A DNA stretch of 64,000 nucleotides, taken from Candidatus Methanomethylophilaceae archaeon. Its GTDB lineage: Archaea > Thermoplasmatota > Thermoplasmata > Methanomassiliicoccales > Methanomethylophilaceae. Position numbers and translations under genes: made by a program. Each line of letters opens with the position of its first letter. Within the stretch, counting starts at the first letter, position 1. Positions 1 to 64,000 of the stretch are shown one piece after another. Under the pieces are notes generated by a model. It was not told the origin of the DNA. It ran no database searches and worked only from the letters and a program-made list of their open reading frames with translations. The stretch spans positions 224,001-288,000 of the forward strand of contig JBMNHS010000001.1 of NCBI GenBank assembly GCA_050950505.1, read 5' to 3'.

Positions 1-698
1 GATGCGTCATCCGCATACAGTTTCAGTATCGTGCGTTTGACGGTTTCAACAGCATCGAAATTGTTTTTTTCAATGTATGTATCGACGGCCCGAGGCATGC
101 CGCCCACCAACATGTAGATATTGTACAGGTCCATGATGCGTCTGTGCATGCTCTGGCCAAGAGGCTGCCGTTCTTCGAATGCTTTTCTGAGCAACGGTAC
201 CGTAACATAATCATTCTGAGCCCATAGGAATTCCTCAAAATCCATCGGATGCATATCAATGGACATTTCCTCGGACGGTATCAGAATATCATTCACATTC
301 TGTTTGATGGAACGGAGTGACCGGGTTTCGATGTAATCGTAACGACCGTCTGCAACAAGATGTTTGATCATCTGTCTTGCGGGAGGGAAGAGCTGCACTT
401 CATCGAATACAATAACGCTCTCACGCTCATAGATAGTTGTCCTGTATATCTGTTGCAAATATAGGAAGAATCCATCCAAATTTCCGGCGTGATTTATGAA
501 TAAATCATTGACATCTTTGTCAACCTTTGAAAAATCTATGATTATGTACGATCGATATTCGTTTTCAGCGAATTGTTTCACCACGGTGGTCTTGCCGACA
601 CGTCGGGCCCCTTCAATCAGGAGAGCATACTTTCCGTCATATTGCCTCTTCCATTCGAAAATCTTATCATAAATCTTCCTTCTAAAAACTTTTGCCAT
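1..698 (-). CDS. AAA+ ATP-binding protein (AAA_14/DUF4143-type), runs off left edge
   Basis: Manual translation from ATG at 698: MAKVFRRKIYDKIFEWK...LLIEGARRVGKTT (Walker A)...VIVFDEVQ (Walker B)...YMLVGGMP; no stop before position 1, so it is absent from the ORF track. Confidence 0.85.
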   Translation of the reverse strand, partial: MAKVFRRKIYDKIFEWKRQYDGKYALLIEGARRVGKTTVVKQFAENEYRSYIIIDFSKVDKDVNDLFINHAGNLDGFFLYLQQIYRTTIYERESVIVFDEVQLFPPARQMIKHLVADGRYDYIETRSLRSIKQNVNDILIPSEEMSIDMHPMDFEEFLWAQNDYVTVPLLRKAFEERQPLGQSMHRRIMDLYNIYMLVGGMPRAVDTYIEKNNFDAVETVKRTILKLYADDA

Positions 699-716
699 AC
701 CCGTATAAGTCACGAT

Positions 717-764
717 AATACACCTATATTAAATTGATTAAGGTGACTGAATACACCTATATTA
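717..764. promoter_or_regulatory. 15-bp direct repeat (AATACACCTATATTA x2) upstream of the ATPase
   Basis: Identical copies at 717-731 and 750-764; partial third copy CCTATAT at 785-791. Confidence 0.5.
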
Positions 765-1017
765 TGAATTATATTCATTTTTTGCCTATATGTTCAACTT
801 GATTGTGTTTTTGGAGTGTGCTTGTACCGCAAGTACGACGAACGGTCCGGCTTCGACATTTACGAATAAGCACAAATGATAAAGTCGGGTTAAAAGGAAG
901 ACTGATTTGGAAAGACTGGATCGAATATCGTCGCAAGTATCGAATTTAACTAAGTGCTGTGGTAATCATGTGATTATTTGCGAAATGTGATGTTGGAACG
1001 AATAGGTAGTTGAATTT

Positions 1018-2217
1018 TTATAAATATTTTAGTGCGTAGCCGCCAATCACAGACAGTGCTGCGCCTATTAAGATGCTTATTGTGGCCCATTTTCGCCCGT
1101 CGGTTTTGTAATCGCACATAGTATTCATCTTGGGCCCTATTTTGTAAATCCATTCTTCGATAGTTTTGACTTCTTCAAAATAGTTTTTCAACTCTTTAAC
1201 AGACGTTGTAAGAATCGATCCGCGAACACGCTCATCAATCTCTCTTTCTAACGATTCGAGCTTGCTTTTCATGTCGGGATAATCAGGAATGAGTTCCACC
1301 ACTGTCTTTTTCGAGAATCCTCTTAGAAGTTCATCAAGGCTTAAGATACAATGGGACATCGAGGCCTGTAATATTCTAAGTACTCCACTGGTTAAATTTT
1401 TCATCATATGATCTATATTCTTCTTAACCGTGAGATCTCCCATTACGGGCGTAAATATTCTCATCAGGCGGTCATAAGCAGTCATTCCATCAATAATCAC
1501 AAAAATCGGGGAGTTCATATACTGCTCTTCATAATGGAGCATGCTTCTTTTGTATAGATTATAGAGACTTACATGATCCTCATTGAAGACATCTTCAATG
1601 GATATGTCTCGGCTTTCCAGAGGGGTCTCTTCCCTGGATTCGGTAATTTTTGGCCTCTGTTTACATGTAAGTGTGCATACGACTAAATCTATTCGATTCA
1701 ACATTATCTTCAATAGATGAATGTGATTGCTTAAACGTTCGAAATTCGTATCTTCAGCATCCTTATCCATCCTCATATCTTCGGATGCTCTGGTATATTT
1801 GAATATGGATTCTCTGCACTCGTTAAAATTGGGAACTCTCCTATAAACGGTTTTCAGATTTGTTCGTCTCAGGCATGCGTTGTATTCTTCTCTTGCATCG
1901 AGTGCTAACTTATCCACTAAATCGTATGAAGCTCTTTGAAGATGGAGTATTGCCGATTTTGAAGTATTCCTTATGTATTCTTCTCGACTGTTTTTGTCTG
2001 TCCCATATCTTTCATTGGTGCTAAATATAGCACTCATTCCGCGCATCATATGATCATATGCATTCCGGCCGTTCATGACTGCGGGTAAAAAATAATCATT
2101 TGCACCGGATCTTATTTGATGCAACGTGAATAATTCTTTGTATATGTTATAGATTCTAATATGTCTTTCATCAGAAAATGACTGCTGAAGACTGTGCATT
2201 AAACTTTTAGAATCCAA
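1018..2217 (-). CDS. Hypothetical protein with two tandem HEPN-like helical repeats and a C-terminal TM helix
   Basis: 399-aa ORF; internal duplication (HIRIYNIYK...GRNAYDHMMR vs HVSLYNLYK...GMTAYDRLMR); RxxxxH in the first copy; hydrophobic C-terminus. Confidence 0.6.
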   Translation of the reverse strand: MDSKSLMHSLQQSFSDERHIRIYNIYKELFTLHQIRSGANDYFLPAVMNGRNAYDHMMRGMSAIFSTNERYGTDKNSREEYIRNTSKSAILHLQRASYDLVDKLALDAREEYNACLRRTNLKTVYRRVPNFNECRESIFKYTRASEDMRMDKDAEDTNFERLSNHIHLLKIMLNRIDLVVCTLTCKQRPKITESREETPLESRDISIEDVFNEDHVSLYNLYKRSMLHYEEQYMNSPIFVIIDGMTAYDRLMRIFTPVMGDLTVKKNIDHMMKNLTSGVLRILQASMSHCILSLDELLRGFSKKTVVELIPDYPDMKSKLESLEREIDERVRGSILTTSVKELKNYFEEVKTIEEWIYKIGPKMNTMCDYKTDGRKWATISILIGAALSVIGGYALKYL

Positions 2218-2227
2218 ATCAGAACCC

Positions 2228-2428
2228 TCAAGGAAGCTTTACACGTTTGGCCTTATTGACGAGCGATTTGAAATCGGACGCGTCTTCCATATGACCCAAT
2301 GCCACTCGGACGCTTCCGAATATATATTTTTCATTGGATTTTAACACGTTTGTATCGCGTATGACTCGGACTGGTTCTTTGAAATCCGTTAGAACTACAC
2401 TGCTATACGGAATTTTAATGGGTGCCAT
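2228..2428 (-). CDS. Small hypothetical protein, likely co-transcribed with 1018..2217
   Basis: 66-aa ATG ORF 10 bp upstream of the 399-aa gene; AT-rich TATA-like region upstream. Confidence 0.55.
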   Translation of the reverse strand: MAPIKIPYSSVVLTDFKEPVRVIRDTNVLKSNEKYIFGSVRVALGHMEDASDFKSLVNKAKRVKLP

Positions 2429-2604
2429 AGTACAGAATAACGAGTGTCATTTTAATAAATAAGGATTGCGACTACCTCTAACATATCTCCAGATGCCGTG
2501 TTTAGGTAATCTGGTTGGGGCTTTGAACGCTATGTTGAACCTTTGTTTTTTATGCTTTATCTAAACCCGTGGAAAACCATATTACGCATTAAAATGGAAA
2601 TTGA

Positions 2605-2626
2605 TTCGACGGAAAACCCGTCGGAA
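2605..2626 (-). terminator. Hairpin downstream of the mscS-family gene
   Basis: TTCGACGG-AAAAC-CCGTCGGAA inverted repeat about 20 bp after the stop codon. Confidence 0.4.
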
Positions 2627-2645
2627 AGAAGTTTACCGAACAGTA

Positions 2646-4226
2646 TCAGAGTTCGTATTCGTCCATTCCCTTCGGTTCGGTTCTGATGTCATACCTCTTG
2701 TACGCAACTCGGATTCCGTTTTCCTTGAATTCTTTGAGAATCCTTTCCATAATGGCGGCTTCCGCCGACCACTGGTTTTCGTAATCGTAAACGTAAGCGG
2801 ACAAACGTATCTTTATTCCGGAATCGGTCAGTCCCGTCGCACGTGCGAAGGGCATCATTATGGACCCGTCGGTGATGATTTCGGGACGGTCCATAGCCGC
2901 ATCCGTCAGTATTTTATTAGCCAGCGTGAGATTCGTGTCTCGGGTCACTTCAACATAAAAGTTGAATCTGTAACGCAGATTCTCGCCGGTCATGTTGACG
3001 ACGGTGCTTGCGGCAACTTTGTCGTTGGGCATGGTTATTATTTCCTCGTTCCACGGATTCTTGAACCGTGTGTTCATAATACCCACCTGATGAACTTTGA
3101 GTTCGTTTCCGCCGTCTATCCTGATAAGGTCTCCGGCTTTGAACGGGCGTGTCGCCAGCAGCGAAATGCCGCTGAAGAACTGCTTAAGTATATTCTGAGC
3201 TCCCAGAGATATTGCCAAACCTGCGATGCCCGCACCCGCTATTATCCCCATGAGGTCCGCGCCGAGAGTGGCGAATATGCCGGCGGCCGCGAAAACAACG
3301 ATGATTATCTTACCGATCATGTTGAACAGCGGAATTAATGTCTCGTCGACTCCGTCGGGGGCCATATCCATTCCCCGTCCCGAGAAAGTATGACGTACGA
3401 GAACTTTGTAAATTTCCCATCCTATCACGGCGCCCAGCACGATATACAGAAGAGCCGCCACTCTTGCGGAAAAATCGATGATGTATTCGGAAGAGCCCAT
3501 AATCCTGAGGCTTTCGTTCACTCCGTATACCATGATGAAAAGAATCACCATGCTGTAGAAGGTTCTCATCTTTACGTCCTTCAGTTCTTCGTTTCTTTTT
3601 ATGGGTCTGCTGAGAACGATCTTCAACAAACCGACGACCGCCAAAGAAATAATTGCCCATATCAGGAGTGTGGCTATGGTTGCGCCGATGTATCCGTTAA
3701 AGGGCTTCGGCAAAGTGTTGGGTATGAAACCCATGATTTTATTGAAATATCCGGATGATGAAAGATCCGAATATATGTTAATCGTCAGAGTTTCTGCAAT
3801 CAGGTGACTTTCGGATGTGTCGTCCGTTTTGTAATACAATTGTATAACAACATCGCCGGCTCCTTCGGATGCGTATTTTTCCACAGAAAATGTCAAAACC
3901 AGGCTTTCTGATTCTCCGGCACCCAGGTTTCCGATGTATTCGGGATCGTTGAGGACTTCGACATGATCGGTACCGACGGCCTGTACGCTTACATCGGACC
4001 AGGAAGAAGATGTGATATTTTTAATTACGATTCTTACGGTCTCTTCCCCTCCCGCTTTGATCTTAACGGGATTTTCGTCACTTACCGGCAGTATTCCGAA
4101 CAATGAGGTGATTTCGCCAGTATTGGGTTCTTCCTCGATGGCATATGCCTCGTCAAACATCACGGGAACCGTCAATATCGTAATCAATACCGCGGCCAAC
4201 GCCATGATGCGCATCTTCTGCTTCAT
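2646..4226 (-). CDS. mscS: Mechanosensitive ion channel (MscS family) with N-terminal extracellular Ig-like region
   Basis: Signal peptide, TM helices, GAGIAGLAISLGAQNILKQFFSG and PFKAGDLI MscS motifs. Confidence 0.85.
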   Translation of the reverse strand: MKQKMRIMALAAVLITILTVPVMFDEAYAIEEEPNTGEITSLFGILPVSDENPVKIKAGGEETVRIVIKNITSSSWSDVSVQAVGTDHVEVLNDPEYIGNLGAGESESLVLTFSVEKYASEGAGDVVIQLYYKTDDTSESHLIAETLTINIYSDLSSSGYFNKIMGFIPNTLPKPFNGYIGATIATLLIWAIISLAVVGLLKIVLSRPIKRNEELKDVKMRTFYSMVILFIMVYGVNESLRIMGSSEYIIDFSARVAALLYIVLGAVIGWEIYKVLVRHTFSGRGMDMAPDGVDETLIPLFNMIGKIIIVVFAAAGIFATLGADLMGIIAGAGIAGLAISLGAQNILKQFFSGISLLATRPFKAGDLIRIDGGNELKVHQVGIMNTRFKNPWNEEIITMPNDKVAASTVVNMTGENLRYRFNFYVEVTRDTNLTLANKILTDAAMDRPEIITDGSIMMPFARATGLTDSGIKIRLSAYVYDYENQWSAEAAIMERILKEFKENGIRVAYKRYDIRTEPKGMDEYEL

Positions 4227-4329
4227 AACGGTGCATACGTCATTCTTTTAATAAATACTCATTAATTTGTTCCGATATTACATAAAGTTGCGACAAATCT
4301 TAAAACTTATAACGGATACGGGAGGATGT

Positions 4330-5109
4330 ATGATACTTATTAAGCTGGGAGGCAGCGTCATCACCGACAAGTCCCAGTACAGAACTTTCAACAAAGAGCG
4401 TGTTGCCCGTTTATGCTCGGAAATCAAAGAATCCGGCCATAAAGCGCTGATAGTTCACGGTGCGGGGTCGTTCGGACACGTTCTTTCCAAGCGTCACGGC
4501 ATACAGAACGGGTACGTTTCGGAAGAGCAGATTCCCGCCGTGGCCGAGGTTCAGTATGACGTGAGGGATCTCAGCCTGATGGTCGTAAGGGAAATGCTGA
4601 ACGTCGGCATTCCCGCGGTTTCCGTGCCGCCGGGATCCTGTTTCGTGTTGGATGACGGAAAATTGGTTGCATCCGATACCGAAGCCATGGAACGATTGGT
4701 TGACGCAGGAGTGATGCCCGTGCTTTTCGGGGATGTGCTGATGGACCGGGTAAAAGGTTTCGGCATCTGTTCCGGAGATACGTTTATGGAAAAACTTGCC
4801 GAGTTGTTTGATATTCAAAAAGCAATCTTCGTTTCCGACGTGGACGGCCTGTTCACGGCCGACCCGAAAACCGACGGCAAAGCGGAATTGATCGAAGTCG
4901 TGGATAAGAACGTATTGGAGAACATTAAATCAAAGAGCGACATAGACGATGTTACCGGAGGAATACGTTTCAAGATGGAAGCGATGCTCAGAATGAGCAC
5001 GGCGGACCGCGACTGCGTTCTGGTGAACGGCACCGTGGCAGGTCGGTTGGGCGCGTTGCTGAAAGGAGAAAACGTGATATCCACCACAGCCAAAGGCGGA
5101 ATAAAATGA
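4330..5109 (+). CDS. ipk: Isopentenyl phosphate kinase
   Basis: MILIKLGGSVITDK, VHGAGSFGH, DVTGGI; adjacent to fni; start at ATG 4330 after a GGAGG RBS. Confidence 0.9.
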   Translation: MILIKLGGSVITDKSQYRTFNKERVARLCSEIKESGHKALIVHGAGSFGHVLSKRHGIQNGYVSEEQIPAVAEVQYDVRDLSLMVVREMLNVGIPAVSVPPGSCFVLDDGKLVASDTEAMERLVDAGVMPVLFGDVLMDRVKGFGICSGDTFMEKLAELFDIQKAIFVSDVDGLFTADPKTDGKAELIEVVDKNVLENIKSKSDIDDVTGGIRFKMEAMLRMSTADRDCVLVNGTVAGRLGALLKGENVISTTAKGGIK

Positions 5110-6158
5110 ATATCAGGAACAGAAAGGCCGAACATATCGAAATATGTCTGAATGAAAAAATTGCTCCGGGATATTGTTATTGGGATGACGTGAGACTCGT
5201 TCACAACGCTTTGCCGGAACTCAATGCGGACGATATCGATACGAGTGTTACGCTGTTCGGCAAAAAATTGGATTTTCCTTTGATTGTTACCGCCATCACC
5301 GGCGGATTCAAAGGCGCCGAGAAAATTAACGCCAACATTGCGGAAGCCTGTGCGGAACTGGGTATAGGCATGGGCGTAGGCAGCGAAAGAGCCGGCGTAA
5401 TGGGCGTGGAGCCCGAAAGTTACAGCGTCGTGAAAGAATACGACGTTCCGTTGATGATCGGAAACGTCGGCGCTCCGCAGTTGGTGCCGCAACACAGCAA
5501 AGACTTCATCGGTTCGGATGAAATCGAGATGGCCAGAGACCTTGTGGACGCCGACGTCATAGCGGTTCATCTGAACTATCTTCAGGAAGCAATTCAGCCC
5601 GGAGGGGATACAAACGCCGAAGGCTGTTATACCGCAATCCGGGAACTTGCCCTGAAATATCCCCTGATTGTCAAAGAAACAGGCGCGGGAATTTCAAGAG
5701 ACGTTGCGGCAAGGCTGAAAGGAATCGGCATACTGGGTATCGACATTGCAGGAATGGGCGGTACCAGTTTCTCCGCGGTGGAGATGTACCGGGCACAGGA
5801 CATAAAGGACGAAATACTGGCGGAAATGGGAAAAACCTTCTTCGATTGGGGCATACCCGCTCCCGCTTCGCTTGTCGATGCAAAGTGCGGACTTCCGCTG
5901 ATTGCGTCCGGCGGCATACTGAACGGAGTGCATATCGCAAACAGTATAGCAATGGGCGCCGGCTGCGCCGGTGTCGCGAACGCGATACTGAAAGAAGCCA
6001 CGATATCCGCCGACGCCGTGAAGAAGAAACTCAACATAATCAAAGAAGAACTGAAGGTCGCAATGCTGCTGACCGGATGTTCCGACATCAAACAGCTTTC
6101 CAATGCCAGACATGTGATTCTGGGTAAAACCGCACAATGGTTAGAGGGACTTGAATGA
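5106..6158 (+). CDS. fni: Type 2 isopentenyl-diphosphate delta-isomerase
   Basis: RKAEHI, TAITGG, GVGSER, HLNYLQE, VKETGAG, GGTSFSAVE. Confidence 0.93.
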   Translation: MNIRNRKAEHIEICLNEKIAPGYCYWDDVRLVHNALPELNADDIDTSVTLFGKKLDFPLIVTAITGGFKGAEKINANIAEACAELGIGMGVGSERAGVMGVEPESYSVVKEYDVPLMIGNVGAPQLVPQHSKDFIGSDEIEMARDLVDADVIAVHLNYLQEAIQPGGDTNAEGCYTAIRELALKYPLIVKETGAGISRDVAARLKGIGILGIDIAGMGGTSFSAVEMYRAQDIKDEILAEMGKTFFDWGIPAPASLVDAKCGLPLIASGGILNGVHIANSIAMGAGCAGVANAILKEATISADAVKKKLNIIKEELKVAMLLTGCSDIKQLSNARHVILGKTAQWLEGLE

Positions 6159-7138
6159 ACGCAAAAGAATATCTTAAAAAAATCGCCGCGGAGCTTGACG
6201 CTCCGATGAAACAGTACATCGAAGACGAGGATCCGGCGGATTTGATTGAAGCCACAAGGCAGTATCCTTACGCCGGCGGGAAAAGAATGAGGCCGGCCAT
6301 GGCCGTCGCCTGCTGCGGTGCCGTCGGGGGAGACCGGAAGAAAGCGATTCCTCTGGCCGTTGCCGTGGAATACATACACAACTTCACACTGGTCCATGAC
6401 GATCTCATGGACGAGGACGACACCAGAAGAGGAATGACCACCATCCACGTGAAATACGGAATGCCCACCGCCGTTCTGGCGGGGGACGCGCTGTTCGCCA
6501 AAGCTTTCCAGATTATCGCCGAACTTGACGTTCCGGACAAAGCCATGAGGGATGTTCTGAGATACGTCACCAAAGCCGTCTGGGACCTTGCGAGGGGTCA
6601 GCAAATGGACATCAACAACGAAGGCAAAATCGTGACCGAAGACGTCTATATCGAAACTATCAGGCTCAAAACCGCCGTTCTGTTCGCCGCGGCCGCCGCC
6701 GGCGGCGCCATAGTCGGCGGCGCAGATGAGGAGACGGTCAAAGCGATCAACGAGTACGCCGTGGATCTGGGTCTCGGATTCCAGATGTACGATGATTATC
6801 TGGGTATTGCCGGGGACTCGTCCAAAACGGGAAAATCCGTGGGCAACGACATACGCAGGGGCAAATGCACCGTGATGGTGACCCACGCCGTTGACAACAT
6901 CACGAATCCCGCAGATTTGGAGAAGTTCAAGAACACATTGGGCAAAGAAGATGCCAGTGAGAAAGAAATCTCCGACGTTCTGAAAATTCTCGAAAAATCC
7001 GGCAGCATCGAATACGCCCTGAACTCCGCGAAAGCCAGAGTCGAGTCCGCCGTTTCGAAAATAAGCTCTCTTCCCGAAAGCGAAGAAAAAGATTTTATGA
7101 TCGGACTCGCCCGTTACGCCATAGACCGGGACGTCTGA
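6155..7138 (+). CDS. idsA: Geranylgeranyl diphosphate (polyprenyl) synthase
   Basis: GGKRMRP, HDDLMDEDDTRRG, GQQMD, FQMYDDYL aspartate-rich motifs. Confidence 0.9.
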   Translation: MNAKEYLKKIAAELDAPMKQYIEDEDPADLIEATRQYPYAGGKRMRPAMAVACCGAVGGDRKKAIPLAVAVEYIHNFTLVHDDLMDEDDTRRGMTTIHVKYGMPTAVLAGDALFAKAFQIIAELDVPDKAMRDVLRYVTKAVWDLARGQQMDINNEGKIVTEDVYIETIRLKTAVLFAAAAAGGAIVGGADEETVKAINEYAVDLGLGFQMYDDYLGIAGDSSKTGKSVGNDIRRGKCTVMVTHAVDNITNPADLEKFKNTLGKEDASEKEISDVLKILEKSGSIEYALNSAKARVESAVSKISSLPESEEKDFMIGLARYAIDRDV

Positions 7139-7144
7139 AACCAC

Positions 7145-7167
7145 AAAGGGCTTACCGCCCTTTTTTT
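7145..7167 (+). terminator. Intrinsic terminator after the isoprenoid operon
   Basis: AAAGGGC-TTACC-GCCC followed by T7. Confidence 0.65.
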
Positions 7168-7243
7168 CCATTTTTTACGATTCCCGGGCGGAGTATAACC
7201 TTAGCCGCGTCCCTTATATTGTGAACCGTGACTGAAACCTGAC

Positions 7244-8104
7244 GTGGACGTTTCGGAAACCGTTGCGGCCGTTATCGTGACGATCGCGGTTTTTACGCTG
7301 ATATCGGCATCCGTTGAGGATTTGAGGACAAGGACCGTAAGAGACGGCCATTGGGCCGTAATCGGCGGATCCGGAGCGATTCTCAACCTGTTTGCCTTCA
7401 TCGAAGGCGGAATTTTCTTCGGATTGACGGTTTCAATCCTGTCGATGACAATACTGTACTGTATTCTGAACGGATCGGAACGTTTCGGAAACGCAAGAAC
7501 GGCGTTCATCGGAACCGTGATTGCACTGACCGTTGTTTCTTACGTACTGGCTCCTTCGGATTCCTTCAGATATGCCGCGTTGTCGGTTCCGATTTTCAGC
7601 GGAATGTTCGTTCTGATGTATTACGCCGGACTGCTGAGGGGAGGAGCCGATGCGAAATGCATGGTATCCCTGGCAATCGCGTTTCCCGCCTATCCCATAT
7701 TTTATAAGTATCCTTTGATAAAAATCACTGACGGGATATCGTCAGTAATCTTTTCGTTCCCGTTGGCTATCCTCTTTCTTGCGCTTCTTATCACGTTGAC
7801 CGTCGCCGTTCCTCTTTTTCTGATAAATCTCAAAAGAGGAAATATCGGAAAAAACATGTTTTCCGGTTACGTGACCGACATCGCCGCAGCGAAGAATTCC
7901 CATGTTTGGCCGATGCATGACGTCCTTGACGGAAAATTGATAAAAATATCCCCTTCAGAAGATTCCACGGATATCTTTGAAAGATTGGAACAACAGAACG
8001 AAAAGAACATCTGGGTCACTCCCATGATTCCGTTCATGGTTCCGATTGCGGTTTCCTTCGCAATCACGGCAATATTCGGAAATCCGATTTTTCTCATACT
8101 ATAA
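7244..8104 (+). CDS. A24 prepilin/preflagellin peptidase (FlaK/PibD-like)
   Basis: SVEDLRTR and GGADAK catalytic aspartates; C-terminal IWVTPMIPFMVPI; multiple TM helices. Confidence 0.85.
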   Translation: MDVSETVAAVIVTIAVFTLISASVEDLRTRTVRDGHWAVIGGSGAILNLFAFIEGGIFFGLTVSILSMTILYCILNGSERFGNARTAFIGTVIALTVVSYVLAPSDSFRYAALSVPIFSGMFVLMYYAGLLRGGADAKCMVSLAIAFPAYPIFYKYPLIKITDGISSVIFSFPLAILFLALLITLTVAVPLFLINLKRGNIGKNMFSGYVTDIAAAKNSHVWPMHDVLDGKLIKISPSEDSTDIFERLEQQNEKNIWVTPMIPFMVPIAVSFAITAIFGNPIFLIL

Positions 8105-9089
8105 TGTTGAGGGGATGTCCGCAGGCAGCGCACTTGTTTCCTTTCAGTTCTTCGATTTCCACAAGATAACCCAGACGGCTTACCGCGACGGCTCCGCATT
8201 CCGGACAGTACGTATCCCCGGTGCCTTCGGAAACTATGTTTCCCGTGTACACGTAATTCAATCCCGCTCCCATAGCCACATCCCTTGCGGCCACCAATGC
8301 TTCCGGGGACGTCCACTGAACATCGTTCATTTCATTGTCGGGATGGAATCTTGAAAAGTGAACCGGAACGTCCGGAGACAGTTCGTCCTTCACCCACTCG
8401 GCGAACTTTCTGATTTCGTCCAGACTGTCGTTCCATCCGGGAATCATCAGATATGTAAGTTCGATGTGAACGCCTTCTTCAAAAACGATCTTGACGGATT
8501 TCAGAACATCTTCCAAATGCGCTCCGCATATCTTCATGTAAAACTCATCGGTGAAGGCTTTCACGTCGATGTTCATAGCAGAAACCACTTTGCACAGTTC
8601 CCTGAGTGGCTCTTCGTTAATCAGTCCGTTGGTGACCATCACGCAAATCAGATCGGGATCCAAATCCATCACGTCAAGTATGTATTCGAACCAAAGCGTC
8701 GGTTCGTTGTACGTGAAGGAGATTATGTCGGAACCGTCCCTTCTGCACATGCTCACCAATTTTTCGGGAGAAGCGTACGTGGTGCGTTTCTTTCCCGTAG
8801 AGTACTGGGATATCGCAAAATTCTGACAGTGTCTGCACCTCATGTTGCAACCGACGCTGCCCACGGAAAACGTTTTGGCGCCGGGATAAAAATGATACAG
8901 AGGTTTCTTTTCTATGGGATCCACGCATATCGACGACAATTTTCCGTAGGTGTACGCAATCAGTTTGTCTTCGGTTCCGTATCTCGAACCGCATCTTCCG
9001 TATTCTTCCACGCCGATTCTGCAGGCATGGGGGCACAGACCGCATACGTAGTAACCGTCTTCCACGGTGTAGTACGCCGCTTCCTTCAT
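8094..9089 (-). CDS. AmmeMemoRadiSam-type radical SAM enzyme (PflA-like)
   Basis: CGLCPHAC, DPIEKKPLYHF, CNMRCRHCQN, FTYNEP, HFSRFHP. Confidence 0.88.
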   Translation of the reverse strand: MKEAAYYTVEDGYYVCGLCPHACRIGVEEYGRCGSRYGTEDKLIAYTYGKLSSICVDPIEKKPLYHFYPGAKTFSVGSVGCNMRCRHCQNFAISQYSTGKKRTTYASPEKLVSMCRRDGSDIISFTYNEPTLWFEYILDVMDLDPDLICVMVTNGLINEEPLRELCKVVSAMNIDVKAFTDEFYMKICGAHLEDVLKSVKIVFEEGVHIELTYLMIPGWNDSLDEIRKFAEWVKDELSPDVPVHFSRFHPDNEMNDVQWTSPEALVAARDVAMGAGLNYVYTGNIVSEGTGDTYCPECGAVAVSRLGYLVEIEELKGNKCAACGHPLNIIV

Positions 9090-9093
9090 AGGA

Positions 9094-10032
9094 TTAATAA
9101 ATGCCGTGTCTCAACACCTCCGTTCCGTCAATATCCGATACCGTCGGCCGGTCACCGTTGGTGACCTGTCCGATTATCGTGAAGGGTACTCTATTGCCGT
9201 ACAGTTGTTTTATCATATCCTTTCTGAAAGTGAACACAAGTTCGTACTCTCCGCCCCAGTAAAGAAGCAGATCATCCAACGGAACGCCCAGGGATTCGTG
9301 GACTTCTTCCACTCCGTATCCCATGGGCAGAAATTCTCTTCTTATTTCCATCCCCACATGGCTGGCATTGCATATTGCCCAGGCGGCTTCGGCCAACCCG
9401 TCGGAAAGATCCATACAGGAAGTTACGGCGCCGGAGCCGGCCATGGCCATCCCTTCGTTCACTCTCGGCACCGGAACGTTCAACGAATATTCCGCCTCTT
9501 CCAATCCCAAACCGTTGTTCATGGAATGCCATCCCGCCGCCGGGGAACCCAACTCCCCGGTGACGGCAATCATGTCTCCGGGATTCGCGCCGTGACGCGT
9601 CATGGGTTTGCGGTCTTCCATGTTTCCGATTGCGGTGCACACTACGGAACCGGTTCCCTCTTTCGTATCCCCGCCTATGACGTACGTGTCGCAGAACTCG
9701 GCGCACCGGTCTATGCCGTCCATGATGTCGCATATATCGTCAATATCCAGGTCCGGTGGCATCATCAGCGATGCCAGTATTCCCGTGGGTCTTGCGCCCA
9801 TTGACGCCAAATCGCTGAAATTCACCGCTCCGGCCATCCATCCGAACTGTTCGTAAGTCATGGTGGGGGTCATGTGGCGGTCAAAGGTCAGTCCGTCGGA
9901 ACAGATCGCAAGTTTCCCTTCCGTGTTCACTATCGCCGCATCGTCCAAGGGACTGTTGTCCGGGGACGGGCGTATAACGCCCATTATCTTGCGGATCGCA
10001 TCGCGTTCGCCGACTTCGCGGAAAGTGGACAT
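9094..10032 (-). CDS. thiL: Thiamine-monophosphate kinase
   Basis: DDAA, NFSDLASMGA, IGGDT, MDLSDGL, GGEYEL. Confidence 0.9.
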   Translation of the reverse strand: MSTFREVGERDAIRKIMGVIRPSPDNSPLDDAAIVNTEGKLAICSDGLTFDRHMTPTMTYEQFGWMAGAVNFSDLASMGARPTGILASLMMPPDLDIDDICDIMDGIDRCAEFCDTYVIGGDTKEGTGSVVCTAIGNMEDRKPMTRHGANPGDMIAVTGELGSPAAGWHSMNNGLGLEEAEYSLNVPVPRVNEGMAMAGSGAVTSCMDLSDGLAEAAWAICNASHVGMEIRREFLPMGYGVEEVHESLGVPLDDLLLYWGGEYELVFTFRKDMIKQLYGNRVPFTIIGQVTNGDRPTVSDIDGTEVLRHGIY

Positions 10033-10118
10033 ATACCGTAATATTCGCCGACTCCGTATATACCTTCCATAATTCTTGTAATAAATTTATTAATAAGATA
10101 CGCGCAATTGTGCAAGAG

Positions 10119-11357
10119 ATGAAAATAGATGTGAAGTACGGAAAGGACTCTCAGCCCGTAGAAATACCCGAGAGAAACTTCATAGGTACGTTCTATCCCA
10201 AGGACGTTGAGTGCTCCCCTCCCGGTGAAGTGATCGGCGCTTCCATCGAGAACCCCTTGGGTTCCGATACTTTGCAGGAATTCCTGAAGGGCGGCGAGGA
10301 CATAGTATTCATAGTGAACGACGGAACCCGTCCCACCCCCACCGCACAGGTGTTGGAGGCGTTGGCGGACAAAATCGATTTGCGGAAAGCGAGATACATA
10401 ATCGCCACCGGAAACCACCGACCTCCCACCGAGGAAGAATACGATTTCATCTTCGGCTCTCAGTATGAGAACCTGAAAGACCGCATCATAGTCCATGACT
10501 CCAAGAAATCGGAGGTCGTGAACTTGGGGACGTCCAAAAACGGAACTCCCATGGAAGTCAACAAGATAGCCGTGGATTCCGACCGTTTGGTGATCATCAC
10601 CAGCGTGGAACCCCACTATTTCGCCGGATACACCGGAGGAAGGAAATCCTTCCTTCCCGGAGTCGCATCGTTCAAAACGATTGAGACGAACCACAAACTG
10701 GCCATGAGCATGGAAGCTCAGTCCCTGGCGCTGGAAGGCAACCCGGTCCACGAGGATATGATGGATGCCCTGAACGCGGTCAAAGGAAAAAAGATATTCT
10801 CCATACAGATGGTATTGGACAGACACCAGAACATCTACAAAGCCGTGTCCGGAGATCTGAACATGGCTTTCGCAAAAGCCGTGGAATACGCCAACGAAGT
10901 GTTCTCCGTCGCCATTCCCAGGAAAGCCGACGTTGTGATATCCGTTGCACCGTATCCCATGGACGTGGATCTGTACCAGTCCCAGAAAGCCTTGGACAAC
11001 GGAAAATGGGCGTTGAAGGAAGGCGGAACCATCATAATGGTCTCCAAGTGCAGGGAAGGTCTCGGAAGCGAGGCGTTCCTGACCCAGCTTTCAAGCTCCA
11101 AAGATCCCAACGTCGTCATTGAGAACATAAAGAGAGAATACAAGTTGGGATACCACAAGGCCGCCAAAATGGCCGAAATCATGACCTGGGCGAAGGTCGG
11201 CGCGGTGACGGATTTGGATCCGAAAATCATATCCAAAGCCAACATGACTCCGTGCAAAACCGTCCAGGAAGCCGTGGATGCCGAACTTGAAAAGAATCCC
11301 GACGCCGAGTTCCTTATCCTTATGGACGGAAGCGTTACAATTCCCAGAGTTGAGTGA
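10119..11357 (+). CDS. larA: Nickel-pincer lactate racemase (LarA) family protein
   Basis: VNDGTRPTP, ATGNHR, PHYFAGYTGGRKS, DLYQSQKA. Confidence 0.8.
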   Translation: MKIDVKYGKDSQPVEIPERNFIGTFYPKDVECSPPGEVIGASIENPLGSDTLQEFLKGGEDIVFIVNDGTRPTPTAQVLEALADKIDLRKARYIIATGNHRPPTEEEYDFIFGSQYENLKDRIIVHDSKKSEVVNLGTSKNGTPMEVNKIAVDSDRLVIITSVEPHYFAGYTGGRKSFLPGVASFKTIETNHKLAMSMEAQSLALEGNPVHEDMMDALNAVKGKKIFSIQMVLDRHQNIYKAVSGDLNMAFAKAVEYANEVFSVAIPRKADVVISVAPYPMDVDLYQSQKALDNGKWALKEGGTIIMVSKCREGLGSEAFLTQLSSSKDPNVVIENIKREYKLGYHKAAKMAEIMTWAKVGAVTDLDPKIISKANMTPCKTVQEAVDAELEKNPDAEFLILMDGSVTIPRVE

Positions 11358-12457
11358 TTATGACAGAATTCAAAACCGACAACCTTGAAAAGGTACGAAG
11401 AGCCGTCAACGTCTGCACCATGTGCGGATTCTGCAAGAGCGTATGCCCTTCCTTCAAAGAAGTGGGATGGGACACCGACTCCTCCAGAGGCCGTATAACG
11501 TTGATTTACGGATTGCTGAACGGCGATATCGATGCCGACCCTTCAGTGATTAAGAGCATCTACACCTGCACCACCTGCGCCGACTGCGTAAGAAGATGTC
11601 CTTCCAAAGTGGACGTTGTGGACATCATCGAAACCGCCCGTGCGGATCTGGTGAAGAACGATCACATGCTGGACAAGCACAAATCCATGTGCGACAAAGT
11701 CGTGGAATTCGGCAACCCCTTCGGCGAAAAGAAAAGCATTCAGGAAGCCGTCGGCATTGAGAGGAAGAAAGCGAAGATCGGATATTACGTGGGATGCACC
11801 GCCGCTCACCGTTCCAAAGAAATTTCCGAAGCGACCATTTCGGTGCTGAAGAAACTGAACACCGATTTCACCGTTGTGGATGAGATATGCTGCGGATCCG
11901 TTCTTCAGAGAGTAGGTTACGATCAGGATTACATCACAACGATGTTTGAAAAGAACGTCAACGCAATCAAGGATCTCGGCGTGGAAACCGTCGTGCTGTC
12001 CTGCGCGGGATGTTACCGTATGTTCAAGGTCGAGTATCCCAAGTACATCGACGTTCCCTTCGAAGTGTTGCACATAACGGAATACTTGGCAAGACAGGAT
12101 TTGAAGTTGAAACCGATGGACAACATCAAGGCCACGTATCACGATCCCTGTCACCTGGGAAGACACTGCGGACTGTATGACGCGCCGAGAGAAATTATCG
12201 CTAAAATTCCCGGAATGGAATTCGTCGAAATGGAATACACAAGGGAAAAGAGCCACTGCTGCGGAGGCGGCGGAGGCGTGAGAAGCGCGTTCCCCGAGGA
12301 ATCCCTGGGTATCGCGTCCACAAGGTTGGATGAGGCCAAAGGGATGGATATGATCATCACGACCTGTCCTTTCTGTGTGAACAACCTGCTTGCCGGGAGA
12401 AAGGACGAGGAAATAGACGTCGTGGATTTGATCGAACTGGTCGACAAGCTGTTGTAA
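11354..12457 (+). CDS. Fe-S oxidoreductase with CCG domains (GlpC/HdrD/GlcF-like)
   Basis: Two CxxCxxCxxxCP motifs; ICCG, YHDPCHLGR, HCCGGGGG, TTCPFC. Confidence 0.85.
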   Translation: MIMTEFKTDNLEKVRRAVNVCTMCGFCKSVCPSFKEVGWDTDSSRGRITLIYGLLNGDIDADPSVIKSIYTCTTCADCVRRCPSKVDVVDIIETARADLVKNDHMLDKHKSMCDKVVEFGNPFGEKKSIQEAVGIERKKAKIGYYVGCTAAHRSKEISEATISVLKKLNTDFTVVDEICCGSVLQRVGYDQDYITTMFEKNVNAIKDLGVETVVLSCAGCYRMFKVEYPKYIDVPFEVLHITEYLARQDLKLKPMDNIKATYHDPCHLGRHCGLYDAPREIIAKIPGMEFVEMEYTREKSHCCGGGGGVRSAFPEESLGIASTRLDEAKGMDMIITTCPFCVNNLLAGRKDEEIDVVDLIELVDKLL

Positions 12458-12458
12458 G

Positions 12459-13253
12459 ATGTTGCGAACGAGATGGAGAAAAGGATATCTGACGTACGGA
12501 CAACCCCGGATAATGGGGATAGTCAACGTCACGCCGGATTCTTTCTCCGGCGGGCTCACTTGCAACGAAGCGATTGAGCACGCCTTCAAACTCATTGATG
12601 ACGGGGCCGATATGATTGATATCGGTGCGGAGTCCACCCGTCCCGGATGGACTCCCGTTTCCGTTGAAGAGGAAATCGACCGTTTAATTCCGTTGATTGA
12701 AGCAATCGCCCCTTCCTGCGATATTCCGATTTCCGTTGATACGATGAAACCGGATGTGGTTCAGGCGGCGTTGGACGCGGGAGCGGATATCGTCAATGAC
12801 GTATACGGAATGAGATGGGACGGAATGGTTGACGTTATTGCGTCTAACGGCGTGCCGGTTATAATCACACATATCCACGGTGATTTGGACACAATGCATA
12901 ACGTCACGATGGGCGATGATTTTCTTTTAGAGATTAAGAGATTTTTTGATGAACGAATCAAAATCGCTTTGGATGCAGGTATCGATCGGGATTGTATAAT
13001 TCTCGATCCGGGTTTGGGATTCGGAAAAACTTCGGAACAGAACATAGAATTGCTGAAGAGCGGTTCTTACCTTTATGACGGATATCCGGTATTGATCGGA
13101 GCTTCCCGCAAAAGATTTTTGATGGATTTGTACGGCAACCGGAACGATGAATCATCGGCGGATGCCGCTGTTGCCGCCATAGAAAACGGCGCGCATATCG
13201 TAAGGGTTCATGACGTGCGCACGACGGTTGGGATGTTCAAAAAACGAGTTTGA
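12459..13253 (+). CDS. folP: Dihydropteroate synthase
   Basis: IMGIVNVTPDSFS, DIGAESTRPG, DPGLGFGK, SRKRF, RVHDV. Confidence 0.92.
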   Translation: MLRTRWRKGYLTYGQPRIMGIVNVTPDSFSGGLTCNEAIEHAFKLIDDGADMIDIGAESTRPGWTPVSVEEEIDRLIPLIEAIAPSCDIPISVDTMKPDVVQAALDAGADIVNDVYGMRWDGMVDVIASNGVPVIITHIHGDLDTMHNVTMGDDFLLEIKRFFDERIKIALDAGIDRDCIILDPGLGFGKTSEQNIELLKSGSYLYDGYPVLIGASRKRFLMDLYGNRNDESSADAAVAAIENGAHIVRVHDVRTTVGMFKKRV

Positions 13254-13428
13254 AAATCGATAACCCCGCAATAATCGCCAGAGCCAGTACGAAAATTATG
13301 TTCAACCGGCGGTTTTCTCTTCTGTTTCTGTCGTGATGCAGTTGATTACAATCCTCTGAGCAGTACTCATCACCAAATCGAATGGGATCTCCGCAGAATT
13401 TACAATGGTCATGCTCAGGGAGTATCAT
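13237..13428 (-). CDS. Zn-ribbon membrane protein (DUF2116-like)
   Basis: HDHCKFCGDPI...YCSEDC followed by a TM helix. Confidence 0.75.
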   Translation of the reverse strand: MILPEHDHCKFCGDPIRFGDEYCSEDCNQLHHDRNRRENRRLNIIFVLALAIIAGLSIFKLVF

Positions 13429-13515
13429 AATCAGGCAGATGTAATCAAAATATAAAATTGGCTTGATGAATTAAATAGAAAAGGAAGGGGTTTATGGTAT
13501 GTTTCCACCGAGTGC

Positions 13516-14019
13516 TTATGCAGTCAGATTTTTGATGATGGGAAGAACCCCTACGATAAACACCAAAATACTGCCGACAAGACACAGGTATGTGCCGATG
13601 CCGTAACCCACGGAACCGCCCAGGAGCGATCCGCCGGAAGCGCCGGTGTCCAACCAAACCATAAAGAGTATGGATACCACAAGCAGAACGACGGAAATCA
13701 CAATGGCCACAATACCGAGAATTCCTTCGGTCTTGGCACCGCCGAGATATTTACTGGGCACAACAGAGATTATCAATGCGATGATTGCGAGAATCAGCGC
13801 TATCAGAGGCACCATGTTCTGCCATGCATCTTTATCCTGCAGATATTCGCCGTCAAAGAATTGCATTCCCGTGTATCCGGTTGTTTCAGACGCACCCAAT
13901 ACCGTAACGGTGACATCAGCCCAAGAAAGGAAGAATGCCACTATAACCAGAATCGCACCCACTATCCCAATGAATTGGAATGCAGAGAACGGTCCAACTT
14001 TTTTATCTAAGAAAGACAT
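13516..14019 (-). CDS. Four-TM hypothetical membrane protein
   Basis: 167-aa ORF with four hydrophobic segments; FFLSW and YTG motifs. Confidence 0.75.
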   Translation of the reverse strand: MSFLDKKVGPFSAFQFIGIVGAILVIVAFFLSWADVTVTVLGASETTGYTGMQFFDGEYLQDKDAWQNMVPLIALILAIIALIISVVPSKYLGGAKTEGILGIVAIVISVVLLVVSILFMVWLDTGASGGSLLGGSVGYGIGTYLCLVGSILVFIVGVLPIIKNLTA

Positions 14020-14267
14020 ATTTTTCCATCCTGATAAGATGCACTAAGCATCCCATCCAGGAGTGTAAACGGTATTTGTTTTTTATAAGCTTATTGACGA
14101 AGTTGACAGAAAACAGGATAAAATGACGGGATATATTCCAGACGTGGCTTAAAAAATAGATTAAAAAAATATGCCAATATGTTTACTCTATTTGTCGAAA
14201 ATCAGTGTCGTGTCCTATTCATTCTTGCCATTAAGATATAAATATCGAAGGCCCTCTAAAATATTCT

Positions 14268-16355
14268 ATGCGCAGTAGTGAATCGATGTTAGATTATTTC
14301 TTCAAACAGAATCATTTCGAAATACCGCTATACCAACGAACCTATGACTGGAAAAAAAGAAACTGCGAGATTCTTTTTGATGATATCCTCGACATACACA
14401 AAGTGTCAGAGATGCCAGGGTCCGAGGGTAAATACAAAAAGCATTTCTTCGGCATAGTGATTTGTCTGATAGATCAGCAAACGGGGCATCGCGCAATCAT
14501 AGACGGGCAACAAAGAGTTACATCCGTGGCATTACTGCTGGCCGCCATAAGGGATGCTGTCCTTGATGAGAAGATTGAATCTGAAGATGACAGGCTTGCA
14601 AGTAAAATCGATCGCAGGCTGAAGGATCAGGATTACGGCACGGTCTTCATAAAGCCCATCGAAAAAGACAGAATCGTGTATGATGCCATAATGACTCACG
14701 ACATCATACTCGACGAATATGCGGGATCCAATATTCTGATTAATTACAATTACTTTAAAGAGAGGGTTTTGAAACTGGATGATATAACGATAGACCAGTT
14801 TATCGAGTGTCTGGATAATCTGTATATCGTTCCCATCCACCTAAGCAGTCTGGACGACGATGCGCAAAAGGTCTTTGAGAGTATCAATTCCACCGGATTG
14901 AGTCTGACCGAGGGCGATAAGATTCGCAACTATATGCTCATGAATCACAGCCCTGCCGATCAAGAACGGTATTACAAACGGTATTGGACGAAAATAGACG
15001 ACGGAGCTATAGACACCACCAGATTCATCAGGGATTACCTTACGGCAGGTACGGGAAACATCCCCAGGTTGAATAACGTATATGATGATTTTAAAAAATA
15101 TGCGAAATTCCGCAGAATCACCGAAGAAGCATTCGTGGAACTGTTCGAAGAGTTGGTGCAGTATTCCCGATATTACCATAATCTTCAGGAAAATAATCTG
15201 AATCACATATCGGAAAACGCGTCCCTGTTAATGTTCAGAATAAATTACCAAAGAGCCACGGTCGTATATCCGTTCATAATGAAGATTCTGAACTACCATG
15301 AAACCGGCAACCTTACTGACGAAGAGGTTGTTGATGTACTGGGTGTAATAGAGAATTATATTTTACGAAGAGCCATCTGCAAACTGCCCACGAACACCTT
15401 GAATAAGGTCTTCAGCGGCATATTCTATTCTTTGATTAGGGACGATTCGGGCGGTTTTGCCGAGAGATTCAAATATTCTTTGCTCAGAAGAGAGGGTACT
15501 GCCAGATACCCCAGAGATGAGGAGGTGTTTTATCACCTGACAGAAACGGATCTGTACAATACCCGTACCGTTTGCACTCATGTTTTGGCAACGATAGAGC
15601 ACGCTAACAGAGATTCCCAGGACACTCTGGAACGAATAGAGGACGGTAAATTGACAGTGGAACACGTTATGCCGCAGACCCTTTCGAAAGAATGGATCGG
15701 ACACCTGGGAGAAAATTACAGAGAAGTTCACGATGTGTGGCTGCACAGACTGGGCAACCTTACCCTGACCGCGTACAACAGCAAATACAGTAACAAATCG
15801 TACGAATTCAAACGCAATTTGGAAGATTCTGGATTCCGGGAAAGCAGACTGTGGCTGAACCGCATAATGGCGGAAAGCGAGACGTGGACCGAAGATAGGA
15901 TCCGCGAACGGAACACGATTCTTGCTGACAGATTTTTAAAGGTTGTGCCGGAACTTGTCACTTCGTATGAAGCGCCCATTGCTGTCGACGATTCAGTCAT
16001 ATATTCCTTGGAAGAAGCGGATAATGAATTTTATGGAATACAGGTCACAGGGTTCTTGTTCGACGGCGAAAGGTATGCCGCCAGAAGTGCGATTGATGCC
16101 TATACCCAGATTTTGAGAATGTTTTATGATCAGGATCCCGTCAAATTCACAACCCTGATGAATGAAAAAGGAAGCAGTCTATGGATGAGTTCCGACTCTG
16201 TCAAGGCCAAGGCATGGGGATATGATGAAATTGCTCCGGGAGTTTGGACAAGTAAAGATATGGATAATCCGAGAAAGGCAAGATTTTTGAGACAATTTGC
16301 CGCTTTCTTTGGTATGGAATTCGATGACATTGCATTCATCGTCAAAGGTAAATGA
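14268..16355 (+). CDS. GmrSD-like (DUF262 + DUF1524 HNH) modification-dependent restriction nuclease
   Basis: IPLYQRTYDW, IDGQQR, FESINSTG, VEHVMPQ, RLGNLTL; extra C-terminal domain. Confidence 0.85.
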   Translation: MRSSESMLDYFFKQNHFEIPLYQRTYDWKKRNCEILFDDILDIHKVSEMPGSEGKYKKHFFGIVICLIDQQTGHRAIIDGQQRVTSVALLLAAIRDAVLDEKIESEDDRLASKIDRRLKDQDYGTVFIKPIEKDRIVYDAIMTHDIILDEYAGSNILINYNYFKERVLKLDDITIDQFIECLDNLYIVPIHLSSLDDDAQKVFESINSTGLSLTEGDKIRNYMLMNHSPADQERYYKRYWTKIDDGAIDTTRFIRDYLTAGTGNIPRLNNVYDDFKKYAKFRRITEEAFVELFEELVQYSRYYHNLQENNLNHISENASLLMFRINYQRATVVYPFIMKILNYHETGNLTDEEVVDVLGVIENYILRRAICKLPTNTLNKVFSGIFYSLIRDDSGGFAERFKYSLLRREGTARYPRDEEVFYHLTETDLYNTRTVCTHVLATIEHANRDSQDTLERIEDGKLTVEHVMPQTLSKEWIGHLGENYREVHDVWLHRLGNLTLTAYNSKYSNKSYEFKRNLEDSGFRESRLWLNRIMAESETWTEDRIRERNTILADRFLKVVPELVTSYEAPIAVDDSVIYSLEEADNEFYGIQVTGFLFDGERYAARSAIDAYTQILRMFYDQDPVKFTTLMNEKGSSLWMSSDSVKAKAWGYDEIAPGVWTSKDMDNPRKARFLRQFAAFFGMEFDDIAFIVKGK

Positions 16356-16413
16356 ATCATATGGGTACAATCCATTGAGAAAATTGACAGAATTATTACG
16401 GAGTTGATTTACT

Positions 16414-18313
16414 ATGCCCGATAAGCTTAATATGCACACAAAAAACGCCACTCAAGAAAATATTGAAAGGATTGGCGCTTTGTTTCCCAATTGTATAGTC
16501 GAAGCGGCTGACGAGGGGGGGGGGGTTAGACGCTTTATTGATTTCCAAAGTCTAAAACAAGAGCTATCGGAAGACCTCGCACCGGACTCACGGGAAAGAT
16601 ACCAGTTTACTTGGCCGAATAAATCTGAACATAGAGCTCAGACGAATCATCAAGTTTCAGAAACTTTAAGACCTTATCCGGAAGAGAGCGTGGAATTTGA
16701 TAAAACAGAAAATCTCTACATAGAGGGGGACAATCTAATAGCGTTAAAACTTCTCAGAGAAACCTATCTGAATAAAATTGACGTGATATACATAGATCCT
16801 CCATACAATACAGGCAATGATTTTGTTTATAGGGATGACTTTACTATCAGTGATTCCGAATATCTCGACGTCAACGGAACTTATGACGTGGAAGGTAACC
16901 GATTATTCAGAAACACAAACACCAACGGAAGATTTCATACTGATTGGTTGAACATGATGTATCCGCGGCTCCGGCTTGCCAGGGATTTATTATCAGAAGA
17001 AGGAGTTATTTTCATATCGATTGATGATAACGAATTTAAAAATTTGAGAAATATATGCGATGAGATATTCGGAGAAAATAATTTTGTTGCGACCGTAATC
17101 TGGGAAAGGGCATTTTCTCCAGTGAATTTAAAAAGACATTTTTCTGAGAGTCATGATTATATTGTGGCATATGCCAAATCAGTCGATAATCTAATATGTA
17201 ACGGATTACCACGGGATGAGAAGGCGGACAACAGATATTCCAATCCGGACGAGGATTCCAGGGGGCCATGGGCTTCGAGTGATTTGTCCGTGGGACCTGC
17301 AATAGAGGCGAATATATACGAAATTGTAACTCCTTCCGGAAGAGTTGTTATGCCGCCCAGCGGATACAGTTGGCGTCTGAGTAAAAAACGATATTCCGAA
17401 TTCTTGAAGGAGGGGCGCATATGGTTTGGATCTGACGGGAGCGGAGTCCCTCGAATAAAACGATTCTTGTCTGAAGTGAAGCAGGGAATCACTCCCATGA
17501 CGATATGGAAACATCAAGAAGTAGGGCATTCGCAAAAAGCTAGTCAGGATTTGAAAGCGTTATTTGATGGTAAATCATTCTTCACATATCCTAAACCTGT
17601 GGAACTAATAAAGAGAGTATTAATGCTCTATTCCGACAAAGAATCTCTAATATTGGATTTCTTTTCAGGTTCTGCGACCACTGCACATGCAGTCATGAAC
17701 CTTAACACAGAAGATGGAGGCAGAAGAAGATATATTATGATTCAACTGCCTGAGGAAACCGATAAAAAATCAGATGCATATAGGGCAGGATTTGAAAATA
17801 TCTGCGAAATAGGCAAAGAACGTATCCGTATAGCGGGGAAACAACTAATTGAGAAAAATTCCGAACAGCGAACGCTGACCGATGAAGATATTCCCCATGG
17901 CACAGACATAGGATTCAGAGTCCTTAAAATTGACAGTTCCAATATGAAGGATGTTTATTATGCTCCAGATAAAACCTTCAAACGTGGCCTGGATGAACTT
18001 TTGGATAATGTCAAAGAAGATTCGGACTCCCGAAGATCTGCTGTTCCAGGTAATGTTGGAACTCGGTATCGATCTATCTTCGATAATCGAAGAATATACC
18101 ATCGACGAAAAGAAGGTACTCAGCGTCGACGAGGGTTACCTTATTGCGTGTTTTGATAAGAACGTTTCAGAGAATGTTGTTACAGAAATTGCAAAGAAGA
18201 AACCACATTATGCTATAATGAGGGACAATTCCATGTCCGATGACAATGTAGCAGTCAACTTTGAACAGATATTCAAAACATACAGCCCCGATACCGTCAG
18301 AAGAATTCTGTGA
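16414..18313 (+). pseudogene. mod: Type III R-M Mod methyltransferase copy 1 (G11 tract in frame; +1 T frameshift at about 18021)
   Basis: IEGDNL, DPPY, DFFSGSATT; C-terminal part continues in the 17951..18313 frame; GAAGATTCGGACT vs GAAGATCGAACT/GAAGATCGGACC in paralogs. Confidence 0.85.
16515..16525 (+). repeat. Poly-G tract G11 in mod1 (in frame)
   Basis: GAC GAG GGG GGG GGG GTT AGA. Confidence 0.9.
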
Positions 18314-18358
18314 TTTAAAACGAGATGTGTTAATTACATCTACAGAGTTGATTCTTAC

Positions 18359-20267
18359 ATGTCAGATAAACTCGATATGCATACAAAGAATATCATTCAG
18401 GAAAATATTGAGAAAATTGGTGCGCTGTTCCCCCATTGCGTCACCGAAGCGACTGATGAACACGGAGAAATCAGACAGCTTATCGATTTCGAAAGTTTGA
18501 GACAGGAGTTATCAGAAGATCTTGTATCGAATATGAATGAAAGATATCGATTTATTTGGCCTGATAAATTAAAATTCCAAAATCTTGCGAATGAGCCCGT
18601 TAGTAAAACTCTGAGACCTTATAGGGATGAAAGTGTAAATTTCGATAACACTCGCAACCTGTACATAGAAGGAGATAACCTGGATGTGCTGAAACTTCTA
18701 AGGGAAACTTACCTGAATAAGGTGCATGTAGTGTACATAGATCCACCCTACAATACAGGCAACGACTTCGTGTACAAAGACAATTTTAAAATTAGCGGCC
18801 CAGAATTTGAAAACGTGAGCGGACTTCGTGATGAGGAGGACAATAAACTTTTCCGGAATACGGATTCCAACGGAAGATTCCATACTGACTGGCTCAATAT
18901 GATGTACCCTAGGCTTAAGTTGGCCAGAGACTTGCTTAATGATGAGGGTTTGATTTTGATATCGATTGATGAGAATGAATCACATAATTTAAAAAAAATT
19001 TGTGACGAACTCTTCGGAGAACGGAACTTTATAGGAGATGTGGTCCGAAAAACTAAGAGTATGACGGGAGACAGTGGTGTCGGATTTAACCTACAGCACG
19101 AGTATTTGCAGATTTATGCCAAAGATATAAACCGCGTAGCGCTACGTGGTGAAGAAAAGGATTTCAAAAATTATTCGAATCCCGACGATGATGTCAATGG
19201 AGATTGGTGCCCCGGCGACCCCAGTGCAAAAAGTGGTGGCAATTCGACTTATTTTCCTATTGCTAACCCTCATACTGGTAAGATTGACTATCCTCCGAAG
19301 GGGCGGTATTGGGCATTTTCTAAAACTACGCTTGAAAGATATGTCGATACAGGTAGAATAAAATTCAAAGAAGCACACTCCGACAGGGAAAGAGGATTCG
19401 TATTTAAGAGATACAAGAAGGATATTGTCGAATCGTTCAATCCCGTTAACAGTCTCTTTGCAATTGAAAATGAATTTATGAACAGCGGAGCTACTGCCGA
19501 ATTGAGTAGATTGTTTGACGGAGCCTTGTTCGACTATCCGAAACCAGTTGGATACATAAAGGCCCTACTCGAGTATACGACAGATAAGGATTCAATCATT
19601 CTTGATTTCTTCTCCGGTTCTGCAACAACTGCTCATGCCGTCATAGAGCTGAACACTGAAGACGGGGGCGATAGGAAATACATTATGATCCAATTGCCTG
19701 AAGAAACCGATAAAAAATCGGATGCGTACAAAGCGGGATTTCATAATATTTGTGAATTGGGCAAAGAGCGAATTCGTCGTGTCGGAGAGCAGTTGGGGGG
19801 GGGGGGGGGGGGGCTGTAAGCAACAAAAATTGGTTGGCGAGTGCCTTTTCAAAGATACAGATGTTGGTTTTAGAGTCTTGAAAGTCGATAGTTCCAACAT
19901 GAAGGATGTGTACTATACGCCAGACAAAACTTTCAAACACGGCCTGGACAAACTTTTGGATAATGTCAAAGAAGATCGAACTCCCGAAGATCTACTGTTC
20001 CAGGTAATGTTGGAACTTGGCGTCGAATTGTCTTCAACGATACAGGAATATACCATTGACGGAAAGAGAGTCTTCAGCGTCGACGAGGGTTACCTTATTG
20101 CATGTTTTGATATGGACGTTTCAGAAAATGTAGTTATAGAAATTGCAAAAAGTAATCCACATTATGCAGTGATGAGGGATAATTCCATGTCTAACGATAG
20201 TGTAACCATAAACTTTGAACAGATTTTCAAAACATACAGTTCTAAGACTATCAGAAGAATTCTATGA
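18359..20267 (+). CDS. mod: Type III Mod copy 2, frameshifted at a G19 tract (putatively phase-variable)
   Basis: DPPY and DFFSGS in 18359..19819; C-terminal domain (GFRVLKVDSSNM...RRIL) in another frame after the G-run; G18 or G21 restores the frame. Confidence 0.85.
19795..19813 (+). repeat. Poly-G tract G19 in mod2 (out of frame)
   Basis: CAGTT(G)19CTGTAAG; in-frame TAA immediately after the tract. Confidence 0.9.
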
Positions 20268-20289
20268 TTAACAACAAAGTCCTGATTAC

Positions 20290-20354
20290 AAACTCTCTAG
20301 TGTATATAATAAAAAAACGGGATAGTTTAATACTGTCTATAGAGTTGATTCCTT
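20290..20354 (+). promoter_or_regulatory. Cassette promoter/RBS duplicated upstream of mod3 and mod4
   Basis: GTATATAA-A-run-GGATA.TTTAATAC..TCTATAGAGTTGATTCCTTATG also occurs at about 22250-22306; GAGTTGATT precedes all four mod ATGs. Confidence 0.6.
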
Positions 20355-22219
20355 ATGTCCGATAAGCTCTATATGCGTACAAAGAACATCACTCAGGAAA
20401 ATATTGAGAATATAGGTGCACTATTCCCTCATTGTATTACAGAAATAACCGCCGGGGGGGGGGGGTTAGGCACGTTATTGATTTTGAATGTTTGAAGCAG
20501 GAATTGTCGGAAGACATCGTATCGGATGTTAGGGAGAGGTATCAATTTACGTGGCCAGATAAAATCAAATCAAAAATTCTGGCAAATAGTCCCATTTCTA
20601 AAACTTTGAGACCGTGTCGAGAAGAGAGCGTGAATTTTGATGACACTAAAAATCTCTACATCGAAGGCGACAATTTGGATGCGTTAAAACTTCTTAGAGA
20701 AACTTACCTCAGTAAGATAAAGATGATTTATATAGATCCTCCATACAACACAGGAAATGATTTCGTGTATAGTGACAGGTTTACAAGTACTATAGATGAA
20801 TACAAGAAAAGAGGAAACGAATACGACGATATTGGAAACAAACTTTTCAAAAACACCGACACGAACGGCAGATTTCATACAGATTGGTTGAATATGATGT
20901 ATCCCCGGCTCAGATTGGCAAGAGACCTCTTATCTGACGACGGAGTTTTATTCGTATCAATAGACGATAATGAGGCTCATAATTTAAGAAAAATTTGCGA
21001 CGAGGTATTTGGAGAGGGAAATTTCATTGCACAAATTTGCCATAAATCTAGAGCCTCGATATCGAATGATAAAATTATATCTCAGAATCATAACATAATA
21101 ATGTTTTATGCAAAGAGTCATGAACACATCCATACGAATAGAAGATATATCGGGCTTGATCCCAACTTAGACGGGTTCGATATGGATGACAATGATGGAC
21201 AGGGACCCTATCGTCTTGTACCTGTAGATGGGCCTGGTGGGGCAACTAAAGGCAACCCTTACTATGAATTCCTGGGAATAGAAAATTTTTGGCGATTTTC
21301 AAAATCCACAATGCAGGAAAAGTATGACGAAGGGCATATAGTGAAAAGAGGAAACGGCCTATCTCAAAAATACTATCTTTCAGTCGCTAAAGAAAGGAGG
21401 CGGACTGATAATACCTGGTGGGATGATGGGGGTTTAACATCTACAGCGACTTCGAGACTGAGGAAACTTATGGGAAATAAGAGTTTTGACACTCCTAAGC
21501 CCGTAGAATTGATTAAACGAATGTTAAAGCTTGTTACATTTTTTGATAAAGATTCTACAATACTTGATTTTTTTTCCGGTTCTGCAACAACGGCCCATGC
21601 TGTTATGGAGCTGAACTCGGAAGACGGCGGTAACAGAAAATATATCATGATTCAGTTACCGGAAAAGACTGATGAAGAGTCTGATGCTTATTTGTCGGGC
21701 TATAAGAATATCTGCGAAATCGGTAAGGAGCGTATACGTCGTGCAGGGAAACTCATACTGGAAGAGAGTGAGCAACATAGATTAACCGCCAATGGTTTTT
21801 CAAAGGATTTAGATGTCGGGTTCCGAGTTTTGAAAATCGACAGTTCCAACATGAAGGACATATACTACATGCCGGACGAAACTTTCAAACACGGCCTAGA
21901 CGAACTTTTGGATAATGTCAAAGAAGATCGGACCTCCGAAGATTTACTCTTTCAAGTAATGCTGGAACTTGGTGTGGAACTGTCTTCGACCATTGAGGAA
22001 TACGTCATAGACGAAAAGAAGGTGTTTGGTGTCGACGAGGGGTATCTTATTGCATGTTTTGATGATAACGTTTCAGAAAACGTGGTTACGGAAATTGCAA
22101 AAAGAAGACCGTATTATGCGGTGATGAGGGATAATTCAATGTCTGATGACGGCGTGGCAGTCAATTTTGAGCAGATTTTCAATACATACAGTCCCGAAAC
22201 CATCAGGAGAATTCTGTAA
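20355..22219 (+). CDS. mod: Type III Mod copy 3, frameshifted at a 5' G12 tract (putatively phase-variable, OFF)
   Basis: True start ATG 20355 (MSDKLYMRTKNITQENIE, homologous to paralogs); the G12 run leads to an early TGA; G13 restores the frame and exact alignment length. Confidence 0.85.
20454..20465 (+). repeat. Poly-G tract G12 in mod3 (out of frame)
   Basis: ACC GCC (G)12 TTAGG; homologous position to the mod1 G11 tract. Confidence 0.9.
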
Positions 22220-22303
22220 TCGATGACTCAAGTAGTGCTGACTCCCTCTGAAGTATATAAAAAAAATAGGATACTTTAATACAATCTATAGAGTTGATTC
22301 CTT

Positions 22304-24262
22304 ATGTCCGATAAACTCGATATGTATACGAAAAATATCACCCAAGAAAATATTGAGAAGATTGGTGCATTATTTCCCCATTGCGTTACAGAAACAATTG
22401 ATGAGCAGGGGAGGGGCAGGCAGCTTATTGATTTTGAATGTTTGAAGCAGGAATTATCAGAATATATCGTATCGGACGTTAAGGAAAGATATCAGTTCAC
22501 ATGGCCGGATAAGACCGAATCTAAGCTTCAGTCTAACAGACCTATAAATAAAACTTTGAGGCCTTATCGAGAAGAAAGCATAGAGTTTAGCAAGACTGGG
22601 AATTTATACATAGAAGGGGACAACCTAGATGTGTTGAAACTTCTTAGAGAGGCTTACCTGGGTAAAGTGAAAATGATATATATCGACCCCCCGTACAACA
22701 CAGGCGATGATTTTCTTTACAAAGACAATTTTAAAATGAGTGTTTCTGAATATCAATCAGTAGAAAATTTGTACGATTCGGAAGGAAATATGTTATTTCG
22801 AAATGCTGATTCGAATGGACGATTTCATACAGATTGGTTAAACATGATGTACCCTCGATTGCGCATTTCGAGAGATCTGTTATCTGAAGATGGAGTTATA
22901 CTCGTAAGTATAGATGACCGTGAAGTTAGTAATGTTAGAAAAATAATGGACGAGATATTTGGAAAGCAGAACTTCATAGCTCAATTTATTTGGAAGAAGA
23001 AAGCGGGGGGCGGATCCGACTCTCGATATGTTGCAGTAGATCATGAGTATGTTTTGGTGTATGCGAAAGATGAGTCCGTACAGGATAAATGGACTATGCC
23101 CATGACTGAAGTTCAGAAATCCAGCTATAGACTTAAAGACTCCAATTATGACATATACGGTCCATATAAACTTAAGAATCTGCATCAGACCGGTATTGAT
23201 AGTAATAGGCCTAATCTGAATTACCCTATCACATGTCCAGACGGGTCTGAATTGTGGCCTCCCACAATATGGAGATGGTCCAAAGAAACTTTTGATAAAG
23301 CTCTTTCCAATGATGAGGTAGAATTTGTTCAAAATAGGAAAGGGGATTGGTCTGTGCATAGTAAGATGTACTTAAATAAAGATGGGGGTGAGTACGAAGT
23401 TAAACCACGAAGTATACTCATTGATGCAGGATACACGCGCGATGGAAAAAAGGACTTGATAGATATATTTGGGATTTCGATCTTTGATTATCCTAAGCCT
23501 GTTAAATTGATAAAATTATTTTTAGACATAATTTCGCGCAAAGATGGAGATATCGTATTAGACTTTTTTGGAGGTTCGTCCACGACTGCTCATGCGGTTA
23601 TGGAGTCTAATTACGAAAACGCCATTAATCGTAAATTTATAATGGTTCAATTGCCTGAAAATCTCGACTATATGAGTGATGTTGTCAGGGGTCATTCTAA
23701 AAAAACCATATCGGATGCCGTTAAGCTCTTAGATTCCATAGGAAAACCTCGAATCTTGACTGAAATTGGAAAGGAGCGTATCCGTCGTGTAGGCGATAAG
23801 CTATCACGTGAAGGGTATCAATGTAATCTTATTGATGATGTTAGAAAGGGCTACGATATAGGTTTTAGAGTCCTGAAGATAGACAGTTCCAACATGAAGG
23901 ACATATACTACACGCCGGACAAAACCTTCAAACACGGCCTGGACGAACTTTTGGATAATGTCAAAGAAGACCGAACTCCCGAAGATCTATTGTTCCAGGT
24001 AATGTTGGAACTTGGTGTTGATTTGTCTTCAAAAATTGAAGAACATTCCGTAGATGAAAAGAAAATCTTTAGCGTCGACGAGAATTATCTTATTGCATGT
24101 TTTGATGTAGGTGTATCGGAAAATGTTGTTACGGAAATCGCAAAGAAGAAGCCTCATTACGCCGTAATGAGAGACTATTCCATGTCCAACGATAACGTTG
24201 CAGTCAACTTTGAACAAATTTTCAAAACATACAGCCCCGAAACCATTAGAAAGGTGATTTGA
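22304..24262 (+). CDS. mod: Type III Mod copy 4 (intact)
   Basis: 652 aa; DPPY, FDYPKP, DFFGGSSTT; interrupted G-rich stretch (CAGGGGAGGGGCAGG) at the tract position; stop overlaps the res start. Confidence 0.92.
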   Translation: MSDKLDMYTKNITQENIEKIGALFPHCVTETIDEQGRGRQLIDFECLKQELSEYIVSDVKERYQFTWPDKTESKLQSNRPINKTLRPYREESIEFSKTGNLYIEGDNLDVLKLLREAYLGKVKMIYIDPPYNTGDDFLYKDNFKMSVSEYQSVENLYDSEGNMLFRNADSNGRFHTDWLNMMYPRLRISRDLLSEDGVILVSIDDREVSNVRKIMDEIFGKQNFIAQFIWKKKAGGGSDSRYVAVDHEYVLVYAKDESVQDKWTMPMTEVQKSSYRLKDSNYDIYGPYKLKNLHQTGIDSNRPNLNYPITCPDGSELWPPTIWRWSKETFDKALSNDEVEFVQNRKGDWSVHSKMYLNKDGGEYEVKPRSILIDAGYTRDGKKDLIDIFGISIFDYPKPVKLIKLFLDIISRKDGDIVLDFFGGSSTTAHAVMESNYENAINRKFIMVQLPENLDYMSDVVRGHSKKTISDAVKLLDSIGKPRILTEIGKERIRRVGDKLSREGYQCNLIDDVRKGYDIGFRVLKIDSSNMKDIYYTPDKTFKHGLDELLDNVKEDRTPEDLLFQVMLELGVDLSSKIEEHSVDEKKIFSVDENYLIACFDVGVSENVVTEIAKKKPHYAVMRDYSMSNDNVAVNFEQIFKTYSPETIRKVI

Positions 24263-27200
24263 TGGAATTCAAATTTAAAATACAGAAATTCCAAACCGAT
24301 GCCGTCAACAGTATTGTTGAAGTATTCGATGGGCAGGAATCAGAAGGAGGGCTTGTGTATAGACATGACAAAGGTACCAAAACCCAATACAGATTCGATA
24401 CTGAATCCGGTGCCTTCGATTCCGAGGGTATTGCATACGGTAACAAACCTGTGTCTTTGAGTGACGAAGAACTTCTGAAAAACATAATATCGATTCAGAA
24501 TAAAAACGGAATAGTTCCATCAAAAATATTAGATAAAACTCTCGGGAGATGCTCACTGGATGTTGATATGGAAACAGGAACGGGAAAAACATACGTTTAC
24601 ACCAAAGCCATGTTCGAACTGAACAAAAAGTACGGATGGAGCAAATTCATCATTGTTGTTCCCAGCATAGCGATAAGAGAAGGCGTAAAAAAATCATTAG
24701 AAATCACTCAAAACCACTTTATGGAACATTACGGTAAAAAAATCCGTCATTATGTTTATGATTCATCGAGACTCCACGACATAGACGATTTTTCTCAGAG
24801 GTCAGACGTATGCGCCTTAATAATCAATTCTCAGGCATTCGCGACTTCTCTGAAAAAAGACGGAAAAAGCAAAGCCAGCAGAATCATCTATTCCGAAAGA
24901 GATGATTTCGCATCTCGCCGTCCGATTGACGTGATAGCCGCAAACAATCCCATTCTTATCTTGGACGAACCTCAAAAACTCAGCGGAAAGGCCACCCAAG
25001 AGGCCCTGAAAGAAGAATTTAACGCCCTGTTTTCAATTAACTTCTCGGCAACGCACAGAGTTGTTCATAACAAAATATACGGCTTGGACGCTTTGGACGC
25101 TTTTAACAAGAAATTAGTTAAAAAAATCGAGGTCAAAGGTATTGAAGTCAGCGGAGTCACGGGTGCTGACAAATACGTTTACCTCGAAGATATAATACTC
25201 GACCCGAAGAAACCTCCGAGGGCAAAGGTCGAAATCGAATTTAAACGTAAAACCTCGGAACCCGGAAGGAAAACCATTCTTTTGGACGAGGGGGACAGCC
25301 TCTATATTCACTCAAATGAACTCGAGGCTTACAAAGGTTTGACTTTGATTGAAATTGATGCTATCAATGGAGAAATCAGACTGAGCGACGGTACCGAAAT
25401 CATCAAAGGGGAAGTCATAGGAGACATAACCGAAGATAACCTCCGGCGCATACAGATCCGCGAAGCCGTTTCATCACACTTTGAAAAAGAAAGAACCCTG
25501 TTCCCTCAGGGAATAAAATGTCTGAGTCTGTTCTTTATAGACTCCGTGGCAAAATACCGTCAATACGATGAAGACGGCGAAGAACTCCTCGGAGAATATG
25601 GCATAGTGTTCGAAGAGGAGTATAACAGATACTTAAGGGAAAATTCAGACAGATTTGACGAGAGTTATGCCAAGTATATTACTGGTATACCGGTGGAACA
25701 GACTCATAACGGATACTTCAGCATAGATAAACAGAAACGCGCAATAGACAGTACGGAAAAAAGAGAAGGCGGCTCCGATGATGTGGACGCTTACGATTTA
25801 ATAATGAAAAATAAAGAACGTCTTTTAAGTTTCAATGAAAAAACCCGATTTATCTTCTCGCATTCTGCGCTTAGGGAGGGCTGGGACAATCCCAATATAT
25901 TCCAGATTTGCGCCCTGAAGCATACGGACAGCACCACTTACCTCCGCCAGGAGGTTGGAAGAGGTTTGCGGTTATGCGTTGATCAGGAAGGGACCAGAAT
26001 GGATCTCGAAACCTGCGGAGATAATATCCACGAATTGAACACACTTACCGTTGTGGCAAGCGAAGGGTACGATACCTTCGTACAGGCGCTTCAGAAGGAT
26101 ACTTTGAACTATATTTCTGATAAACCCGTAAAGGTAACTCCGAAATATTTCATAGACAGAAAATTTTTCACGGAAGACGGGGAAGTCATCATAGACGAAG
26201 AAACTTCGACCGAGATATACTTCTACCTAGTTGAGAACAGATTCGTGGATTCCAAAGGATCCATCACAGAAACCTGCAAAGGGGTATTGACGGAAGAAGG
26301 CATTCTTCCGGACCTCCCTGAGAAATTTGCACATATTCAGACAGAACTTACGAACCTTGTGCTTGCGGCATCCGAGAACCGTGATCCCGCATCACTGTAT
26401 TCCGACGGTCGCAGACCCAAGGTCAGGAATGACAGACTCAATGATAATTTCTACAGGAAAGAATTCCAAACATTATGGAATAATATCAACAATAAGTACG
26501 TTTATTCCGTATCATTCGACAGTGACGAACTGATTGAAAAATCCGTGGCTTCGATAAACAAACATCTCAACGTTCCAAGGTCCAGCTACACGGTAAAGAA
26601 GGGCTCACAGGCGGACCAGATGACAAAAGACGATGTTTCCAAAGGAACATCATTCACCGACAGAAGCACCCGCACCGACACACTTGACAGCATCGGATCA
26701 GAGGTACCCCGGGACCTGGTCGGAGAAATCGCCAAAGGAAGTACACTTACAAGACGCACCGTGGTTAAAATTCTGAAAAACATGACGGATGAAAAATTTA
26801 ACCTGTACAAACTGAATCCCGAAATGTTTATCCAAAAAATGATAGAACTTATCAACGAACAAAAGGCCACAATCATAGTCAGTCATATCTCATACAGCAA
26901 GACGGATGGTCAATTCGACAACGATATCTTCACGGTAAGCAAACCCGAGACTGATTTTGAAAAAGCTTTCCATGCGGAGAAACACATCTTGGATTATGTA
27001 TTCACGGACGGAATCGCGGAAAAAAGCGTTGAACGGAAATTCGTTGAGAATCTGGATATTGACGAAGACGTGTGCGTTTACGCAAAATTACCGACCGCAT
27101 TCTACATACCCACACCCGTAGGGAACTATACCCCGGACTGGGCCATCGCTTTTAACGAAGGTACCGTAAAACACATCTATTTCATAGCCGAAACAAAGGG

Positions 27201-27345
27201 CTCAATGAGTTCCATGCAGCTTCGCGCAATAGAAAAAGCCAAAACCGAATGCGCCGAAAAACTGTTTGACAACATCTCCACAATCGATGTGAAATATTCG
27301 GTTGTCAGCGATTACGAAGAATTGCTCAAAATCGTAAAGGGATGA
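24262..27345 (+). CDS. res: Type III restriction endonuclease Res subunit
   Basis: METGTGKT, DEPQ, SALREGWD, QEVGRGLR, C-terminal YTPDWAI...AETKG PD-(D/E)XK motif; TGATG overlap with mod4. Confidence 0.93.
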   Translation: MEFKFKIQKFQTDAVNSIVEVFDGQESEGGLVYRHDKGTKTQYRFDTESGAFDSEGIAYGNKPVSLSDEELLKNIISIQNKNGIVPSKILDKTLGRCSLDVDMETGTGKTYVYTKAMFELNKKYGWSKFIIVVPSIAIREGVKKSLEITQNHFMEHYGKKIRHYVYDSSRLHDIDDFSQRSDVCALIINSQAFATSLKKDGKSKASRIIYSERDDFASRRPIDVIAANNPILILDEPQKLSGKATQEALKEEFNALFSINFSATHRVVHNKIYGLDALDAFNKKLVKKIEVKGIEVSGVTGADKYVYLEDIILDPKKPPRAKVEIEFKRKTSEPGRKTILLDEGDSLYIHSNELEAYKGLTLIEIDAINGEIRLSDGTEIIKGEVIGDITEDNLRRIQIREAVSSHFEKERTLFPQGIKCLSLFFIDSVAKYRQYDEDGEELLGEYGIVFEEEYNRYLRENSDRFDESYAKYITGIPVEQTHNGYFSIDKQKRAIDSTEKREGGSDDVDAYDLIMKNKERLLSFNEKTRFIFSHSALREGWDNPNIFQICALKHTDSTTYLRQEVGRGLRLCVDQEGTRMDLETCGDNIHELNTLTVVASEGYDTFVQALQKDTLNYISDKPVKVTPKYFIDRKFFTEDGEVIIDEETSTEIYFYLVENRFVDSKGSITETCKGVLTEEGILPDLPEKFAHIQTELTNLVLAASENRDPASLYSDGRRPKVRNDRLNDNFYRKEFQTLWNNINNKYVYSVSFDSDELIEKSVASINKHLNVPRSSYTVKKGSQADQMTKDDVSKGTSFTDRSTRTDTLDSIGSEVPRDLVGEIAKGSTLTRRTVVKILKNMTDEKFNLYKLNPEMFIQKMIELINEQKATIIVSHISYSKTDGQFDNDIFTVSKPETDFEKAFHAEKHILDYVFTDGIAEKSVERKFVENLDIDEDVCVYAKLPTAFYIPTPVGNYTPDWAIAFNEGTVKHIYFIAETKGSMSSMQLRAIEKAKTECAEKLFDNISTIDVKYSVVSDYEELLKIVKG

Positions 27346-27357
27346 GACGGTGAAAGG

Positions 27358-30300
27358 ATGGAGATCCTGAACAACATCGACAGGAAACTGGGGGACGACC
27401 TCAAAGAAACGATTGTCGAAGGAAGCGATGTTAGCATAGCGTGCGAACGATTCTCCATCTATGCATACCAGGCATTGATGGGTCAGCTCAATAAAATACA
27501 CTCGATCAGATTTATTTTTACTTCGCCCACTTTCATAAAAGAAGAAAACGTCAAAGAGAAAAGAGAATTCTATATTCCGAGACTTTCCAGGGAAAGAGGA
27601 ATTTACGGAACGGAATTTGAAGTTAAGCTAAGAAACGAACTGACCCAAAAAGCGTTGGCAAAACGATGCGGGGATTGGATTCGTCACAAGGCCGAATTCC
27701 AATCGAACATAACGGAAAGGTCTATGAACAATTTCCTGAACATCGATTACGGCGATTCTGGCTACTCCTATTCCGGCATCAGAGGATTTACTACTACGGA
27801 TCTGGGTTATGAAAAAGGAGATGCCCTGACCAATCTTGTAAATAAAAATACCTTCAATGAAAGCAGAATGTATCTGGATCATTTCAACTACTTGTGGAAT
27901 GACAAAGAAAACATGCAAAATGTGAAGGACGAGGTTCTGAAACGTATTTCCACGGCATACGCCGAAAATTCTCCCGAAGCCCTTTATCACGTAACTTTGT
28001 ACAATATATTCAAAAAATATCTCGATGAATTATCCTCGGACAATCTTCCGAAAGAAGAAGTCGGATTGAAAGATTCGGTCATCTGGAACAAACTGTACAC
28101 CTTCCAGAAAGATGCCGTCATGGCCGTAATCAATAAACTGGAAACGTACAACGGATGCATCCTCGCCGACAGTGTGGGTCTCGGTAAAACCTTCACCGCA
28201 TTGGGCGTAATCAAATATTACGAAAACAGAAACGACCGTGTTCTGGTCCTTTGTCCCAAAAAACTATCCGAAAACTGGAAAGTGTTCCGGGAAAACTACA
28301 GGAATAACCCAGTTGCCGAAGACCGATTCGGTTACGACGTATTGCATCATACCGACTTATTGAGGGAAAGAGGAGAATCCAACGGTATTAATCTGGCACG
28401 TATAAATTGGAGCGGATATCAACTCGTGGTTATAGACGAATCCCATTATTTCAGAAACGGAGAAACCAGTGCCATAGAAGGAACGGATAACAGATACCAA
28501 CGGCTTCTTAAGGAAGTAATCCGCAAAGGAACCAAAACCAAAGTGCTGATGCTATCGGCCACTCCGGTAAACAACCAGTTTACGGATCTCTACAATCAGC
28601 TTAGAATCGCGTACGAGGGCAACGCCGAAAAAATGGACAGAAATCTAGAAGTCAGTACGTCAATAAAAAGGATATTCTCGGATGCGCAAGGAGCCTTCAA
28701 CCGATGGAAAGAATATGACCCGGAACACCGTACCACGGACAATCTGTTGAAATTATTGGATGATGATTTCATAAACGTTTTGGACAGTTTGACAATTGCC
28801 CGCTCCCGTCGCCACATAGAGCAATATTACGGTACAAAGGACATCGGAGAATTTCCGAAACGGTTGCCGCCCAAATCACTGAGTCCCGGCATATCCGAAA
28901 CGCCCGGCACCATATCATTTTCCGAAATATACAATACACTCGAAAAATTGAACCTTCAGGTATATATGCCGACGAATTTCGTCCTTTCAAGTAAATTAAG
29001 CAAATATGTCAGTTCTGAAACCAATATAAGCCGTGCAGGAAGAGAAAAAGGAATTCGGAGTTTGATTTCGATCAACCTCTTGAAGAGATTGGAAAGCTCG
29101 ATTTATTCTTTTGAAAAGACTTTGAAAAAAGTAAGAAATTACATTATCAATACCATAGATGCTATCGAGGACCACATTAAAGGAAAAAAGACTGGCACAT
29201 TAGAATACGAAATAGACGAAGATTTGATGGATGACGAAGACAGCTTCAACGCGTTCGAACAGAACGTAGGCATAAAATTGGAAGACATGGATTATCTTTC
29301 GTGGCGTATGTACCTGGAAGAGGACCTGAATCTTTTAGACGGATTGTTGGAAGAAACCTGCAAAATTACTCCGGATGTCGATTACAAACTGAGTGTGCTG
29401 AAGGATGAAATACGCAACAAAGTTAAAAATCCCATAAACCCCGGAAACAGAAAAATCCTCATCTTCTCCGCTTTTGCGGATACTGCGACATATCTTTATG
29501 ACAATCTTGCGGATGATTTGAAGAAACACGGTTTGAACGTTGCAATGATTACAGGTTCCGCAGACGGAAGAAACACAATCAAAGGCCTGAGAAATGATTT
29601 CAATGACATCCTGACCTGTTTCTCCCCCGTGTCGAAAGATATGAATGTGTTGATGCCGGAAATGAAAGAAGAAATTGATATTCTGATAGGCACCGATTGT
29701 ATCTCGGAAGGTCAAAACCTTCAAGACTGCGACTATTGCATCAATTATGACATACACTGGAATCCCGTGAGAATTATTCAGAGATTCGGAAGAATAGACC
29801 GTATCGGGAGTAAGAACGACTGTGTCCAACTTGTGAACTTCTGGCCTGACATTGAGCTTGACGAGTACATCAATCTGAAAGAAAGAGTCGAAACCAAAAT
29901 GAAAATGACCGTGATGACTTCGACCGGGGACGATAACGTTTTAGATCCCAAGGACGAGGGGGATTTGGATTACAGAAAACAGCAATTGAAGAGGCTTCAC
30001 AACGAAATAGTGGAAGTCGAAGAAATGCAATCCGGTATATCCATCACGGATCTGGGTATTCATGAATTCAGAATCGAATTACAAAGGTACGTGGAAGAAA
30101 AAGGAGACTTGGATCTTATACCGTACGGACTTCACGCAGTCGTTCCGTCCGAGAACAGTATGCCCCCTGGAACGATATTCGTTTTGAAAAACATAAACAA
30201 GAATGTTGATATTGAGGGTAAAAATCGTCTGCATCCGTATTATCTCGTTTACATACTGGATGACGGAGATGTTTTTATTGACCATCTGTCCCCCAGAAAA

Positions 30301-30564
30301 ACATTGGAACTTATGAGACGTTCGTGCAAAAAACACACCGAACCGTTGATGGAATTGTGTGAATTGTTCAACAATGCCACGAATGACGGCAAAAACATGG
30401 CAACCGTGTCGGGAATGCTGAGTAATTGTATAAACTCCATAGTCGAAAAGAAAGAACAGGCCAACCTGGATTGTTTCCTCAAAGGCGACAATGTCAGTTT
30501 CCACGACATAAAGAAGAGCGGTCTTGATGATTTCGAACTTGTCAGTTTCCTGGTCGTGATATGA
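27358..30564 (+). CDS. SNF2-like helicase with N-terminal PLD-like domain (R-M associated)
   Basis: LADSVGLGKT, VIDESH, LSATP, SEGQNLQ, QRFGRIDR. Confidence 0.85.
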   Translation: MEILNNIDRKLGDDLKETIVEGSDVSIACERFSIYAYQALMGQLNKIHSIRFIFTSPTFIKEENVKEKREFYIPRLSRERGIYGTEFEVKLRNELTQKALAKRCGDWIRHKAEFQSNITERSMNNFLNIDYGDSGYSYSGIRGFTTTDLGYEKGDALTNLVNKNTFNESRMYLDHFNYLWNDKENMQNVKDEVLKRISTAYAENSPEALYHVTLYNIFKKYLDELSSDNLPKEEVGLKDSVIWNKLYTFQKDAVMAVINKLETYNGCILADSVGLGKTFTALGVIKYYENRNDRVLVLCPKKLSENWKVFRENYRNNPVAEDRFGYDVLHHTDLLRERGESNGINLARINWSGYQLVVIDESHYFRNGETSAIEGTDNRYQRLLKEVIRKGTKTKVLMLSATPVNNQFTDLYNQLRIAYEGNAEKMDRNLEVSTSIKRIFSDAQGAFNRWKEYDPEHRTTDNLLKLLDDDFINVLDSLTIARSRRHIEQYYGTKDIGEFPKRLPPKSLSPGISETPGTISFSEIYNTLEKLNLQVYMPTNFVLSSKLSKYVSSETNISRAGREKGIRSLISINLLKRLESSIYSFEKTLKKVRNYIINTIDAIEDHIKGKKTGTLEYEIDEDLMDDEDSFNAFEQNVGIKLEDMDYLSWRMYLEEDLNLLDGLLEETCKITPDVDYKLSVLKDEIRNKVKNPINPGNRKILIFSAFADTATYLYDNLADDLKKHGLNVAMITGSADGRNTIKGLRNDFNDILTCFSPVSKDMNVLMPEMKEEIDILIGTDCISEGQNLQDCDYCINYDIHWNPVRIIQRFGRIDRIGSKNDCVQLVNFWPDIELDEYINLKERVETKMKMTVMTSTGDDNVLDPKDEGDLDYRKQQLKRLHNEIVEVEEMQSGISITDLGIHEFRIELQRYVEEKGDLDLIPYGLHAVVPSENSMPPGTIFVLKNINKNVDIEGKNRLHPYYLVYILDDGDVFIDHLSPRKTLELMRRSCKKHTEPLMELCELFNNATNDGKNMATVSGMLSNCINSIVEKKEQANLDCFLKGDNVSFHDIKKSGLDDFELVSFLVVI

Positions 30565-31169
30565 TTCTCGGGCTCCCCAAATCCACAAAGGTGTTCAATC
30601 AATTGCCGAAAAAGCAAATTTTCGAACAGTTCAGAGTATCTCCGAAAGAACGTAAAAGATTCGATGACGATATAGGCAGACTTGCCATTGTCAACGAGAT
30701 TTCACCGAAAACCGTTAATCTTGACAAAGGAACCAAAGTCGATTCCATATTCTTCGTAAGGATTGAACTGAAAAATAAAGAATACGACCGAAAGAATCTG
30801 ATTCTGATCAGTAAACTGATCGATCAAAGCATGATTTTCATTTTGGAATGGGAAGAACAGCAAAAGATAGCGGTTTACGAAACCGAACTCATCGAAAGTG
30901 ACTGGCACAATTCCGAAGACTTCAAGTTGAAAATTGAAGGTATCAATTTGGATTCGGTTTGGAATAATTTCATAATCGGGATCGGCGGGATTGTTCTCGA
31001 AGACGACAATACGCTTATTGAGCAGATATCGCTTGATACTGAACGAGAAAAGCTGCAGGAACGGATTGATGCTTTGGATAAGCGGGTACGGAAGGAAATG
31101 CAACCGAAGAAGAAAAGAGAATTGTGGGATGAGTTAAAGAGTTTAAGAAAGGAATTGGAAGGTTTGTGA
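30561..31169 (+). CDS. DUF4391-like protein
   Basis: GLPKST...LPKKQ N-terminus, C-terminal coiled coil KEMQPKKK; typical neighbour of this helicase and Type III R-M genes. Confidence 0.75.
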   Translation: MILGLPKSTKVFNQLPKKQIFEQFRVSPKERKRFDDDIGRLAIVNEISPKTVNLDKGTKVDSIFFVRIELKNKEYDRKNLILISKLIDQSMIFILEWEEQQKIAVYETELIESDWHNSEDFKLKIEGINLDSVWNNFIIGIGGIVLEDDNTLIEQISLDTEREKLQERIDALDKRVRKEMQPKKKRELWDELKSLRKELEGL

Positions 31170-31190
31170 TACCGAAATAAATAACACTGA

Positions 31191-33419
31191 ATGAGGTGGT
31201 GTATTCATTGTGTCAAAGGAGTGAAAAATTTGTTCAATTCAGATTTGCCGATTAAAGGGGTCGAGGAAGATGCATTGAACAGAAGCGAATTTGCGAAGTG
31301 TCTGGCGAATACGCTACTGAATCATACTAGCCGCGAGGGATTTGTAATAGGGTTATACGGCAAGTGGGGCAGCGGAAAAACATCAGTTCTTAACATGATT
31401 CAGAAAGAGATCGAGCGGGAATCCAAGAATATATCTGAAAACCCTATTGTTCTGAGATTCAATCCATGGCTATGTTCAAATCCCAATCAACTCGTGTCTC
31501 AATTTTTCACACAGCTGTCATCTGAGATAAAGAATATTCCGGATTTGAATGATTTATACGGTTTAGTTGACGAATACTCGGACGCTTTAGAACTATTGCC
31601 TGTGATACCGATAGTCGGTACTTCGTTATCGGTCATATCAAAGATATTGGTAAAAAAATCCCATAAACGGAAAAACAATGGAAGGGATCTTCAGAAAATC
31701 AAGAATAAATTGAATGATATAATAGATAAAAAAAAGAGAAAAATCATTGTAATGATTGATGATGTGGATCGACTGAGCAATGAAGAGATAATCTCTGTTT
31801 TCCAATTGGTCAAAACAATAGCGGATTTCCCGTATGCCGTTTATCTGCTTGCATTTGATCGTGAAATTATCATTAACGCCTTACGGGAGGTTCAGAAGGG
31901 GGATGGGGCGGAATATCTTGAAAAAATAGTTCAGGTCCCTTTCGAACTGCCTGAACCGGAATCCGAAGATGTTCACAGGATATTCAAGGAAAGACTTGAA
32001 TCTATTATTGATGACAGTGATTTAAAAAAGTAGGATTTCGATCTTTGGAACAAGATGCTTTCCTCTATCGGCCCGTGTCTGAAATCCGTTAGAGATGCCG
32101 TCAGACTTTTGAATTTATTTGCGTTGAAATATACTTTGATGAGGGGGGAAACAGATGTCATTGAACTTCTGGGGCTTACCTGTATAGAAATTTTTGAACC
32201 TGCTGTGTATGGTGCGATACCGTTTCATAAGAAACAGTTGTGCGGAGGGATATATGCCCCCAACTATCAGGAAGATCTAAATCGGACCGCCAATTCATTT
32301 AATATTTTGGTTGCCGAGGTTCGAGAAGACACAAGAAAAGACGCCGTCGGGAACATACTCACGGTATTGTTTCCAAAACTTGACTATGTTACAAACAGAC
32401 ATTACAGAATTGGCAGAACGTGTAACGATTCTGAAGCATTGAATAACACCAGAATCTCTCATAGAAACTGCTTTGACAAATATTTCAAACTTAATATTGG
32501 ACGAGATGCGCTTTCTAAGAGTTTTATTGATTACATGGTTTTCAATTCTTCTGAAGACGAACTATTAAAAAATATTTCAGAAGTGGCAGCAAACAAAAAA
32601 ATTGGACCGCTGTTTGATCAGATTTATGCTAAATTCGACATGGGTGATAAATTTTCTGAAATGTCTGAGAGAGCCGCTTTGATTGTGAGGTGTCTTTTCC
32701 TGTACGGATATGGTTCGGAAGGGTATGAGGGTCCGTTCTATATGTCATACGATATGAGTCAGAGACGCGTTGTCTTCAAACTACTGGAAAATATAAACGA
32801 TTCCGACAGATATGGTGTAATACATGGAATATTCACAAACTCTGATACGGATCTTGCCGCAGTGCACGATTTATTATACACCCTCAGAGAACAACAAGAA
32901 GATTTACCGGAGGGGTCGGATAAAAACTATCCGGACAACGCATTGCTGACACGCAAAGAGGTTCACGAATTAGAGGAAATTTTTGTTAATCGCATAACCT
33001 CTCTGAGTACGGATGACTTATTGACCAACATATCTGCAATATACATACTAAAGATGTTGTGGGAACTTGATAAAGCGAAATATGAAAATTACACTCGTGA
33101 TTTGATTGCTCAGAATTTATCCCTGGCAAATTTAATATGTGCTTCAGTGACTCACGGAAGTCTGTTGGGAATAGAGCAAAAAATTACGTGGAACATACGC
33201 GAAGAAGAACTAGAGAAGTACATCGATTTGGATACTGCCTATAGGCGCATGGTAAATTTCGTAAAAACTGATGGTTTTAGAACTATGCCATTTGATAGAA
33301 AAAAGAATCTGGCTGCATTTTTAATATATATGGAAAGTGGAACGAAGAAGGGACATATCGGCGGTAGATACATTTTTATTGAAGATATCGACGAAAGATT
33401 GGAAAAGATCGAAGAGTAA
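31191..33419 (+). CDS. KAP-family P-loop NTPase with an in-frame TAG at 32031-32033 (pseudogene or amber read-through)
   Basis: GKWGSGKTS, MIDDVDR, YLEKIVQVPF; the downstream ORF 32055..33419 is in the same frame with no other stop. Confidence 0.8.
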
Positions 33420-33459
33420 ACAGCTTGATTTTTTAAAATCCAAAACACCGCAACTTACA

Positions 33460-33791
33460 ATTCCTGCAGGGCTCTTGTTCAGCAGACACCGTGTTTGGTT
33501 TTGGACGAACCGACAAATCATTTGGATATCAAGTTTCAGATGGAAATCATGGATATCGTCAAAGAATTGGGATGCACCGCACTTTGTGCCCTTCACGATC
33601 TCAATCTTGCCGCACAGTATTGTGACAGAATATATGTTCTGAATCACGGTCGTATTGTGAAAGAAGGAACTCCTGAAGAGGTAATTACCGAAGACTTATT
33701 GCAGGACGTTTTCGGAGTCAAGGCCTCGATTGATTATAACACCGAAATAGGCAGAATAAATGTTGTGTATCATCCCAGGCACCTGTCCTGA
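33460..33791 (+). pseudogene. 3' remnant of an iron/cobalamin-chelate ABC transporter ATPase
   Basis: ALVQQTPCLVLDEPTNHLD...LHDLNLAAQYCDRI; Walker A and N-terminal half missing. Confidence 0.8.
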
Positions 33792-33926
33792 TTTATAAAA
33801 ACAAAGGCATGCCCACTGTATCCATGAGAAGGATTGCTACTACATCCATCGTGATTCCGTACATCCGGACAAAGGTCTTCCACCTTCGGATGAAGTGCCA
33901 GCTTTAATAAGAAATTATTTAAGTCA

Positions 33927-35282
33927 TTGTTTCATCGCCAAACCGTGAACGACATTGCGTCCATAATCCTGATTATATTCATCCTGCTGCTTTTTGCAAA
34001 AATTGTAGGGGGTATATTCGAGAAACTGAAAATGCCGAAACTCATCGGAGAGATTCTGGCCGGAGTCATATTCATCAATCTGGCCATATTCGTTCCCGGA
34101 TTCGGGGATGCCATAGGTTTCTCGGTCAGTGATTTCAACGATCCGACCCATGCGAACTTCTTCGAAATAATGGGAGAACTCGGAATAATATTCCTTCTGT
34201 TCTCGGTGGGTCTCGAAATGAAGTTCAGCGAACTCATGAAGGTCGGAAGGACCGCAATAAACGTCGCCGTCCTCGGTATCGTCATACCTTTCGCAGGCGG
34301 GATGCTGTTCATGTTCCATGAAATGGTGTCCTTCGAGGCGGCGCTTCTAATAGGGGCGGCTCTCTTCGGCACGAGCACCGCGGTGGGGGTGGAATGCCTG
34401 AGAAACGTGAATGCCATGGATTCCATGGAAGCCAAGCTGATAATCAGCGCCACAATCATAGACGACATATTGTGTCTGGCATTGTTGGGTGTAATAATAG
34501 GAATGATCCAACCGGAGGCCAGCATTCAGTCCATCGTAATCAACGCCGTGATTGTGATTGCCTTCGTACTGTTCATGTTCCTGTTCATATCCAGAATCAA
34601 AGATCTGGCAACCCGCAGAAAGAAGAGAATATCGGAGAGAAAGAAGGCGATTGCATTATCCAACGGCGAAGACGTGTGCGGCTGCGAGACGGAACAGCCC
34701 ATGGAAGAACTGGGTGCGCTGGGCCTCGCAATACTGGTGTGTATGGGTCTTGCGGCCGTTTCGGTCAACATAGGATTGGCCGCAATAATAGGTGCTTTCT
34801 TCGCAGGCATGATATTCGCAGAGTTCAAGGACACCGTTCCCTGTGAGCATAATTTCAACGTCATCACGTACTTCATGCTGCCTTTCTTCTTCCTTTGGGT
34901 TGGAATGGAAGTCCAGTTTGACAGAGTGCTGGAATACGGCGCTGACATCGTTATCCTGCTTGTGGCGGTGCTGATTGTTGCTATCATCACCAAGTACGTG
35001 GCGGGATTCCTCGGTTCCAAGACCGGAAAGCTTCCCAACGATTCGAGCCATCTCGTGGCAGTGAGCTTTATTCCCAGAGGGGAAGTGGGCATAATCGTGG
35101 CTACCCTGGGTCTGAGGTACGGCGTTTTCGATACGCCCGTGTTCACGGTCATAATTCTGATGGCGCTGATAACCTCCATGGTCGCGCCGCCTTTCATAAC
35201 AAGGGCTTACCTGAAGGTTGAGAAGAACCGTGCGGAAACGGAGATCTCCCCTAATGTACCCGGCGAAGAAAGATTCTCATAA
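33927..35282 (+). CDS. Cation/proton antiporter (CPA2, Kef/NhaP-like)
   Basis: IGEILAG, LLFSVGLE, ATIIDDI, IPRGEVG; many TM helices; start uncertain. Confidence 0.88.
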   Translation: MFHRQTVNDIASIILIIFILLLFAKIVGGIFEKLKMPKLIGEILAGVIFINLAIFVPGFGDAIGFSVSDFNDPTHANFFEIMGELGIIFLLFSVGLEMKFSELMKVGRTAINVAVLGIVIPFAGGMLFMFHEMVSFEAALLIGAALFGTSTAVGVECLRNVNAMDSMEAKLIISATIIDDILCLALLGVIIGMIQPEASIQSIVINAVIVIAFVLFMFLFISRIKDLATRRKKRISERKKAIALSNGEDVCGCETEQPMEELGALGLAILVCMGLAAVSVNIGLAAIIGAFFAGMIFAEFKDTVPCEHNFNVITYFMLPFFFLWVGMEVQFDRVLEYGADIVILLVAVLIVAIITKYVAGFLGSKTGKLPNDSSHLVAVSFIPRGEVGIIVATLGLRYGVFDTPVFTVIILMALITSMVAPPFITRAYLKVEKNRAETEISPNVPGEERFS

Positions 35283-35515
35283 ATCAGAGCTCCCTCCCGA
35301 CAATGATTTTTTTGAGATGAGGCTATTCCGTGTTGATATCAGACAGACTGGCACTGAAAGGTTCTGTTGCCCGAATAATTAAAATCTTCTGCCGAACCCC
35401 TCTGTTGAAGAATGTGTAATAATGTCGAGCGTTACGTACGTATATACCAACCGTCGATATATTGATTGTAACCCATGTTGTTTAAAATCGAATAACTCAT
35501 GGTACCACATACGGC

Positions 35516-36622
35516 GTGTTGAGTGAAATGAACGATTCAAAGAAGTTTTCAATCAGATTCGATGGCGGCCGGTTCAAAAACCAGAGACTCCCATTCAATT
35601 CTCTCATGGATATAGCGTTAATTGAGAGGATGGTGATGGATATAGCTTCAGAAGTTTTCATCGAAGAAAATCCTGAAAGAGTAAGAGCTCCGAGGAATTT
35701 TAAGAAAAATTACTTTTTGTCCATGACCGATCTGACCGACGGCTCTACCGTGGTTGAATTCACAATCTCAAACAGAATACCCCAACAGGTTTTCGAATCC
35801 AAAGAAGAAAGGTCTATTGAGATTGCCATTGACGATTTTATTGATTATTGGGGTAATGATCTTGAAGAAAATAAATTTAAAAAAAGGGGCGACAGAATAA
35901 AGCCGCACCTCAGATTATTCGGACAAAGTCTTCTTGACGGAGAGTGGATGGAATTCAGCAGCAATAATAAAAAATCCATCTATAACCAAAAAATAAGGCA
36001 TGAACTCATTGAAGAAGGCACAGAGTACAATGATGGGATTGAAATTTACGGAGAGGTGCAGGAATTAGATAATAAATCCGAAACGTTCAGACTTCATTAT
36101 ATGGAAAAAGGGAGGGAGAGACGCGTCAATATCGCCCTGGATGCTGACCATAAGGATTCTATTCATATTGCTTTGAAGGAGGATAATCGAAAGGTGTTCG
36201 TAAGAGGGACCGGTAATTTTAAAGATCAGAAACTGCAAAAGATTGAGAAAATAGACGAATTCCAACTTCTTGACCCGCGTGACATACAGTTCAAACTGAA
36301 TGACCTTAAAAATCTTGAAGACGGTTGGTTTGAGAACGTGGGTAAAGCCCCATCGGCAGAAGGGTTAACGAAATTATCAGAACTCTTCGATGATTATTAC
36401 ACAGAAGACAGAAACCTCCCTTATATCTACCCGACGCCGGAAGGTAATCTTGAATTGGAATGGTCCATCACGGATGCTGAAGTCATATTGGGAATTAATA
36501 TCGATTCATTAATGGGAGATCTTCTGGTGATTTATGACAACAAAGAAATTCAATATGACCTGGATTTGAACACATCCTCAGACTGGAATAAACTGAATGA
36601 TGTTCTTAAGGGTGTGTGCTAA
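35516..36622 (+). CDS. Hypothetical protein (possible antitoxin/partner of the downstream ORF)
   Basis: 368-aa AT-rich ORF; C-terminal DGW...P..PTPEGNLELEW module; overlaps the next gene. Confidence 0.7.
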   Translation: MLSEMNDSKKFSIRFDGGRFKNQRLPFNSLMDIALIERMVMDIASEVFIEENPERVRAPRNFKKNYFLSMTDLTDGSTVVEFTISNRIPQQVFESKEERSIEIAIDDFIDYWGNDLEENKFKKRGDRIKPHLRLFGQSLLDGEWMEFSSNNKKSIYNQKIRHELIEEGTEYNDGIEIYGEVQELDNKSETFRLHYMEKGRERRVNIALDADHKDSIHIALKEDNRKVFVRGTGNFKDQKLQKIEKIDEFQLLDPRDIQFKLNDLKNLEDGWFENVGKAPSAEGLTKLSELFDDYYTEDRNLPYIYPTPEGNLELEWSITDAEVILGINIDSLMGDLLVIYDNKEIQYDLDLNTSSDWNKLNDVLKGVC

Positions 36623-36987
36623 TGGACGGAGACACGATTTTGCTGAGGCACGTAGTTTCCGACTGGATAGTTGACGGTCGTTTAAGTTCACAGGCATTCC
36701 GTCCCTTTTCAGGGGATAGTCTGTCCACTTATGACGGCGATATGATATCTCCTGAAGAAGCATACCGACATTACACGGAAGTATTGTGTAACAGGTCCGT
36801 AGGCGTATATGGCATAACCTGTGATGAGGTCAAAGAACAAAATCTCGGAATTGTAGAAGACCGGGTGCCCTATAAAGAGCACATATCCGTGGATTTTCGA
36901 GGAGTGGGTTCCAATGGAAGGAAGTCGAAATCCCGAAAATTAGCATCTTACGCCAAGGATAGAGGTCACCTCTATAAACCTGATTGA
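36616..36987 (+). CDS. Small hypothetical protein, possible ADP-ribosyltransferase-like fold
   Basis: LLRHV...SSQAFRP...SLSTY...EHISV pattern; translationally coupled to the upstream gene. Confidence 0.55.
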   Translation: MLMDGDTILLRHVVSDWIVDGRLSSQAFRPFSGDSLSTYDGDMISPEEAYRHYTEVLCNRSVGVYGITCDEVKEQNLGIVEDRVPYKEHISVDFRGVGSNGRKSKSRKLASYAKDRGHLYKPD

Positions 36988-37216
36988 AAAACACAGTATA
37001 AGTCTTAAGAGTGAATGACTCGGATGATTATTATTCATTGAATAATATAAGGAAATAACATGATATATCATCGGAGCGGAGAGGGCCTGGGTATTTACAG
37101 TGATTAAGTTTCAACAAACGGAGCCGCATCTGTTTTCATGCGATATTCTCCCTTCGTACCTCAACACGGACAAGACGTAACCGCTCCGCTGTCCGTCTAA
37201 AAAATAAACAGTTTAC

Positions 37217-37308
37217 GGACCGGTGCTTTCGCAACCGAGTCCATGTTTTTTGAAGGTGCCGCCGATTCCGCAATAGCGGAACGGCGGCTTTGCGTCCGAT
37301 CGCTCGGA
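37217..37308. terminator. Cluster of stem-loops between convergent genes
   Basis: GGACCGGTGC-TTTC-GCAACCGAGTCC followed by a T-run; GCCGCCGATTCCGC-AATA-GCGGAACGGCGGC; TCCGA-TCGC-TCGGA. Confidence 0.55.
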
Positions 37309-37326
37309 TGATTGCTGTTGCGTCCC

Positions 37327-40155
37327 TTACTCTTTCTGCGTCCCCCTCTTCTTAATGAAGAACACTGCCGCAAGGGCTATTGCCGCAACTACGGCTATGA
37401 CCGCAGCATACAATGTCGGGAAACCTCCGGCACCGCCGTCGTCAACGAAATACATCACGGCATAGTATGACAGATGGTCGGTAACAAAGGTCACGTACCC
37501 GTCCTCATATGTGCATTTGTACTTCTCAACGGTTCCTTCATCGTTGACGAACCACACACTCAGATTGTTCTTGTCTTCTTCGGGACCGAGTTCGTACTTC
37601 AGAGTTACCGTCAACGATCCGTTACCGAAGGATGATACGTCACCGATATTGACGCTGAAAACCGGACGGTCTCCGACCTTATCCAGAATTGCCTGACTGA
37701 GTTCGTTTGCGTTGACTTCGGAAATCGTTACCGATACGGAATCCGTCAGTGATCCGAGCAATGCTTCCAGTGCCGCCTTGTTCAAAGATATCGAGCCTCC
37801 GGAAACAGATATGGAAACACCTTTGACGGAGGGATCGTCTATCATGGCATCCAGAAGTTTTCCGAACATCTCCGTAGATATCTCGATTTCTTCCAAATCT
37901 TCGACGTCCGCCTCTATTATTCCGTCTTTTACGGACGACTGTATTTCGCTTTCATTCATCTGCAGAACGACTTTGAAGTCCGCAACGAATGTAACGTCTC
38001 CGGATGCCGTCATACTTTCCGTGAACCCGATCCAACCCATGAATTCATAACCGAATTTCGCACCGGGTTCCTTTACGGGATCGTCCGCAGGTGCGGCTAT
38101 GGTCGATCCGTGGTCGAGAGTCTGAGTGTTAAATTCAACATCGTCGACCTTCCAGGTTATGGTATAGGTGTTTATAGTCCACTGTGCGACCAGTGTTATA
38201 TCTTCAGCGGGCATCAGGGACGGGACGTTTCTGTCCCACTTGAAAGAATAGCCCTCTATCAGAAGACTGCTTTCAGGTATCACGATTTCCGAATGATATG
38301 TGAAATCCTTGTAATACAGGTCACCGTCTTTTGTCCATCCGTCCGGTGTCAAATCAATAGAACTTTCGTTAGGATTGATATACAGTCTGTAAACACCAAA
38401 CGGTTCGTAACTGAATGTTGTGTATTCGCCTTTGTACGAATCCAGGAATCCGTCATTCATAAGTGAATATACTGTGCATGTCGTCGGTTCGGATTCCGTG
38501 CCCAAGTTGAAACTGTTCGCTTCGAACGTGGTGGGCGTTCCGTTAAAGAATATGGTTGATAGACTTGTGCATCCGAAGAACGCATTTTCTAAGATGTTTT
38601 CAACACCTTCACCGATTACGACTATGGCAAGCCCGGTACATCCGGAGAACGAGCTGTCGCCGATAACCGTGACACTGTCACCGATGGTTACGGATGTCAG
38701 TCCGGTACATCCCTCAAACATATCGTCCAGGATAACTGTTATTCCGTCGAGAAGAACCAATACTTCCAGTTTATCGGTTTTTGGCAATGCACTCAGTGCA
38801 TTATCACTCGCTACGTCCATATTGACTATATTGTTACATCCGTGGAATGCGTTTACTCCGACGGATGTGACTCCGTTGCCGATTGTTACGGAAGTCAATC
38901 CGGTGCATGTAGCGAACGCCCTTTCCCCAATGGATATGACACTGTCGGGTATTGCGATTGAAGTGAGTTTATTGCATCCGTAGAACGCGTGATTCTCTAT
39001 GTAAGTAACACTGTCGGGTATGGTAAACGATCCTGTTTTTCCTCTCAGACATTGGATAAGAGTCGTCTTATCTCTGTCATAAAAAACTCCGTCTTCTGCT
39101 GAATAATTCATATTGTTCGCATCAACGTAGAAAGACGATAATCCTGTACAATCGTAAAACGCATAGTCTTCGATAGTTGTGACACTAGCAGGTATTGTGA
39201 CGGAAGTCAGTCCGGTACATTGGTAGAACGCGTAGCTTCCGATAAACGTGACGCCTTCGGGTATTATGACGGAAGTCAGTCCGGAGCACTTATAGATCGC
39301 GGAGGCTCCGATAGAGGTGACACTGTCGGGTATTTCGAAGGATCCCGTCTTTCCTGCCGGGAATTGGATAAGAGTTGTCTTATCCTTATTGTAAAGAACA
39401 CCCTCTTCCGCTGAATAATCCATATTGTTTATGTCTACATCGAAAGACGATACCTTTGCGCATTCGCGGAAAGCGTAGGCTCCGATGGAGGTGACACTGT
39501 CGGGTATTGTGATTGAGGTGAGTTTGCTGCATTCGCGGAACGCGGAGGCTCCGATAGAGGTGACACTGTCGGGTATGGGAGCGTGAGTTAGTCCGATGCA
39601 CCCGGCGAACGCGGAGGTTCCGATGGATACGACGTTCTTACCGATAGTGACAGAGGTTATTCCGGTGGATTGGTAGAACGCGGAGGCTCCGATGGAGGTG
39701 ACACTGTCGGGTATTGTGACGGAAGTCAGTCCGGTGCATCTGTAGAACGCGGATGCTCCGAGGGAGGTGACATTTTTCTCTGCACCGTCAACCGTGATTG
39801 TGGCAGGTATTACCAGACTCCCTGACGGCGCAACATATTCTGCGCCGTTGTCCCACCCGACTACTTCATAATCGTCTGTTTCTTCAACAAGAGAATATGC
39901 CAGCCGGTACTTGTCGGAAGTATCCGGTATATCCACGGATTCTCCGTATTTGTAATCGCTGCCGCTTACACCGCTTCCGAGAACCATGTATGCGTTATGG
40001 TCATAGTTATCGTTCTGTTCGGTGAAAACGACTGATGCCGTTATTATTAAGGTTACTGCGACAGCCAAAGATATCAGAAACGGGCTGCTTTTTTTCAAAC
40101 CGTTTATTCTGGTTGTCAAACCTGAACCTCTTATAGGATTCGCTATTTTTTTCAT
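37327..40155 (-). CDS. BspA-type LRR (LRR_5) surface/adhesin-like protein
   Basis: Repeated TSVTIPDSVTSIGASAFxxC; Listeria-Bacteroides-type repeat; N-terminal hydrophobic segment and C-terminal TM anchor. Confidence 0.9.
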   Translation of the reverse strand: MKKIANPIRGSGLTTRINGLKKSSPFLISLAVAVTLIITASVVFTEQNDNYDHNAYMVLGSGVSGSDYKYGESVDIPDTSDKYRLAYSLVEETDDYEVVGWDNGAEYVAPSGSLVIPATITVDGAEKNVTSLGASAFYRCTGLTSVTIPDSVTSIGASAFYQSTGITSVTIGKNVVSIGTSAFAGCIGLTHAPIPDSVTSIGASAFRECSKLTSITIPDSVTSIGAYAFRECAKVSSFDVDINNMDYSAEEGVLYNKDKTTLIQFPAGKTGSFEIPDSVTSIGASAIYKCSGLTSVIIPEGVTFIGSYAFYQCTGLTSVTIPASVTTIEDYAFYDCTGLSSFYVDANNMNYSAEDGVFYDRDKTTLIQCLRGKTGSFTIPDSVTYIENHAFYGCNKLTSIAIPDSVISIGERAFATCTGLTSVTIGNGVTSVGVNAFHGCNNIVNMDVASDNALSALPKTDKLEVLVLLDGITVILDDMFEGCTGLTSVTIGDSVTVIGDSSFSGCTGLAIVVIGEGVENILENAFFGCTSLSTIFFNGTPTTFEANSFNLGTESEPTTCTVYSLMNDGFLDSYKGEYTTFSYEPFGVYRLYINPNESSIDLTPDGWTKDGDLYYKDFTYHSEIVIPESSLLIEGYSFKWDRNVPSLMPAEDITLVAQWTINTYTITWKVDDVEFNTQTLDHGSTIAAPADDPVKEPGAKFGYEFMGWIGFTESMTASGDVTFVADFKVVLQMNESEIQSSVKDGIIEADVEDLEEIEISTEMFGKLLDAMIDDPSVKGVSISVSGGSISLNKAALEALLGSLTDSVSVTISEVNANELSQAILDKVGDRPVFSVNIGDVSSFGNGSLTVTLKYELGPEEDKNNLSVWFVNDEGTVEKYKCTYEDGYVTFVTDHLSYYAVMYFVDDGGAGGFPTLYAAVIAVVAAIALAAVFFIKKRGTQKE

Positions 40156-40544
40156 CGTGATTTTTCCCCCATGTAAAGTGTTTATATGCGATTATAACGC
40201 ACTGACATAAAGGTATTTATAATAAAATGATAAATAAATATTTAATTTCATCAAACGTCGTAATTTTTTCAATTATCTAAATATTTAGTTTCGATTTAGA
40301 AGATAATCTATCTCAAATGCCGTAAATTTCAACAATGGCATAACCGTAATTTTGCGTGAAATCGACGTGTTTCGGTCTGACGGCATCTTTGAATCTTACA
40401 CCGTCAATCGAGAGAGTGTGTGCCCGGGAGATAAGTGTTTTTAATCCGAACGTGAAATTTTTCAGATCATGCTTTGTGCTGAATCTTGGATTGTTTCTTT
40501 TAATATAAAGAAAATATTATATAATGTAACCTAATTGTAACAAT

Positions 40545-40814
40545 ATGGACCCGTGGGTCGAAAGAGTGGGAGAAACAGAATTCTCTCTGCGTTTGTTCAG
40601 ATTGCAAGATCAATGCGGTCTGACATTCAAAGAGGCTGTAGCCGTTCTTACGCATCATGACTTCACCGATGATCTGGCCGAAAAGTGGGGCGTCAGCAAG
40701 CAAGCAGTGCACAATGCGAGTAGACGCGGGTACGATAAGATTTACGCCAAAGTGGGCACCGACGAGATGGCAGTGGCGGAATTCGTACCGTTATACTTTA
40801 CACAGATATTCTGA
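40545..40814 (+). CDS. Small HTH DNA-binding protein
   Basis: DDLAEKWGVSKQAVHNASRR helix-turn-helix; TATA-like TTATATAA upstream. Confidence 0.65.
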   Translation: MDPWVERVGETEFSLRLFRLQDQCGLTFKEAVAVLTHHDFTDDLAEKWGVSKQAVHNASRRGYDKIYAKVGTDEMAVAEFVPLYFTQIF

Positions 40815-40931
40815 AAAGAGCAATATAGTGCACGTCAGATTATTATCCAAAGGCTTTATTGGGAGGCTTCTTAAGAAATATAAAAACAAAATAAAGAATT
40901 ACATTATATAATATGAACACAATTGTTCAAT

Positions 40932-41219
40932 ATGAGCGACGAGTTAGCGAGAATTGAAGCACATTACAAAGAACAACGATACAAGATGGCTATGTGTGTA
41001 TACAAGCTTCAAAGGGAAGCGGGTATGAGTTTTCGCGAAGCCCGAATCGCGATGGTAGACAGAGGCGAGAGTGCATTGAGTATATCCAAGGAGTTTGAAA
41101 TGAGTCAGGACGCACTCAGAATGGTATATCTCAGGTCCGAAAGAAAACTCCGCAAAACGGGAAAAACATTGGAAGAATTCTGCGGAGAGGATTTCCCCGC
41201 ATTCATTCTTGCTGATTGA
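40932..41219 (+). CDS. Small HTH DNA-binding protein, paralog of 40545..40814
   Basis: YKLQREAGMSFREA resembles FRLQDQCGLTFKEA; SISKEFEMSQDALR HTH; similar promoter. Confidence 0.6.
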   Translation: MSDELARIEAHYKEQRYKMAMCVYKLQREAGMSFREARIAMVDRGESALSISKEFEMSQDALRMVYLRSERKLRKTGKTLEEFCGEDFPAFILAD

Positions 41220-41443
41220 GATTGCTCTATCATCGAACAATTGTTTGATAAATTGCACAACCTTAACTTACGTTTATTTTTCATCATTGCCGGGCTACAC
41301 AGAACTTCGATTTTACGATTGAAAGTACGAGATACAAGGGAAATGTGTAGGAATGAAAGGAGCCCTATCTCAGGTTTGGCAACAGTGAGTTTACCACAGG
41401 TCTGTTCTCGAATATGCGATACACCTCTTATGAAATTTCGAAA

Positions 41444-41668
41444 TCAATAGAAAAAGAATACTTCTAACACCACAGGTAAAACCCACCAAAATATTGCAAT
41501 AAGTATTGCTACTCCGAAAACTCTGGGTATGATTACTATGAATAAGGTTTCTATAAAATCCGCGAAATCCATACCATAGCCTCCGTCACGAGATTCCAAT
41601 ACGTGAATCAGTATTGTGATAATCACGCTAATAACCAGCAAAATCGCTATCCAGCCCCATAAACTCAC
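41444..41668 (-). CDS. Small two-TM membrane protein
   Basis: 74-aa hydrophobic ORF with a GGTGGTGA RBS. Confidence 0.55.
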   Translation of the reverse strand: MSLWGWIAILLVISVIITILIHVLESRDGGYGMDFADFIETLFIVIIPRVFGVAILIAIFWWVLPVVLEVFFFY

Positions 41669-41800
41669 TTACATCACCACCGCGCTTACTTATTATACGA
41701 GTGTTACAAAGATGTGAGACGGGAGAAGGCGTTGTCGCCTCAACCCGATTACATCATGTAGGCAATTTAAACATCAAACACCAGTTCTGATTATTGTTGT

Positions 41801-44800
41801 TCAGAACTCTTTTGCCCTCCTGCTTCTGAATACCACGGCTATTATACCTATGATTAATACAGCTGCGATCACAGCAACAATGCCGCTCATTGAGTTTGAA
41901 TCTACGACAAATCCGTTATCAAATTCAAATCCAATTTCTTCGAACAACAAGACATATTCCGAGAAATGTGTAGTTGTGAATTCAACGTACCCCATTCCGT
42001 CTTCCTCGAAATAATAGGCGTCAACGAGCTCTACGTTGTTGTTCAAACCGATGTAATAAACCTTTACCCAGTCTCTATTCTCACCGTCTTTCAGTGTGTA
42101 AGGTACGGTTATCTTGACATTTCCCAGATTGCTTGTGGATTTGGCATTTGTAAGATTTACACTGATTACAAAGGCGTCAGATACCTTTTCCCTCATCCCT
42201 TCATTCAATTCTTCGAGAATGATTTGATCTCTGAATCCAAAATATGTGTCCAAGGAGATGAGTATGTTATCTACGTCATAATCCGGACCGATAATAGCGT
42301 CCAGTGCGTCCGATGGGAAAGATATCGTTCCGTTTTTGAGTATAATATCCACAGTATCGGACTCATCGGCAGACCCGTCAATGTTTGCCCAAAGCTTTTC
42401 AAGATCCTTCTTGGCAACGGCAACAGCCTGCTTGTCCGTTCTGTCGATTGAGGTTGTTGAATCATTTATATTGACGATTTCATACCACAACGCAGTGACT
42501 ACCACGTCACGAGCAGGCATAATCTCCGGTAGATTAGGGAACCATTCGGCGAACGCGAATCCTTCCCTTACAGGATCTTCCGGTTTAACGATAGGCGTTC
42601 CGAAGGTTTGAGTCGTCGGTTCCGGAGGTAGTCCGTCACCGGGATAGAATGCAATCGAGTATTGGTTAACCGTCCATTCAGCGATAACTGATATGTCGCC
42701 TATGGGCATCGTTTCAGGTAACGCGGGACTCCATCCCACAAACGTGTATCCCTCCTTACTCGGATTGGCGGGAGGTGTTACGATCGCTTTGTAATCCAGT
42801 GTTATCGAAGCGACTTCATTTCCTCCGTCGGAGTCGAAGGTTATGGTGTATTGGTTTATCTTCCACGACGCCGTGAGCGTCATATCATTCGCAGGCATTG
42901 TGGGCGGAACTGGAATGTCCCAGCCCATGAATGTGTAACCTTCTTTAGTCGGATCGGCAGGGGGTGTTATAATCGCATTATAATCCAGAGTGATCGATGG
43001 GATTTCATTTCCTCCATTGGAGTTAAAGGCTATAGTGTATTGGATAACGTCCCATTCTGCGGTTATTATGATATCTTCTGTAGGCATTTCTAGAGGAATC
43101 AAAGTATTCCATTTAGAGAAAGTATGACCCGTTTTCGTCGGCGCTATCGGAGGTGTTACGGGAGTCCCATAACGCTGAATAATCGGTTCTACAAATGAGC
43201 CTCCGTCGGTCTCGAATGACATCATATAATGACTTTTCAGAGTTCTGACTTCAACCGTATCGCTTGAATCTGAAGAACCTATGATATTCGTCGCCAAAAT
43301 ATAGAATCCGTATAAGGTGTCTTCTTCCAAATTTGTTATGACGTATTCTGTGTTGTTTGTCGTATCATACTGTACCCATGATGCCTCGTTTCCACCTATT
43401 CTGTACCATACAGCATACGATACGGGATTTCCATTGGCGGACCATTCGAGACGTACTTTATCGTATCCGACAGGAGTAGCGGACAACCCTGTTACTTTGT
43501 CAGGCAGCGATAAGCGGATTAATTCCATGCCGCTCCACATGGATGAGTCAAATCCTGTTACGTCATCGAGATGATATATGGTTGTTTTACCCGAGAACGA
43601 ATTGATTTCGATACCCGGGGCGTTGCCTTCAAATTGTATACCGTTCAACGAAGAGCATCCATAGAACGCGTAATCGCCGATTGTGGATACGGTGGCAGGG
43701 ATGTTTATTTCGGCTAAGGACGAACAACCGCTGAAGCCGAAATCACCTATGCTTGTCACACCGGTGCTCATCGATACAGATGTCAGTAAGGAACATCCGT
43801 GGAAAGCATATTTGTCAATCAGAGAGACACTTTCGGGAATGATGATTTTTTCGTTCTTTCCATTCGGACACTTGATTAACACGTTAATTCCTTCATCGTA
43901 CAGAATTCCGTCTACTGAGGCATAGTTCTGATTTTCGGATTCCACGTTGATATCAGTTAATGACGAACAGCCCTGGAACGCATGTTTGTCGATACTTATC
44001 ACGCTTTCTGGAATGGTTATATTTTTCAGTGATGAACAATTGTGGAATGCGCCATACCCTATGTGGGTAACAGTGTTGGCAATCGAAACATCGGTCAGTG
44101 AAGAACTTCCAAAGAATGAGCAGTCGCCTATACTGATGACGCCGTCGGAGATTGTGACAAAGGCCAGATTGGAGTTATACCATGGCGTTTCGGGTCCATA
44201 TACCGAGTAGTATGATGCCCCCATTCCAGTTTGGCCCTCAGTCAGAGTCAGGGTTATGAGGCTTGTGAAACGCGCGCTAGTCCACATTTTGATGTCAATA
44301 GGAGCTGTCAAAGACGTTACGTTGTAACAGCCATATAATGCATGATCTCCGATTTCCTCAAGACTGTTGGGTAGTATTACATTCTCCAACGAGAAGCAAT
44401 TGTAAAAAGTAAAGTCTCCTAGGGATACAACGCCTTCCGAAACTATGAGAGATGTTAAATTGTAACGGCTTAGATGCCATGGAGTATACTGGTGTATACT
44501 ATACGATGGTCCTATGCCAACGTGTCCGCCTGTCAACACAATCGATTCTATATTTGTACAATCAAAGAACATATATTCCGTTACTTCGACATCTATTGGC
44601 ATCGTCAAAGATTTCAGACTCGTACAGCCATAGAATGCATGATCTCCTATGCCCGTAACACTATTGGGCATCTCTATGCCAGTCAGTGAGGAGCACCCAT
44701 AAAATGCATAGTCTCCTATAGAGTTGATTTCGCCTTCAATGGTGACATCTGTTAAAGACGTGCAATTGGAGAATGTGTACCCTCTTATGGAAGTAACCCC

Positions 44801-47038
44801 TTCAGGTATCGTTATGCTGGTTATACCTGTTGCATAAAACGCATACGATTCTATGTGAATTATTTCTTTCCCAAAGGAAATATATTCAAGAGATGTGCAT
44901 TGGGAAAATGCCGCATAACCGATATGAATGATTTCTTTCCCAAAGGAAATATATTCAAGAGATGTGCATTGGGAAAATGCCTCACTGTCGATGTGAGTAA
45001 CGTTTTCTCCTATAGAGATGTTTTTCAAAGATGTGCATTGGGAAAATGCCGCATAACCGATGTGAGTAACGTTTTCTCCTATAGAGATGTTTTTCAAAGA
45101 TGTGCATTGGGAAAATGCCGCATAACCGATGTGAGTAACGTTTTCTCCTATAGAGATGTTTTTCAAAGATGTGCATTGGGAAAATGCCGCATAACCGATG
45201 TGAGTGATTTCTTTCCCAAAGGAAACATTTTCAAGAGATGTGCATTGGAAAAACGTAGCATGATAGATCTGAGTCACGTTTCCTTCGACAGAAACATCGG
45301 TCAAAGATGTGCATAGACCGAATGCCCCCTCGCCAATGTGAGTAACGTTTTCTCCTATAGAGATGTTTTTCAAAGATGTGCATTGACTGAATGCCCCCTC
45401 GCCAATGTGAGTAACGTTTTCTCCTATAGAGATGTTTTTCAAAGATGTGCATTGATTGAATGCCCCCTCGCCAATGTGAGTTACTCTATCAGGTATTACT
45501 ACACTAACTAACGAGTCGCATTCAGAAAATGTATAGTCGCCGATGGATGTGACACCGTCTGAGATAGTAAGAGACACCAAATTGGAACTACTGTAGTACC
45601 AAGGAGTTACCTTATACGATCCAGAATAATCGGCACCCATCCCCGTCCGACCTTCTGTCAATGTGACCCGCTGTACGTTTGTACAGTTTTTAAACATATT
45701 TTCCGTAATCTGGATATCGATAGGGATGTCCAATGATTTTAAATTCGTACAATTATAGAATGCCTGTTTTCCTATCGACCTTACTCCGTCTGAAATCGTA
45801 AGATATACTGAATGGTTACTCTTATACCAGGGGGTGAATTCATACCCGTAAATGTAAGTGTAGTTGGAGAGCCAATATCTGTCGTAATCGGCCCCCTTCC
45901 CTGTCTGACCTACTGTCAATGTAATCCACTGTACGTTTGTACAGTTTTTAAACATATTTTCCGTAATCTGGATATCGATAGGTATACTCAGGATTGTCAA
46001 ACCTGTACAGCTGTTGAATGCACCGTCGCCAATAGATGTGATGCTATCCGGTATCGTAATTTCCTTTATTCCCGTGCATCCGGAGAATGCAGAGCTGCCG
46101 ATAGATGTGATGCTATCCGGTATCGTAATTTCCTTTATTCCCGTGCATCCGGAGAATGCAGAGCTGCCGATAGATGTGATGCTATCCGGTATCGTAATTT
46201 CCTTTATTCCCGTGCATCCGGAGAATGCAGAGCTGCCGATAGATTTTATTCCGTCTGAAATTGTGATGGATGTTAGAGTAGGCCTACTATGATGCCAGGG
46301 CAAGGCGTACTGATAACCTGCTGATGCCCATAATCCTGTTTTCCCCTCTGTCAATATTACTAATTTAATGTTTTCTGAATCCGGAAACATGGTGCTTGTA
46401 TATTGAATGTCCACGGGAAGCGTCAGTGATTCCACAGCTGTGCATCCAGAGAACGCATAATTGCCGATGGATTTGATTCCGTCCGAAATCGTAATGGAAG
46501 TCAAATTGGATTTGCTATACTGCCAAGGAGTTACAACGTTAGAACTATAGGATGTGCCTATACCTTCCTCCCCCATTGTTAATTTGACTGATTCAATGTT
46601 TGCACAATTATAAAATGAGTCTGAAACCGTTTGTAAATCTACAGGCATATCCAGAGACTTCAGATTTGTGCAACCAGAGAAGGCCTCTTTGCCAATGGAT
46701 CCGACTGTGTTTGGTATGATAATCTCAGTCAGACTTTTGTTATAAAATGCCCGCTCACCTATAGAGGAAACGATTTTGCCACTTATCTTATCGGGGATTG
46801 TTACGTTATTGCTTAATCCTTTGTATTTTGTGATTGTTAAGCTCCCGTCGTCGTTCTCCCTGTATTCAAAATCGCTCAATGGATTCGATGCAGAGGTAAT
46901 CGGAACAATTTCCTGGGAATCGGTTGTAAAATGTTGGGCTCCTTCCTCAACGTCGTTAGTATATTCTTCCAACAGGAAATAAGCAGGAACCGTCAGGACT
47001 ATTGCTAAAGCGATAACTGCATAGACTTTTCTACCCAT
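41801..47038 (-). CDS. Large BspA-LRR adhesin-like protein with FN3 and Listeria-Bacteroides repeats
   Basis: 1745 aa; many LRR_5 repeats, FN3 (VRLEWS...NLEEDTLYGFYI), PTKEGYTFxGW repeats, C-terminal TM. Confidence 0.9.
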   Translation of the reverse strand: MGRKVYAVIALAIVLTVPAYFLLEEYTNDVEEGAQHFTTDSQEIVPITSASNPLSDFEYRENDDGSLTITKYKGLSNNVTIPDKISGKIVSSIGERAFYNKSLTEIIIPNTVGSIGKEAFSGCTNLKSLDMPVDLQTVSDSFYNCANIESVKLTMGEEGIGTSYSSNVVTPWQYSKSNLTSITISDGIKSIGNYAFSGCTAVESLTLPVDIQYTSTMFPDSENIKLVILTEGKTGLWASAGYQYALPWHHSRPTLTSITISDGIKSIGSSAFSGCTGIKEITIPDSITSIGSSAFSGCTGIKEITIPDSITSIGSSAFSGCTGIKEITIPDSITSIGDGAFNSCTGLTILSIPIDIQITENMFKNCTNVQWITLTVGQTGKGADYDRYWLSNYTYIYGYEFTPWYKSNHSVYLTISDGVRSIGKQAFYNCTNLKSLDIPIDIQITENMFKNCTNVQRVTLTEGRTGMGADYSGSYKVTPWYYSSSNLVSLTISDGVTSIGDYTFSECDSLVSVVIPDRVTHIGEGAFNQCTSLKNISIGENVTHIGEGAFSQCTSLKNISIGENVTHIGEGAFGLCTSLTDVSVEGNVTQIYHATFFQCTSLENVSFGKEITHIGYAAFSQCTSLKNISIGENVTHIGYAAFSQCTSLKNISIGENVTHIGYAAFSQCTSLKNISIGENVTHIDSEAFSQCTSLEYISFGKEIIHIGYAAFSQCTSLEYISFGKEIIHIESYAFYATGITSITIPEGVTSIRGYTFSNCTSLTDVTIEGEINSIGDYAFYGCSSLTGIEMPNSVTGIGDHAFYGCTSLKSLTMPIDVEVTEYMFFDCTNIESIVLTGGHVGIGPSYSIHQYTPWHLSRYNLTSLIVSEGVVSLGDFTFYNCFSLENVILPNSLEEIGDHALYGCYNVTSLTAPIDIKMWTSARFTSLITLTLTEGQTGMGASYYSVYGPETPWYNSNLAFVTISDGVISIGDCSFFGSSSLTDVSIANTVTHIGYGAFHNCSSLKNITIPESVISIDKHAFQGCSSLTDINVESENQNYASVDGILYDEGINVLIKCPNGKNEKIIIPESVSLIDKYAFHGCSLLTSVSMSTGVTSIGDFGFSGCSSLAEINIPATVSTIGDYAFYGCSSLNGIQFEGNAPGIEINSFSGKTTIYHLDDVTGFDSSMWSGMELIRLSLPDKVTGLSATPVGYDKVRLEWSANGNPVSYAVWYRIGGNEASWVQYDTTNNTEYVITNLEEDTLYGFYILATNIIGSSDSSDTVEVRTLKSHYMMSFETDGGSFVEPIIQRYGTPVTPPIAPTKTGHTFSKWNTLIPLEMPTEDIIITAEWDVIQYTIAFNSNGGNEIPSITLDYNAIITPPADPTKEGYTFMGWDIPVPPTMPANDMTLTASWKINQYTITFDSDGGNEVASITLDYKAIVTPPANPSKEGYTFVGWSPALPETMPIGDISVIAEWTVNQYSIAFYPGDGLPPEPTTQTFGTPIVKPEDPVREGFAFAEWFPNLPEIMPARDVVVTALWYEIVNINDSTTSIDRTDKQAVAVAKKDLEKLWANIDGSADESDTVDIILKNGTISFPSDALDAIIGPDYDVDNILISLDTYFGFRDQIILEELNEGMREKVSDAFVISVNLTNAKSTSNLGNVKITVPYTLKDGENRDWVKVYYIGLNNNVELVDAYYFEEDGMGYVEFTTTHFSEYVLLFEEIGFEFDNGFVVDSNSMSGIVAVIAAVLIIGIIAVVFRSRRAKEF
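44860..45480. repeat. 69-bp tandem repeats encoding LRR units
   Basis: Near-identical TGTGAGTAACGTTTTCTCCTATAGAGATGTTTTTCAAAGATGTGCAT... units. Confidence 0.85.
46032..46238. repeat. Three perfect 69-bp tandem repeats
   Basis: ATAGATGTGATGCTATCCGG...AGAGCTGCCG x3 (46032, 46101, 46170). Confidence 0.9.
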
Positions 47039-47129
47039 ATAATCAGCGTTAATTACAACTTTTCAATATAAATAAATGACTTCCAGGCTTAAAAAACAGA
47101 TATTAAAAAGAGAAACCTGCCCAATTTAA

Positions 47130-48540
47130 AAAGTGGTCTGCACATTGAGGTTTATCCAAAAACACAAAAGTACAGACCGTGAGCAACATCTTCGAAGTTG
47201 GTTAAATAGTCAGCGGAAAAGACGCAACGGAATGCACCTTTTGTGCGGAGGATACCGAACGAGGTGCGAAAATGAAAATTGCGGTGGGAGTGGATCTTCA
47301 CTCGAAAATGGCCGTTGCATATGCCGTTTTGGCAAGCAACAGGGAACTGAAAAAGAACGAAAAAGAATTTTTGGATTATTTCAACAAGGAATTTTCCAAT
47401 GTTCCGTCAACACCGGAAAACATGAAACGTTTGGCCGTGGCCCTGCGGGGCCACGAGGCAAACGTTCTCATCGAGAATTCAACGAAGACGCACGAAACAT
47501 ACTGGGTATTGACGAATGCCGGGTGCAAAGTCACCGTGGCATTCGCGGCGGACCTGTACCGGATAACAAAATCCGTGAAGAAAACAGACCGTAACGACGC
47601 CATGGAATTGGCGGCGTACATGCGCAGGCGCATGAACGGCGAAAACGAGTTCGCCGAATGTTATATGCCGTCTCTGGACTGGATGATGAAGCGTGAAATC
47701 TGCCGTGCGGTGTTTTGGGAAAAAAGACATCTGGCCGACGTTAAAAGAAGGGTTCGGGCGCATTTGCTTCTTCACGGAATAAATCTGAGTCAGGAGTATT
47801 CGGATATTTTCTGCAAAAAAGCCGTTGCGGACATGAAGAGAACCAGGGATCCGGTTTTATTTATAGCGATAAACGAGGCAGAATCGATAAAAAAGAGAAC
47901 CGATGATATGAAAAAAATCGTAGAACATTATTTTGCGAACAACCGAATGTGCGAATTAATTTATTCGATTCCGGGTTTCGGTTTGATATCCGCGGCCTAT
48001 CTCACTTCTTTAATCGTGAATATGTCCAGATTCGAGAATTCGTCCAAATTCTCAGCGTATTTCGGTCTGGTTCCGAAAGTCAGGAACTCCGCGGATTCCA
48101 ATCCGCGGTGTTCCACCACTCACCGAGGGGACGAGGATGCCAGACGGTTGCTGTGCCAGTCTGCGATGGTACACATCCGCACCGTCGAAGACTCCGTCGT
48201 AACAAAAATGTATCACTGTCTCCGAGGCAACGGAAAGGCTCACAAAGAAGCTTTGGTTGCCTGTGCAAGAAAGCTCACGACCGTTGTTTGGTCAGTCGTG
48301 AAGAACGACCTTCCGTACACCGACGACGCGGGCCTTCTGGCCCGCGCCGAAGATGTGATAGAGAAGGTAGAGGAGGAAATGGCCGAATAATCGAACCGTT
48401 GCGGAGACTGAAAACGGACAACGGCGGGGAAAGAATCGCAGAACACCATTTGATCGTTTCTTCCGGAAACCGATCGGCAGATAAACTTGCGCAGTACCCC
48501 CTCGTCTTTCGGAGCAGTGTTGATTCTCAATAGAGTAATC
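47130..48540 (+). mobile_element. IS110-family insertion sequence (ends approximate)
   Basis: Transposase flanked by about 140-150 bp non-coding segments; no long terminal inverted repeats, as typical for IS110. Confidence 0.75.
47272..48390 (+). CDS. IS110-family DEDD transposase/recombinase
   Basis: GVDLH, IENST, KTDRNDA, SIPGFG, RF...AYFGLVP..RNS, ALVACARKL. Confidence 0.92.
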   Translation: MKIAVGVDLHSKMAVAYAVLASNRELKKNEKEFLDYFNKEFSNVPSTPENMKRLAVALRGHEANVLIENSTKTHETYWVLTNAGCKVTVAFAADLYRITKSVKKTDRNDAMELAAYMRRRMNGENEFAECYMPSLDWMMKREICRAVFWEKRHLADVKRRVRAHLLLHGINLSQEYSDIFCKKAVADMKRTRDPVLFIAINEAESIKKRTDDMKKIVEHYFANNRMCELIYSIPGFGLISAAYLTSLIVNMSRFENSSKFSAYFGLVPKVRNSADSNPRCSTTHRGDEDARRLLCQSAMVHIRTVEDSVVTKMYHCLRGNGKAHKEALVACARKLTTVVWSVVKNDLPYTDDAGLLARAEDVIEKVEEEMAE

Positions 48541-48569
48541 GCGCTTTTTATTTAGAATAATGTAATAAA

Positions 48570-48645
48570 TGGTGGGCCCGCCCAGATTTGAACTGGAGTT
48601 TCATACACCCCAAGCATGGAGGATACCAAGCTACCCTACGGGCCC
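48570..48645 (-). tRNA. tRNA-Pro(GGG), CCA encoded
   Basis: GGGCCCG acceptor stem, anticodon arm CATGC-TTGGGGT-GTATG, GTTCAAATC T-loop; follows rpoN. Confidence 0.93.
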
Positions 48646-48666
48646 TAATGTGTTTTTGTAAAAGGT

Positions 48667-48861
48667 TTAACCAAGAGGTGCGACCTCACCGATGAGGTCG
48701 GCGTGAGAGACGATCATTCTGCGACAGCAGTATCTTTCGAAACCGAGATCGTCCAAAACGTCTTTGGGGTTCTCTCCACCTTTGCTGACACGGTCTGCGT
48801 AAACGGGATAGGCGCTGCCCACCACTTTTCCGCACGTGAAACATCTCACCGGTATTATCAT
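48667..48861 (-). CDS. rpoN: RNA polymerase subunit N (Rpo10)
   Basis: [12 protein letters not shown]...RYCCRRM. Confidence 0.96.
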
Positions 48862-48867
48862 GTTACA

Positions 48868-49275
48868 TCACCTGTAGGACTTCTGCTTTCTTGCACGTGC
48901 ACCCGGACCGAGTTCCTTCTTCGGAAGCTTTCTCCTGGTGTCGTTGATTATCAGAGTTCTGTCATACTCTTTGAACATTGCCTCGAGTTCTTCGTCTTTG
49001 AAGTATTCGACGAGTCCTCTCGCAATCGCGGTTCTCGCGGCTGCGGCCTGTCCCATGACCCCACCGCCGTTGACGGTGACGCTTATGTTGACTTGTTCCG
49101 CCTTGTCGGCGGCCATTCCGAGAGGTTCCAGAATCTTGAGTCTCGCGAGTTCGGGGGAATAAACGTCAAGGGGGACCCTGTTTACGGTCACCTTGCCGTC
49201 ACCCTTCTCGACGACGGCTCTCGCAATCGCAGATTTCCTCTTTCCACTTGTGTTAACGCATTCCATGGAATTCAT
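48868..49275 (-). CDS. rps9: 30S ribosomal protein S9
   Basis: GKRKSAIAR, GGGVMGQA, ARARKQKSYR. Confidence 0.96.
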   Translation of the reverse strand: MNSMECVNTSGKRKSAIARAVVEKGDGKVTVNRVPLDVYSPELARLKILEPLGMAADKAEQVNISVTVNGGGVMGQAAAARTAIARGLVEYFKDEELEAMFKEYDRTLIINDTRRKLPKKELGPGARARKQKSYR

Positions 49276-49697
49276 CTCACATTGGAGCCCAGGTATTTTG
49301 AAACGGCTCCCAGGGTAGTATATTTGCCGACAATCTTCTTCTTCGCCTCCGCGGGCACCTCGACGGTTGCTCCGGAGAACTGTTTGGGCGTGCCCACGAA
49401 AACGTGGAGCCTTCTGTATGCATCCCTTCCGCTGGACTTCTTCCAGGGAATCATGCCCCTGACGGATCTCTTGAACAACAAGTCCGCCCTGCGGGGGTAG
49501 AAGGGACCTTTTCTCTTGGTGGCGTCACCAAGATCGATGCGGTGCTGGAATTTTGCGTTCAGCGCCGCTTTGTCCCCGGTCATTATGAGAGATTCCGAGT
49601 TTATGACGACGATTTCCTCGCCGTCCATGATTCTCTCTGCCACGATGCTTGCGAGCCTGCCGTATACCAGGTCCGTCGCGTCAATAACAGTAACCAT
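49272..49697 (-). CDS. rpl13: 50S ribosomal protein L13
   Basis: IDATDLVYGRLAS, GPFYPRR, RGMIP. Confidence 0.95.
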   Translation of the reverse strand: MVTVIDATDLVYGRLASIVAERIMDGEEIVVINSESLIMTGDKAALNAKFQHRIDLGDATKRKGPFYPRRADLLFKRSVRGMIPWKKSSGRDAYRRLHVFVGTPKQFSGATVEVPAEAKKKIVGKYTTLGAVSKYLGSNVR

Positions 49698-49703
49698 ACC
49701 TCA

Positions 49704-50066
49704 TCACCTCATTATCCTGATGTTGGAACCTTTTGGGTTTGAATCCATGAGATCTCTGATGCTCATGGCCTTACCGCCGGACTCCGCAATCGCGACTTTT
49801 GCCTTCTCTGAGAAAGCATAAGCAGCTACGTTCACTTTTTTCGTTATCTTGCCTGCCGCGAGAACTTTTCCGGGTACGACGATGGTCTCCCCGTCCGCAG
49901 CATATCTTTCGATTTTGCTGAGGTTGGTTTCGGCTCGGTTCTTGTTGGGTTTTTCAAGCCGAACCGCTATGTCTCGCCAGAGGGCAGAATCGTTGTCCCT
50001 CGAGGTCGTTTTGAGATCTTGAATCAAAGCGACCAAAGAGGGGTTAGTCTTGAAACTTGCCTTCAT
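49704..50066 (-). CDS. rpl18e: 50S ribosomal protein L18e
   Basis: KTNP...LWRDIA...VVPGKVL; start placed at MKASFKTNP. Confidence 0.93.
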   Translation of the reverse strand: MKASFKTNPSLVALIQDLKTTSRDNDSALWRDIAVRLEKPNKNRAETNLSKIERYAADGETIVVPGKVLAAGKITKKVNVAAYAFSEKAKVAIAESGGKAMSIRDLMDSNPKGSNIRIMR

Positions 50067-50243
50067 ATTTCTGACTCTCCCGACATTGGGTAAATCTGTC
50101 GTATGCTGGTTTTGTTTATAAAACTTACCTGGATTTTCCCTGTTATAATATTGCTTCAAACCCACGGTATGTCCGTACGCCCGACGACGTGTATATCTTC
50201 CGTTATCTTTAATACTGATTGTGTGATAGCAACGTCCGATATC

Positions 50244-51275
50244 ATGATTAGATTCGGACCTGCGGGCATACCGCTATCGTGCAAGGGCCGTACCCTCAAG
50301 GACGGAATCGAGGATGTTCACAACCTCGGACTCACCGCAATGGAGATTCAGATGGTCAGGCCGAACAGTTACGCGAGACCGCCCGAAGAGGAAGAAATCG
50401 GGATGACGATTAAAGATATCCAAGAGGATTTCGTCGTCGAGATTGTCAGGGACGGGATTCCGATGAACGATCCTGAACTTTCCATAGAGGAAGACGACGA
50501 TCTGCTTTATATTTCATCCGCGGTGTCCGACACCTTCGGTTCTCTTTACGAAATCGGAGAAATCGCCAAGAGAATGGATGTCACCGTGTCCATCCACGCA
50601 CCTTACTACATGGATCTGGGAACCGAGGCCCCCCTGGCCGAAATGTGCCTGGAAAGCATCAGACACGCGGCTTTGATTTTGAACGCTTTGGACGGCACCA
50701 CCGTCGTGACGAGTCTGGGGTTGTACGAAAACGAGGACCGCGAAGATGTTGACGCCCGCATTTACGAAAACGTTGTGGATCTGATGGACTGGTGGGCCGA
50801 TGAAGGGATAAAACCCAAACTGGGTATCGAAATAAGCGGGCACCAGGAAACCTTCGGATCTCTGGAACAGATTCTGGATCTGTGCACCGAGTTCGAGAAC
50901 ATCGTTCCGGTGCTGAACTTCCCCCGTCACCACGCACGCACCGACGGGTCTTTGCTCGAAGTCCAGGATTTCATTGACGTCATCGAAACCGTTCAGCCTT
51001 ACAGCGACGGTTCCGTTTATTCCCAGTTCTCCGGCGTGGAACACAGCGACGGCGAAGAAAGGAAACTCACCCCCATCAAGAAAGGGGATCTGAGATTCGA
51101 AACTCTGGCCGACGCGCTGACCGAAATTACGCCGGACATTACCATAATTTCCTGTTCCCCGTTGCTGGAACACGATGCCATGTACATGAGAATCATCGAA
51201 GAAAGGGTTCTCAGCAAGAAGGTCGCCAAGAACCTCAAGGAAATGAGAAAGCAGGCGGCGAAAGCAGAGGAATGA
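50244..51275 (+). CDS. Endonuclease IV-like TIM-barrel protein
   Basis: MIRFGPAGIP, SIHAPYY, GIEISG, FSGVE, SPLLEHDA. Confidence 0.75.
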   Translation: MIRFGPAGIPLSCKGRTLKDGIEDVHNLGLTAMEIQMVRPNSYARPPEEEEIGMTIKDIQEDFVVEIVRDGIPMNDPELSIEEDDDLLYISSAVSDTFGSLYEIGEIAKRMDVTVSIHAPYYMDLGTEAPLAEMCLESIRHAALILNALDGTTVVTSLGLYENEDREDVDARIYENVVDLMDWWADEGIKPKLGIEISGHQETFGSLEQILDLCTEFENIVPVLNFPRHHARTDGSLLEVQDFIDVIETVQPYSDGSVYSQFSGVEHSDGEERKLTPIKKGDLRFETLADALTEITPDITIISCSPLLEHDAMYMRIIEERVLSKKVAKNLKEMRKQAAKAEE

Positions 51276-51278
51276 TAC

Positions 51279-51812
51279 ATGGATCCGGCGCTGGAATACC
51301 TTTCGAAGAAATGCCTTGAGACCGCCGCTCAGGTGTCCGAGGAAGAAAGGGAGAAGCTTGCCGCCCTCATTTCCACCAACCGGAAGATTTTCATTTACGG
51401 TTCGGGAAGATCCGGACTTGTCGGCGAACTGTTCGCGGTGAGACTTGTTCAATTGGGTCTCGACGTTCATCTGGTGGGTGAAATGACCACGCCGATCATC
51501 GGCCGGAACGATCTCACCATACTGATATCCAACACCGGGGAAACGTCTTCTGTTGTCAAAACCGCGAACATCGCGGGACGGATCGGTTCTTACGTCGTGT
51601 CTTTCACTTCGGATTCCCGAAGCAAACTCGCCCATGCCTCCGACATGGTCATTCTTTTGCGTCCGGCCTGCATAAACCCCGAATACGCCCCGTTGGGAAC
51701 GGTGTTCGAAGGTTCGGCTCTCATGTTCTTCGACAGTTTCATCGCGGATCTTATGAAAAAATTCGATTGCGGCGAAACCGAAATGAAAGGCCGGCATGCG
51801 ATTTGGGTTTGA
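51279..51812 (+). CDS. hxlB: SIS-domain 6-phospho-3-hexuloisomerase-like protein
   Basis: YGSGRSG, AVRLVQLG, VGEMTTP, APLGTVFE. Confidence 0.8.
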   Translation: MDPALEYLSKKCLETAAQVSEEEREKLAALISTNRKIFIYGSGRSGLVGELFAVRLVQLGLDVHLVGEMTTPIIGRNDLTILISNTGETSSVVKTANIAGRIGSYVVSFTSDSRSKLAHASDMVILLRPACINPEYAPLGTVFEGSALMFFDSFIADLMKKFDCGETEMKGRHAIWV

Positions 51813-52331
51813 TCACAAGTCCTCGGATACGACCATCCGGGCTTTTCTGAAACTCCCGTCATCGTTCACGAACACCGACATTGTCTGTTCCGAGGGATCC
51901 AAAACCGCGGAGAATCCGGTTTTTTCACCGAATATGTTTTTGTGGGTTTTCATGTCCGTGTCCGACATGTAACAGCCGAATCCGGGGTGGGAATGGTACC
52001 ATCCCACCACGGTTCTGCATTTGTTCTCATCCATGGATGAGAACAAATCCTCCAAAGCCTTCGGATCGAACCTTACGCTTGTGTCCGTAGCCACGAGTCC
52101 CGAGGTGGCGGTGCCTTCCGCCACCGCGTATTCCCCTTCGCCGTCCACGTAAACCTTGCCCATCAGGAGTCCCATGACTTCTTTGTTGTCCCCGTACCCC
52201 AAATCGGCATGGAAAGCCATTTTGGAAATCACGCTTTCTCCCATGAACAGTTCCGCTCCGGGAACGCCGCGGTTCCTGAATTCTTTGACTCCCTCTTCCG
52301 AGGATATTATTTTAGGCATCTGTACCGCCAT
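51813..52331 (-). CDS. JAB/MPN+ metalloisopeptidase (Rpn11/CSN5-like)
   Basis: EVMGLLMG and VVGWYHSHPGFGCYMSDTD JAMM motif. Confidence 0.9.
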   Translation of the reverse strand: MAVQMPKIISSEEGVKEFRNRGVPGAELFMGESVISKMAFHADLGYGDNKEVMGLLMGKVYVDGEGEYAVAEGTATSGLVATDTSVRFDPKALEDLFSSMDENKCRTVVGWYHSHPGFGCYMSDTDMKTHKNIFGEKTGFSAVLDPSEQTMSVFVNDDGSFRKARMVVSEDL

Positions 52332-52803
52332 AGCTTACCTTCGCCGAGAATTTAGGTTTATTGGAAGAATACCATTCCGCCGCCGCGACGCAGGACTCCG
52401 TCCCGTAAGGATTCATGGGGTTCGGGGCGGAGATGAGATTTTCGATTCCGATGATGAACGAAATGAGATTGGAACCGAAATTCCAATTCTCGGATATTTT
52501 CAAACATACCAAGCCCCCGTCTTCGGGCATCATGATGTTCGGATGAAATATCTCGGTTCTCCAGTTTACTCTGGGTCTTTCGTAAGGATATTCGTCGGAT
52601 ATCACCAGATCGAAACGGTGGCGGTCCGTTTCTTTATCTCTTGTTGCTTTTGCGGGAAGGTTGAAAAGACATACGCTCAGGATTATTGGAAACCCCGCAT
52701 CTTCCGGTATTGAGTCCAATCCCGTGTCGAAGTAATCGTTGAGTGTTTCAATTTCGTTGTTTAGTCTTTTCATCAGAAGAGGTTTCGCCAATCCCATGGT
52801 CAT
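52312..52803 (-). CDS. Ubiquitin-conjugating enzyme E2 (UBC-like)
   Basis: KRLNNE, YPYERP, IFHPNI, GLVCL catalytic Cys, W...LISFI, PNPMNP. Confidence 0.9.
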   Translation of the reverse strand: MTMGLAKPLLMKRLNNEIETLNDYFDTGLDSIPEDAGFPIILSVCLFNLPAKATRDKETDRHRFDLVISDEYPYERPRVNWRTEIFHPNIMMPEDGGLVCLKISENWNFGSNLISFIIGIENLISAPNPMNPYGTESCVAAAEWYSSNKPKFSAKVSYGGTDA

Positions 52804-53039
52804 CCGCCTTCCGGGTCCGGAATTATTTCAACCACGTCCCCGTCGCAGAGATTCATTTCCTCAACGGTTCTGGACCCCGGCAGAAGTTTCGTTCCTTTCT
52901 TGAGAACGAAGGCTTCGGCGCCTTCCCCCCAGTAACTTGTGGCGATTTCGATGATTTCCGCCATTTTTTCATGAGGTTCGAGTTCCATTCTCAACGAAGA
53001 TTTCGTTATCATGTTAACAACTGTGATTTTTACCGTCAT
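52800..53039 (-). CDS. Ubiquitin-like (beta-grasp) protein with C-terminal diglycine
   Basis: 79 aa ending PDPEGG-stop; TVEEMNLCDGDVVEII resembles the ubiquitin C-terminal strand. Confidence 0.85.
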   Translation of the reverse strand: MTVKITVVNMITKSSLRMELEPHEKMAEIIEIATSYWGEGAEAFVLKKGTKLLPGSRTVEEMNLCDGDVVEIIPDPEGG

Positions 53040-53040
53040 T

Positions 53041-53796
53041 TCAATCCCACCTGTAATTGGGACACGCTTCGTCCATGTCCAGGGAAACCGTGTCCATGGT
53101 TCCCCTGACCCCGTCGTAAAAAGTTATGTTTCTGATACAGAGATCTTCTTTCCCCGAAGCTATCTTTTCCGCTTCCCTGACCTGCATCGCCGCGACTATG
53201 GAAGTGGTGGTTATTTCCGCAGGAAGCAGCGGAGGGGCGTTTGCCGAACCGGTGCAGGAGAATCTTGAATTCAGAACCTTGACGTGACTTCCGTTGATTG
53301 CGCAGTTCAGACACGGACCGCCGGGAAGAACGGTCTGAACTTTGCCCCTCATTCCGTCCGTCCCTCCGTCCACATACGGGATTCCGTGGTAAATCGCGTG
53401 GGAATTGGTGTGAAGCCTTGCGGAGATGTTGTCGAGGCAGCCCAGAATCAGATCGTAATCCCAGTCGTCGATTTCCTGGATCTTTGAATTGATTCCTTTC
53501 ACGTTCATGTTCGGGGACTGCCGGTTGGCACGTTCCGCCAGAACATGGGATTTGATCAGACCGCAATCGCATTCCCTGAAAAATACGCAACGGCTGAGAT
53601 TGGAAATTTCCACACGGTCCATGTCCACCACCGTGAGGTCCCGGAAACCGGCAAGGATCATGCATTTCAGGACTTCGTTCCCCAAAGCCCCGGCACCGAC
53701 GACCAGACATTTCAAACGGGAAAAACGGTCCACATCCATCCAGGAAATACGCCTCATGCGGTCGTATCTGTCTTCTTCCGATGTACTCCGCACCAT
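53041..53796 (-). CDS. E1 ubiquitin-like activating enzyme (ThiF/MoeB family)
   Basis: DRYDR, VVGAGALG, VDMDRVEISNLSR, CLDN, PCLNC, FSCT putative catalytic Cys. Confidence 0.9.
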   Translation of the reverse strand: MVRSTSEEDRYDRMRRISWMDVDRFSRLKCLVVGAGALGNEVLKCMILAGFRDLTVVDMDRVEISNLSRCVFFRECDCGLIKSHVLAERANRQSPNMNVKGINSKIQEIDDWDYDLILGCLDNISARLHTNSHAIYHGIPYVDGGTDGMRGKVQTVLPGGPCLNCAINGSHVKVLNSRFSCTGSANAPPLLPAEITTTSIVAAMQVREAEKIASGKEDLCIRNITFYDGVRGTMDTVSLDMDEACPNYRWD

Positions 53797-53870
53797 CGTC
53801 CCGAATATTTGAAAGTGTCAATAAAATATTATCCGTTGATGTTAATATAATTGTATAGGACGGTTCCATA

Positions 53871-54254
53871 TCATGATTGGTCTTGAATCTCCAATATTTT
53901 TTTGAAGCATACGGGAACCTGATGGCAAAGTTCCTGTCCGCAGTAAACCGTAACCGTGCCTTCGGCACGTTTACGGATTGAACTTTCCCAATCCGGGAAT
54001 TCGGAGACGAAATGAATCAGCACCGTCGAATCCCGGGGGAGGGAATCTCCGAGGACGCTTTCCGGATTGTCTTTTTCTCCGATTACAAAAATATTTTCTT
54101 CCGGAAACCTGTTTTTTAGAAATTCATAAAAATCTTCCAGGAGTCTGACCTGCCCCATTCTTCTTTTTCCGGTCATCATCGCTCCGTCCCCGGAGCCCGC
54201 AAAGGATTCCATTCTCTGTTCGGAAAGAACGTCCGTTTCCGGAACACAGTTCAT
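53871..54254 (-). CDS. Hypothetical protein
   Basis: 127-aa ORF overlapping the stop of the upstream gene; start uncertain. Confidence 0.5.
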   Translation of the reverse strand: MNCVPETDVLSEQRMESFAGSGDGAMMTGKRRMGQVRLLEDFYEFLKNRFPEENIFVIGEKDNPESVLGDSLPRDSTVLIHFVSEFPDWESSIRKRAEGTVTVYCGQELCHQVPVCFKKILEIQDQS

Positions 54255-54568
54255 TTTATCTCGATGATAACGTCGGCTTTCAGGCCCATGCCCGATGCGA
54301 CTTCTATGGCTTTCATGAAAGCACAGGGAACCGGACAGGCCGTATGGTTGATTATATCGTCCGCCGCACGGTATACTTCGGATTCGGAAAACTTCACGCA
54401 GATGTTCTGAAAGGGATCCACCGACCCCAAAGTTTCCGCCAGTCTCGTGATGTCCGCACAGTCGCTTTCGACGTCGAAGACCACCCGCATGTCGTCGTTC
54501 ATTGTTGCCTTTATTTTGGTTTTCAGTTTACATACTCCGGGCTGTATGTCAATGTTGCATTCACTCAT
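54251..54568 (-). CDS. Small Cys-rich conserved protein (DUF6951-like)
   Basis: PGVC, SDC, HTACPVPCA, KAIEVASG. Confidence 0.7.
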   Translation of the reverse strand: MSECNIDIQPGVCKLKTKIKATMNDDMRVVFDVESDCADITRLAETLGSVDPFQNICVKFSESEVYRAADDIINHTACPVPCAFMKAIEVASGMGLKADVIIEIK

Positions 54569-54639
54569 GATCGGTCACTCTCTATGATGTCAACACTAAA
54601 CGGCGTTCATATGATTTATTCTTTTCAGGAAAATCCAAG

Positions 54640-54712
54640 TGGGGCTGCCCGGATTTGAACCGGGGTCAATGGCTCCCAAAGCCACAAGTATGCCAAGCTA
54701 ACCCACAGCCCC
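54640..54712 (-). tRNA. tRNA-Pro(TGG)
   Basis: GGGGCTG acceptor stem, GTGGC-TTTGGGA-GCCAT anticodon arm, GGTTCAAATCC; CCA not encoded. Confidence 0.93.
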
Positions 54713-54811
54713 CTCGGGGTGAAGACCGCTGTTCGGTTAATAATCATATCGTCGATGCTACATATTTTGTGAAATTGTTACCATATGCTTTTAACCATAT
54801 AACGAGATAAT

Positions 54812-55510
54812 GTGGAAGGGGGTTTTATTCTGAGATATACCATAACAGGAGATAATCTGCAGTTTGTGAACATTGAGTTGCAGCAAGGTGAAGAAATCTG
54901 TACCATCCCCGGCAGCATGAAGTATATGAGTGGCAACACCCGTATGACCACAGGCATGGATGGCGGTCTCGTCAAGGGTCTTAGAAGATCCCTGTCGGGA
55001 GCCACATTTTTCCTGGTCCGGTTCGGAGTTGACAGCGGTTCGGGGGTTGTCGGTCTCGGCGGAAACGTTCCGGGCAAGATCATCGATCTGCAAATAACTC
55101 CGGGAAAGAACTGGATTATGGAAAAATCCGCATATCTGGCTTCGCAGCCCGGGGTGAGCGTCGACATGACGTTCCAAAAGAAATTGGGCAGCGTGCTGTT
55201 CGGCGGAGAGGGTCTGATTCTTCAGAAACTCAGCGGAAACGGTGTGGCCTGGGGCAACGCCTGCGGCGACTTCAACGTGATCGATCTGGCACCGGGGGAA
55301 ATGTACAAAGTGTCCACGGCGAACGCCGTGGGATGGGAGGAATCCGTGAGTTACGACATCACCTCCATCGGAGGGTTCAAGAACGTCATGTTCGGAGGCG
55401 AAGGGATGTTCGTGACCACGCTGACCGGTCCGGGCAAAGTCATAATTCAGTCCATGACCCTGGGCGAGCTGGCGGGATCTCTCATACCGTATCTGCCCTC
55501 GTCGAAGTGA
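54812..55510 (+). CDS. AIM24/TIGR00266 family protein
   Basis: YTITGDNLQ, FGGEGL, FGGEGMF, GPGKVIIQS. Confidence 0.85.
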   Translation: MEGGFILRYTITGDNLQFVNIELQQGEEICTIPGSMKYMSGNTRMTTGMDGGLVKGLRRSLSGATFFLVRFGVDSGSGVVGLGGNVPGKIIDLQITPGKNWIMEKSAYLASQPGVSVDMTFQKKLGSVLFGGEGLILQKLSGNGVAWGNACGDFNVIDLAPGEMYKVSTANAVGWEESVSYDITSIGGFKNVMFGGEGMFVTTLTGPGKVIIQSMTLGELAGSLIPYLPSSK

Positions 55511-55527
55511 AAGTGAGGTGAAAAAAC

Positions 55528-55845
55528 ATGAATGACATGAATAGGGAAAAGACCTGGCCGTCGGCGATAATGTTCCTGTTGCTGGCCATAGGCATCATAA
55601 TCCTGATAGCGGTCGGATTTTACGCTCTGACGCAGCCCGGTGTGCTGGAAGCCACGGTGAAATTGATTCTCATCGTCCTGGTGGCGATTGTCGCAATAGC
55701 AATAATCGTCTACGCGGTTTTGGCTCTCCTTGCGATACCCATGTATGCCTTCAAAGGCACATCGTACCAAACGAACGCTTCGTACGGCCTTGACAAAGTC
55801 GAACCCGTCAAGGAAAAGGGCCTCGAGGAAGACGAAGAGGAGTAA
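55528..55845 (+). CDS. Small two-TM membrane protein
   Basis: GAGGTGA RBS; two hydrophobic segments; acidic tail. Confidence 0.75.
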   Translation: MNDMNREKTWPSAIMFLLLAIGIIILIAVGFYALTQPGVLEATVKLILIVLVAIVAIAIIVYAVLALLAIPMYAFKGTSYQTNASYGLDKVEPVKEKGLEEDEEE

Positions 55846-55854
55846 ACACCAATT

Positions 55855-55876
55855 CCGTTCCGTTCAGACGGAACGG
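55855..55876. terminator. Hairpin between convergent genes
   Basis: CCGTTCCGT-TCAG-ACGGAACGG followed by a T-rich run. Confidence 0.55.
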
Positions 55877-56421
55877 CAACTTTTTAATTTTTCAACCAGC
55901 AGACGTATCGCGTTTCCTCTGTGGGATACCGCATTCTTTTCGTCCAACGGCAGTTCCGCGAAGGTTCTCTTTCCGTCATGGGTGAAAATCGGATCGTATC
56001 CGAAACCTTCTGAACCCGCTTCCGATTGGGTGATGGATCCTTCGCAGACTCCGGTCACGATTATTGTTTCTCCGTTCACGTCGCATCCTATGCAGGTCCT
56101 GAATTCCGCTTTGCGGTTTTCTTCGCCTTCCAGTAATTTCAGTATTCCCGGGTTTCCGATGGTTTTCTGAACGTAAGCGGACCAGACTCCGGGGAATCCT
56201 TTCAGGGATTCTATGAACAGCCCCGTGTCGTCAATGATGAAATCCGAAAGTCCTTCGGATCTCAGGGCCTCCATTCCTTTAAGCACCACTTCCCGGAGTT
56301 CGGAAGACTGCACTTCGTCGTATCCGACGGTGCAGTGTTCGATTTCGATATCCAGATGTTTCAGCCCTTCCCTGAATTCTTCGGCTTTTCCGAGATTGGA
56401 GGTTATGATTTTAAGTTTCAT
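55864..56421 (-). CDS. rdgB: Non-canonical purine NTP pyrophosphatase (RdgB/HAM1)
   Basis: TSNLGK, DDTGL, GFPG, FGYDPIF, EKNAVSHRG; start MKLKII at 56421. Confidence 0.92.
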   Translation of the reverse strand: MKLKIITSNLGKAEEFREGLKHLDIEIEHCTVGYDEVQSSELREVVLKGMEALRSEGLSDFIIDDTGLFIESLKGFPGVWSAYVQKTIGNPGILKLLEGEENRKAEFRTCIGCDVNGETIIVTGVCEGSITQSEAGSEGFGYDPIFTHDGKRTFAELPLDEKNAVSHRGNAIRLLVEKLKSCRSV

Positions 56422-57035
56422 GTGTATCTCGCCCTGTTTCTGATTTCTTCGGTTTTCCTGAGGACGGCGTCCGCATCCGTCTTGTGTTTTACGTATTCTT
56501 CCATTACCGTTACGAATCCGTTCGCGATTCCGGAATGGGCCGATGCCAAGGCTCTCTCCAGAAGACGTATGTCCACGCCCATCTCTTCGATTCCCGCTTT
56601 GGGATTTCCCAACGACATGTCGGTCACGCACAGTTTGCCGTCATCGCCCAAGATCATGTTCGAAGTGGTCAGATCCCCGTGGGATATGCCCCGGTTGTGC
56701 AGATCCGCCAAAACCCTTCCTATCAAAGGACATATTTCCTCCGCCGAAGACGGGTCGGAATCCAGAATCTCCTTGACGGTGGAACCTTCGATGAATTCCA
56801 TGGTTATGCTGTATTCCGACATGTCCACGTCATAAATCACGGGAGTTCTCACGGTGTCGGAACGCGCTTGTCTCATTATCCTGACTTCATTCCTGGTTCT
56901 GACCGAACGTATCCTTTCATCAAGGACCGGATGTCGGTATTTCTTCGGAACCCTGGTTTTCTTTACCGCTTTCCTGCCGAGGAATTCCGAAACCGTGACA
57001 ACGGCTTCCGCCCCGACGGCAATGGGCTTTTCCAT
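56418..57035 (-). CDS. bud32: KEOPS kinase Bud32
   Basis: GAEA, KTRVPKKYRHPVLD, HGDLTTSN, RARY C-terminus. Confidence 0.92.
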   Translation of the reverse strand: MEKPIAVGAEAVVTVSEFLGRKAVKKTRVPKKYRHPVLDERIRSVRTRNEVRIMRQARSDTVRTPVIYDVDMSEYSITMEFIEGSTVKEILDSDPSSAEEICPLIGRVLADLHNRGISHGDLTTSNMILGDDGKLCVTDMSLGNPKAGIEEMGVDIRLLERALASAHSGIANGFVTVMEEYVKHKTDADAVLRKTEEIRNRARYT

Positions 57036-57096
57036 GTTCCGTCATGTCTCAGGTTCCCTATATAATTAATAGAACACAGAGTTATACAAAACCGAC

Positions 57097-57771
57097 ATGA
57101 GGTATGTGATAAGCGGGGACAATCTCCAAATGGCCAACATAACGCTCAGCGAGGGCGAAGCCGTGGAAGTCATCGCGGACTCCGTGGCCTACACCGTGGG
57201 AAAGTTCGACATCAAAGCGTCCAAAGGTTTCATCAGCGGTCTCAAAAGAGCGATTACCGGGGAAGGTCTGGAAACCGTTACGTACAGTCCAAGTAAAGGC
57301 GTGGCCGCTCTGGGCGTCGGGGGAACTCTTCCGGGAAGAATCATGGATGTTGAACTGAACCGCACGGATTGGATTGCGCAGAAGGATTCTTTTTTGGCGA
57401 TGCAGCCCACCATCACGGTGAAAATCGAATTTCAGAAGAAACTCGGAGATGCTTTCGGAAACGAATCCTTCACTTTGCTGAGACTCGGCGGAAAGGGCAT
57501 GGCTTTTCTTTTCGCCCTCGGGGACTTTATCATATTTCCGTTGGACAAAGGGGATTCTTACGAAGTTTCCACCGACCGGGCGGTCGCCTGGGAATCCACG
57601 GTGAAATACAAAATCGAACCCAAAAAGGAAATGAAAAGCGGATTTTTCGATAAAGACCTGCCTTACGTCACGAAATTCGAAGGTCCGGGAAGAATCGTGA
57701 TGCAGACCATGTCTCTGCTGAGGGTTCACAGTATGTTGTCCCCTTATATCGAGGCCGAAGACAGCAAGTGA
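57097..57771 (+). CDS. AIM24 family protein (paralog)
   Basis: MRYVISGDNLQ, GPGRIVMQT; similar to 54812..55510. Confidence 0.82.
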   Translation: MRYVISGDNLQMANITLSEGEAVEVIADSVAYTVGKFDIKASKGFISGLKRAITGEGLETVTYSPSKGVAALGVGGTLPGRIMDVELNRTDWIAQKDSFLAMQPTITVKIEFQKKLGDAFGNESFTLLRLGGKGMAFLFALGDFIIFPLDKGDSYEVSTDRAVAWESTVKYKIEPKKEMKSGFFDKDLPYVTKFEGPGRIVMQTMSLLRVHSMLSPYIEAEDSK

Positions 57772-57810
57772 TTGAGAAACGATTTATAACCCTCATACAT
57801 TCAAAACAGT

Positions 57811-58473
57811 GTGAAGCGGATACCTTTGGGAAGCGGCGCGTTGGACGAACTTCTGGGCGGCGGCGTGGAGTCGGGCAGTCTCACTCTTTTGTACGGAGAA
57901 GCGGGAAGCGGAAAAACCAACATGTGCCTGCAGGCCGCACGGAACGTGCTGGAAACCGGAAAGAAGGTCGCTTTGATAGACTGCGAAGGAGTCTCTTACG
58001 AACGGGTGAACCAAATATTCGGCGATCGGGAAGACCTTCTCAAAAATCTCCTGGTGTTCCAAGTGCACAGTTTTGAGGAACAGGGGGACAGGGTCGGAAA
58101 GGTTGCCCGCATGGCCGAAACCCGGGGGGAACTGGGATTGATAATCGTGGACTCCCTGACGGTGTTTTACCGTCTGAACCTGGACGATCATCTGGCCAGA
58201 AACGATTTCATAAGACAGATAGACACCCTCACGGAAACCGCGAGGAAAATGGATCTGCCGGTGATAGTCACGTCACAGGTTTATGCAAACATAAACATGG
58301 GCGGGATAGAGTTCATCGGCGGACATGTTTTGAGGCATAACGCGAAGACCATCCTCAAACTGGAACCGAGAGGAAAAGGCGTCCGTTCGGCGGTAATAAT
58401 GAAGCACAGAAGCCTTCCCGAGGGCAGAAACGCCATGTACAGAATCACGGATGCCGGAGTTACCGACATTTGA
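57811..58473 (+). CDS. radB: DNA repair protein RadB
   Basis: LDELLGGG, GEAGSGKT, IVDS, KHRS motif. Confidence 0.92.
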   Translation: MKRIPLGSGALDELLGGGVESGSLTLLYGEAGSGKTNMCLQAARNVLETGKKVALIDCEGVSYERVNQIFGDREDLLKNLLVFQVHSFEEQGDRVGKVARMAETRGELGLIIVDSLTVFYRLNLDDHLARNDFIRQIDTLTETARKMDLPVIVTSQVYANINMGGIEFIGGHVLRHNAKTILKLEPRGKGVRSAVIMKHRSLPEGRNAMYRITDAGVTDI

Positions 58474-58569
58474 GTGTGTTTTTCGTCATTCCGATTGCGT
58501 TTTCCCACGGTTTATATAGTTAAATTTTGTTTACCGCAGTATCACTACGAATTTAGTAGGAGTAACTTT

Positions 58570-58992
58570 ATGGTCGACAACCTGGACAAACTCATAATTG
58601 AAATGCTCAAAAAAGATTCAAGACGCCCGTTCGTTGAAATAGCCAGTAATTTGGGCGTGTCCGAAGGAACCATCAGAAGCAGAGTGCACAGAATGACGGA
58701 AATGGGAATCATCCGCGGATTCACGATAAAGACCAGTTCCAAGAACGTCAAGGCGCTCGTAGAAATACGCGTAAACGTGAACACGGATACGGAAAAGATT
58801 GCCAAGGAACTTGCGGAATACGACGGAGTCACCGAAGTTTTCGAAGTGACCGGAGATCAGGACATTATTGCCATAGTCGACGTGGACTCGTCCCAGAAAC
58901 TGAATGACATAATAGAGAAGGTCAGAAGATACGACAATACTCTGAGCACAAGAACTAAATTGATATTGAAGGAACACTTTGGAGGGGCTTGA
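58570..58992 (+). CDS. Lrp/AsnC transcriptional regulator heading the lysine operon (LysM-like)
   Basis: DSRRPFVEIA...GVSEGTIRSRV, EVTGDQD. Confidence 0.88.
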   Translation: MVDNLDKLIIEMLKKDSRRPFVEIASNLGVSEGTIRSRVHRMTEMGIIRGFTIKTSSKNVKALVEIRVNVNTDTEKIAKELAEYDGVTEVFEVTGDQDIIAIVDVDSSQKLNDIIEKVRRYDNTLSTRTKLILKEHFGGA

Positions 58993-58993
58993 A

Positions 58994-59863
58994 ATGTTTG
59001 CAGGATGCTCCACGGCGCTGATTACGCCTTTCAAAGACGACGGTACGGTTGACGAAGAAACTTTTAGACGGCTGATAGACTTCCAGGAAGAAAACGGAGT
59101 GGATACCATTGTACCCTGCGGTTCCACCGGGGAGTCCGCGACTCTGAGTGCCGAAGAACATGTCAAAGTCATCGGAATCGCCGTGGATCAGGTAAAACGC
59201 GCCAAAGTTCTTGCCGGGGCGGGCAGCAATTCCACCGCCGAAGCCATTTCTTTCAGCAAACACGCGGAGGACATGGGAGCCGACGGTGTGCTTTCCATTT
59301 CGCCTTATTACAACAAACCCACTCAGGAAGGGATTTACCTTCATTACAAATCCATAGCGGAAGCGACGGAAATACCGATTGTGGTGTACAACGTCCCGGG
59401 AAGGACCGGATCGAACATCACCTCCGAGACCATGCTCCGCATGGCCGAAATACCCGGAATCGCCGCCGTGAAGGAGGCCAGCGGAAACATATCCCAGGTT
59501 CAGAGAATCCTTGCGGGAAGACCCAGGGGGTTCGAAGTGATCAGCGGTGACGATGCGCTTACCTATCCCATCATGGCGATGGGGGGCGACGGAGTGATAT
59601 CCGTGACCGGCAACTGTTGTCCCGCACGCATGAGCAAAATGGTTCATCTTATGCAGGAAAGCAAATTTTCGGAAGCATTGGAGATCTGCAACGAACTGGT
59701 GCCGCTGTTCAACGCACTGTTCTCGGAACCCAATCCCATTCCCATAAAATATGCGATGAAGGAACTGGGTTTCGGAAACGGAGTTCCGAGGTTGCCCCTT
59801 ACGCCGTTGAGCGAAGCGGGACGGAAAACTCTTGCCCCGATTCTTAAAGAATTGGGTCTGTGA
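58994..59863 (+). CDS. dapA: 4-hydroxy-tetrahydrodipicolinate synthase
   Basis: GSTGES, SPYYNKP, YNVPGRTG, KEASG. Confidence 0.95.
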   Translation: MFAGCSTALITPFKDDGTVDEETFRRLIDFQEENGVDTIVPCGSTGESATLSAEEHVKVIGIAVDQVKRAKVLAGAGSNSTAEAISFSKHAEDMGADGVLSISPYYNKPTQEGIYLHYKSIAEATEIPIVVYNVPGRTGSNITSETMLRMAEIPGIAAVKEASGNISQVQRILAGRPRGFEVISGDDALTYPIMAMGGDGVISVTGNCCPARMSKMVHLMQESKFSEALEICNELVPLFNALFSEPNPIPIKYAMKELGFGNGVPRLPLTPLSEAGRKTLAPILKELGL

Positions 59864-60648
59864 TAGGTATGACGGACGTTGTTGTCGGAGGCGCCTCCGG
59901 CAGACTCGGGAATATGATTTGCCGCCTGATTTCCGAATCCGACGATCTGAATCTCGTCGGTGCGGTGGTTTCAGAGAACGGCGGCAGTCTCGGGAAGGAC
60001 ATATACGGAACAACGGCGACGGGTCCCGACGGATTGTTCGGACTTGCGGAAAATGCCGATGTTTACGTGGATGTCACCACTCCCGGTGCCGCGGCGGAAA
60101 TCGTGGCGGACATTCCGAAAACGGGATGCAACATGATTATCGGAACAACGGCGATACCCGGAGAGGTATTGGAACGGATGGCGGTCAACACCGCCGAATA
60201 CGGCACGTCGTCCCTGGTCACGGCAAGCTTCGCCCCGGGCGTAAACGTGTTCTGGAAACTCTGCGAAACCCTCGCAAAATATCTTCCGGACTACGACACG
60301 GAAATAATCGAATACCACCACCGGGGAAAAATTGACTCTCCTTCTGGAACGTCGATTGAAACCGCAAAGCGGCTGACCCTGTCTTCGGGCGGAAAAGAGA
60401 TTCTTTACGGAAGAGAGGGCGAAGTCGGTGCCAGAGGCAAAGAAATAGGAATACATTCGATAAGGGCGGGAGACATCGTCGGAGATCACACGGTGTGCTT
60501 CGCCAAAAATTCGGAACTCATCGAACTGACACACAGAACGGACTCCCGCGAGGTCTTTGCACAGGGGTGTCTGAGTTCCGTACGCTGGATCGCGGACAAG
60601 AAAGACGGAAAGGTACACAACATGGAAGAGGTGTTAGGAATATGCTGA
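59860..60648 (+). CDS. dapB: 4-hydroxy-tetrahydrodipicolinate reductase
   Basis: GASGRLG, IGTT, EYHHRGKIDSPSGT, RAGDIVGDH. Confidence 0.93.
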   Translation: MIGMTDVVVGGASGRLGNMICRLISESDDLNLVGAVVSENGGSLGKDIYGTTATGPDGLFGLAENADVYVDVTTPGAAAEIVADIPKTGCNMIIGTTAIPGEVLERMAVNTAEYGTSSLVTASFAPGVNVFWKLCETLAKYLPDYDTEIIEYHHRGKIDSPSGTSIETAKRLTLSSGGKEILYGREGEVGARGKEIGIHSIRAGDIVGDHTVCFAKNSELIELTHRTDSREVFAQGCLSSVRWIADKKDGKVHNMEEVLGIC

Positions 60649-61991
60649 CAGTAATGAAATTCGGAGGATCGAGTATGGCATCCTCCGACGCATTCAAGAA
60701 AGTGGCGGACATCATCGCATCAACGGAAGGAAACAAAGCGGTGGTCGTATCGGCGGTGGCCGGGGTCACGAACTTTCTGGTGGGTGCGGTGGAAGAAGAA
60801 ATTATTGATTACGAAGGGGTTCTGAAAACCTTCTCGGACAAACATACGGAGATAGCGGAACAGCTTTTCGACGAAGAATATATGGAAATCTTCCTCAAGG
60901 CTTTCGACGAGAGGATGGAATCCTTCGAGAACGCCCTCAGGGGAGACAGAAAGAACCCATACTATATGGATGCGATTTCTTCATCGGGAGAAAGATTTTC
61001 CTCTCTGATACTGGCACACCTTCTGAAATACATGGGGAAGGAATCGGTGCCCCTCACTTCGGCGGCGGCGGGAATATATGCGGCGGGTCTGCCTCTTTCC
61101 GGCCATGCCGACCTCAAACGCACCAAGGCTGAAGTGAACATGAAAGTCAAACCCATGCTTGAACAGGGAATAATCCCGGTCATAACGGGATTCTACGGCA
61201 TGAACGGCGACGGCAACCCTCTGACTTTCGGCCGCGGAGGTTCGGATTATTCCGGAGCCGTAATCGCCAACGCGTTGGAAGCCGACGAACTTCAGATATG
61301 GACGGATGTGGACGGATTCATGTCCGCGGACCCCCGCATGGTCACCGATGCGGTGCCCATAAAGGAAATGAATTACGGAGAGGCCGCCGAACTGGCATAT
61401 TTCGGAGCCAAGGTCCTTCATCCCAGAACCATAGAGCCGGTCAGACAGAGACACATCCCGGTGAGAGTTAAGAACACCTTCAATCCCGATTCTCCCGGTA
61501 CGTTCATCCACCACCTGAGAGGCCCCCAGAACGGCCTGCTGATGAGCGTTGCGGTGAAAACAGATCTGTCCATAATCACCATAAGCTCAGCGGAAATCGC
61601 GTTCCGCCCCAGCATCGTGGCCCACATAATCGAAAAATTTGCAGAGAGAAACGTGATAATATATTCGATATCCACCTCTCTGTCCACCGTTGCGTTCTTG
61701 TTGCACAACAACGACATGCAGGACGTCCTCAACCAATTGAACCATCTTGTGGAAACGGATATAGAGAAAATCAACGTTAAGAGTGATGTTGCCCTCGTCT
61801 GTTGCGTCGGGGACGACCTCTTGGACAAATGCGGAGTGTCGGGAGACATCTTCGGAGTGGTGAAGGAAGTCGGAACGAACGTGGAGATGATTTCCGAAGG
61901 GGCCTCGGACTCTTCCCTTAACTTTGTCGTGCCCATGGAAATGCTTGTAAGCACCGTAAGAGCTCTTCATGCTCAGTTTGTGAGGGAATGA
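60642..61991 (+). CDS. lysC: Aspartate kinase
   Basis: VMKFGGSS, VVSA, GRGGSDYS, WTDVDG, GAKVLHP, ACT domains. Confidence 0.95.
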   Translation: MLTVMKFGGSSMASSDAFKKVADIIASTEGNKAVVVSAVAGVTNFLVGAVEEEIIDYEGVLKTFSDKHTEIAEQLFDEEYMEIFLKAFDERMESFENALRGDRKNPYYMDAISSSGERFSSLILAHLLKYMGKESVPLTSAAAGIYAAGLPLSGHADLKRTKAEVNMKVKPMLEQGIIPVITGFYGMNGDGNPLTFGRGGSDYSGAVIANALEADELQIWTDVDGFMSADPRMVTDAVPIKEMNYGEAAELAYFGAKVLHPRTIEPVRQRHIPVRVKNTFNPDSPGTFIHHLRGPQNGLLMSVAVKTDLSIITISSAEIAFRPSIVAHIIEKFAERNVIIYSISTSLSTVAFLLHNNDMQDVLNQLNHLVETDIEKINVKSDVALVCCVGDDLLDKCGVSGDIFGVVKEVGTNVEMISEGASDSSLNFVVPMEMLVSTVRALHAQFVRE

Positions 61992-63250
61992 AAATGGAAG
62001 ACTACGAATCGGACAAAGGCAGAATGATTATCGGCGGAATGTACGCCGGAGACATTGCGGATGAGTTCGGCACCCCGGTTTACGTGACCGATGAGCAGAG
62101 ACTCAGGGCAAACTATCGCAGAATTTACGGTGCGTTCTCCAAAGAAATGAACACCGTAATCAATTATGCCTGCAAAGCCAACAGCAACCTTGCCATTCTC
62201 AGCATTCTCGAAGAGGAGGGATCCCACATAGACGCGGTGTCCATAGGCGAAGTCGAATCCTGCATGAAGGCGGGATTCACCGCCGACAGGATTCTTTACA
62301 CCGGGGTCAACGTCAGCAACGAAGAACTGAAAGCGGTTTCCGATTTGGGAGTCATGATTAACATCGACTCCGAATCCGAATTGGAAAGATTGGCGAAAAT
62401 CAAACAGGGTCACAAAATATCCATCAGGGTCAATCCCGACGTTGGAAGCGGACACAGCGATGCCGTCATAACCGGAAAAAAGGGAACCAAGTTCGGAATC
62501 CCTTCCGAAAAGGCCGTCGGGGTTTATGCCAGAGCCAAGGAACTCGGGTTTGACATCAAAGGGATTCACGCCCACATCGGTTCCGGAGGCAGTGACATAT
62601 ACCCCTTTATGGACGCCGCCGACGTGCTTTCCGAACTTACGAACGAAATCAAAGAAATCGGCATCGATTTGGATTTCATCGACATCGGAGGCGGATTCGG
62701 AGTTCCTTACAAAATGAACGAAGAACCTATGAGCATCGAGGAACTGGCCATAGAAGTCACCGACATCATAAAGATGCAGACCGACGTGGAAACGGTGTAC
62801 ATAGAACCCGGCAGATACATCGTGGCGGATTCCACCGTTCTGCTCACAAGATGCGTGGACGTCAAGAACCTGGGAGTGAAAAGTTTCGTGGGCGTTGATG
62901 CCGGAATGAACACTCTGGCACGTCCCGCCATGTACGGTTCCCACCACCATGTCGCCATCGCCGACAAATTCGGCAAAGCCTGCACTGCGAGATATGACGT
63001 TGTGGGTCCCATCTGCGAAACCGGAGATCATCTGGCATTGAACCGTGTTCTCCCCAATCCCGAAGAAGGGGACGTGGTCGTCGTTTACACCGCGGGGGCT
63101 TACGGATTTTCCATGTCCAGCAATTACAATTCGAGACCTCTGTGCAGGGAAGTGCTTGTGAACAACGGAAAGGCTGAACTCATACGTGAGGCACAGACCA
63201 TGGAAGATCTCTGGAAACACCAGAGGATACCCGAGAGGCTCAGGAAATGA
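61988..63250 (+). CDS. lysA: Diaminopimelate decarboxylase
   Basis: YACKAN, HIGS, GGGFG, EPGRY, CETGD, SNYN. Confidence 0.95.
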   Translation: MKMEDYESDKGRMIIGGMYAGDIADEFGTPVYVTDEQRLRANYRRIYGAFSKEMNTVINYACKANSNLAILSILEEEGSHIDAVSIGEVESCMKAGFTADRILYTGVNVSNEELKAVSDLGVMINIDSESELERLAKIKQGHKISIRVNPDVGSGHSDAVITGKKGTKFGIPSEKAVGVYARAKELGFDIKGIHAHIGSGGSDIYPFMDAADVLSELTNEIKEIGIDLDFIDIGGGFGVPYKMNEEPMSIEELAIEVTDIIKMQTDVETVYIEPGRYIVADSTVLLTRCVDVKNLGVKSFVGVDAGMNTLARPAMYGSHHHVAIADKFGKACTARYDVVGPICETGDHLALNRVLPNPEEGDVVVVYTAGAYGFSMSSNYNSRPLCREVLVNNGKAELIREAQTMEDLWKHQRIPERLRK

Positions 63251-64000
63251 TTTTCCTGAAATATCACGGACTGGGCAATGATTTCGTCATTCTTGACGGT
63301 ACCGACGGAAGGTTGGAAATCGACAACGAATGGTGCAAATGGGCCTGCGACAGAAACTTCGGAATAGGTGCCGACGGAGTCCTGTACGTCATGCCCGGAA
63401 AAAACACGGACATCACGATGAGGGTCATCAACGCCGACGGTTCCGAAGCCGAAATGTGCGGAAACGGCATCCGTTGCGTGGCAAAATACGCTTACGATTA
63501 CAATATAGTCGATAAAGAGAAATTCCTGATACACACCCTTGCCGGGGATTTGGAAGCCCTCGTTTCATTGGGGGAAGACGGCAGGGTATCTACGGTGACC
63601 GTGGATATGGGAGCGCCGGTGTTGGACGGGCGTTCCGTTCCCGTGAATCATGACGGAAAATTCGTCAACGAAGAATTCGACGCGGATTCCCTTAAACTCA
63701 GAGGCACCGCGGTGTCCATGGGAAACCCCCATTTCGTGACTTTCACGGAACTTGAAGATGAAACCGTCGACAGACTGGGACCCGTGATTGAAAAACACGG
63801 ATTTTTCCCTAACAGAACCAACGTGGAATTCTGTAAGGTTTCCGACGGCAAAATATACGTCCGCGTCTACGAACGCGGAGCCGCATGGACTTTGGCCTGC
63901 GGCACGGGTGCCTGCGCATCCACCGTCGCGGCGGCCTTGATCGGACTTGTTCCCTTCAACCTGCCGGTTGACGTAAAACTTCCCGGCGGATGGTTAAAAA
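63247..64000 (+). CDS. dapF: Diaminopimelate epimerase (truncated by window edge)
   Basis: MIFLKYHGLGNDF, EMCGNG, GNPH, ERGAAWTLACGTGAC. Confidence 0.93.
   Translation, partial: MIFLKYHGLGNDFVILDGTDGRLEIDNEWCKWACDRNFGIGADGVLYVMPGKNTDITMRVINADGSEAEMCGNGIRCVAKYAYDYNIVDKEKFLIHTLAGDLEALVSLGEDGRVSTVTVDMGAPVLDGRSVPVNHDGKFVNEEFDADSLKLRGTAVSMGNPHFVTFTELEDETVDRLGPVIEKHGFFPNRTNVEFCKVSDGKIYVRVYERGAAWTLACGTGACASTVAAALIGLVPFNLPVDVKLPGGWLK

Follow-up and report, generated by a model that had tools for sequence, protein, structure and literature searches.

The window, which is the whole 64,000-nucleotide stretch of DNA that was analysed, contains, ahead of a single res gene, a tandem series of four Type III mod paralogs that have diverged in their target-recognition domains (TRDs), all on the plus strand. 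The first cassette, mod1, occupies 16414..18313, as delimited by three-frame translation, the cassette alignment and a PF01555 match (E 4.7e-39), and is followed by mod2 at 18359..20267 (PF01555 E 9e-33), mod3 at 20355..22219 with its ATG at 20355 (PF01555 E 5e-36) and mod4 at 22304..24262 (PF01555 E 8.6e-37), the matches in the four ORFs ranging in the profile search from 5e-39 to 9e-33. The intact 652-aa product of mod4 matches PADLOC MTase_III over residues 2-650 (1.5e-211) and, among PDB Mod chains, 6k0w_B (2e-63) and 4zcf_A, the EcoP15I Mod (4e-54). As expected of a Type III N6/N4 methylase, the alignment of the four Mods has a catalytic DPPY ahead of the TRD, at 128-131 and without variation, and the SAM motif, FFSGS/FFGGS, beyond it. 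The res gene (24259..27345) encodes the superfamily-2 helicase and C-terminal endonuclease (PF04851, PF19778) of the sole Type III restriction subunit, and PADLOC REase_III covers 1-987 of its 989 residues (5.2e-282). By sequence both subunits have the features of Type III Mod and Res, in agreement with the preliminary description, which had proposed a Type III array served by a single res. Its claim that mod4 and res are coupled is likewise borne out, as the probable start of res, ATG 24262, overlaps the mod4 stop in the form TGATG. Each cassette is preceded by a Shine-Dalgarno-like GAGTTGAT, at 16401-16408 (mod1), 18345-18352 (mod2), 20342-20349 (mod3) and 22291-22298 (mod4), and TATA-like elements lie upstream of mod3 (tatataataaaaaaa at 20303-20317) and mod4 (a run at 22253-22268).

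The cassettes are adjacent, have conserved ends and different TRDs, and all but mod4 contain an SSR, as in known tandem arrays of SSR-bearing mod genes. Their flanks are 60-96% identical in DNA in the four-cassette alignment, with an exact stretch of 31 nt common to mod3 and mod4 and 78% identity between the C-part of mod2 and residues 514-652 of Mod4. The central TRDs, which had been called unrelated, prove to be 23-34% identical in protein and 26-55% in DNA between the four cassettes. Downstream of res lie a SNF2-family helicase gene (27358..30564; PF00176/PF00271, PADLOC C3a139 'HKD+Snf2' 4e-127) and a gene for a DUF4391 protein (30561..31169; PF14335 E 1e-26) that overlaps the helicase stop. 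Helicase, res and DUF4391 occur together in 77 of 160 homologous loci, a set of bacterial or metagenomic sequences totalling 2.09 Mb, and the order mod-res-snf2-DUF4391 is conserved in three related archaeal genomes (G116, G095 and G070). An archaeal host, as previously proposed, is supported by the presence of McrA in the genome and by nearest relatives (88-96% identity) that are MAGs of Methanomethylophilaceae/Methanomassiliicoccales. A profile search of the 99.6%-complete genome returned no match to MutS_V or NucS_C.

Poly-G tracts and reading frames

Three of the cassettes carry a long run of G inside the ORF that sets the reading frame, as in a contingency locus. The mod1 tract is a G11 at 16515..16525, at a position near the N-terminus here called the N-site (codons 34-37, EGGGV), and is in frame, or ON. 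In mod2, a G19 at 19795..19813 lies at a second position, the linker site, which precedes VGFRVLK by 17 codons, and puts the gene OFF: the N-part (18359-19819) is read in frame 0 and the C-part in frame +1 to a stop at 20265-20267, and three-frame translation indicates that mod2 is ON when n is divisible by 3, e.g., 18 or 21. The mod3 tract is a G12 at the N-site (20454..20465) at which the frame shifts, leaving the body of the gene as ORF 20432-22219 and the cassette OFF; G13 or G10 restores the frame and aligns mod3 with mod1. The mod4 N-site carries an interrupted G-run, GGGGAGGGGC, in the cassette alignment. The preliminary description is upheld in all of these points, from the coordinates and frames of the three tracts to the shared position of the mod1 and mod3 runs, the exact alignment given by G13 and the interruption in mod4.

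Such runs are otherwise rare. Those of at least 9 G in the window are the three mod tracts only, which give 18 overlapping 9-mer matches where 0.37 would be expected. Across the genome (1.33 Mb) there are 21 G/C runs of 7 letters and no run of 8, and the only longer ones have 9, 11, 12 and 19; the one of 9 is an intergenic terminator hairpin, and coding runs of at least 8 are thus confined to the mod array. No further notable SSR was found in the 1.33 Mb. In the structural model of Mod4 (mean pLDDT 69.9), the N-site is a turn between strands 28-32 and 38-42, and the linker site comprises the end of helix 485-506 and a low-confidence stretch, 507-511, before strand 521-528; both tract sites thus map to predicted loops.

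A second frameshift affects mod1 in the window. At 18021..18022 on the plus strand the cassette alignment has TT where the three other cassettes have one T, so that the last 95 codons are read in frame +1 to a stop at 18311-18313. In contigs of the public runs X1-X4, one base is absent at 18021 in 5.48/10.2 (X1), 24.5/39.5 (X2), 17.5/24.5 (X3) and 0/4.1 (X4), and the TT probably reflects a minor variant or a mistake in the assembly. Since contigs of three runs are without the extra T, three of the four runs probably have an intact mod1 that is ON, and mod4 is then not the only intact copy, as had been stated. A probable indel error at 18021 also means that the window's own tract lengths may be one base off.

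Tract variation and selection

Comparison of runs X1-X4 as assembled contigs, together with a Logan variant, indicates that two of the three tracts differ in length between populations. For mod3 the window has G12, whereas the single bridging contig of X2, another metagenome, has G11 (6.29/6.29), both lengths being OFF. For mod2 the window has G19 and Logan variant P0121 approximately G11, in the other OFF frame; P0121 is a sequence which reads EQLGGGAVSNKN... and has four substitutions in 478 aa (99% identical to mod2), and its tract length is inferred from the protein and not from DNA. Record 3 of X1 opens with the full 19 G of the mod2 tract, gapless. The mod1 tract shows no variation, with G11 in the window, in X1 record 1 and in X2 record 9, bridged without gaps. 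Within one and the same gene a single state is seen: mod1 is only ON, and mod2 and mod3 are OFF in each of their four observed alleles (G19 and ~G11; G12 and G11).

Both states are known only across homologs. The 160 homologous loci contain ten G/C runs of at least 8, seven of which fall on one of the two tract sites of mod, the N-site and the linker site, windows that make up 1.1% of the sequence (binomial P 2.7e-12). Five of these seven tracts are ON and two are OFF, and the longest has 9 G, compared with 12 and 19 here. The comparison with related genomes that had been suggested earlier was also run, and SSR-bearing mod genes occur in three of the 11 other archaeal genomes with a match, all of them OFF: G116 has a G7 and G094 a G8 at the mod N-site, and G048 has a dinucleotide repeated seven times near mod codon 82. 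In G048 the res gene is split, and in G116 the snf2 gene.

The segments that are severed by the frameshifts are free of stops and indels and have dN/dS values of 0.06-0.15, on a par with the 0.062 of the intact mod3-mod4 pair; they are under purifying selection. Taken as a whole, the recurrent ON/OFF hot spots, the length differences and the purifying selection support, from sequence comparison, a reading of the tracts as hypermutable contingency sites.

Interpretation of the array

The explanation favoured here, with a probability of about 0.65 for the whole of it, is that the locus encodes a phase-variable four-cassette Type III system of multiple specificities, with predicted methylation and cleavage activities and with reversible poly-G switching within the lineage. 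In Type III systems cleavage depends on ATP and on a pair of unmethylated sites in inverse orientation, and Mod hemi-methylates the DNA. The locus would belong to a defence island that a Methanomethylophilaceae-like methanogen acquired by horizontal transfer, and its four Mods, with their common N- and C-terminal parts and different TRDs, would recognize presumably distinct motifs. Type III enzymes have a Mod-dimer-plus-one-Res architecture (PMC8259958), which by analogy is presumed to be the working form here; the one Res would be translationally coupled to the last cassette, mod4, and the conserved N- and C-terminal parts of Mod1-3 suggest that these may use it as well. Slipped-strand mispairing at replication would alter the length of the poly-G tracts, and each tract-bearing cassette would gain or lose its frame independently, while mod4, its tract lost, would be constitutive. 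The state sampled would then be mod1 (G11) and mod4 ON with mod2 and mod3 OFF. Independent switching of each cassette would make the population a mixture of cells that differ in which Mods are active (up to 2^3 states atop Mod4), in methylation pattern and, because Res needs Mod for site recognition, in restriction specificity. A benefit may lie in protection against viruses or in regulation. The full length of Res and the lack of MutS_V and NucS_C matches speak for this explanation; a point against it is that switching on a new Mod while Res is active would put sites not yet methylated at risk of self-restriction. The further proposal that this is the first archaeal phase-variable R-M switchboard is tentative, with odds clearly below even. 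In it, three independently slipping tracts and a constitutive cassette, in a methanogen whose genome gave no match to MutS or NucS, would let one Res serve up to eight combinations of methylation and restriction specificity, each heritable and reversible, as bet-hedging against archaeal viruses and possibly as epigenetic regulation, and co-expressed Mods might form mixed dimers.

The switching proposed in the preliminary description is supported as far as contingency tracts are concerned (hot spots, lengths that differ between populations, purifying selection) and is weakened by the finding that all four mod2 and mod3 alleles are OFF. The same finding is what would be expected if mod2 and mod3 were dead or dying duplicates, the tracts being knock-out hot spots and Res working with mod4, and perhaps mod1, only. 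The OFF state of the three SSR-bearing archaeal relatives fits this as well, and the split res and snf2 genes indicate that decay occurs among relatives. However, as two thirds of all lengths are out of frame, four OFF alleles would arise by chance with a probability of ~0.2, which is not significant, and loss of function is at odds with the low dN/dS and the lack of stops and indels in the severed segments and with the in-frame tracts at the same two sites in five bacterial homologs. The 12 and 19 G here also exceed the maximum of 9 in all seven homolog tracts, as would tracts that have been expanded and maintained, not ones that are decaying, and duplicates on their way out are considered an unlikely explanation. 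Still less probable, and indeed very improbable, is an artefact in which homopolymer miscalls account for the frameshifts, the true lengths being in frame and fixed and all of the mods constitutively ON. The discrepancy at 18021, where the window has one T more than contigs of three runs, one of them possibly the run from which it was assembled, indicates at least one probable indel error in the assembly, but the tracts of mod3 (G11 in X2) and mod2 (~G11 in P0121) are out of frame in independent assemblies too, and the 19 G of mod2 in X1 record 3 and the exact G11 of mod1 in X1 and X2 agree with the window. Long homopolymer G tracts are slippage-prone, and those of 11-19 G would remain so even if miscalled.

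Two further mechanisms, both compatible with switching at the DNA level, are regarded as improbable as the main account. RNA-polymerase slippage or ribosomal frameshifting could produce a low level of full-length Mod from OFF alleles, so that tract length would set dosage. Transcriptional slippage on long homopolymers occurs in bacteria and provides the analogy, and the purifying selection on the severed segments would fit such tuning as well as it fits DNA switching, but the length differences between populations already supply a mechanism in DNA. Slightly less probable again is that recombination or gene conversion through the conserved flanks moves TRDs between cassettes or to the res-proximal position, the array being a TRD reservoir comparable to silent-cassette systems. 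The 60-96% DNA identity of the flanks, with the exact 31 nt of mod3 and mod4, would permit exchange, and a divergent res allele in X2 and X3 starts near 24197, at the end of mod4, and does not match the mod array. Against this, most flanks (60-85%) are too diverged for frequent recombination, the contig joints between cassettes have sides of 20-39 letters at 90% likeness, of a kind that often comes from other organisms, and profile and repeat searches found no recombinase or inverted repeats beside the array.

Relation to known systems

Phase-variable mod genes of bacteria mostly lie at separate loci with one mod each, and Res is often inactive in the phase-variable Type III systems of pathogens. 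The bacterial phasevarion genes modA, modB, modD, modH and modM likewise have an SSR within the mod ORF, frameshift ON/OFF switching and TRD alleles between conserved ends. For them a regulon role has been shown, in which a Mod switch alters genome methylation and the expression of a set of genes; such a role is no more than a possibility for the locus described here, and its Res looks intact. Among 3805 mod genes, 662 carry SSRs, with up to four independent phasevarions per genome (Atack 2018, PMC5909438). The closest arrangement in that report is M1/M2/M3.Mbo45ORF167P of Mycoplasma bovis PG45, a set of three neighbouring mod alleles whose conserved 5′ and 3′ parts enclose a variable central TRD and which each have an SSR at an equivalent position, for which its authors propose duplication followed by TRD diversification (PMC5909438). 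By the same account, phase-variable expression of GA[n]-bearing Mycoplasma mod genes had never been shown at that time (PMC5909438). M. bovis is a bacterium with three cassettes and GA[n] at one site, whereas the present array is archaeal, with four cassettes, homopolymer G at two sites and one cassette locked ON and coupled to res. EcoP15I (4zcf) and 6k0w, which Mod4 matches by sequence, are more distant in organization, each having a single mod, no SSR and no snf2 or DUF4391 partners.

Alternative specificity modules are also known from Type I hsdS systems, e.g., in Streptococcus pneumoniae, where inversions produce several methylomes in a clonal population. The common feature is one machine with interchangeable specificity, and the difference is that in hsdS systems half-TRDs of the S subunits are inverted site-specifically or recombined, whereas SSR frameshifts in whole mod genes would be used here.

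The preliminary statement that no such array was known in an archaeon agrees with the literature searched, in which no description of an archaeal poly-G-switched mod array was found; without the limit to archaea it would be too broad, in view of the tandem SSR-bearing mods of M. bovis and the bacterial loci with two mods and one res. New relative to that literature are the archaeal host, the four cassettes and the poly-G, tandem SSR mod arrays being already known in bacteria. Under the tentative switchboard reading, the three other genomes of the family with an SSR in mod suggest a wider use of this strategy in Methanomassiliicoccales.

None of the 160 homologous loci has three or more mods. 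Four have two mods and one res, namely those of Clostridium sp. CAG:452 (L033), Finegoldia magna (L065), an Eubacteriales MAG (L108) and a metagenome (L130). Their tandem mods are 59-66% identical to each other and precede the res gene, and snf2 and DUF4391 are encoded close by. Both cassettes are intact in these loci, and one of the eight mods, the second of L033, carries a tract, a G9 near the N-site.

Organization and reading frames of the mod array

The proposed arrangement of four tandem mod genes ahead of a single res gene is borne out, as four consecutive plus-strand ORFs (mod1, 16414-18313; mod2, 18359-20267; mod3, 20355-22219; mod4, 22304-24262) match PF01555 (N6/N4 methylase) and the ORF after mod4 (res, 24259-27345) carries a ResIII helicase and a restriction endonuclease domain. 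PADLOC assigns mod4 as a Type III methyltransferase (1.5e-211) and the 1028-aa res product as a Type III restriction enzyme covering profile positions 1-987 of 989, and the mod4 stop overlaps the res start (TGATG), in agreement with the coupling of the two genes in the preliminary description. DNA identity between the cassettes is 60-84% in the N-terminal part, 26-55% in the central part and 70-96% in the C-terminal part, as is usual for Type III mod alleles that differ in their target-recognition domains (TRDs). The central domains had been called unrelated; at 23-34% protein identity, that term does not hold. Each cassette has a conserved Shine-Dalgarno-like GAGTTGAT 6-13 nt upstream of its ATG, and mod3 and mod4 each also show a TATA-like, A/T-rich stretch some 40-50 nt upstream; from these elements, both read by eye, we infer that the cassettes are expressed separately.

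The three G-runs first reported, G11 at 16515-16525 in mod1, G19 at 19795-19813 in mod2 and G12 at 20454-20465 in mod3, are exact in position and are the only runs of at least nine G in the window, where 0.37 would be expected. Three-frame translation also confirms the states assigned to them. The mod1 tract is in frame; the mod2 tract is out of frame and would be ON only at a length divisible by three; and the mod3 tract is out of frame, with G13 or G10 restoring the frame. Where mod1 and mod3 have their tracts, mod4 shows the interrupted G-run described for it, GGGGAGGGGC. The mod1 gene of the window contains a second frameshift away from any G-run, with TT at 18021-18022 compared to one T in the other cassettes, and its last 95 codons run on in another frame.

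Comparison with related populations

The 8-kb array is present in public runs of 14 studies, and the 24 runs listed are all without RNA and hence have no bearing on expression. The four best runs, from an anaerobic digester that is a possible source of the genome (X1), wastewater (X2), a landfill (X3) and another digester (X4), were compared over 14000-28000 as assembled contigs, which carry no within-sample length distribution. The same four-cassette locus is found in all four, with long contig pieces that show no differences. One base is absent at 18021 in X1 (5.48 of 10.2), X2 (24.5 of 39.5) and X3 (17.5 of 24.5), and in 0 of 4.1 in X4. Its loss removes the extra T and restores the mod1 frame (…VKEDRTPEDLLFQ…), and three letters are left unaligned on an X1 contig ending at 18021, which is what the single-T form would be expected to produce there too. 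The contigs of X1, X2 and X3 therefore indicate that mod1 is most likely intact, and ON with G11, so mod4 is probably not the only intact copy as had been stated; the TT of the window (18021-18022) most likely reflects either a minor variant or a fault of the assembly. X1 record 1 and X2 record 9 both run gap-free across the G11 tract of mod1.

The mod3 tract is G11, one G fewer and also OFF, in the sole X2 contig across it (6.29 of 6.29). For mod2, the Logan-derived protein variant P0121, which clusters with the N-terminal part in the exact look-up and has four substitutions in 478 residues, reads …EQLGGGAVSNKNW…; its protein sequence and the flanking codons of the window suggest a tract of about G11 versus G19 in the window, which would be the other OFF frame. 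Closely related populations thus differ in the length of two of the three tracts, for one of these by eight bases.

Several features of the contigs were considered and set aside. The G19 tract is unbridged by the contig pieces listed for the four runs (473 further pieces exist beyond those listed), with X1 contigs ending at 19808 and starting at 19795, an X3 contig ending at 19805 and an X4 contig starting at 19808. These breaks are not taken as a sign of heterogeneity, since poly-G is hard to sequence and depth is low. X1 record 3 ends at 20464, within the mod3 tract, and contigs of three runs start alike at 20476; the cause is not the tract but an exact 31-nt match between mod3 and mod4. Contig depth is not read as a share of cells, for instance the depth of 6.29 of the X2 contig over the mod3 tract versus 11-14.5 in its neighbours. 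In joints between cassettes (e.g., X1 and X3 both link 16831 to 20867), the sides span only 20-39 letters at 90% likeness; these joints are not accepted as proof of recombination and probably come from homologs in other organisms. From about 24197 to 28000, X2 and X3 also contain a divergent allele of the mod4 end, res and helicase with many third-position-like differences and a contig depth much above that of the mod array; there may be an abundant relative in which res is shared with other mod cassettes.

Homopolymer content of the host genome

The host genome (1.33 Mb, 2 contigs, 99.6% complete) contains 21 G/C homopolymers of length 7, none of length 8, and one each of 9, 11, 12 and 19. 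Its longest A/T run is 9, and other simple repeats do not go beyond (CA)6, (AT)6, (TTC)6 and (CCG)5. These counts indicate that, outside three of the four mod cassettes, long homopolymers are avoided in this genome. The C9 run lies outside the window (G000:C1:1020925-1020933), where it forms the loop of a GC-rich intergenic hairpin between two convergent genes that is probably a terminator-like element. MutS domain V (PF00488) and the NucS C-domain (PF01939), the two mismatch repair families searched for, have no match in the genome, which fits both avoidance of homopolymers and a high rate of slippage at those that do exist.

Proposed mechanism and alternative explanations

Mod and Res form a textbook pair. 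The best reading of the locus is a multi-specificity Type III system switched by simple sequence repeats (SSRs), in which slippage of a tract would shift the frame and turn that Mod on or off. As the Type III Res recognizes DNA only through Mod (textbook knowledge, stated in a passage of PMC8259958), every Mod that is ON should contribute a methylation motif as well as a restriction specificity. All four Mods are likely to fit the same Res, because their N- and C-terminal parts are conserved, and mixed Mod dimers are conceivable. A newly ON specificity would meet the unmethylated sites of the cell itself, and survival would then need explaining.

Decay of mod2 and mod3 as duplicates is the most probable of the alternatives and is still unlikely. 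No ON allele of either gene is found, and all four alleles observed (window, X2 contig, P0121) are OFF. The segments beyond the frameshifts have no stops and no indels in the proper frame, and dN/dS is 0.08-0.10 for the C-terminal 133 codons of mod2 (versus mod3 and mod4), 0.06-0.15 for the last 95 codons of mod1 (versus mod2, mod3 and mod4) and 0.07-0.09 for the first 31 codons of mod3 (versus mod2 and mod4), compared to 0.062 for the C-terminal 133 codons of mod3 and mod4 versus each other, which are cut off in neither cassette. The cut-off segments evolved under strong purifying selection; as dS is saturated, these ratios describe selection over long timescales rather than over the most recent few thousand generations. 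Tuning of expression by transcriptional slippage at the same tracts is improbable, and exchange of cassettes by recombination marginally more so; both could coexist with switching. That the tract lengths are an assembly artefact, as the extra T of mod1 may be, is very improbable and the least credible of the four, with the mod1 tract crossed by contigs of X1 and X2.

Recurrent tract sites in homologous loci

The homologous loci comprise the 80 best listed from species-representative genomes and the 80 best of 587 relatives from metagenome contigs (2.09 Mb). Identity reaches about 63% in the closest of these 160, and almost all come from bacteria (Sphaerochaetaceae, Clostridium, Bacteroidales, Oscillibacter and others). 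They contain ten G/C runs of at least 8, seven of which lie inside mod at two places: near codon 35, termed the N-site (G9 in the second mod of L033, G8 in L040, G9 in L060, C9 in L105), and 8-20 codons before a conserved GFRVLK, termed the linker site (G9 in L052, G9 in L169, C9 in L179). The tracts described here match these positions, those of mod1 and mod3 at the N-site and that of mod2 at the linker site. As both site windows make up 1.1% of the sequence, seven of ten has a binomial P of 2.7e-12. Five of the seven homolog runs are in frame and two are out.

Of 151 genomes in the host's archaeal family, 12 (this one included) have a Mod4 match, with none among the 15 genomes of the same genus. 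Three of the 11 others carry an SSR in mod, all out of frame: G7 (genome G116) and G8 (G094) at the N-site and a dinucleotide x7 near codon 82 (G048). Beside these OFF-state SSRs, the res of G048 (contig C58, locus L197) matches query positions 2-147 and 144-1028 in different frames, and the helicase of G116 (contig C1, locus L196) matches 1-135 and 127-1067 in different frames; the split genes could reflect decay or assembly error.

A structure model of Mod4 of moderate confidence (45-sequence alignment, mean pLDDT 69.9, pTM 0.66) places the N-site (residues 33-37) in a turn between strands 28-32 and 38-42, and the linker site where helix 485-506 ends and in the low-confidence residues 507-511, before the C-terminal-domain strand 521-528. 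Glycines gained or lost in such loops by in-frame changes in length would plausibly be tolerated.

Relation to known phase-variable systems

SSR phase variation is regarded as a bacterial strategy, chiefly of host-adapted bacteria. That bacteria have phase-variable Type III mods is well established, and the survey by Atack et al. 2018 (PMC5909438) reports SSRs in 662 of 3805 mod genes and up to four independent phasevarions per genome. In its section on Mycoplasmataceae, the survey describes three co-localized mods of Mycoplasma bovis PG45 that agree at their ends, differ in TRD and carry GA[n] tracts at one shared position, so that tandem mod arrays with SSRs were already known as a kind. Among the 160 loci listed, four bacterial or metagenomic ones have two intact mods before one res and none has at least three, so that the array of four cassettes is the largest tandem mod array among them. 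The words "archaea" and "methano" are absent from the main text of PMC5909438, whose supplementary tables list SSR-bearing mods and might hold archaeal ones. In the sections concerned, the archaeal restriction-modification surveys PMC10609329 and PMC11033074 mention phase variation just in the introduction, citing bacterial surveys, or in reference lists, and 12 of the 23 passages with "archaea" in a 2026 review (PMC13076061) were covered and describe no archaeal phase-variable enzyme. The preliminary statement that no such array had been described in an archaeon thus stands as far as the literature search found no archaeal case, and is qualified by the tandem array of M. bovis. New here, as far as that search goes, are the archaeal host, the four cassettes, the homopolymer tracts at two sites and a cassette that is locked ON and coupled to a Res which looks intact; the evidence from populations is partial.

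Together with the three archaeal relatives with OFF-state SSRs, this locus suggests that methanogens of digesters, wastewater and landfills use SSR switching. If functional, it would make a compact natural model of the way several Mods are served by one Res, of the avoidance of self-restriction when a new specificity turns on and of virus-host arms races in archaea without canonical mismatch repair. Such cassettes should not be called pseudogenes by annotators, and methylome studies of Methanomassiliicoccales have reason to expect heterogeneous motifs.

Host, island content and neighboring genes

The taxonomic placement of the host is supported by the presence of McrA and by nearest relatives at 88-96% identity that are Methanomethylophilaceae, Methanomassiliicoccaceae or Methanomassiliicoccales MAGs. 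The array lies in a low-GC stretch (0.39-0.43 versus 0.49 for the genome) flanked by housekeeping genes. This stretch is a defence island, with a GmrSD-type Type IV enzyme (14268-16355), the Type III array, an SNF2 helicase with DUF4391, and a KAP/PifA-like NTPase. The best bacterial matches of the cassettes are 66-68% identical over full length including the TRD, versus 40-58% for archaeal relatives, which points to transfer between domains. A near-identical locus is found neither in the best 80 of 587 metagenome-contig relatives (best 63%) nor in the 80 genome loci listed. Protein searches return only the window's own clusters and P0121 as near-identical to mod2 and mod3, and none for mod1; the exact look-up finds mod2 and mod4 and no others. 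The best outside matches of mod2 (P0002, 66%) and mod1 (P0245, 67%) are JGI proteins whose longest contig is 18122 bases each, and they may lie on one contig, which would make a further array carrying these two TRD alleles.

The SNF2 helicase (PADLOC 'HKD+Snf2' C3a139; with DUF4391, 27358-31169) is a regular partner of the mod-res family, as mod-res, SNF2 helicase and DUF4391 occur together in 77 of the 160 listed loci (L032-L191), many of which are cut by contig ends. The order is mod-res-snf2-DUF4391 in the window and its archaeal relatives and snf2-DUF4391-mod-res in three of the bacterial two-mod loci; the contig of the L130 locus opens at the first mod, and has no snf2 or DUF4391 there. 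The set looks like a four-gene system in which the extra two genes are uncharacterized, and of the 3 papers matched by a full-text search for DUF4391, the 2 with listed titles are not on restriction-modification.

The NTPase (31191-33419, plus strand) is split into two same-frame ORFs by a lone in-frame TAG at 32031-32033, and its halves match positions 4-275 and 296-699 of 720 of the PADLOC PifA profile. TAG terminates just 27 of 835 long ORFs in the host genome. No tRNA with a CUA anticodon is listed by ARAGORN; in this Methanomassiliicoccales host, the codon may stand for pyrrolysine or be subject to readthrough. Downstream of the island are a 942-aa BspA-type leucine-rich-repeat protein (37327-40155, minus strand), a 1745-aa ORF (41801-47038, minus strand), an IS110-family transposase (47272-48390, plus strand) and a tRNA-Pro gene (48570-48645).

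What the first reader, a model, noticed from the sequence alone, without database searches (positions are those of the whole stretch)
51813..53796. Complete E1-Ubl-E2-JAB ubiquitin-like conjugation operon in a Thermoplasmata-type methanogen
Seen in sequence: four abutting or overlapping genes. They encode a ThiF-type E1 (GAGALG, CxxC, FSCT), a 79-aa Ubl ending in GG, an E2 with the canonical HPN motif and catalytic Cys (IFHPNI...GLVCL), and a JAMM protease whose motifs (EVMGLLMG; GWYHSHPGFGC) closely match eukaryotic Rpn11/CSN5. Established: ordinary archaeal SAMP/Urm1 modification lacks E2. E2-containing systems are known from Caldiarchaeum and Asgard archaea (with RING E3) and from bacterial Bil/Bub operons. 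Inference: an E3-less ubiquitination cascade located among housekeeping genes with core-like composition, used for proteasomal targeting or antiviral conjugation. The Ubl is already mature, so the JAB would act as a deconjugase rather than a maturase.
Basis: partly seen in the sequence, partly recalled or inferred. Interest (0 to 1): 0.85.

Follow-up and report, generated by a model that had tools for sequence, protein, structure and literature searches.

The report
Ubiquitin-like tagging system in methanogen
A methane-making archaeon carries four adjacent genes for a eukaryote-style ubiquitin-like tagging system, kept across its whole order, and a candidate fifth part (a membrane-anchored RING protein encoded beside proteasome genes) is gained and lost together with it.

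Summary
Four tightly packed minus-strand genes (51813-53796) encode a 251-aa ThiF-type E1, a 79-aa ubiquitin-fold protein ending in GG, a UBC-fold E2 (HPN, Cys100) and an Rpn11/CSN5-like JAMM protease, all with intact catalytic motifs.

The operon is not a one-off. It keeps the same gene order in 74 of 80 species-representative loci of Methanomassiliicoccales/Thermoplasmata, next to the same housekeeping neighbour.

"E3-less" is probably wrong. A membrane-anchored C4HC3 RING-like protein is encoded about 400 kb away, at the head of the Pop5-proteasome alpha-SBDS cluster. In 151 genomes of the order, both it and the E2 are found in 110, neither in 35, and only one in 6. It models onto the E2 through the canonical RING surface (ipSAE 0.76, best control 0.01). 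In another family a RING-bearing giant protein sits beside the E2.

Lineages that lost the E2 also lost the Ubl's GG, the JAMM histidines and the E1 loop cysteine.

Most orthologous Ubls (50 of 77) carry short tails after GG, so the protease probably also matures the Ubl.

Individual parts have been noticed in print. I found no description of the whole system or of the RING partner. Nothing has been tested biochemically.

The parts
53041..53796 (-). Minimal E1 (251 aa). It has the adenylation domain only. It carries the GAGALGNE nucleotide loop (res 34-41), C162xxC165 plus C245 of the zinc site, and an invariant Cys181 in a 15-residue crossover-loop insert. It has no catalytic-Cys domain and no UFD.
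   Evidence: Pfam ThiF scores 154.2 bits. Best PDB matches are UBA3 3.7e-25, Uba1 2e-24 and SAE2 8e-22, against E. coli MoeB at 3.7e-15; where UBA3 has about 80 residues the query has about 20. Cys181 is invariant in 15 of 15 sequences. The insert is missing from the genome's own MoeB-like paralogue.
52800..53039 (-). Ubiquitin-fold modifier (79 aa). It ends with the invariant P-D-P-E-G-G and then a stop codon, so it is the mature form in this genome.
   Evidence: ORF. In alignment A4, P74-G79 are invariant in 16 of 16 sequences. Of the 16 family members, 12 hit PF00240 ubiquitin at E<=0.1 (best 4.4e-4) and none hits ThiS. The AF2 model has pLDDT 85.7. Foldseek top hits are SUMO1 at 7.3e-8 and Caldiarchaeum ubiquitin 6fno_D at 9.4e-8 with TM 0.87.
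52312..52803 (-). E2 (163 aa, UBC fold) with H87-P88-N89 and catalytic Cys100. In most relatives the start aligns with Met3.
   Evidence: Pfam UQ_con scores 52.9 bits against a cut-off of 27. PDB alignments to UbcH10, Ubc13 and Rad6 put HPN and Cys in register. HPN and C100 are invariant in 16 of 16 sequences.
51813..52331 (-). JAMM/MPN+ metalloprotease (172 aa), Rpn11/CSN5-like, with E51, H113, H115, S123 and D126.
   Evidence: Pfam JAB scores 48.2 bits against a cut-off of 22.5. PDB matches are CSN5 5.6e-13, Rpn11 1.5e-11 and the Caldiarchaeum Rpn11 homologue 6fjv 6.1e-8. NCBIfam desampylase scores only 38 bits against a cut-off of 130. It is the only PF01398 match in the genome.
53797..53870 (-). 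AT-rich 74-nt spacer upstream of the E1 start. It is the likely promoter region of the four-gene operon (inference only).
   Evidence: The sequence read shows TATA-like runs. No promoter tool for archaea was available.

Best explanation
This is a vertically inherited, housekeeping, eukaryote-like ubiquitylation pathway. It is neither a defence system nor a sulfur-carrier pair.

Proposed mechanism:
1. The minimal E1 adenylates the Ubl at its C-terminal Gly-Gly. It probably holds the Ubl as a thioester on Cys181 of its crossover loop (inferred).
2. The Ubl passes to Cys100 of the E2 (inferred from intact, invariant UBC catalytic motifs).
3. A RING-type partner then directs transfer to target lysines. 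That partner is a small protein with an N-terminal membrane helix, a C4HC3 cross-brace domain and zinc ribbons. It is encoded outside the window at G000:C1:683894-684490(-), directly upstream of the Pop5-like, proteasome alpha (PsmA) and SBDS genes.
4. The Rpn11/CSN5-like JAMM protease removes the Ubl from targets. In the many species whose Ubl has a short tail after GG, it probably also exposes the GG.

The most likely outcome is delivery of tagged, perhaps membrane-proximal, proteins to PAN or Cdc48 plus the 20S proteasome. This last step is the weakest.

Shown here: the genes, the motifs, the folds, the conservation, the co-occurrence and the neighbourhoods.
Inferred: every chemical step and the cellular outcome.
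For: Components:
- Pfam scores are above cut-off for E1, E2 and JAB. Catalytic residues are invariant.
- The Ubl model is a ubiquitin/SUMO-type beta-grasp.

Inheritance:
- UQ_con is found in 53 of 61 relatives, 112 of 151 genomes of the order and 130 of 301 of the class.
- The order E1-Ubl-E2-JAB is kept in 12 of 12 loci and in 74 of 80 loci.

Other roles are already covered:
- The genome has a separate ThiF-ThiS pair, a MoeB-like E1 and another GG-ended ThiS-like ORF.

RING partner:
- 21 of 24 orthologues show C-x2-C-x(9-14)-C-x-C-x4-H-x2-C-x(4-8)-C-x2-C.
- 21 of 21 domain pieces hit zf-RING_2 at E<=0.1 (best 1.2e-6) and 18 of 21 hit Prok-RING_1.
- Foldseek top hits are RING E3s, with probability 0.97-1.0 and rmsd 2.2-3.3 A over 47-60 columns.
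- Co-occurrence in 61 relatives: both 49, E2 only 4, RING only 1, neither 7.
- Co-occurrence in 151 genomes of the order: both 110, E2 only 2, RING only 4, neither 35. Within genus g8 the same 7 of 13 genomes hold both.
- A control family, DUF6951, is present in 148 of 151, including all g16 and g25 genomes.
- At class level all 130 E2-positive genomes have the domain (my own comparison of the two lists).
- In family f21, 4 of 4 loci put a RING-bearing 1460-aa protein divergently next to the E2.
- Complex model: ipSAE 0.76, best of 3 controls 0.01. That mark was reached by 58 of 80 solved complexes and 2 of 110 mismatched pairs. Runs agree in at least 96% of contacts and the partner pLDDT is 85. 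The interface is E2 helix 1 plus residues 108-112 against the RING's C-x-I/V-C-x-G loop and its C-P-Y.

Natural loss experiment:
- 5 of 5 complete E2-less genomes lack PF01398 and lack the RING gene at its syntenic site.
- In 3 of those 5, remnants beside the SIS gene have lost the GG. In G119 the JAMM histidines and the E1 loop Cys are also gone.

Proteasome link:
- The RING gene sits at the head of Pop5-PsmA-SBDS in the own genome and at the same position, next to the Pop5-like gene, in 9 of 9 other loci; in 5 of those about 1.3 kb lies between them and the locus ends before PsmA.
- PAN (567 bits, cut-off 500) and two Cdc48-like ATPases are present.
Against: - No biochemical or in-vivo data exist for any step.
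- The genome's own RING-like domain scores 20.0 bits on zf-RING_2, below the cut-off of 27.3.
- Foldseek E-values are all >=0.015. The best VIA-align Z is 6.1, under the value of 8 that the tool calls safe.
- The complex pass may come from the model's memory of solved E2-RING complexes. It also used my own alignments and riding zinc, which the calibration did not cover.
- Co-occurrence counts are over related genomes. The joint absences may trace to roughly four to six loss events. Only one control gene was run.
- Six genomes of 151 are discordant: G346 and G401 have the E2 only; G053, G360, G396 and G410 have the RING only.
- At class level the RING-like domain is also found in 78 of 171 E2-negative genomes, often in proteins of about 1500 aa, so the domain is not exclusive to this pathway.
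- The RING gene is about 400 kb from the operon.
- The E1 has neither a Cys domain nor a UFD, so how it would charge an E2 is unknown.
- No lysine of the Ubl is invariant, so chain formation is doubtful.
Confidence: 0.55

Rival explanations
1. E3-independent minimal cascade. E1, Ubl, E2 and JAB are the whole system, the E2 transfers the Ubl to lysines by itself, and the RING-like membrane protein has an unrelated job.
For: No RING gene lies in or beside the operon in 80 of 80 loci with 3-kb flanks (only E1, Ubl, E2, JAB and SIS were scored). The RING domain is sub-threshold in Pfam. It also occurs in E2-negative genomes of the class.
Against: Presence and absence are near-perfectly joint in the order: 145 of 151 genomes are concordant. 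The RING gene is deleted at its site in 5 of 5 E2-less complete genomes. E2 and RING genes are adjacent in f21. The docking model has clean controls.
Confidence: 0.2
2. Same enzymology, but the tag is regulatory or a sorting signal (SUMO-like or membrane-protein control) and not a proteasome signal.
For: The Ubl model matches SUMO as well as ubiquitin. No lysine is invariant for chains. The candidate E3 is membrane-anchored, with a hydrophobic segment at residues 27-45.
Against: The RING gene sits next to the Pop5-like gene that heads the proteasome alpha gene cluster in the own genome and 9 of 9 other loci. The protease is of the Rpn11/CSN5 type. PAN and Cdc48 are present. All of this is circumstantial.
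Confidence: 0.3
3. Anti-virus defence module of the Bil, Bub or CBASS Cap2/Cap3 kind.
For: The E1 hits PADLOC 'E1-E2' models at 1.6e-13 and BilD at 5.1e-5. The JAB hits PADLOC JAB models at 4.5e-5.
Against: Those hits cover only the shared adenylation or JAB cores. The E2 scores 0.014 and the Ubl scores nothing. The operon holds a fixed core-genome position next to the same SIS gene across the order. No effector or defence neighbours were seen.
Confidence: 0.03
4. Sulfur-carrier or SAMP/Urm1-like system in which the E2 and JAB are accessory or inert.
For: The E1 is MoeB/ThiF-sized. There are weak NCBIfam hits to ThiF, MoeB and UbaA, and the Ubl scores 18.8 bits on moaD_arch against a cut-off of 49.5.
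Against: All those scores are far below cut-off (UbaA 83 against 450). None of the 16 Ubls hits ThiS in Pfam. The E1 has no rhodanese domain. Separate ThiF-ThiS and MoeB-like genes exist. E2 and JAMM catalytic residues are invariant. The GG is lost where the E2 is lost.
Confidence: 0.04

Closest known systems
Caldiarchaeum subterraneum ubiquitin operon (Ub, E1, E2, small RING, Rpn11). Passages or sections read in PMC5654768, PMC6043591 and PMC4571572; PMC3082918 seen only in search listings.
   Same: It has a ubiquitin-fold modifier with GG, a UBC-fold E2, an Rpn11-like JAMM protease and a RING-type partner. Its ubiquitin is the second-best structural match of the Ubl model. Its Rpn11 homologue matches the JAB at 6e-8.
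   Different: Here the E1 is 251 aa, without the roughly 60-aa Cys domain and the C-terminal ubiquitin-like domain described for the Caldiarchaeum E1. The RING protein is membrane-anchored and encoded about 400 kb away, beside proteasome genes. The Ubl is mature in this genome. The lineage is euryarchaeal and the system is conserved across the order.
JAMM-3 group of prokaryotic JAMM proteases (Fuchs et al. 2018, PMC6043591, section 6 read)
   Same: That group is described as closer to Rpn11/CSN5 than JAMM-1 and JAMM-2, and as found in operons with Ub, E1 and E2 homologues but no E3. This operon fits that description.
   Different: The text names no taxa. The figure and supplements were not visible, so membership could not be checked. 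No RING partner is proposed there.
Haloferax SAMP / UbaA / HvJAMM1 sampylation
   Same: It has a MoeB-sized E1, a GG-ended beta-grasp modifier and a JAMM deconjugase in an archaeon.
   Different: Sampylation needs no E2 or E3 (recalled, and stated in PMC11354881). Here a canonical E2 is present. The UbaA and desampylase models score far below cut-off. The Ubl is ubiquitin-like rather than ThiS/MoaD-like.
Bacterial Bil, Bub and CBASS Cap2/Cap3 ubiquitination-like defence operons
   Same: They have the same gene set of E1, E2, Ubl and JAB-type peptidase.
   Different: PADLOC matches are only partial or weak. The E2 here matches the eukaryotic UQ_con profile. The position is fixed in the core genome and there are no defence neighbours.
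Uba5-Ufc1 (UFM1 pathway), a non-canonical E1 without a separate Cys domain (recalled; not tested here)
   Same: It is a working analogy. It has a short E1 whose catalytic Cys lies in the adenylation domain and which still charges an E2.
   Different: No specific sequence relationship was shown. The best E1 matches are UBA3, Uba1 and SAE2.

Membership tests
UBC-fold E2 (Pfam UQ_con) | Profile match above the gathering score | tested here: met
   52.9 bits against a cut-off of 27. The family matched in 0 of 14 control genomes.
UBC-fold E2 (Pfam UQ_con) | HPN motif and catalytic Cys in register with solved E2s | tested here: met
   Alignments to 2e2c and 8iya. H87, P88, N89 and C100 are invariant in 16 of 16 sequences.
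JAMM/MPN+ isopeptidase, Rpn11/CSN5 type | E...HxHx7Sx2D metal site | tested here: met
   E51, H113, H115, S123 and D126 are present, aligned to CSN5. The histidines, Ser and Asp are invariant in 14 of 14 sequences.
JAMM/MPN+ isopeptidase, Rpn11/CSN5 type | Closer to Rpn11/CSN5 than to archaeal desampylases | tested here: met
   CSN5 5.6e-13 and Rpn11 1.5e-11. desamp_Halo scores 38.2 bits against a cut-off of 130. PMC4453063 places a Methanomassiliicoccus homologue with PSMD7 and PSMD14.
Canonical eukaryote-type E1 (Uba1, UBA3, SAE2) | Active adenylation domain | tested here: met
   ThiF 154 bits. UBA3 3.7e-25 and Uba1 2e-24.
Canonical eukaryote-type E1 (Uba1, UBA3, SAE2) | Separate catalytic-cysteine domain | tested here: not met
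   About 20 residues (169-188) stand where UBA3 has residues 198-278. There is a single invariant Cys181.
Canonical eukaryote-type E1 (Uba1, UBA3, SAE2) | C-terminal ubiquitin-fold domain that recruits the E2 | tested here: not met
   The protein ends at residue 251, six residues after the last zinc-site Cys.
SAMP/UbaA sampylation | UbaA-type E1 and ThiS/MoaD-type modifier, no E2 | tested here: not met
   SAMPActivE1UbaA scores 83 bits against a cut-off of 450. moaD_arch scores 18.8 against 49.5. None of 16 Ubls hits ThiS. An E2 is present.
Caldiarchaeum/Asgard-type ubiquitin operon | RING E3 gene inside or beside the operon | tested here: not met
   No Cys-rich ORF lies between 47 and 58 kb of the window. 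The candidate lies at C1:683894-684490; the window is C1:224001-288000.
Caldiarchaeum/Asgard-type ubiquitin operon | Modifier made as a precursor with a C-terminal tail | tested here: inconclusive
   Not in this genome, where the stop follows GG directly. It is so in 50 of 77 orthologues.
RING-finger E3 (for the partner protein) | Eight cross-brace zinc ligands | tested here: met
   The C4HC3 pattern is present in 21 of 24 orthologues. C7, C10, C22, C24, H29, C32, C39 and C42 are invariant in alignment A2.
RING-finger E3 (for the partner protein) | Profile match above the gathering score | tested here: inconclusive
   The own copy scores 20.0 bits on zf-RING_2 against a cut-off of 27.3. All 21 of 21 members hit at E<=0.1, best 1.2e-6.
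RING-finger E3 (for the partner protein) | RING/U-box fold | tested here: inconclusive
   Foldseek top hits are RING E3s but with E>=0.015. VIA-align best Z is 6.1, with rmsd 2.2 A over 53 residues against a U-box.
RING-finger E3 (for the partner protein) | Binds its E2 and stimulates transfer | not testable with these tools
   Only a model is available: ipSAE 0.76 against a best control of 0.01.
Bil / CBASS Cap2-Cap3 defence | Full-length match to PADLOC models and a defence context | tested here: not met
   The E1 matches only residues 25-110 of 600-aa E1-E2 models. The E2 scores 0.014 and the Ubl scores nothing. Synteny is in the core genome.
JAMM-3 group (Fuchs 2018) | Cluster membership in their sequence map | not testable with these tools
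   The figures and supplements are not held. The text description (operon with Ub, E1 and E2) fits.

The most novel reading that the evidence does not exclude
Methanomassiliicoccales, an order outside Asgard and TACK that has cultured gut members, run a complete E1-E2-RING E3-deubiquitinase pathway. Its E3 is a membrane-anchored RING protein co-encoded with the proteasome alpha subunit. That would be an ERAD-like route sending membrane-proximal proteins to the proteasome. Its E1 is the simplest E2-charging E1 yet seen: adenylation domain plus one loop cysteine, with no Cys domain and no UFD. If so, the E1-E2-RING triad is either older than the Asgard/TACK-eukaryote lineage or moved between archaeal phyla as separate genes.
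Probability: 0.35. Interest if true: 0.85.

Novelty: new variant of a known kind. Interest (0 to 1): 0.66.

Why it matters
Archaeal ubiquitin systems have been studied biochemically only with proteins from uncultured Caldiarchaeum. What they do in a living archaeon is an open question.

This system is conserved across an order with cultured members. Methanomassiliicoccus luminyensis is reported to carry the Rpn11-like gene (PMC4453063). That it is cultured is recalled, not checked here. So in-vivo targets, the role of the proteasome and the role of a RING partner become directly testable.

The very short E1 poses a clear mechanistic question: how is an E2 charged without a UFD?

Nature has also supplied loss lineages in which the remaining parts decayed. 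These serve as ready comparators.

Tried and rejected
- A strict RING regex over all 9443 ORFs of the genome found nothing, because the fourth ligand is Cys with a 4-residue spacing. The lead came from a sub-threshold zf-RING_2 hit.
- The profile of the RING protein with its zinc ribbons (A1) was too promiscuous at class level (285 of 301 genomes). I replaced it with the domain-only profile A2.
- The search for homologous proteins with the RING protein gave only 2 proteins and no names.
- The second A2 hit in the own genome (C1:142147-142227, E 1.2e-4) is a single zinc ribbon, not a RING.
- The 127-aa gene upstream of the operon (53871-54254) has no Pfam match. I found it only in same-genus loci (L002, L004, L007), so I do not count it as part of the system. 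Many loci, however, end before that position.
- RNA evidence is thin. Contigs from one metatranscriptome library (X1) cover 51763-52194 and 52717-52871 at about 100% identity, and run X2 covers 53644-53794. The tool states that presence in an RNA library is not shown transcription. Uncovered parts prove nothing.
- I built no phylogeny against Asgard, TACK or eukaryotic sequences. The 80 loci kept by the search for related loci all carried Thermoplasmata-type names apart from one bin titled Eggerthellaceae, and I left the search of protein representatives unused.
- Literature searches found no paper that describes this operon as a whole or a RING partner in this lineage.
- Burroughs et al. 2011 on prokaryotic RING fingers is not in the library and was not read.
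- Supplementary Fig. 1 of PMC5654768 ("Cluster III") and Fig. 1 of PMC6043591 may already show such operons. I could not see them.
- The class-level tallies include the unpublished genomes G152 and G256 (both f16/g38). Only the f16 counts (0 of 37) rest partly on them.
Full report
WHAT IS THERE. Between 51813 and 53796 the minus strand carries four ORFs with almost no spacing. They are E1 (53041-53796, 251 aa), Ubl (52800-53039, 79 aa), E2 (52312-52803, 163 aa) and JAB (51813-52331, 172 aa). Pfam places three of them above the curated cut-offs: ThiF 154.2 bits, UQ_con 52.9 and JAB 48.2. The E2's H87-P88-N89 and Cys100 align with the HPN and catalytic Cys of UbcH10, Ubc13 and Rad6-type E2s. The JAB has the full JAMM site E51...H113-x-H115-x7-S123-x2-D126 aligned to CSN5.

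The genome is 1.33 Mb in 2 contigs and 99.6% complete. It encodes McrA. The nearest database proteins are named as from Methanomassiliicoccales or Methanomethylophilaceae. The neighbours are RpoN, S9, L13, L18e, a TIM-barrel protein, a SIS protein, DUF6951, AIM24, Ham1 and a RIO/Bud32-like kinase. GC here is 0.50-0.52.

THE FOUR PROTEINS. The E1's adenylation domain is more like eukaryotic E1s (UBA3 3.7e-25, Uba1 2e-24, SAE2 8e-22) than like E. coli MoeB (3.7e-15). Where UBA3 carries its roughly 80-residue catalytic-Cys domain, this protein has about 20 residues, and it stops right after the zinc site, so there is no UFD. Those 20 residues include a 15-residue insert that is absent from the genome's own MoeB-like paralogue. 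The insert holds a Cys (RFSCTG, Cys181) that is invariant in 15 of 15 orthologues.

The Ubl has no Pfam hit above cut-off on its own. Even so, 12 of 16 family members touch PF00240 (ubiquitin) at E<=0.1 and none touches ThiS. Its AlphaFold model (pLDDT 85.7) matches SUMO1 (7.3e-8), Caldiarchaeum ubiquitin (9.4e-8, TM 0.87), NEDD8, ISG15 and ubiquitin.

The JAB matches CSN5 and Rpn11 better than the Caldiarchaeum Rpn11 homologue (6e-8). It falls far below the haloarchaeal desampylase cut-off. It is the only PF01398 gene in the genome.

Conventional sulfur-carrier functions are covered elsewhere, by a ThiF-ThiS pair, a MoeB-like E1 and another GG-ended ThiS-like ORF.

CONSERVATION. UQ_con is found in 53 of 61 relatives, 112 of 151 genomes of the order and 130 of 301 of the class. 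It is found in 0 of 14 control genomes. The gene order E1-Ubl-E2-JAB, convergent with the same SIS gene, holds in 12 of 12 first loci. It also holds in 74 of the 80 species-representative loci that the search for related loci kept out of 196. Of the other six, three are cut by contig ends. Three had no tblastn hit to E1 (two loci) or to E1 and Ubl (one locus). The same operon occurs in other families of the class (L027-L029). This is vertical, core-genome inheritance. PADLOC gives only partial or weak hits, so a defence role has no support.

THE UBL TAIL. In this genome the stop codon follows GG. Of 77 orthologues whose alignment reaches the C-terminus, 27 end at GG and 50 carry 1-10 further residues, 36 of them a single residue. 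The family therefore usually needs a maturase, and the co-encoded JAMM protease is the obvious candidate, as in Caldiarchaeum (PMC5654768 and PMC6043591, passages read).

A CANDIDATE E3. A genome-wide zf-RING_2 search gave one sub-threshold hit, 17.8 bits. It is a 198-aa ORF at C1:683894-684490(-), outside the window. It has a strongly hydrophobic segment at residues 27-45. It carries the ligand pattern C-x2-C-x11-C-x-C-x4-H-x2-C-x7-C-x2-C, followed by zinc ribbons. The pattern is kept in 21 of 24 orthologues, with all eight ligands invariant in alignment A2. All 21 domain pieces hit zf-RING_2 (best 1.2e-6) and 18 hit Prok-RING_1, but the own copy reaches only 20 bits against a cut-off of 27.3. 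The model (pLDDT 86.8) finds RING E3s first in Foldseek, at weak E-values of 0.015 or more. VIA-align gives U-box, RING and ZZ domains at Z 6.1 or below. Public annotations call these proteins hypothetical or "double zinc ribbon".

FOUR LINES TIE THE RING PROTEIN TO THE OPERON.

(i) Phyletic pattern. In 61 relatives, both genes are present in 49, E2 only in 4 (72-76% complete), RING only in 1 (91% complete) and neither in 7 (all at least 93% complete). In a 151-genome sample of the order, using the domain-only profile, both are present in 110, E2 only in 2 (66% and 82% complete) and RING only in 4. One of those four has an in-frame TAG in the RING frame. Neither is present in 35. Within genus g8 the same 7 of 13 genomes have both. 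g16 (19 genomes) and g25 (4 genomes) have neither, apart from one fragmentary hit at 1.5e-4 in a g16 genome (G404). The E2-less genomes are not smaller than the window's genus. A control family, DUF6951, is present in 148 of 151.

(ii) Clean loss. In 5 of 5 complete E2-less genomes the HdrA-like | Pop5-PsmA-SBDS synteny is kept, but the RING ORF is gone.

(iii) Neighbourhood elsewhere. In family f21, 4 of 4 loci place a 1460-aa protein with the same C-terminal motif (Prok-RING_1 25 bits) divergently 200-340 bp from the E2 gene.

(iv) A complex model of E2 plus RING domain plus two zinc ions scores ipSAE 0.76, 0.76 and 0.74, against a best control of 0.01. The mark was reached by 58 of 80 solved complexes and 2 of 110 mismatched pairs. 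Contacts agree in at least 96% and the partner pLDDT is 85. The interface uses E2 helix 1 and residues 108-112 against the first RING loop and the C-P-Y. This is the classical E2-RING surface, so the pass may reflect likeness to solved complexes rather than binding of this copy.

Against exclusivity, at class level all 130 E2-positive genomes have the domain, but so do 78 of 171 E2-negative ones, often in proteins of about 1500 aa.

WHAT THE LOSS LINEAGES SHOW. None of 5 E2-less complete genomes has a PF01398 gene. Beside the retained SIS gene, 3 of the 5 keep remnants. G119 has an E1-like gene without the loop Cys, a Ubl-like gene without the C-terminal GG, and a JAB-like gene in which HSH has become RTS. 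G294 and G317 keep only Ubl-like ORFs without GG. The conjugation-specific features thus decay once the E2 and the RING gene are gone. This argues that the intact system conjugates through the E2.

LINK TO THE PROTEASOME. The RING gene overlaps the start of a Pop5-like gene. That gene is followed by the proteasome alpha subunit and SBDS genes. The position next to the Pop5-like gene is kept in 9 of 9 other loci. In five of them one extra stretch of about 1.3 kb lies in between and the locus ends before PsmA. PAN and two Cdc48-like ATPases are encoded. This is suggestive only. A non-degradative role is a live rival.

WHAT IS KNOWN. Fort et al. 2015 (PMC4453063, passages read) noted an Rpn11-like MPN protein in Methanomassiliicoccus luminyensis. 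Fuchs et al. 2018 (PMC6043591, section 6 read) defined a JAMM-3 group found in operons with Ub, E1 and E2 homologues. A 2023 preprint (10.1101/2023.07.25.550441, passages read) shows a deep "Thermoplasmatota E2" clade. NCBI already names the E2. Grau-Bove 2015 (PMC4327156, passages) and Koonin 2015 (PMC4571572, section 9) do not mention this lineage. My searches found no account of the whole operon, of its minimal E1, of its order-wide conservation and losses, or of a RING partner. Supplements and figures that may bear on this were not visible.

VERDICT. The operon is real and intact and belongs to the archaeal eukaryote-like ubiquitylation kind. It differs in having a minimal E1 and a probable, separately encoded, membrane-anchored RING partner next to proteasome genes. 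My confidence that this is a working conjugation system is about 0.8. My confidence that the RING protein is its E3 is about 0.6. My confidence that the outcome is proteasomal is about 0.35.

Noticed in passing
L020-L024 (class family f9, genus g31); detail in L023:1-3073: These large Thermoplasmata genomes hold a second, different ubiquitin-type operon. It has a pro-Ubl ending ...QQAGGWIRV, a 422-aa E1, a 178-aa E2 scoring 82 bits on UQ_con, and a 368-aa JAB with a C-terminal zinc ribbon. Some of these genomes hold up to 4 E2 matches.
   Followed up: partly
L077:7702-8385 (+) and L077:3115-7497 (-); same layout in L078-L080: In family f21 the E2 is fused to an N-terminal SUMO-like domain (Rad60-SLD 22.1 bits, cut-off 23.8). 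It lies divergently next to a protein of about 1460 aa with a C-terminal RING-like motif and a weak YfdX match. tblastn found no E1, Ubl or JAB within about 5 kb.
   Followed up: partly
L061 (G119:C1:1448056-1451580): An E2-less relative keeps a diverged E1-like, Ubl-like and JAB-like trio that has lost the loop Cys, the GG and the JAMM histidines. It is either decaying or repurposed.
   Followed up: partly
window 41801-47038 (-): A 1745-aa protein has ten BspA-type leucine-rich repeat stretches (LRR_5 748 bits), Listeria-Bacteroides repeats and an fn3 domain. It lies at the edge of a low-GC stretch (0.39-0.45, about 14-47 kb), which may be an island of surface proteins.
   Followed up: no
window 47272-48390 (+): An IS110-family transposase (Transposase_20, 64 bits) lies between the giant LRR protein and the ribosomal-protein genes.
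   Followed up: no
G000:C1:948654-949241 (-), outside the window: The ThiF-family gene next to ThiS shows one in-frame TGA in the search output.
   Followed up: no
G053:C23:8953-9081: In an E2-negative genome the RING-like frame carries an in-frame TAG. This could be a pseudogene or a pyrrolysine codon in this Pyl-using order (that the order uses Pyl is recalled, not tested).
   Followed up: no
L144 (record titled Eggerthellaceae bacterium): A contig in a bacterial bin carries the archaeal E2 at 40% identity, with flanks. It is probably a mis-binned archaeal contig.
   Followed up: no
class-level hits (for example G298:C24, G091:C29, G186:C5): Proteins of about 1460-1650 aa bearing the same C4HC3 domain are widespread in Thermoplasmata families, including families where no E2 was found (f23, f31, f18).
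   Followed up: no
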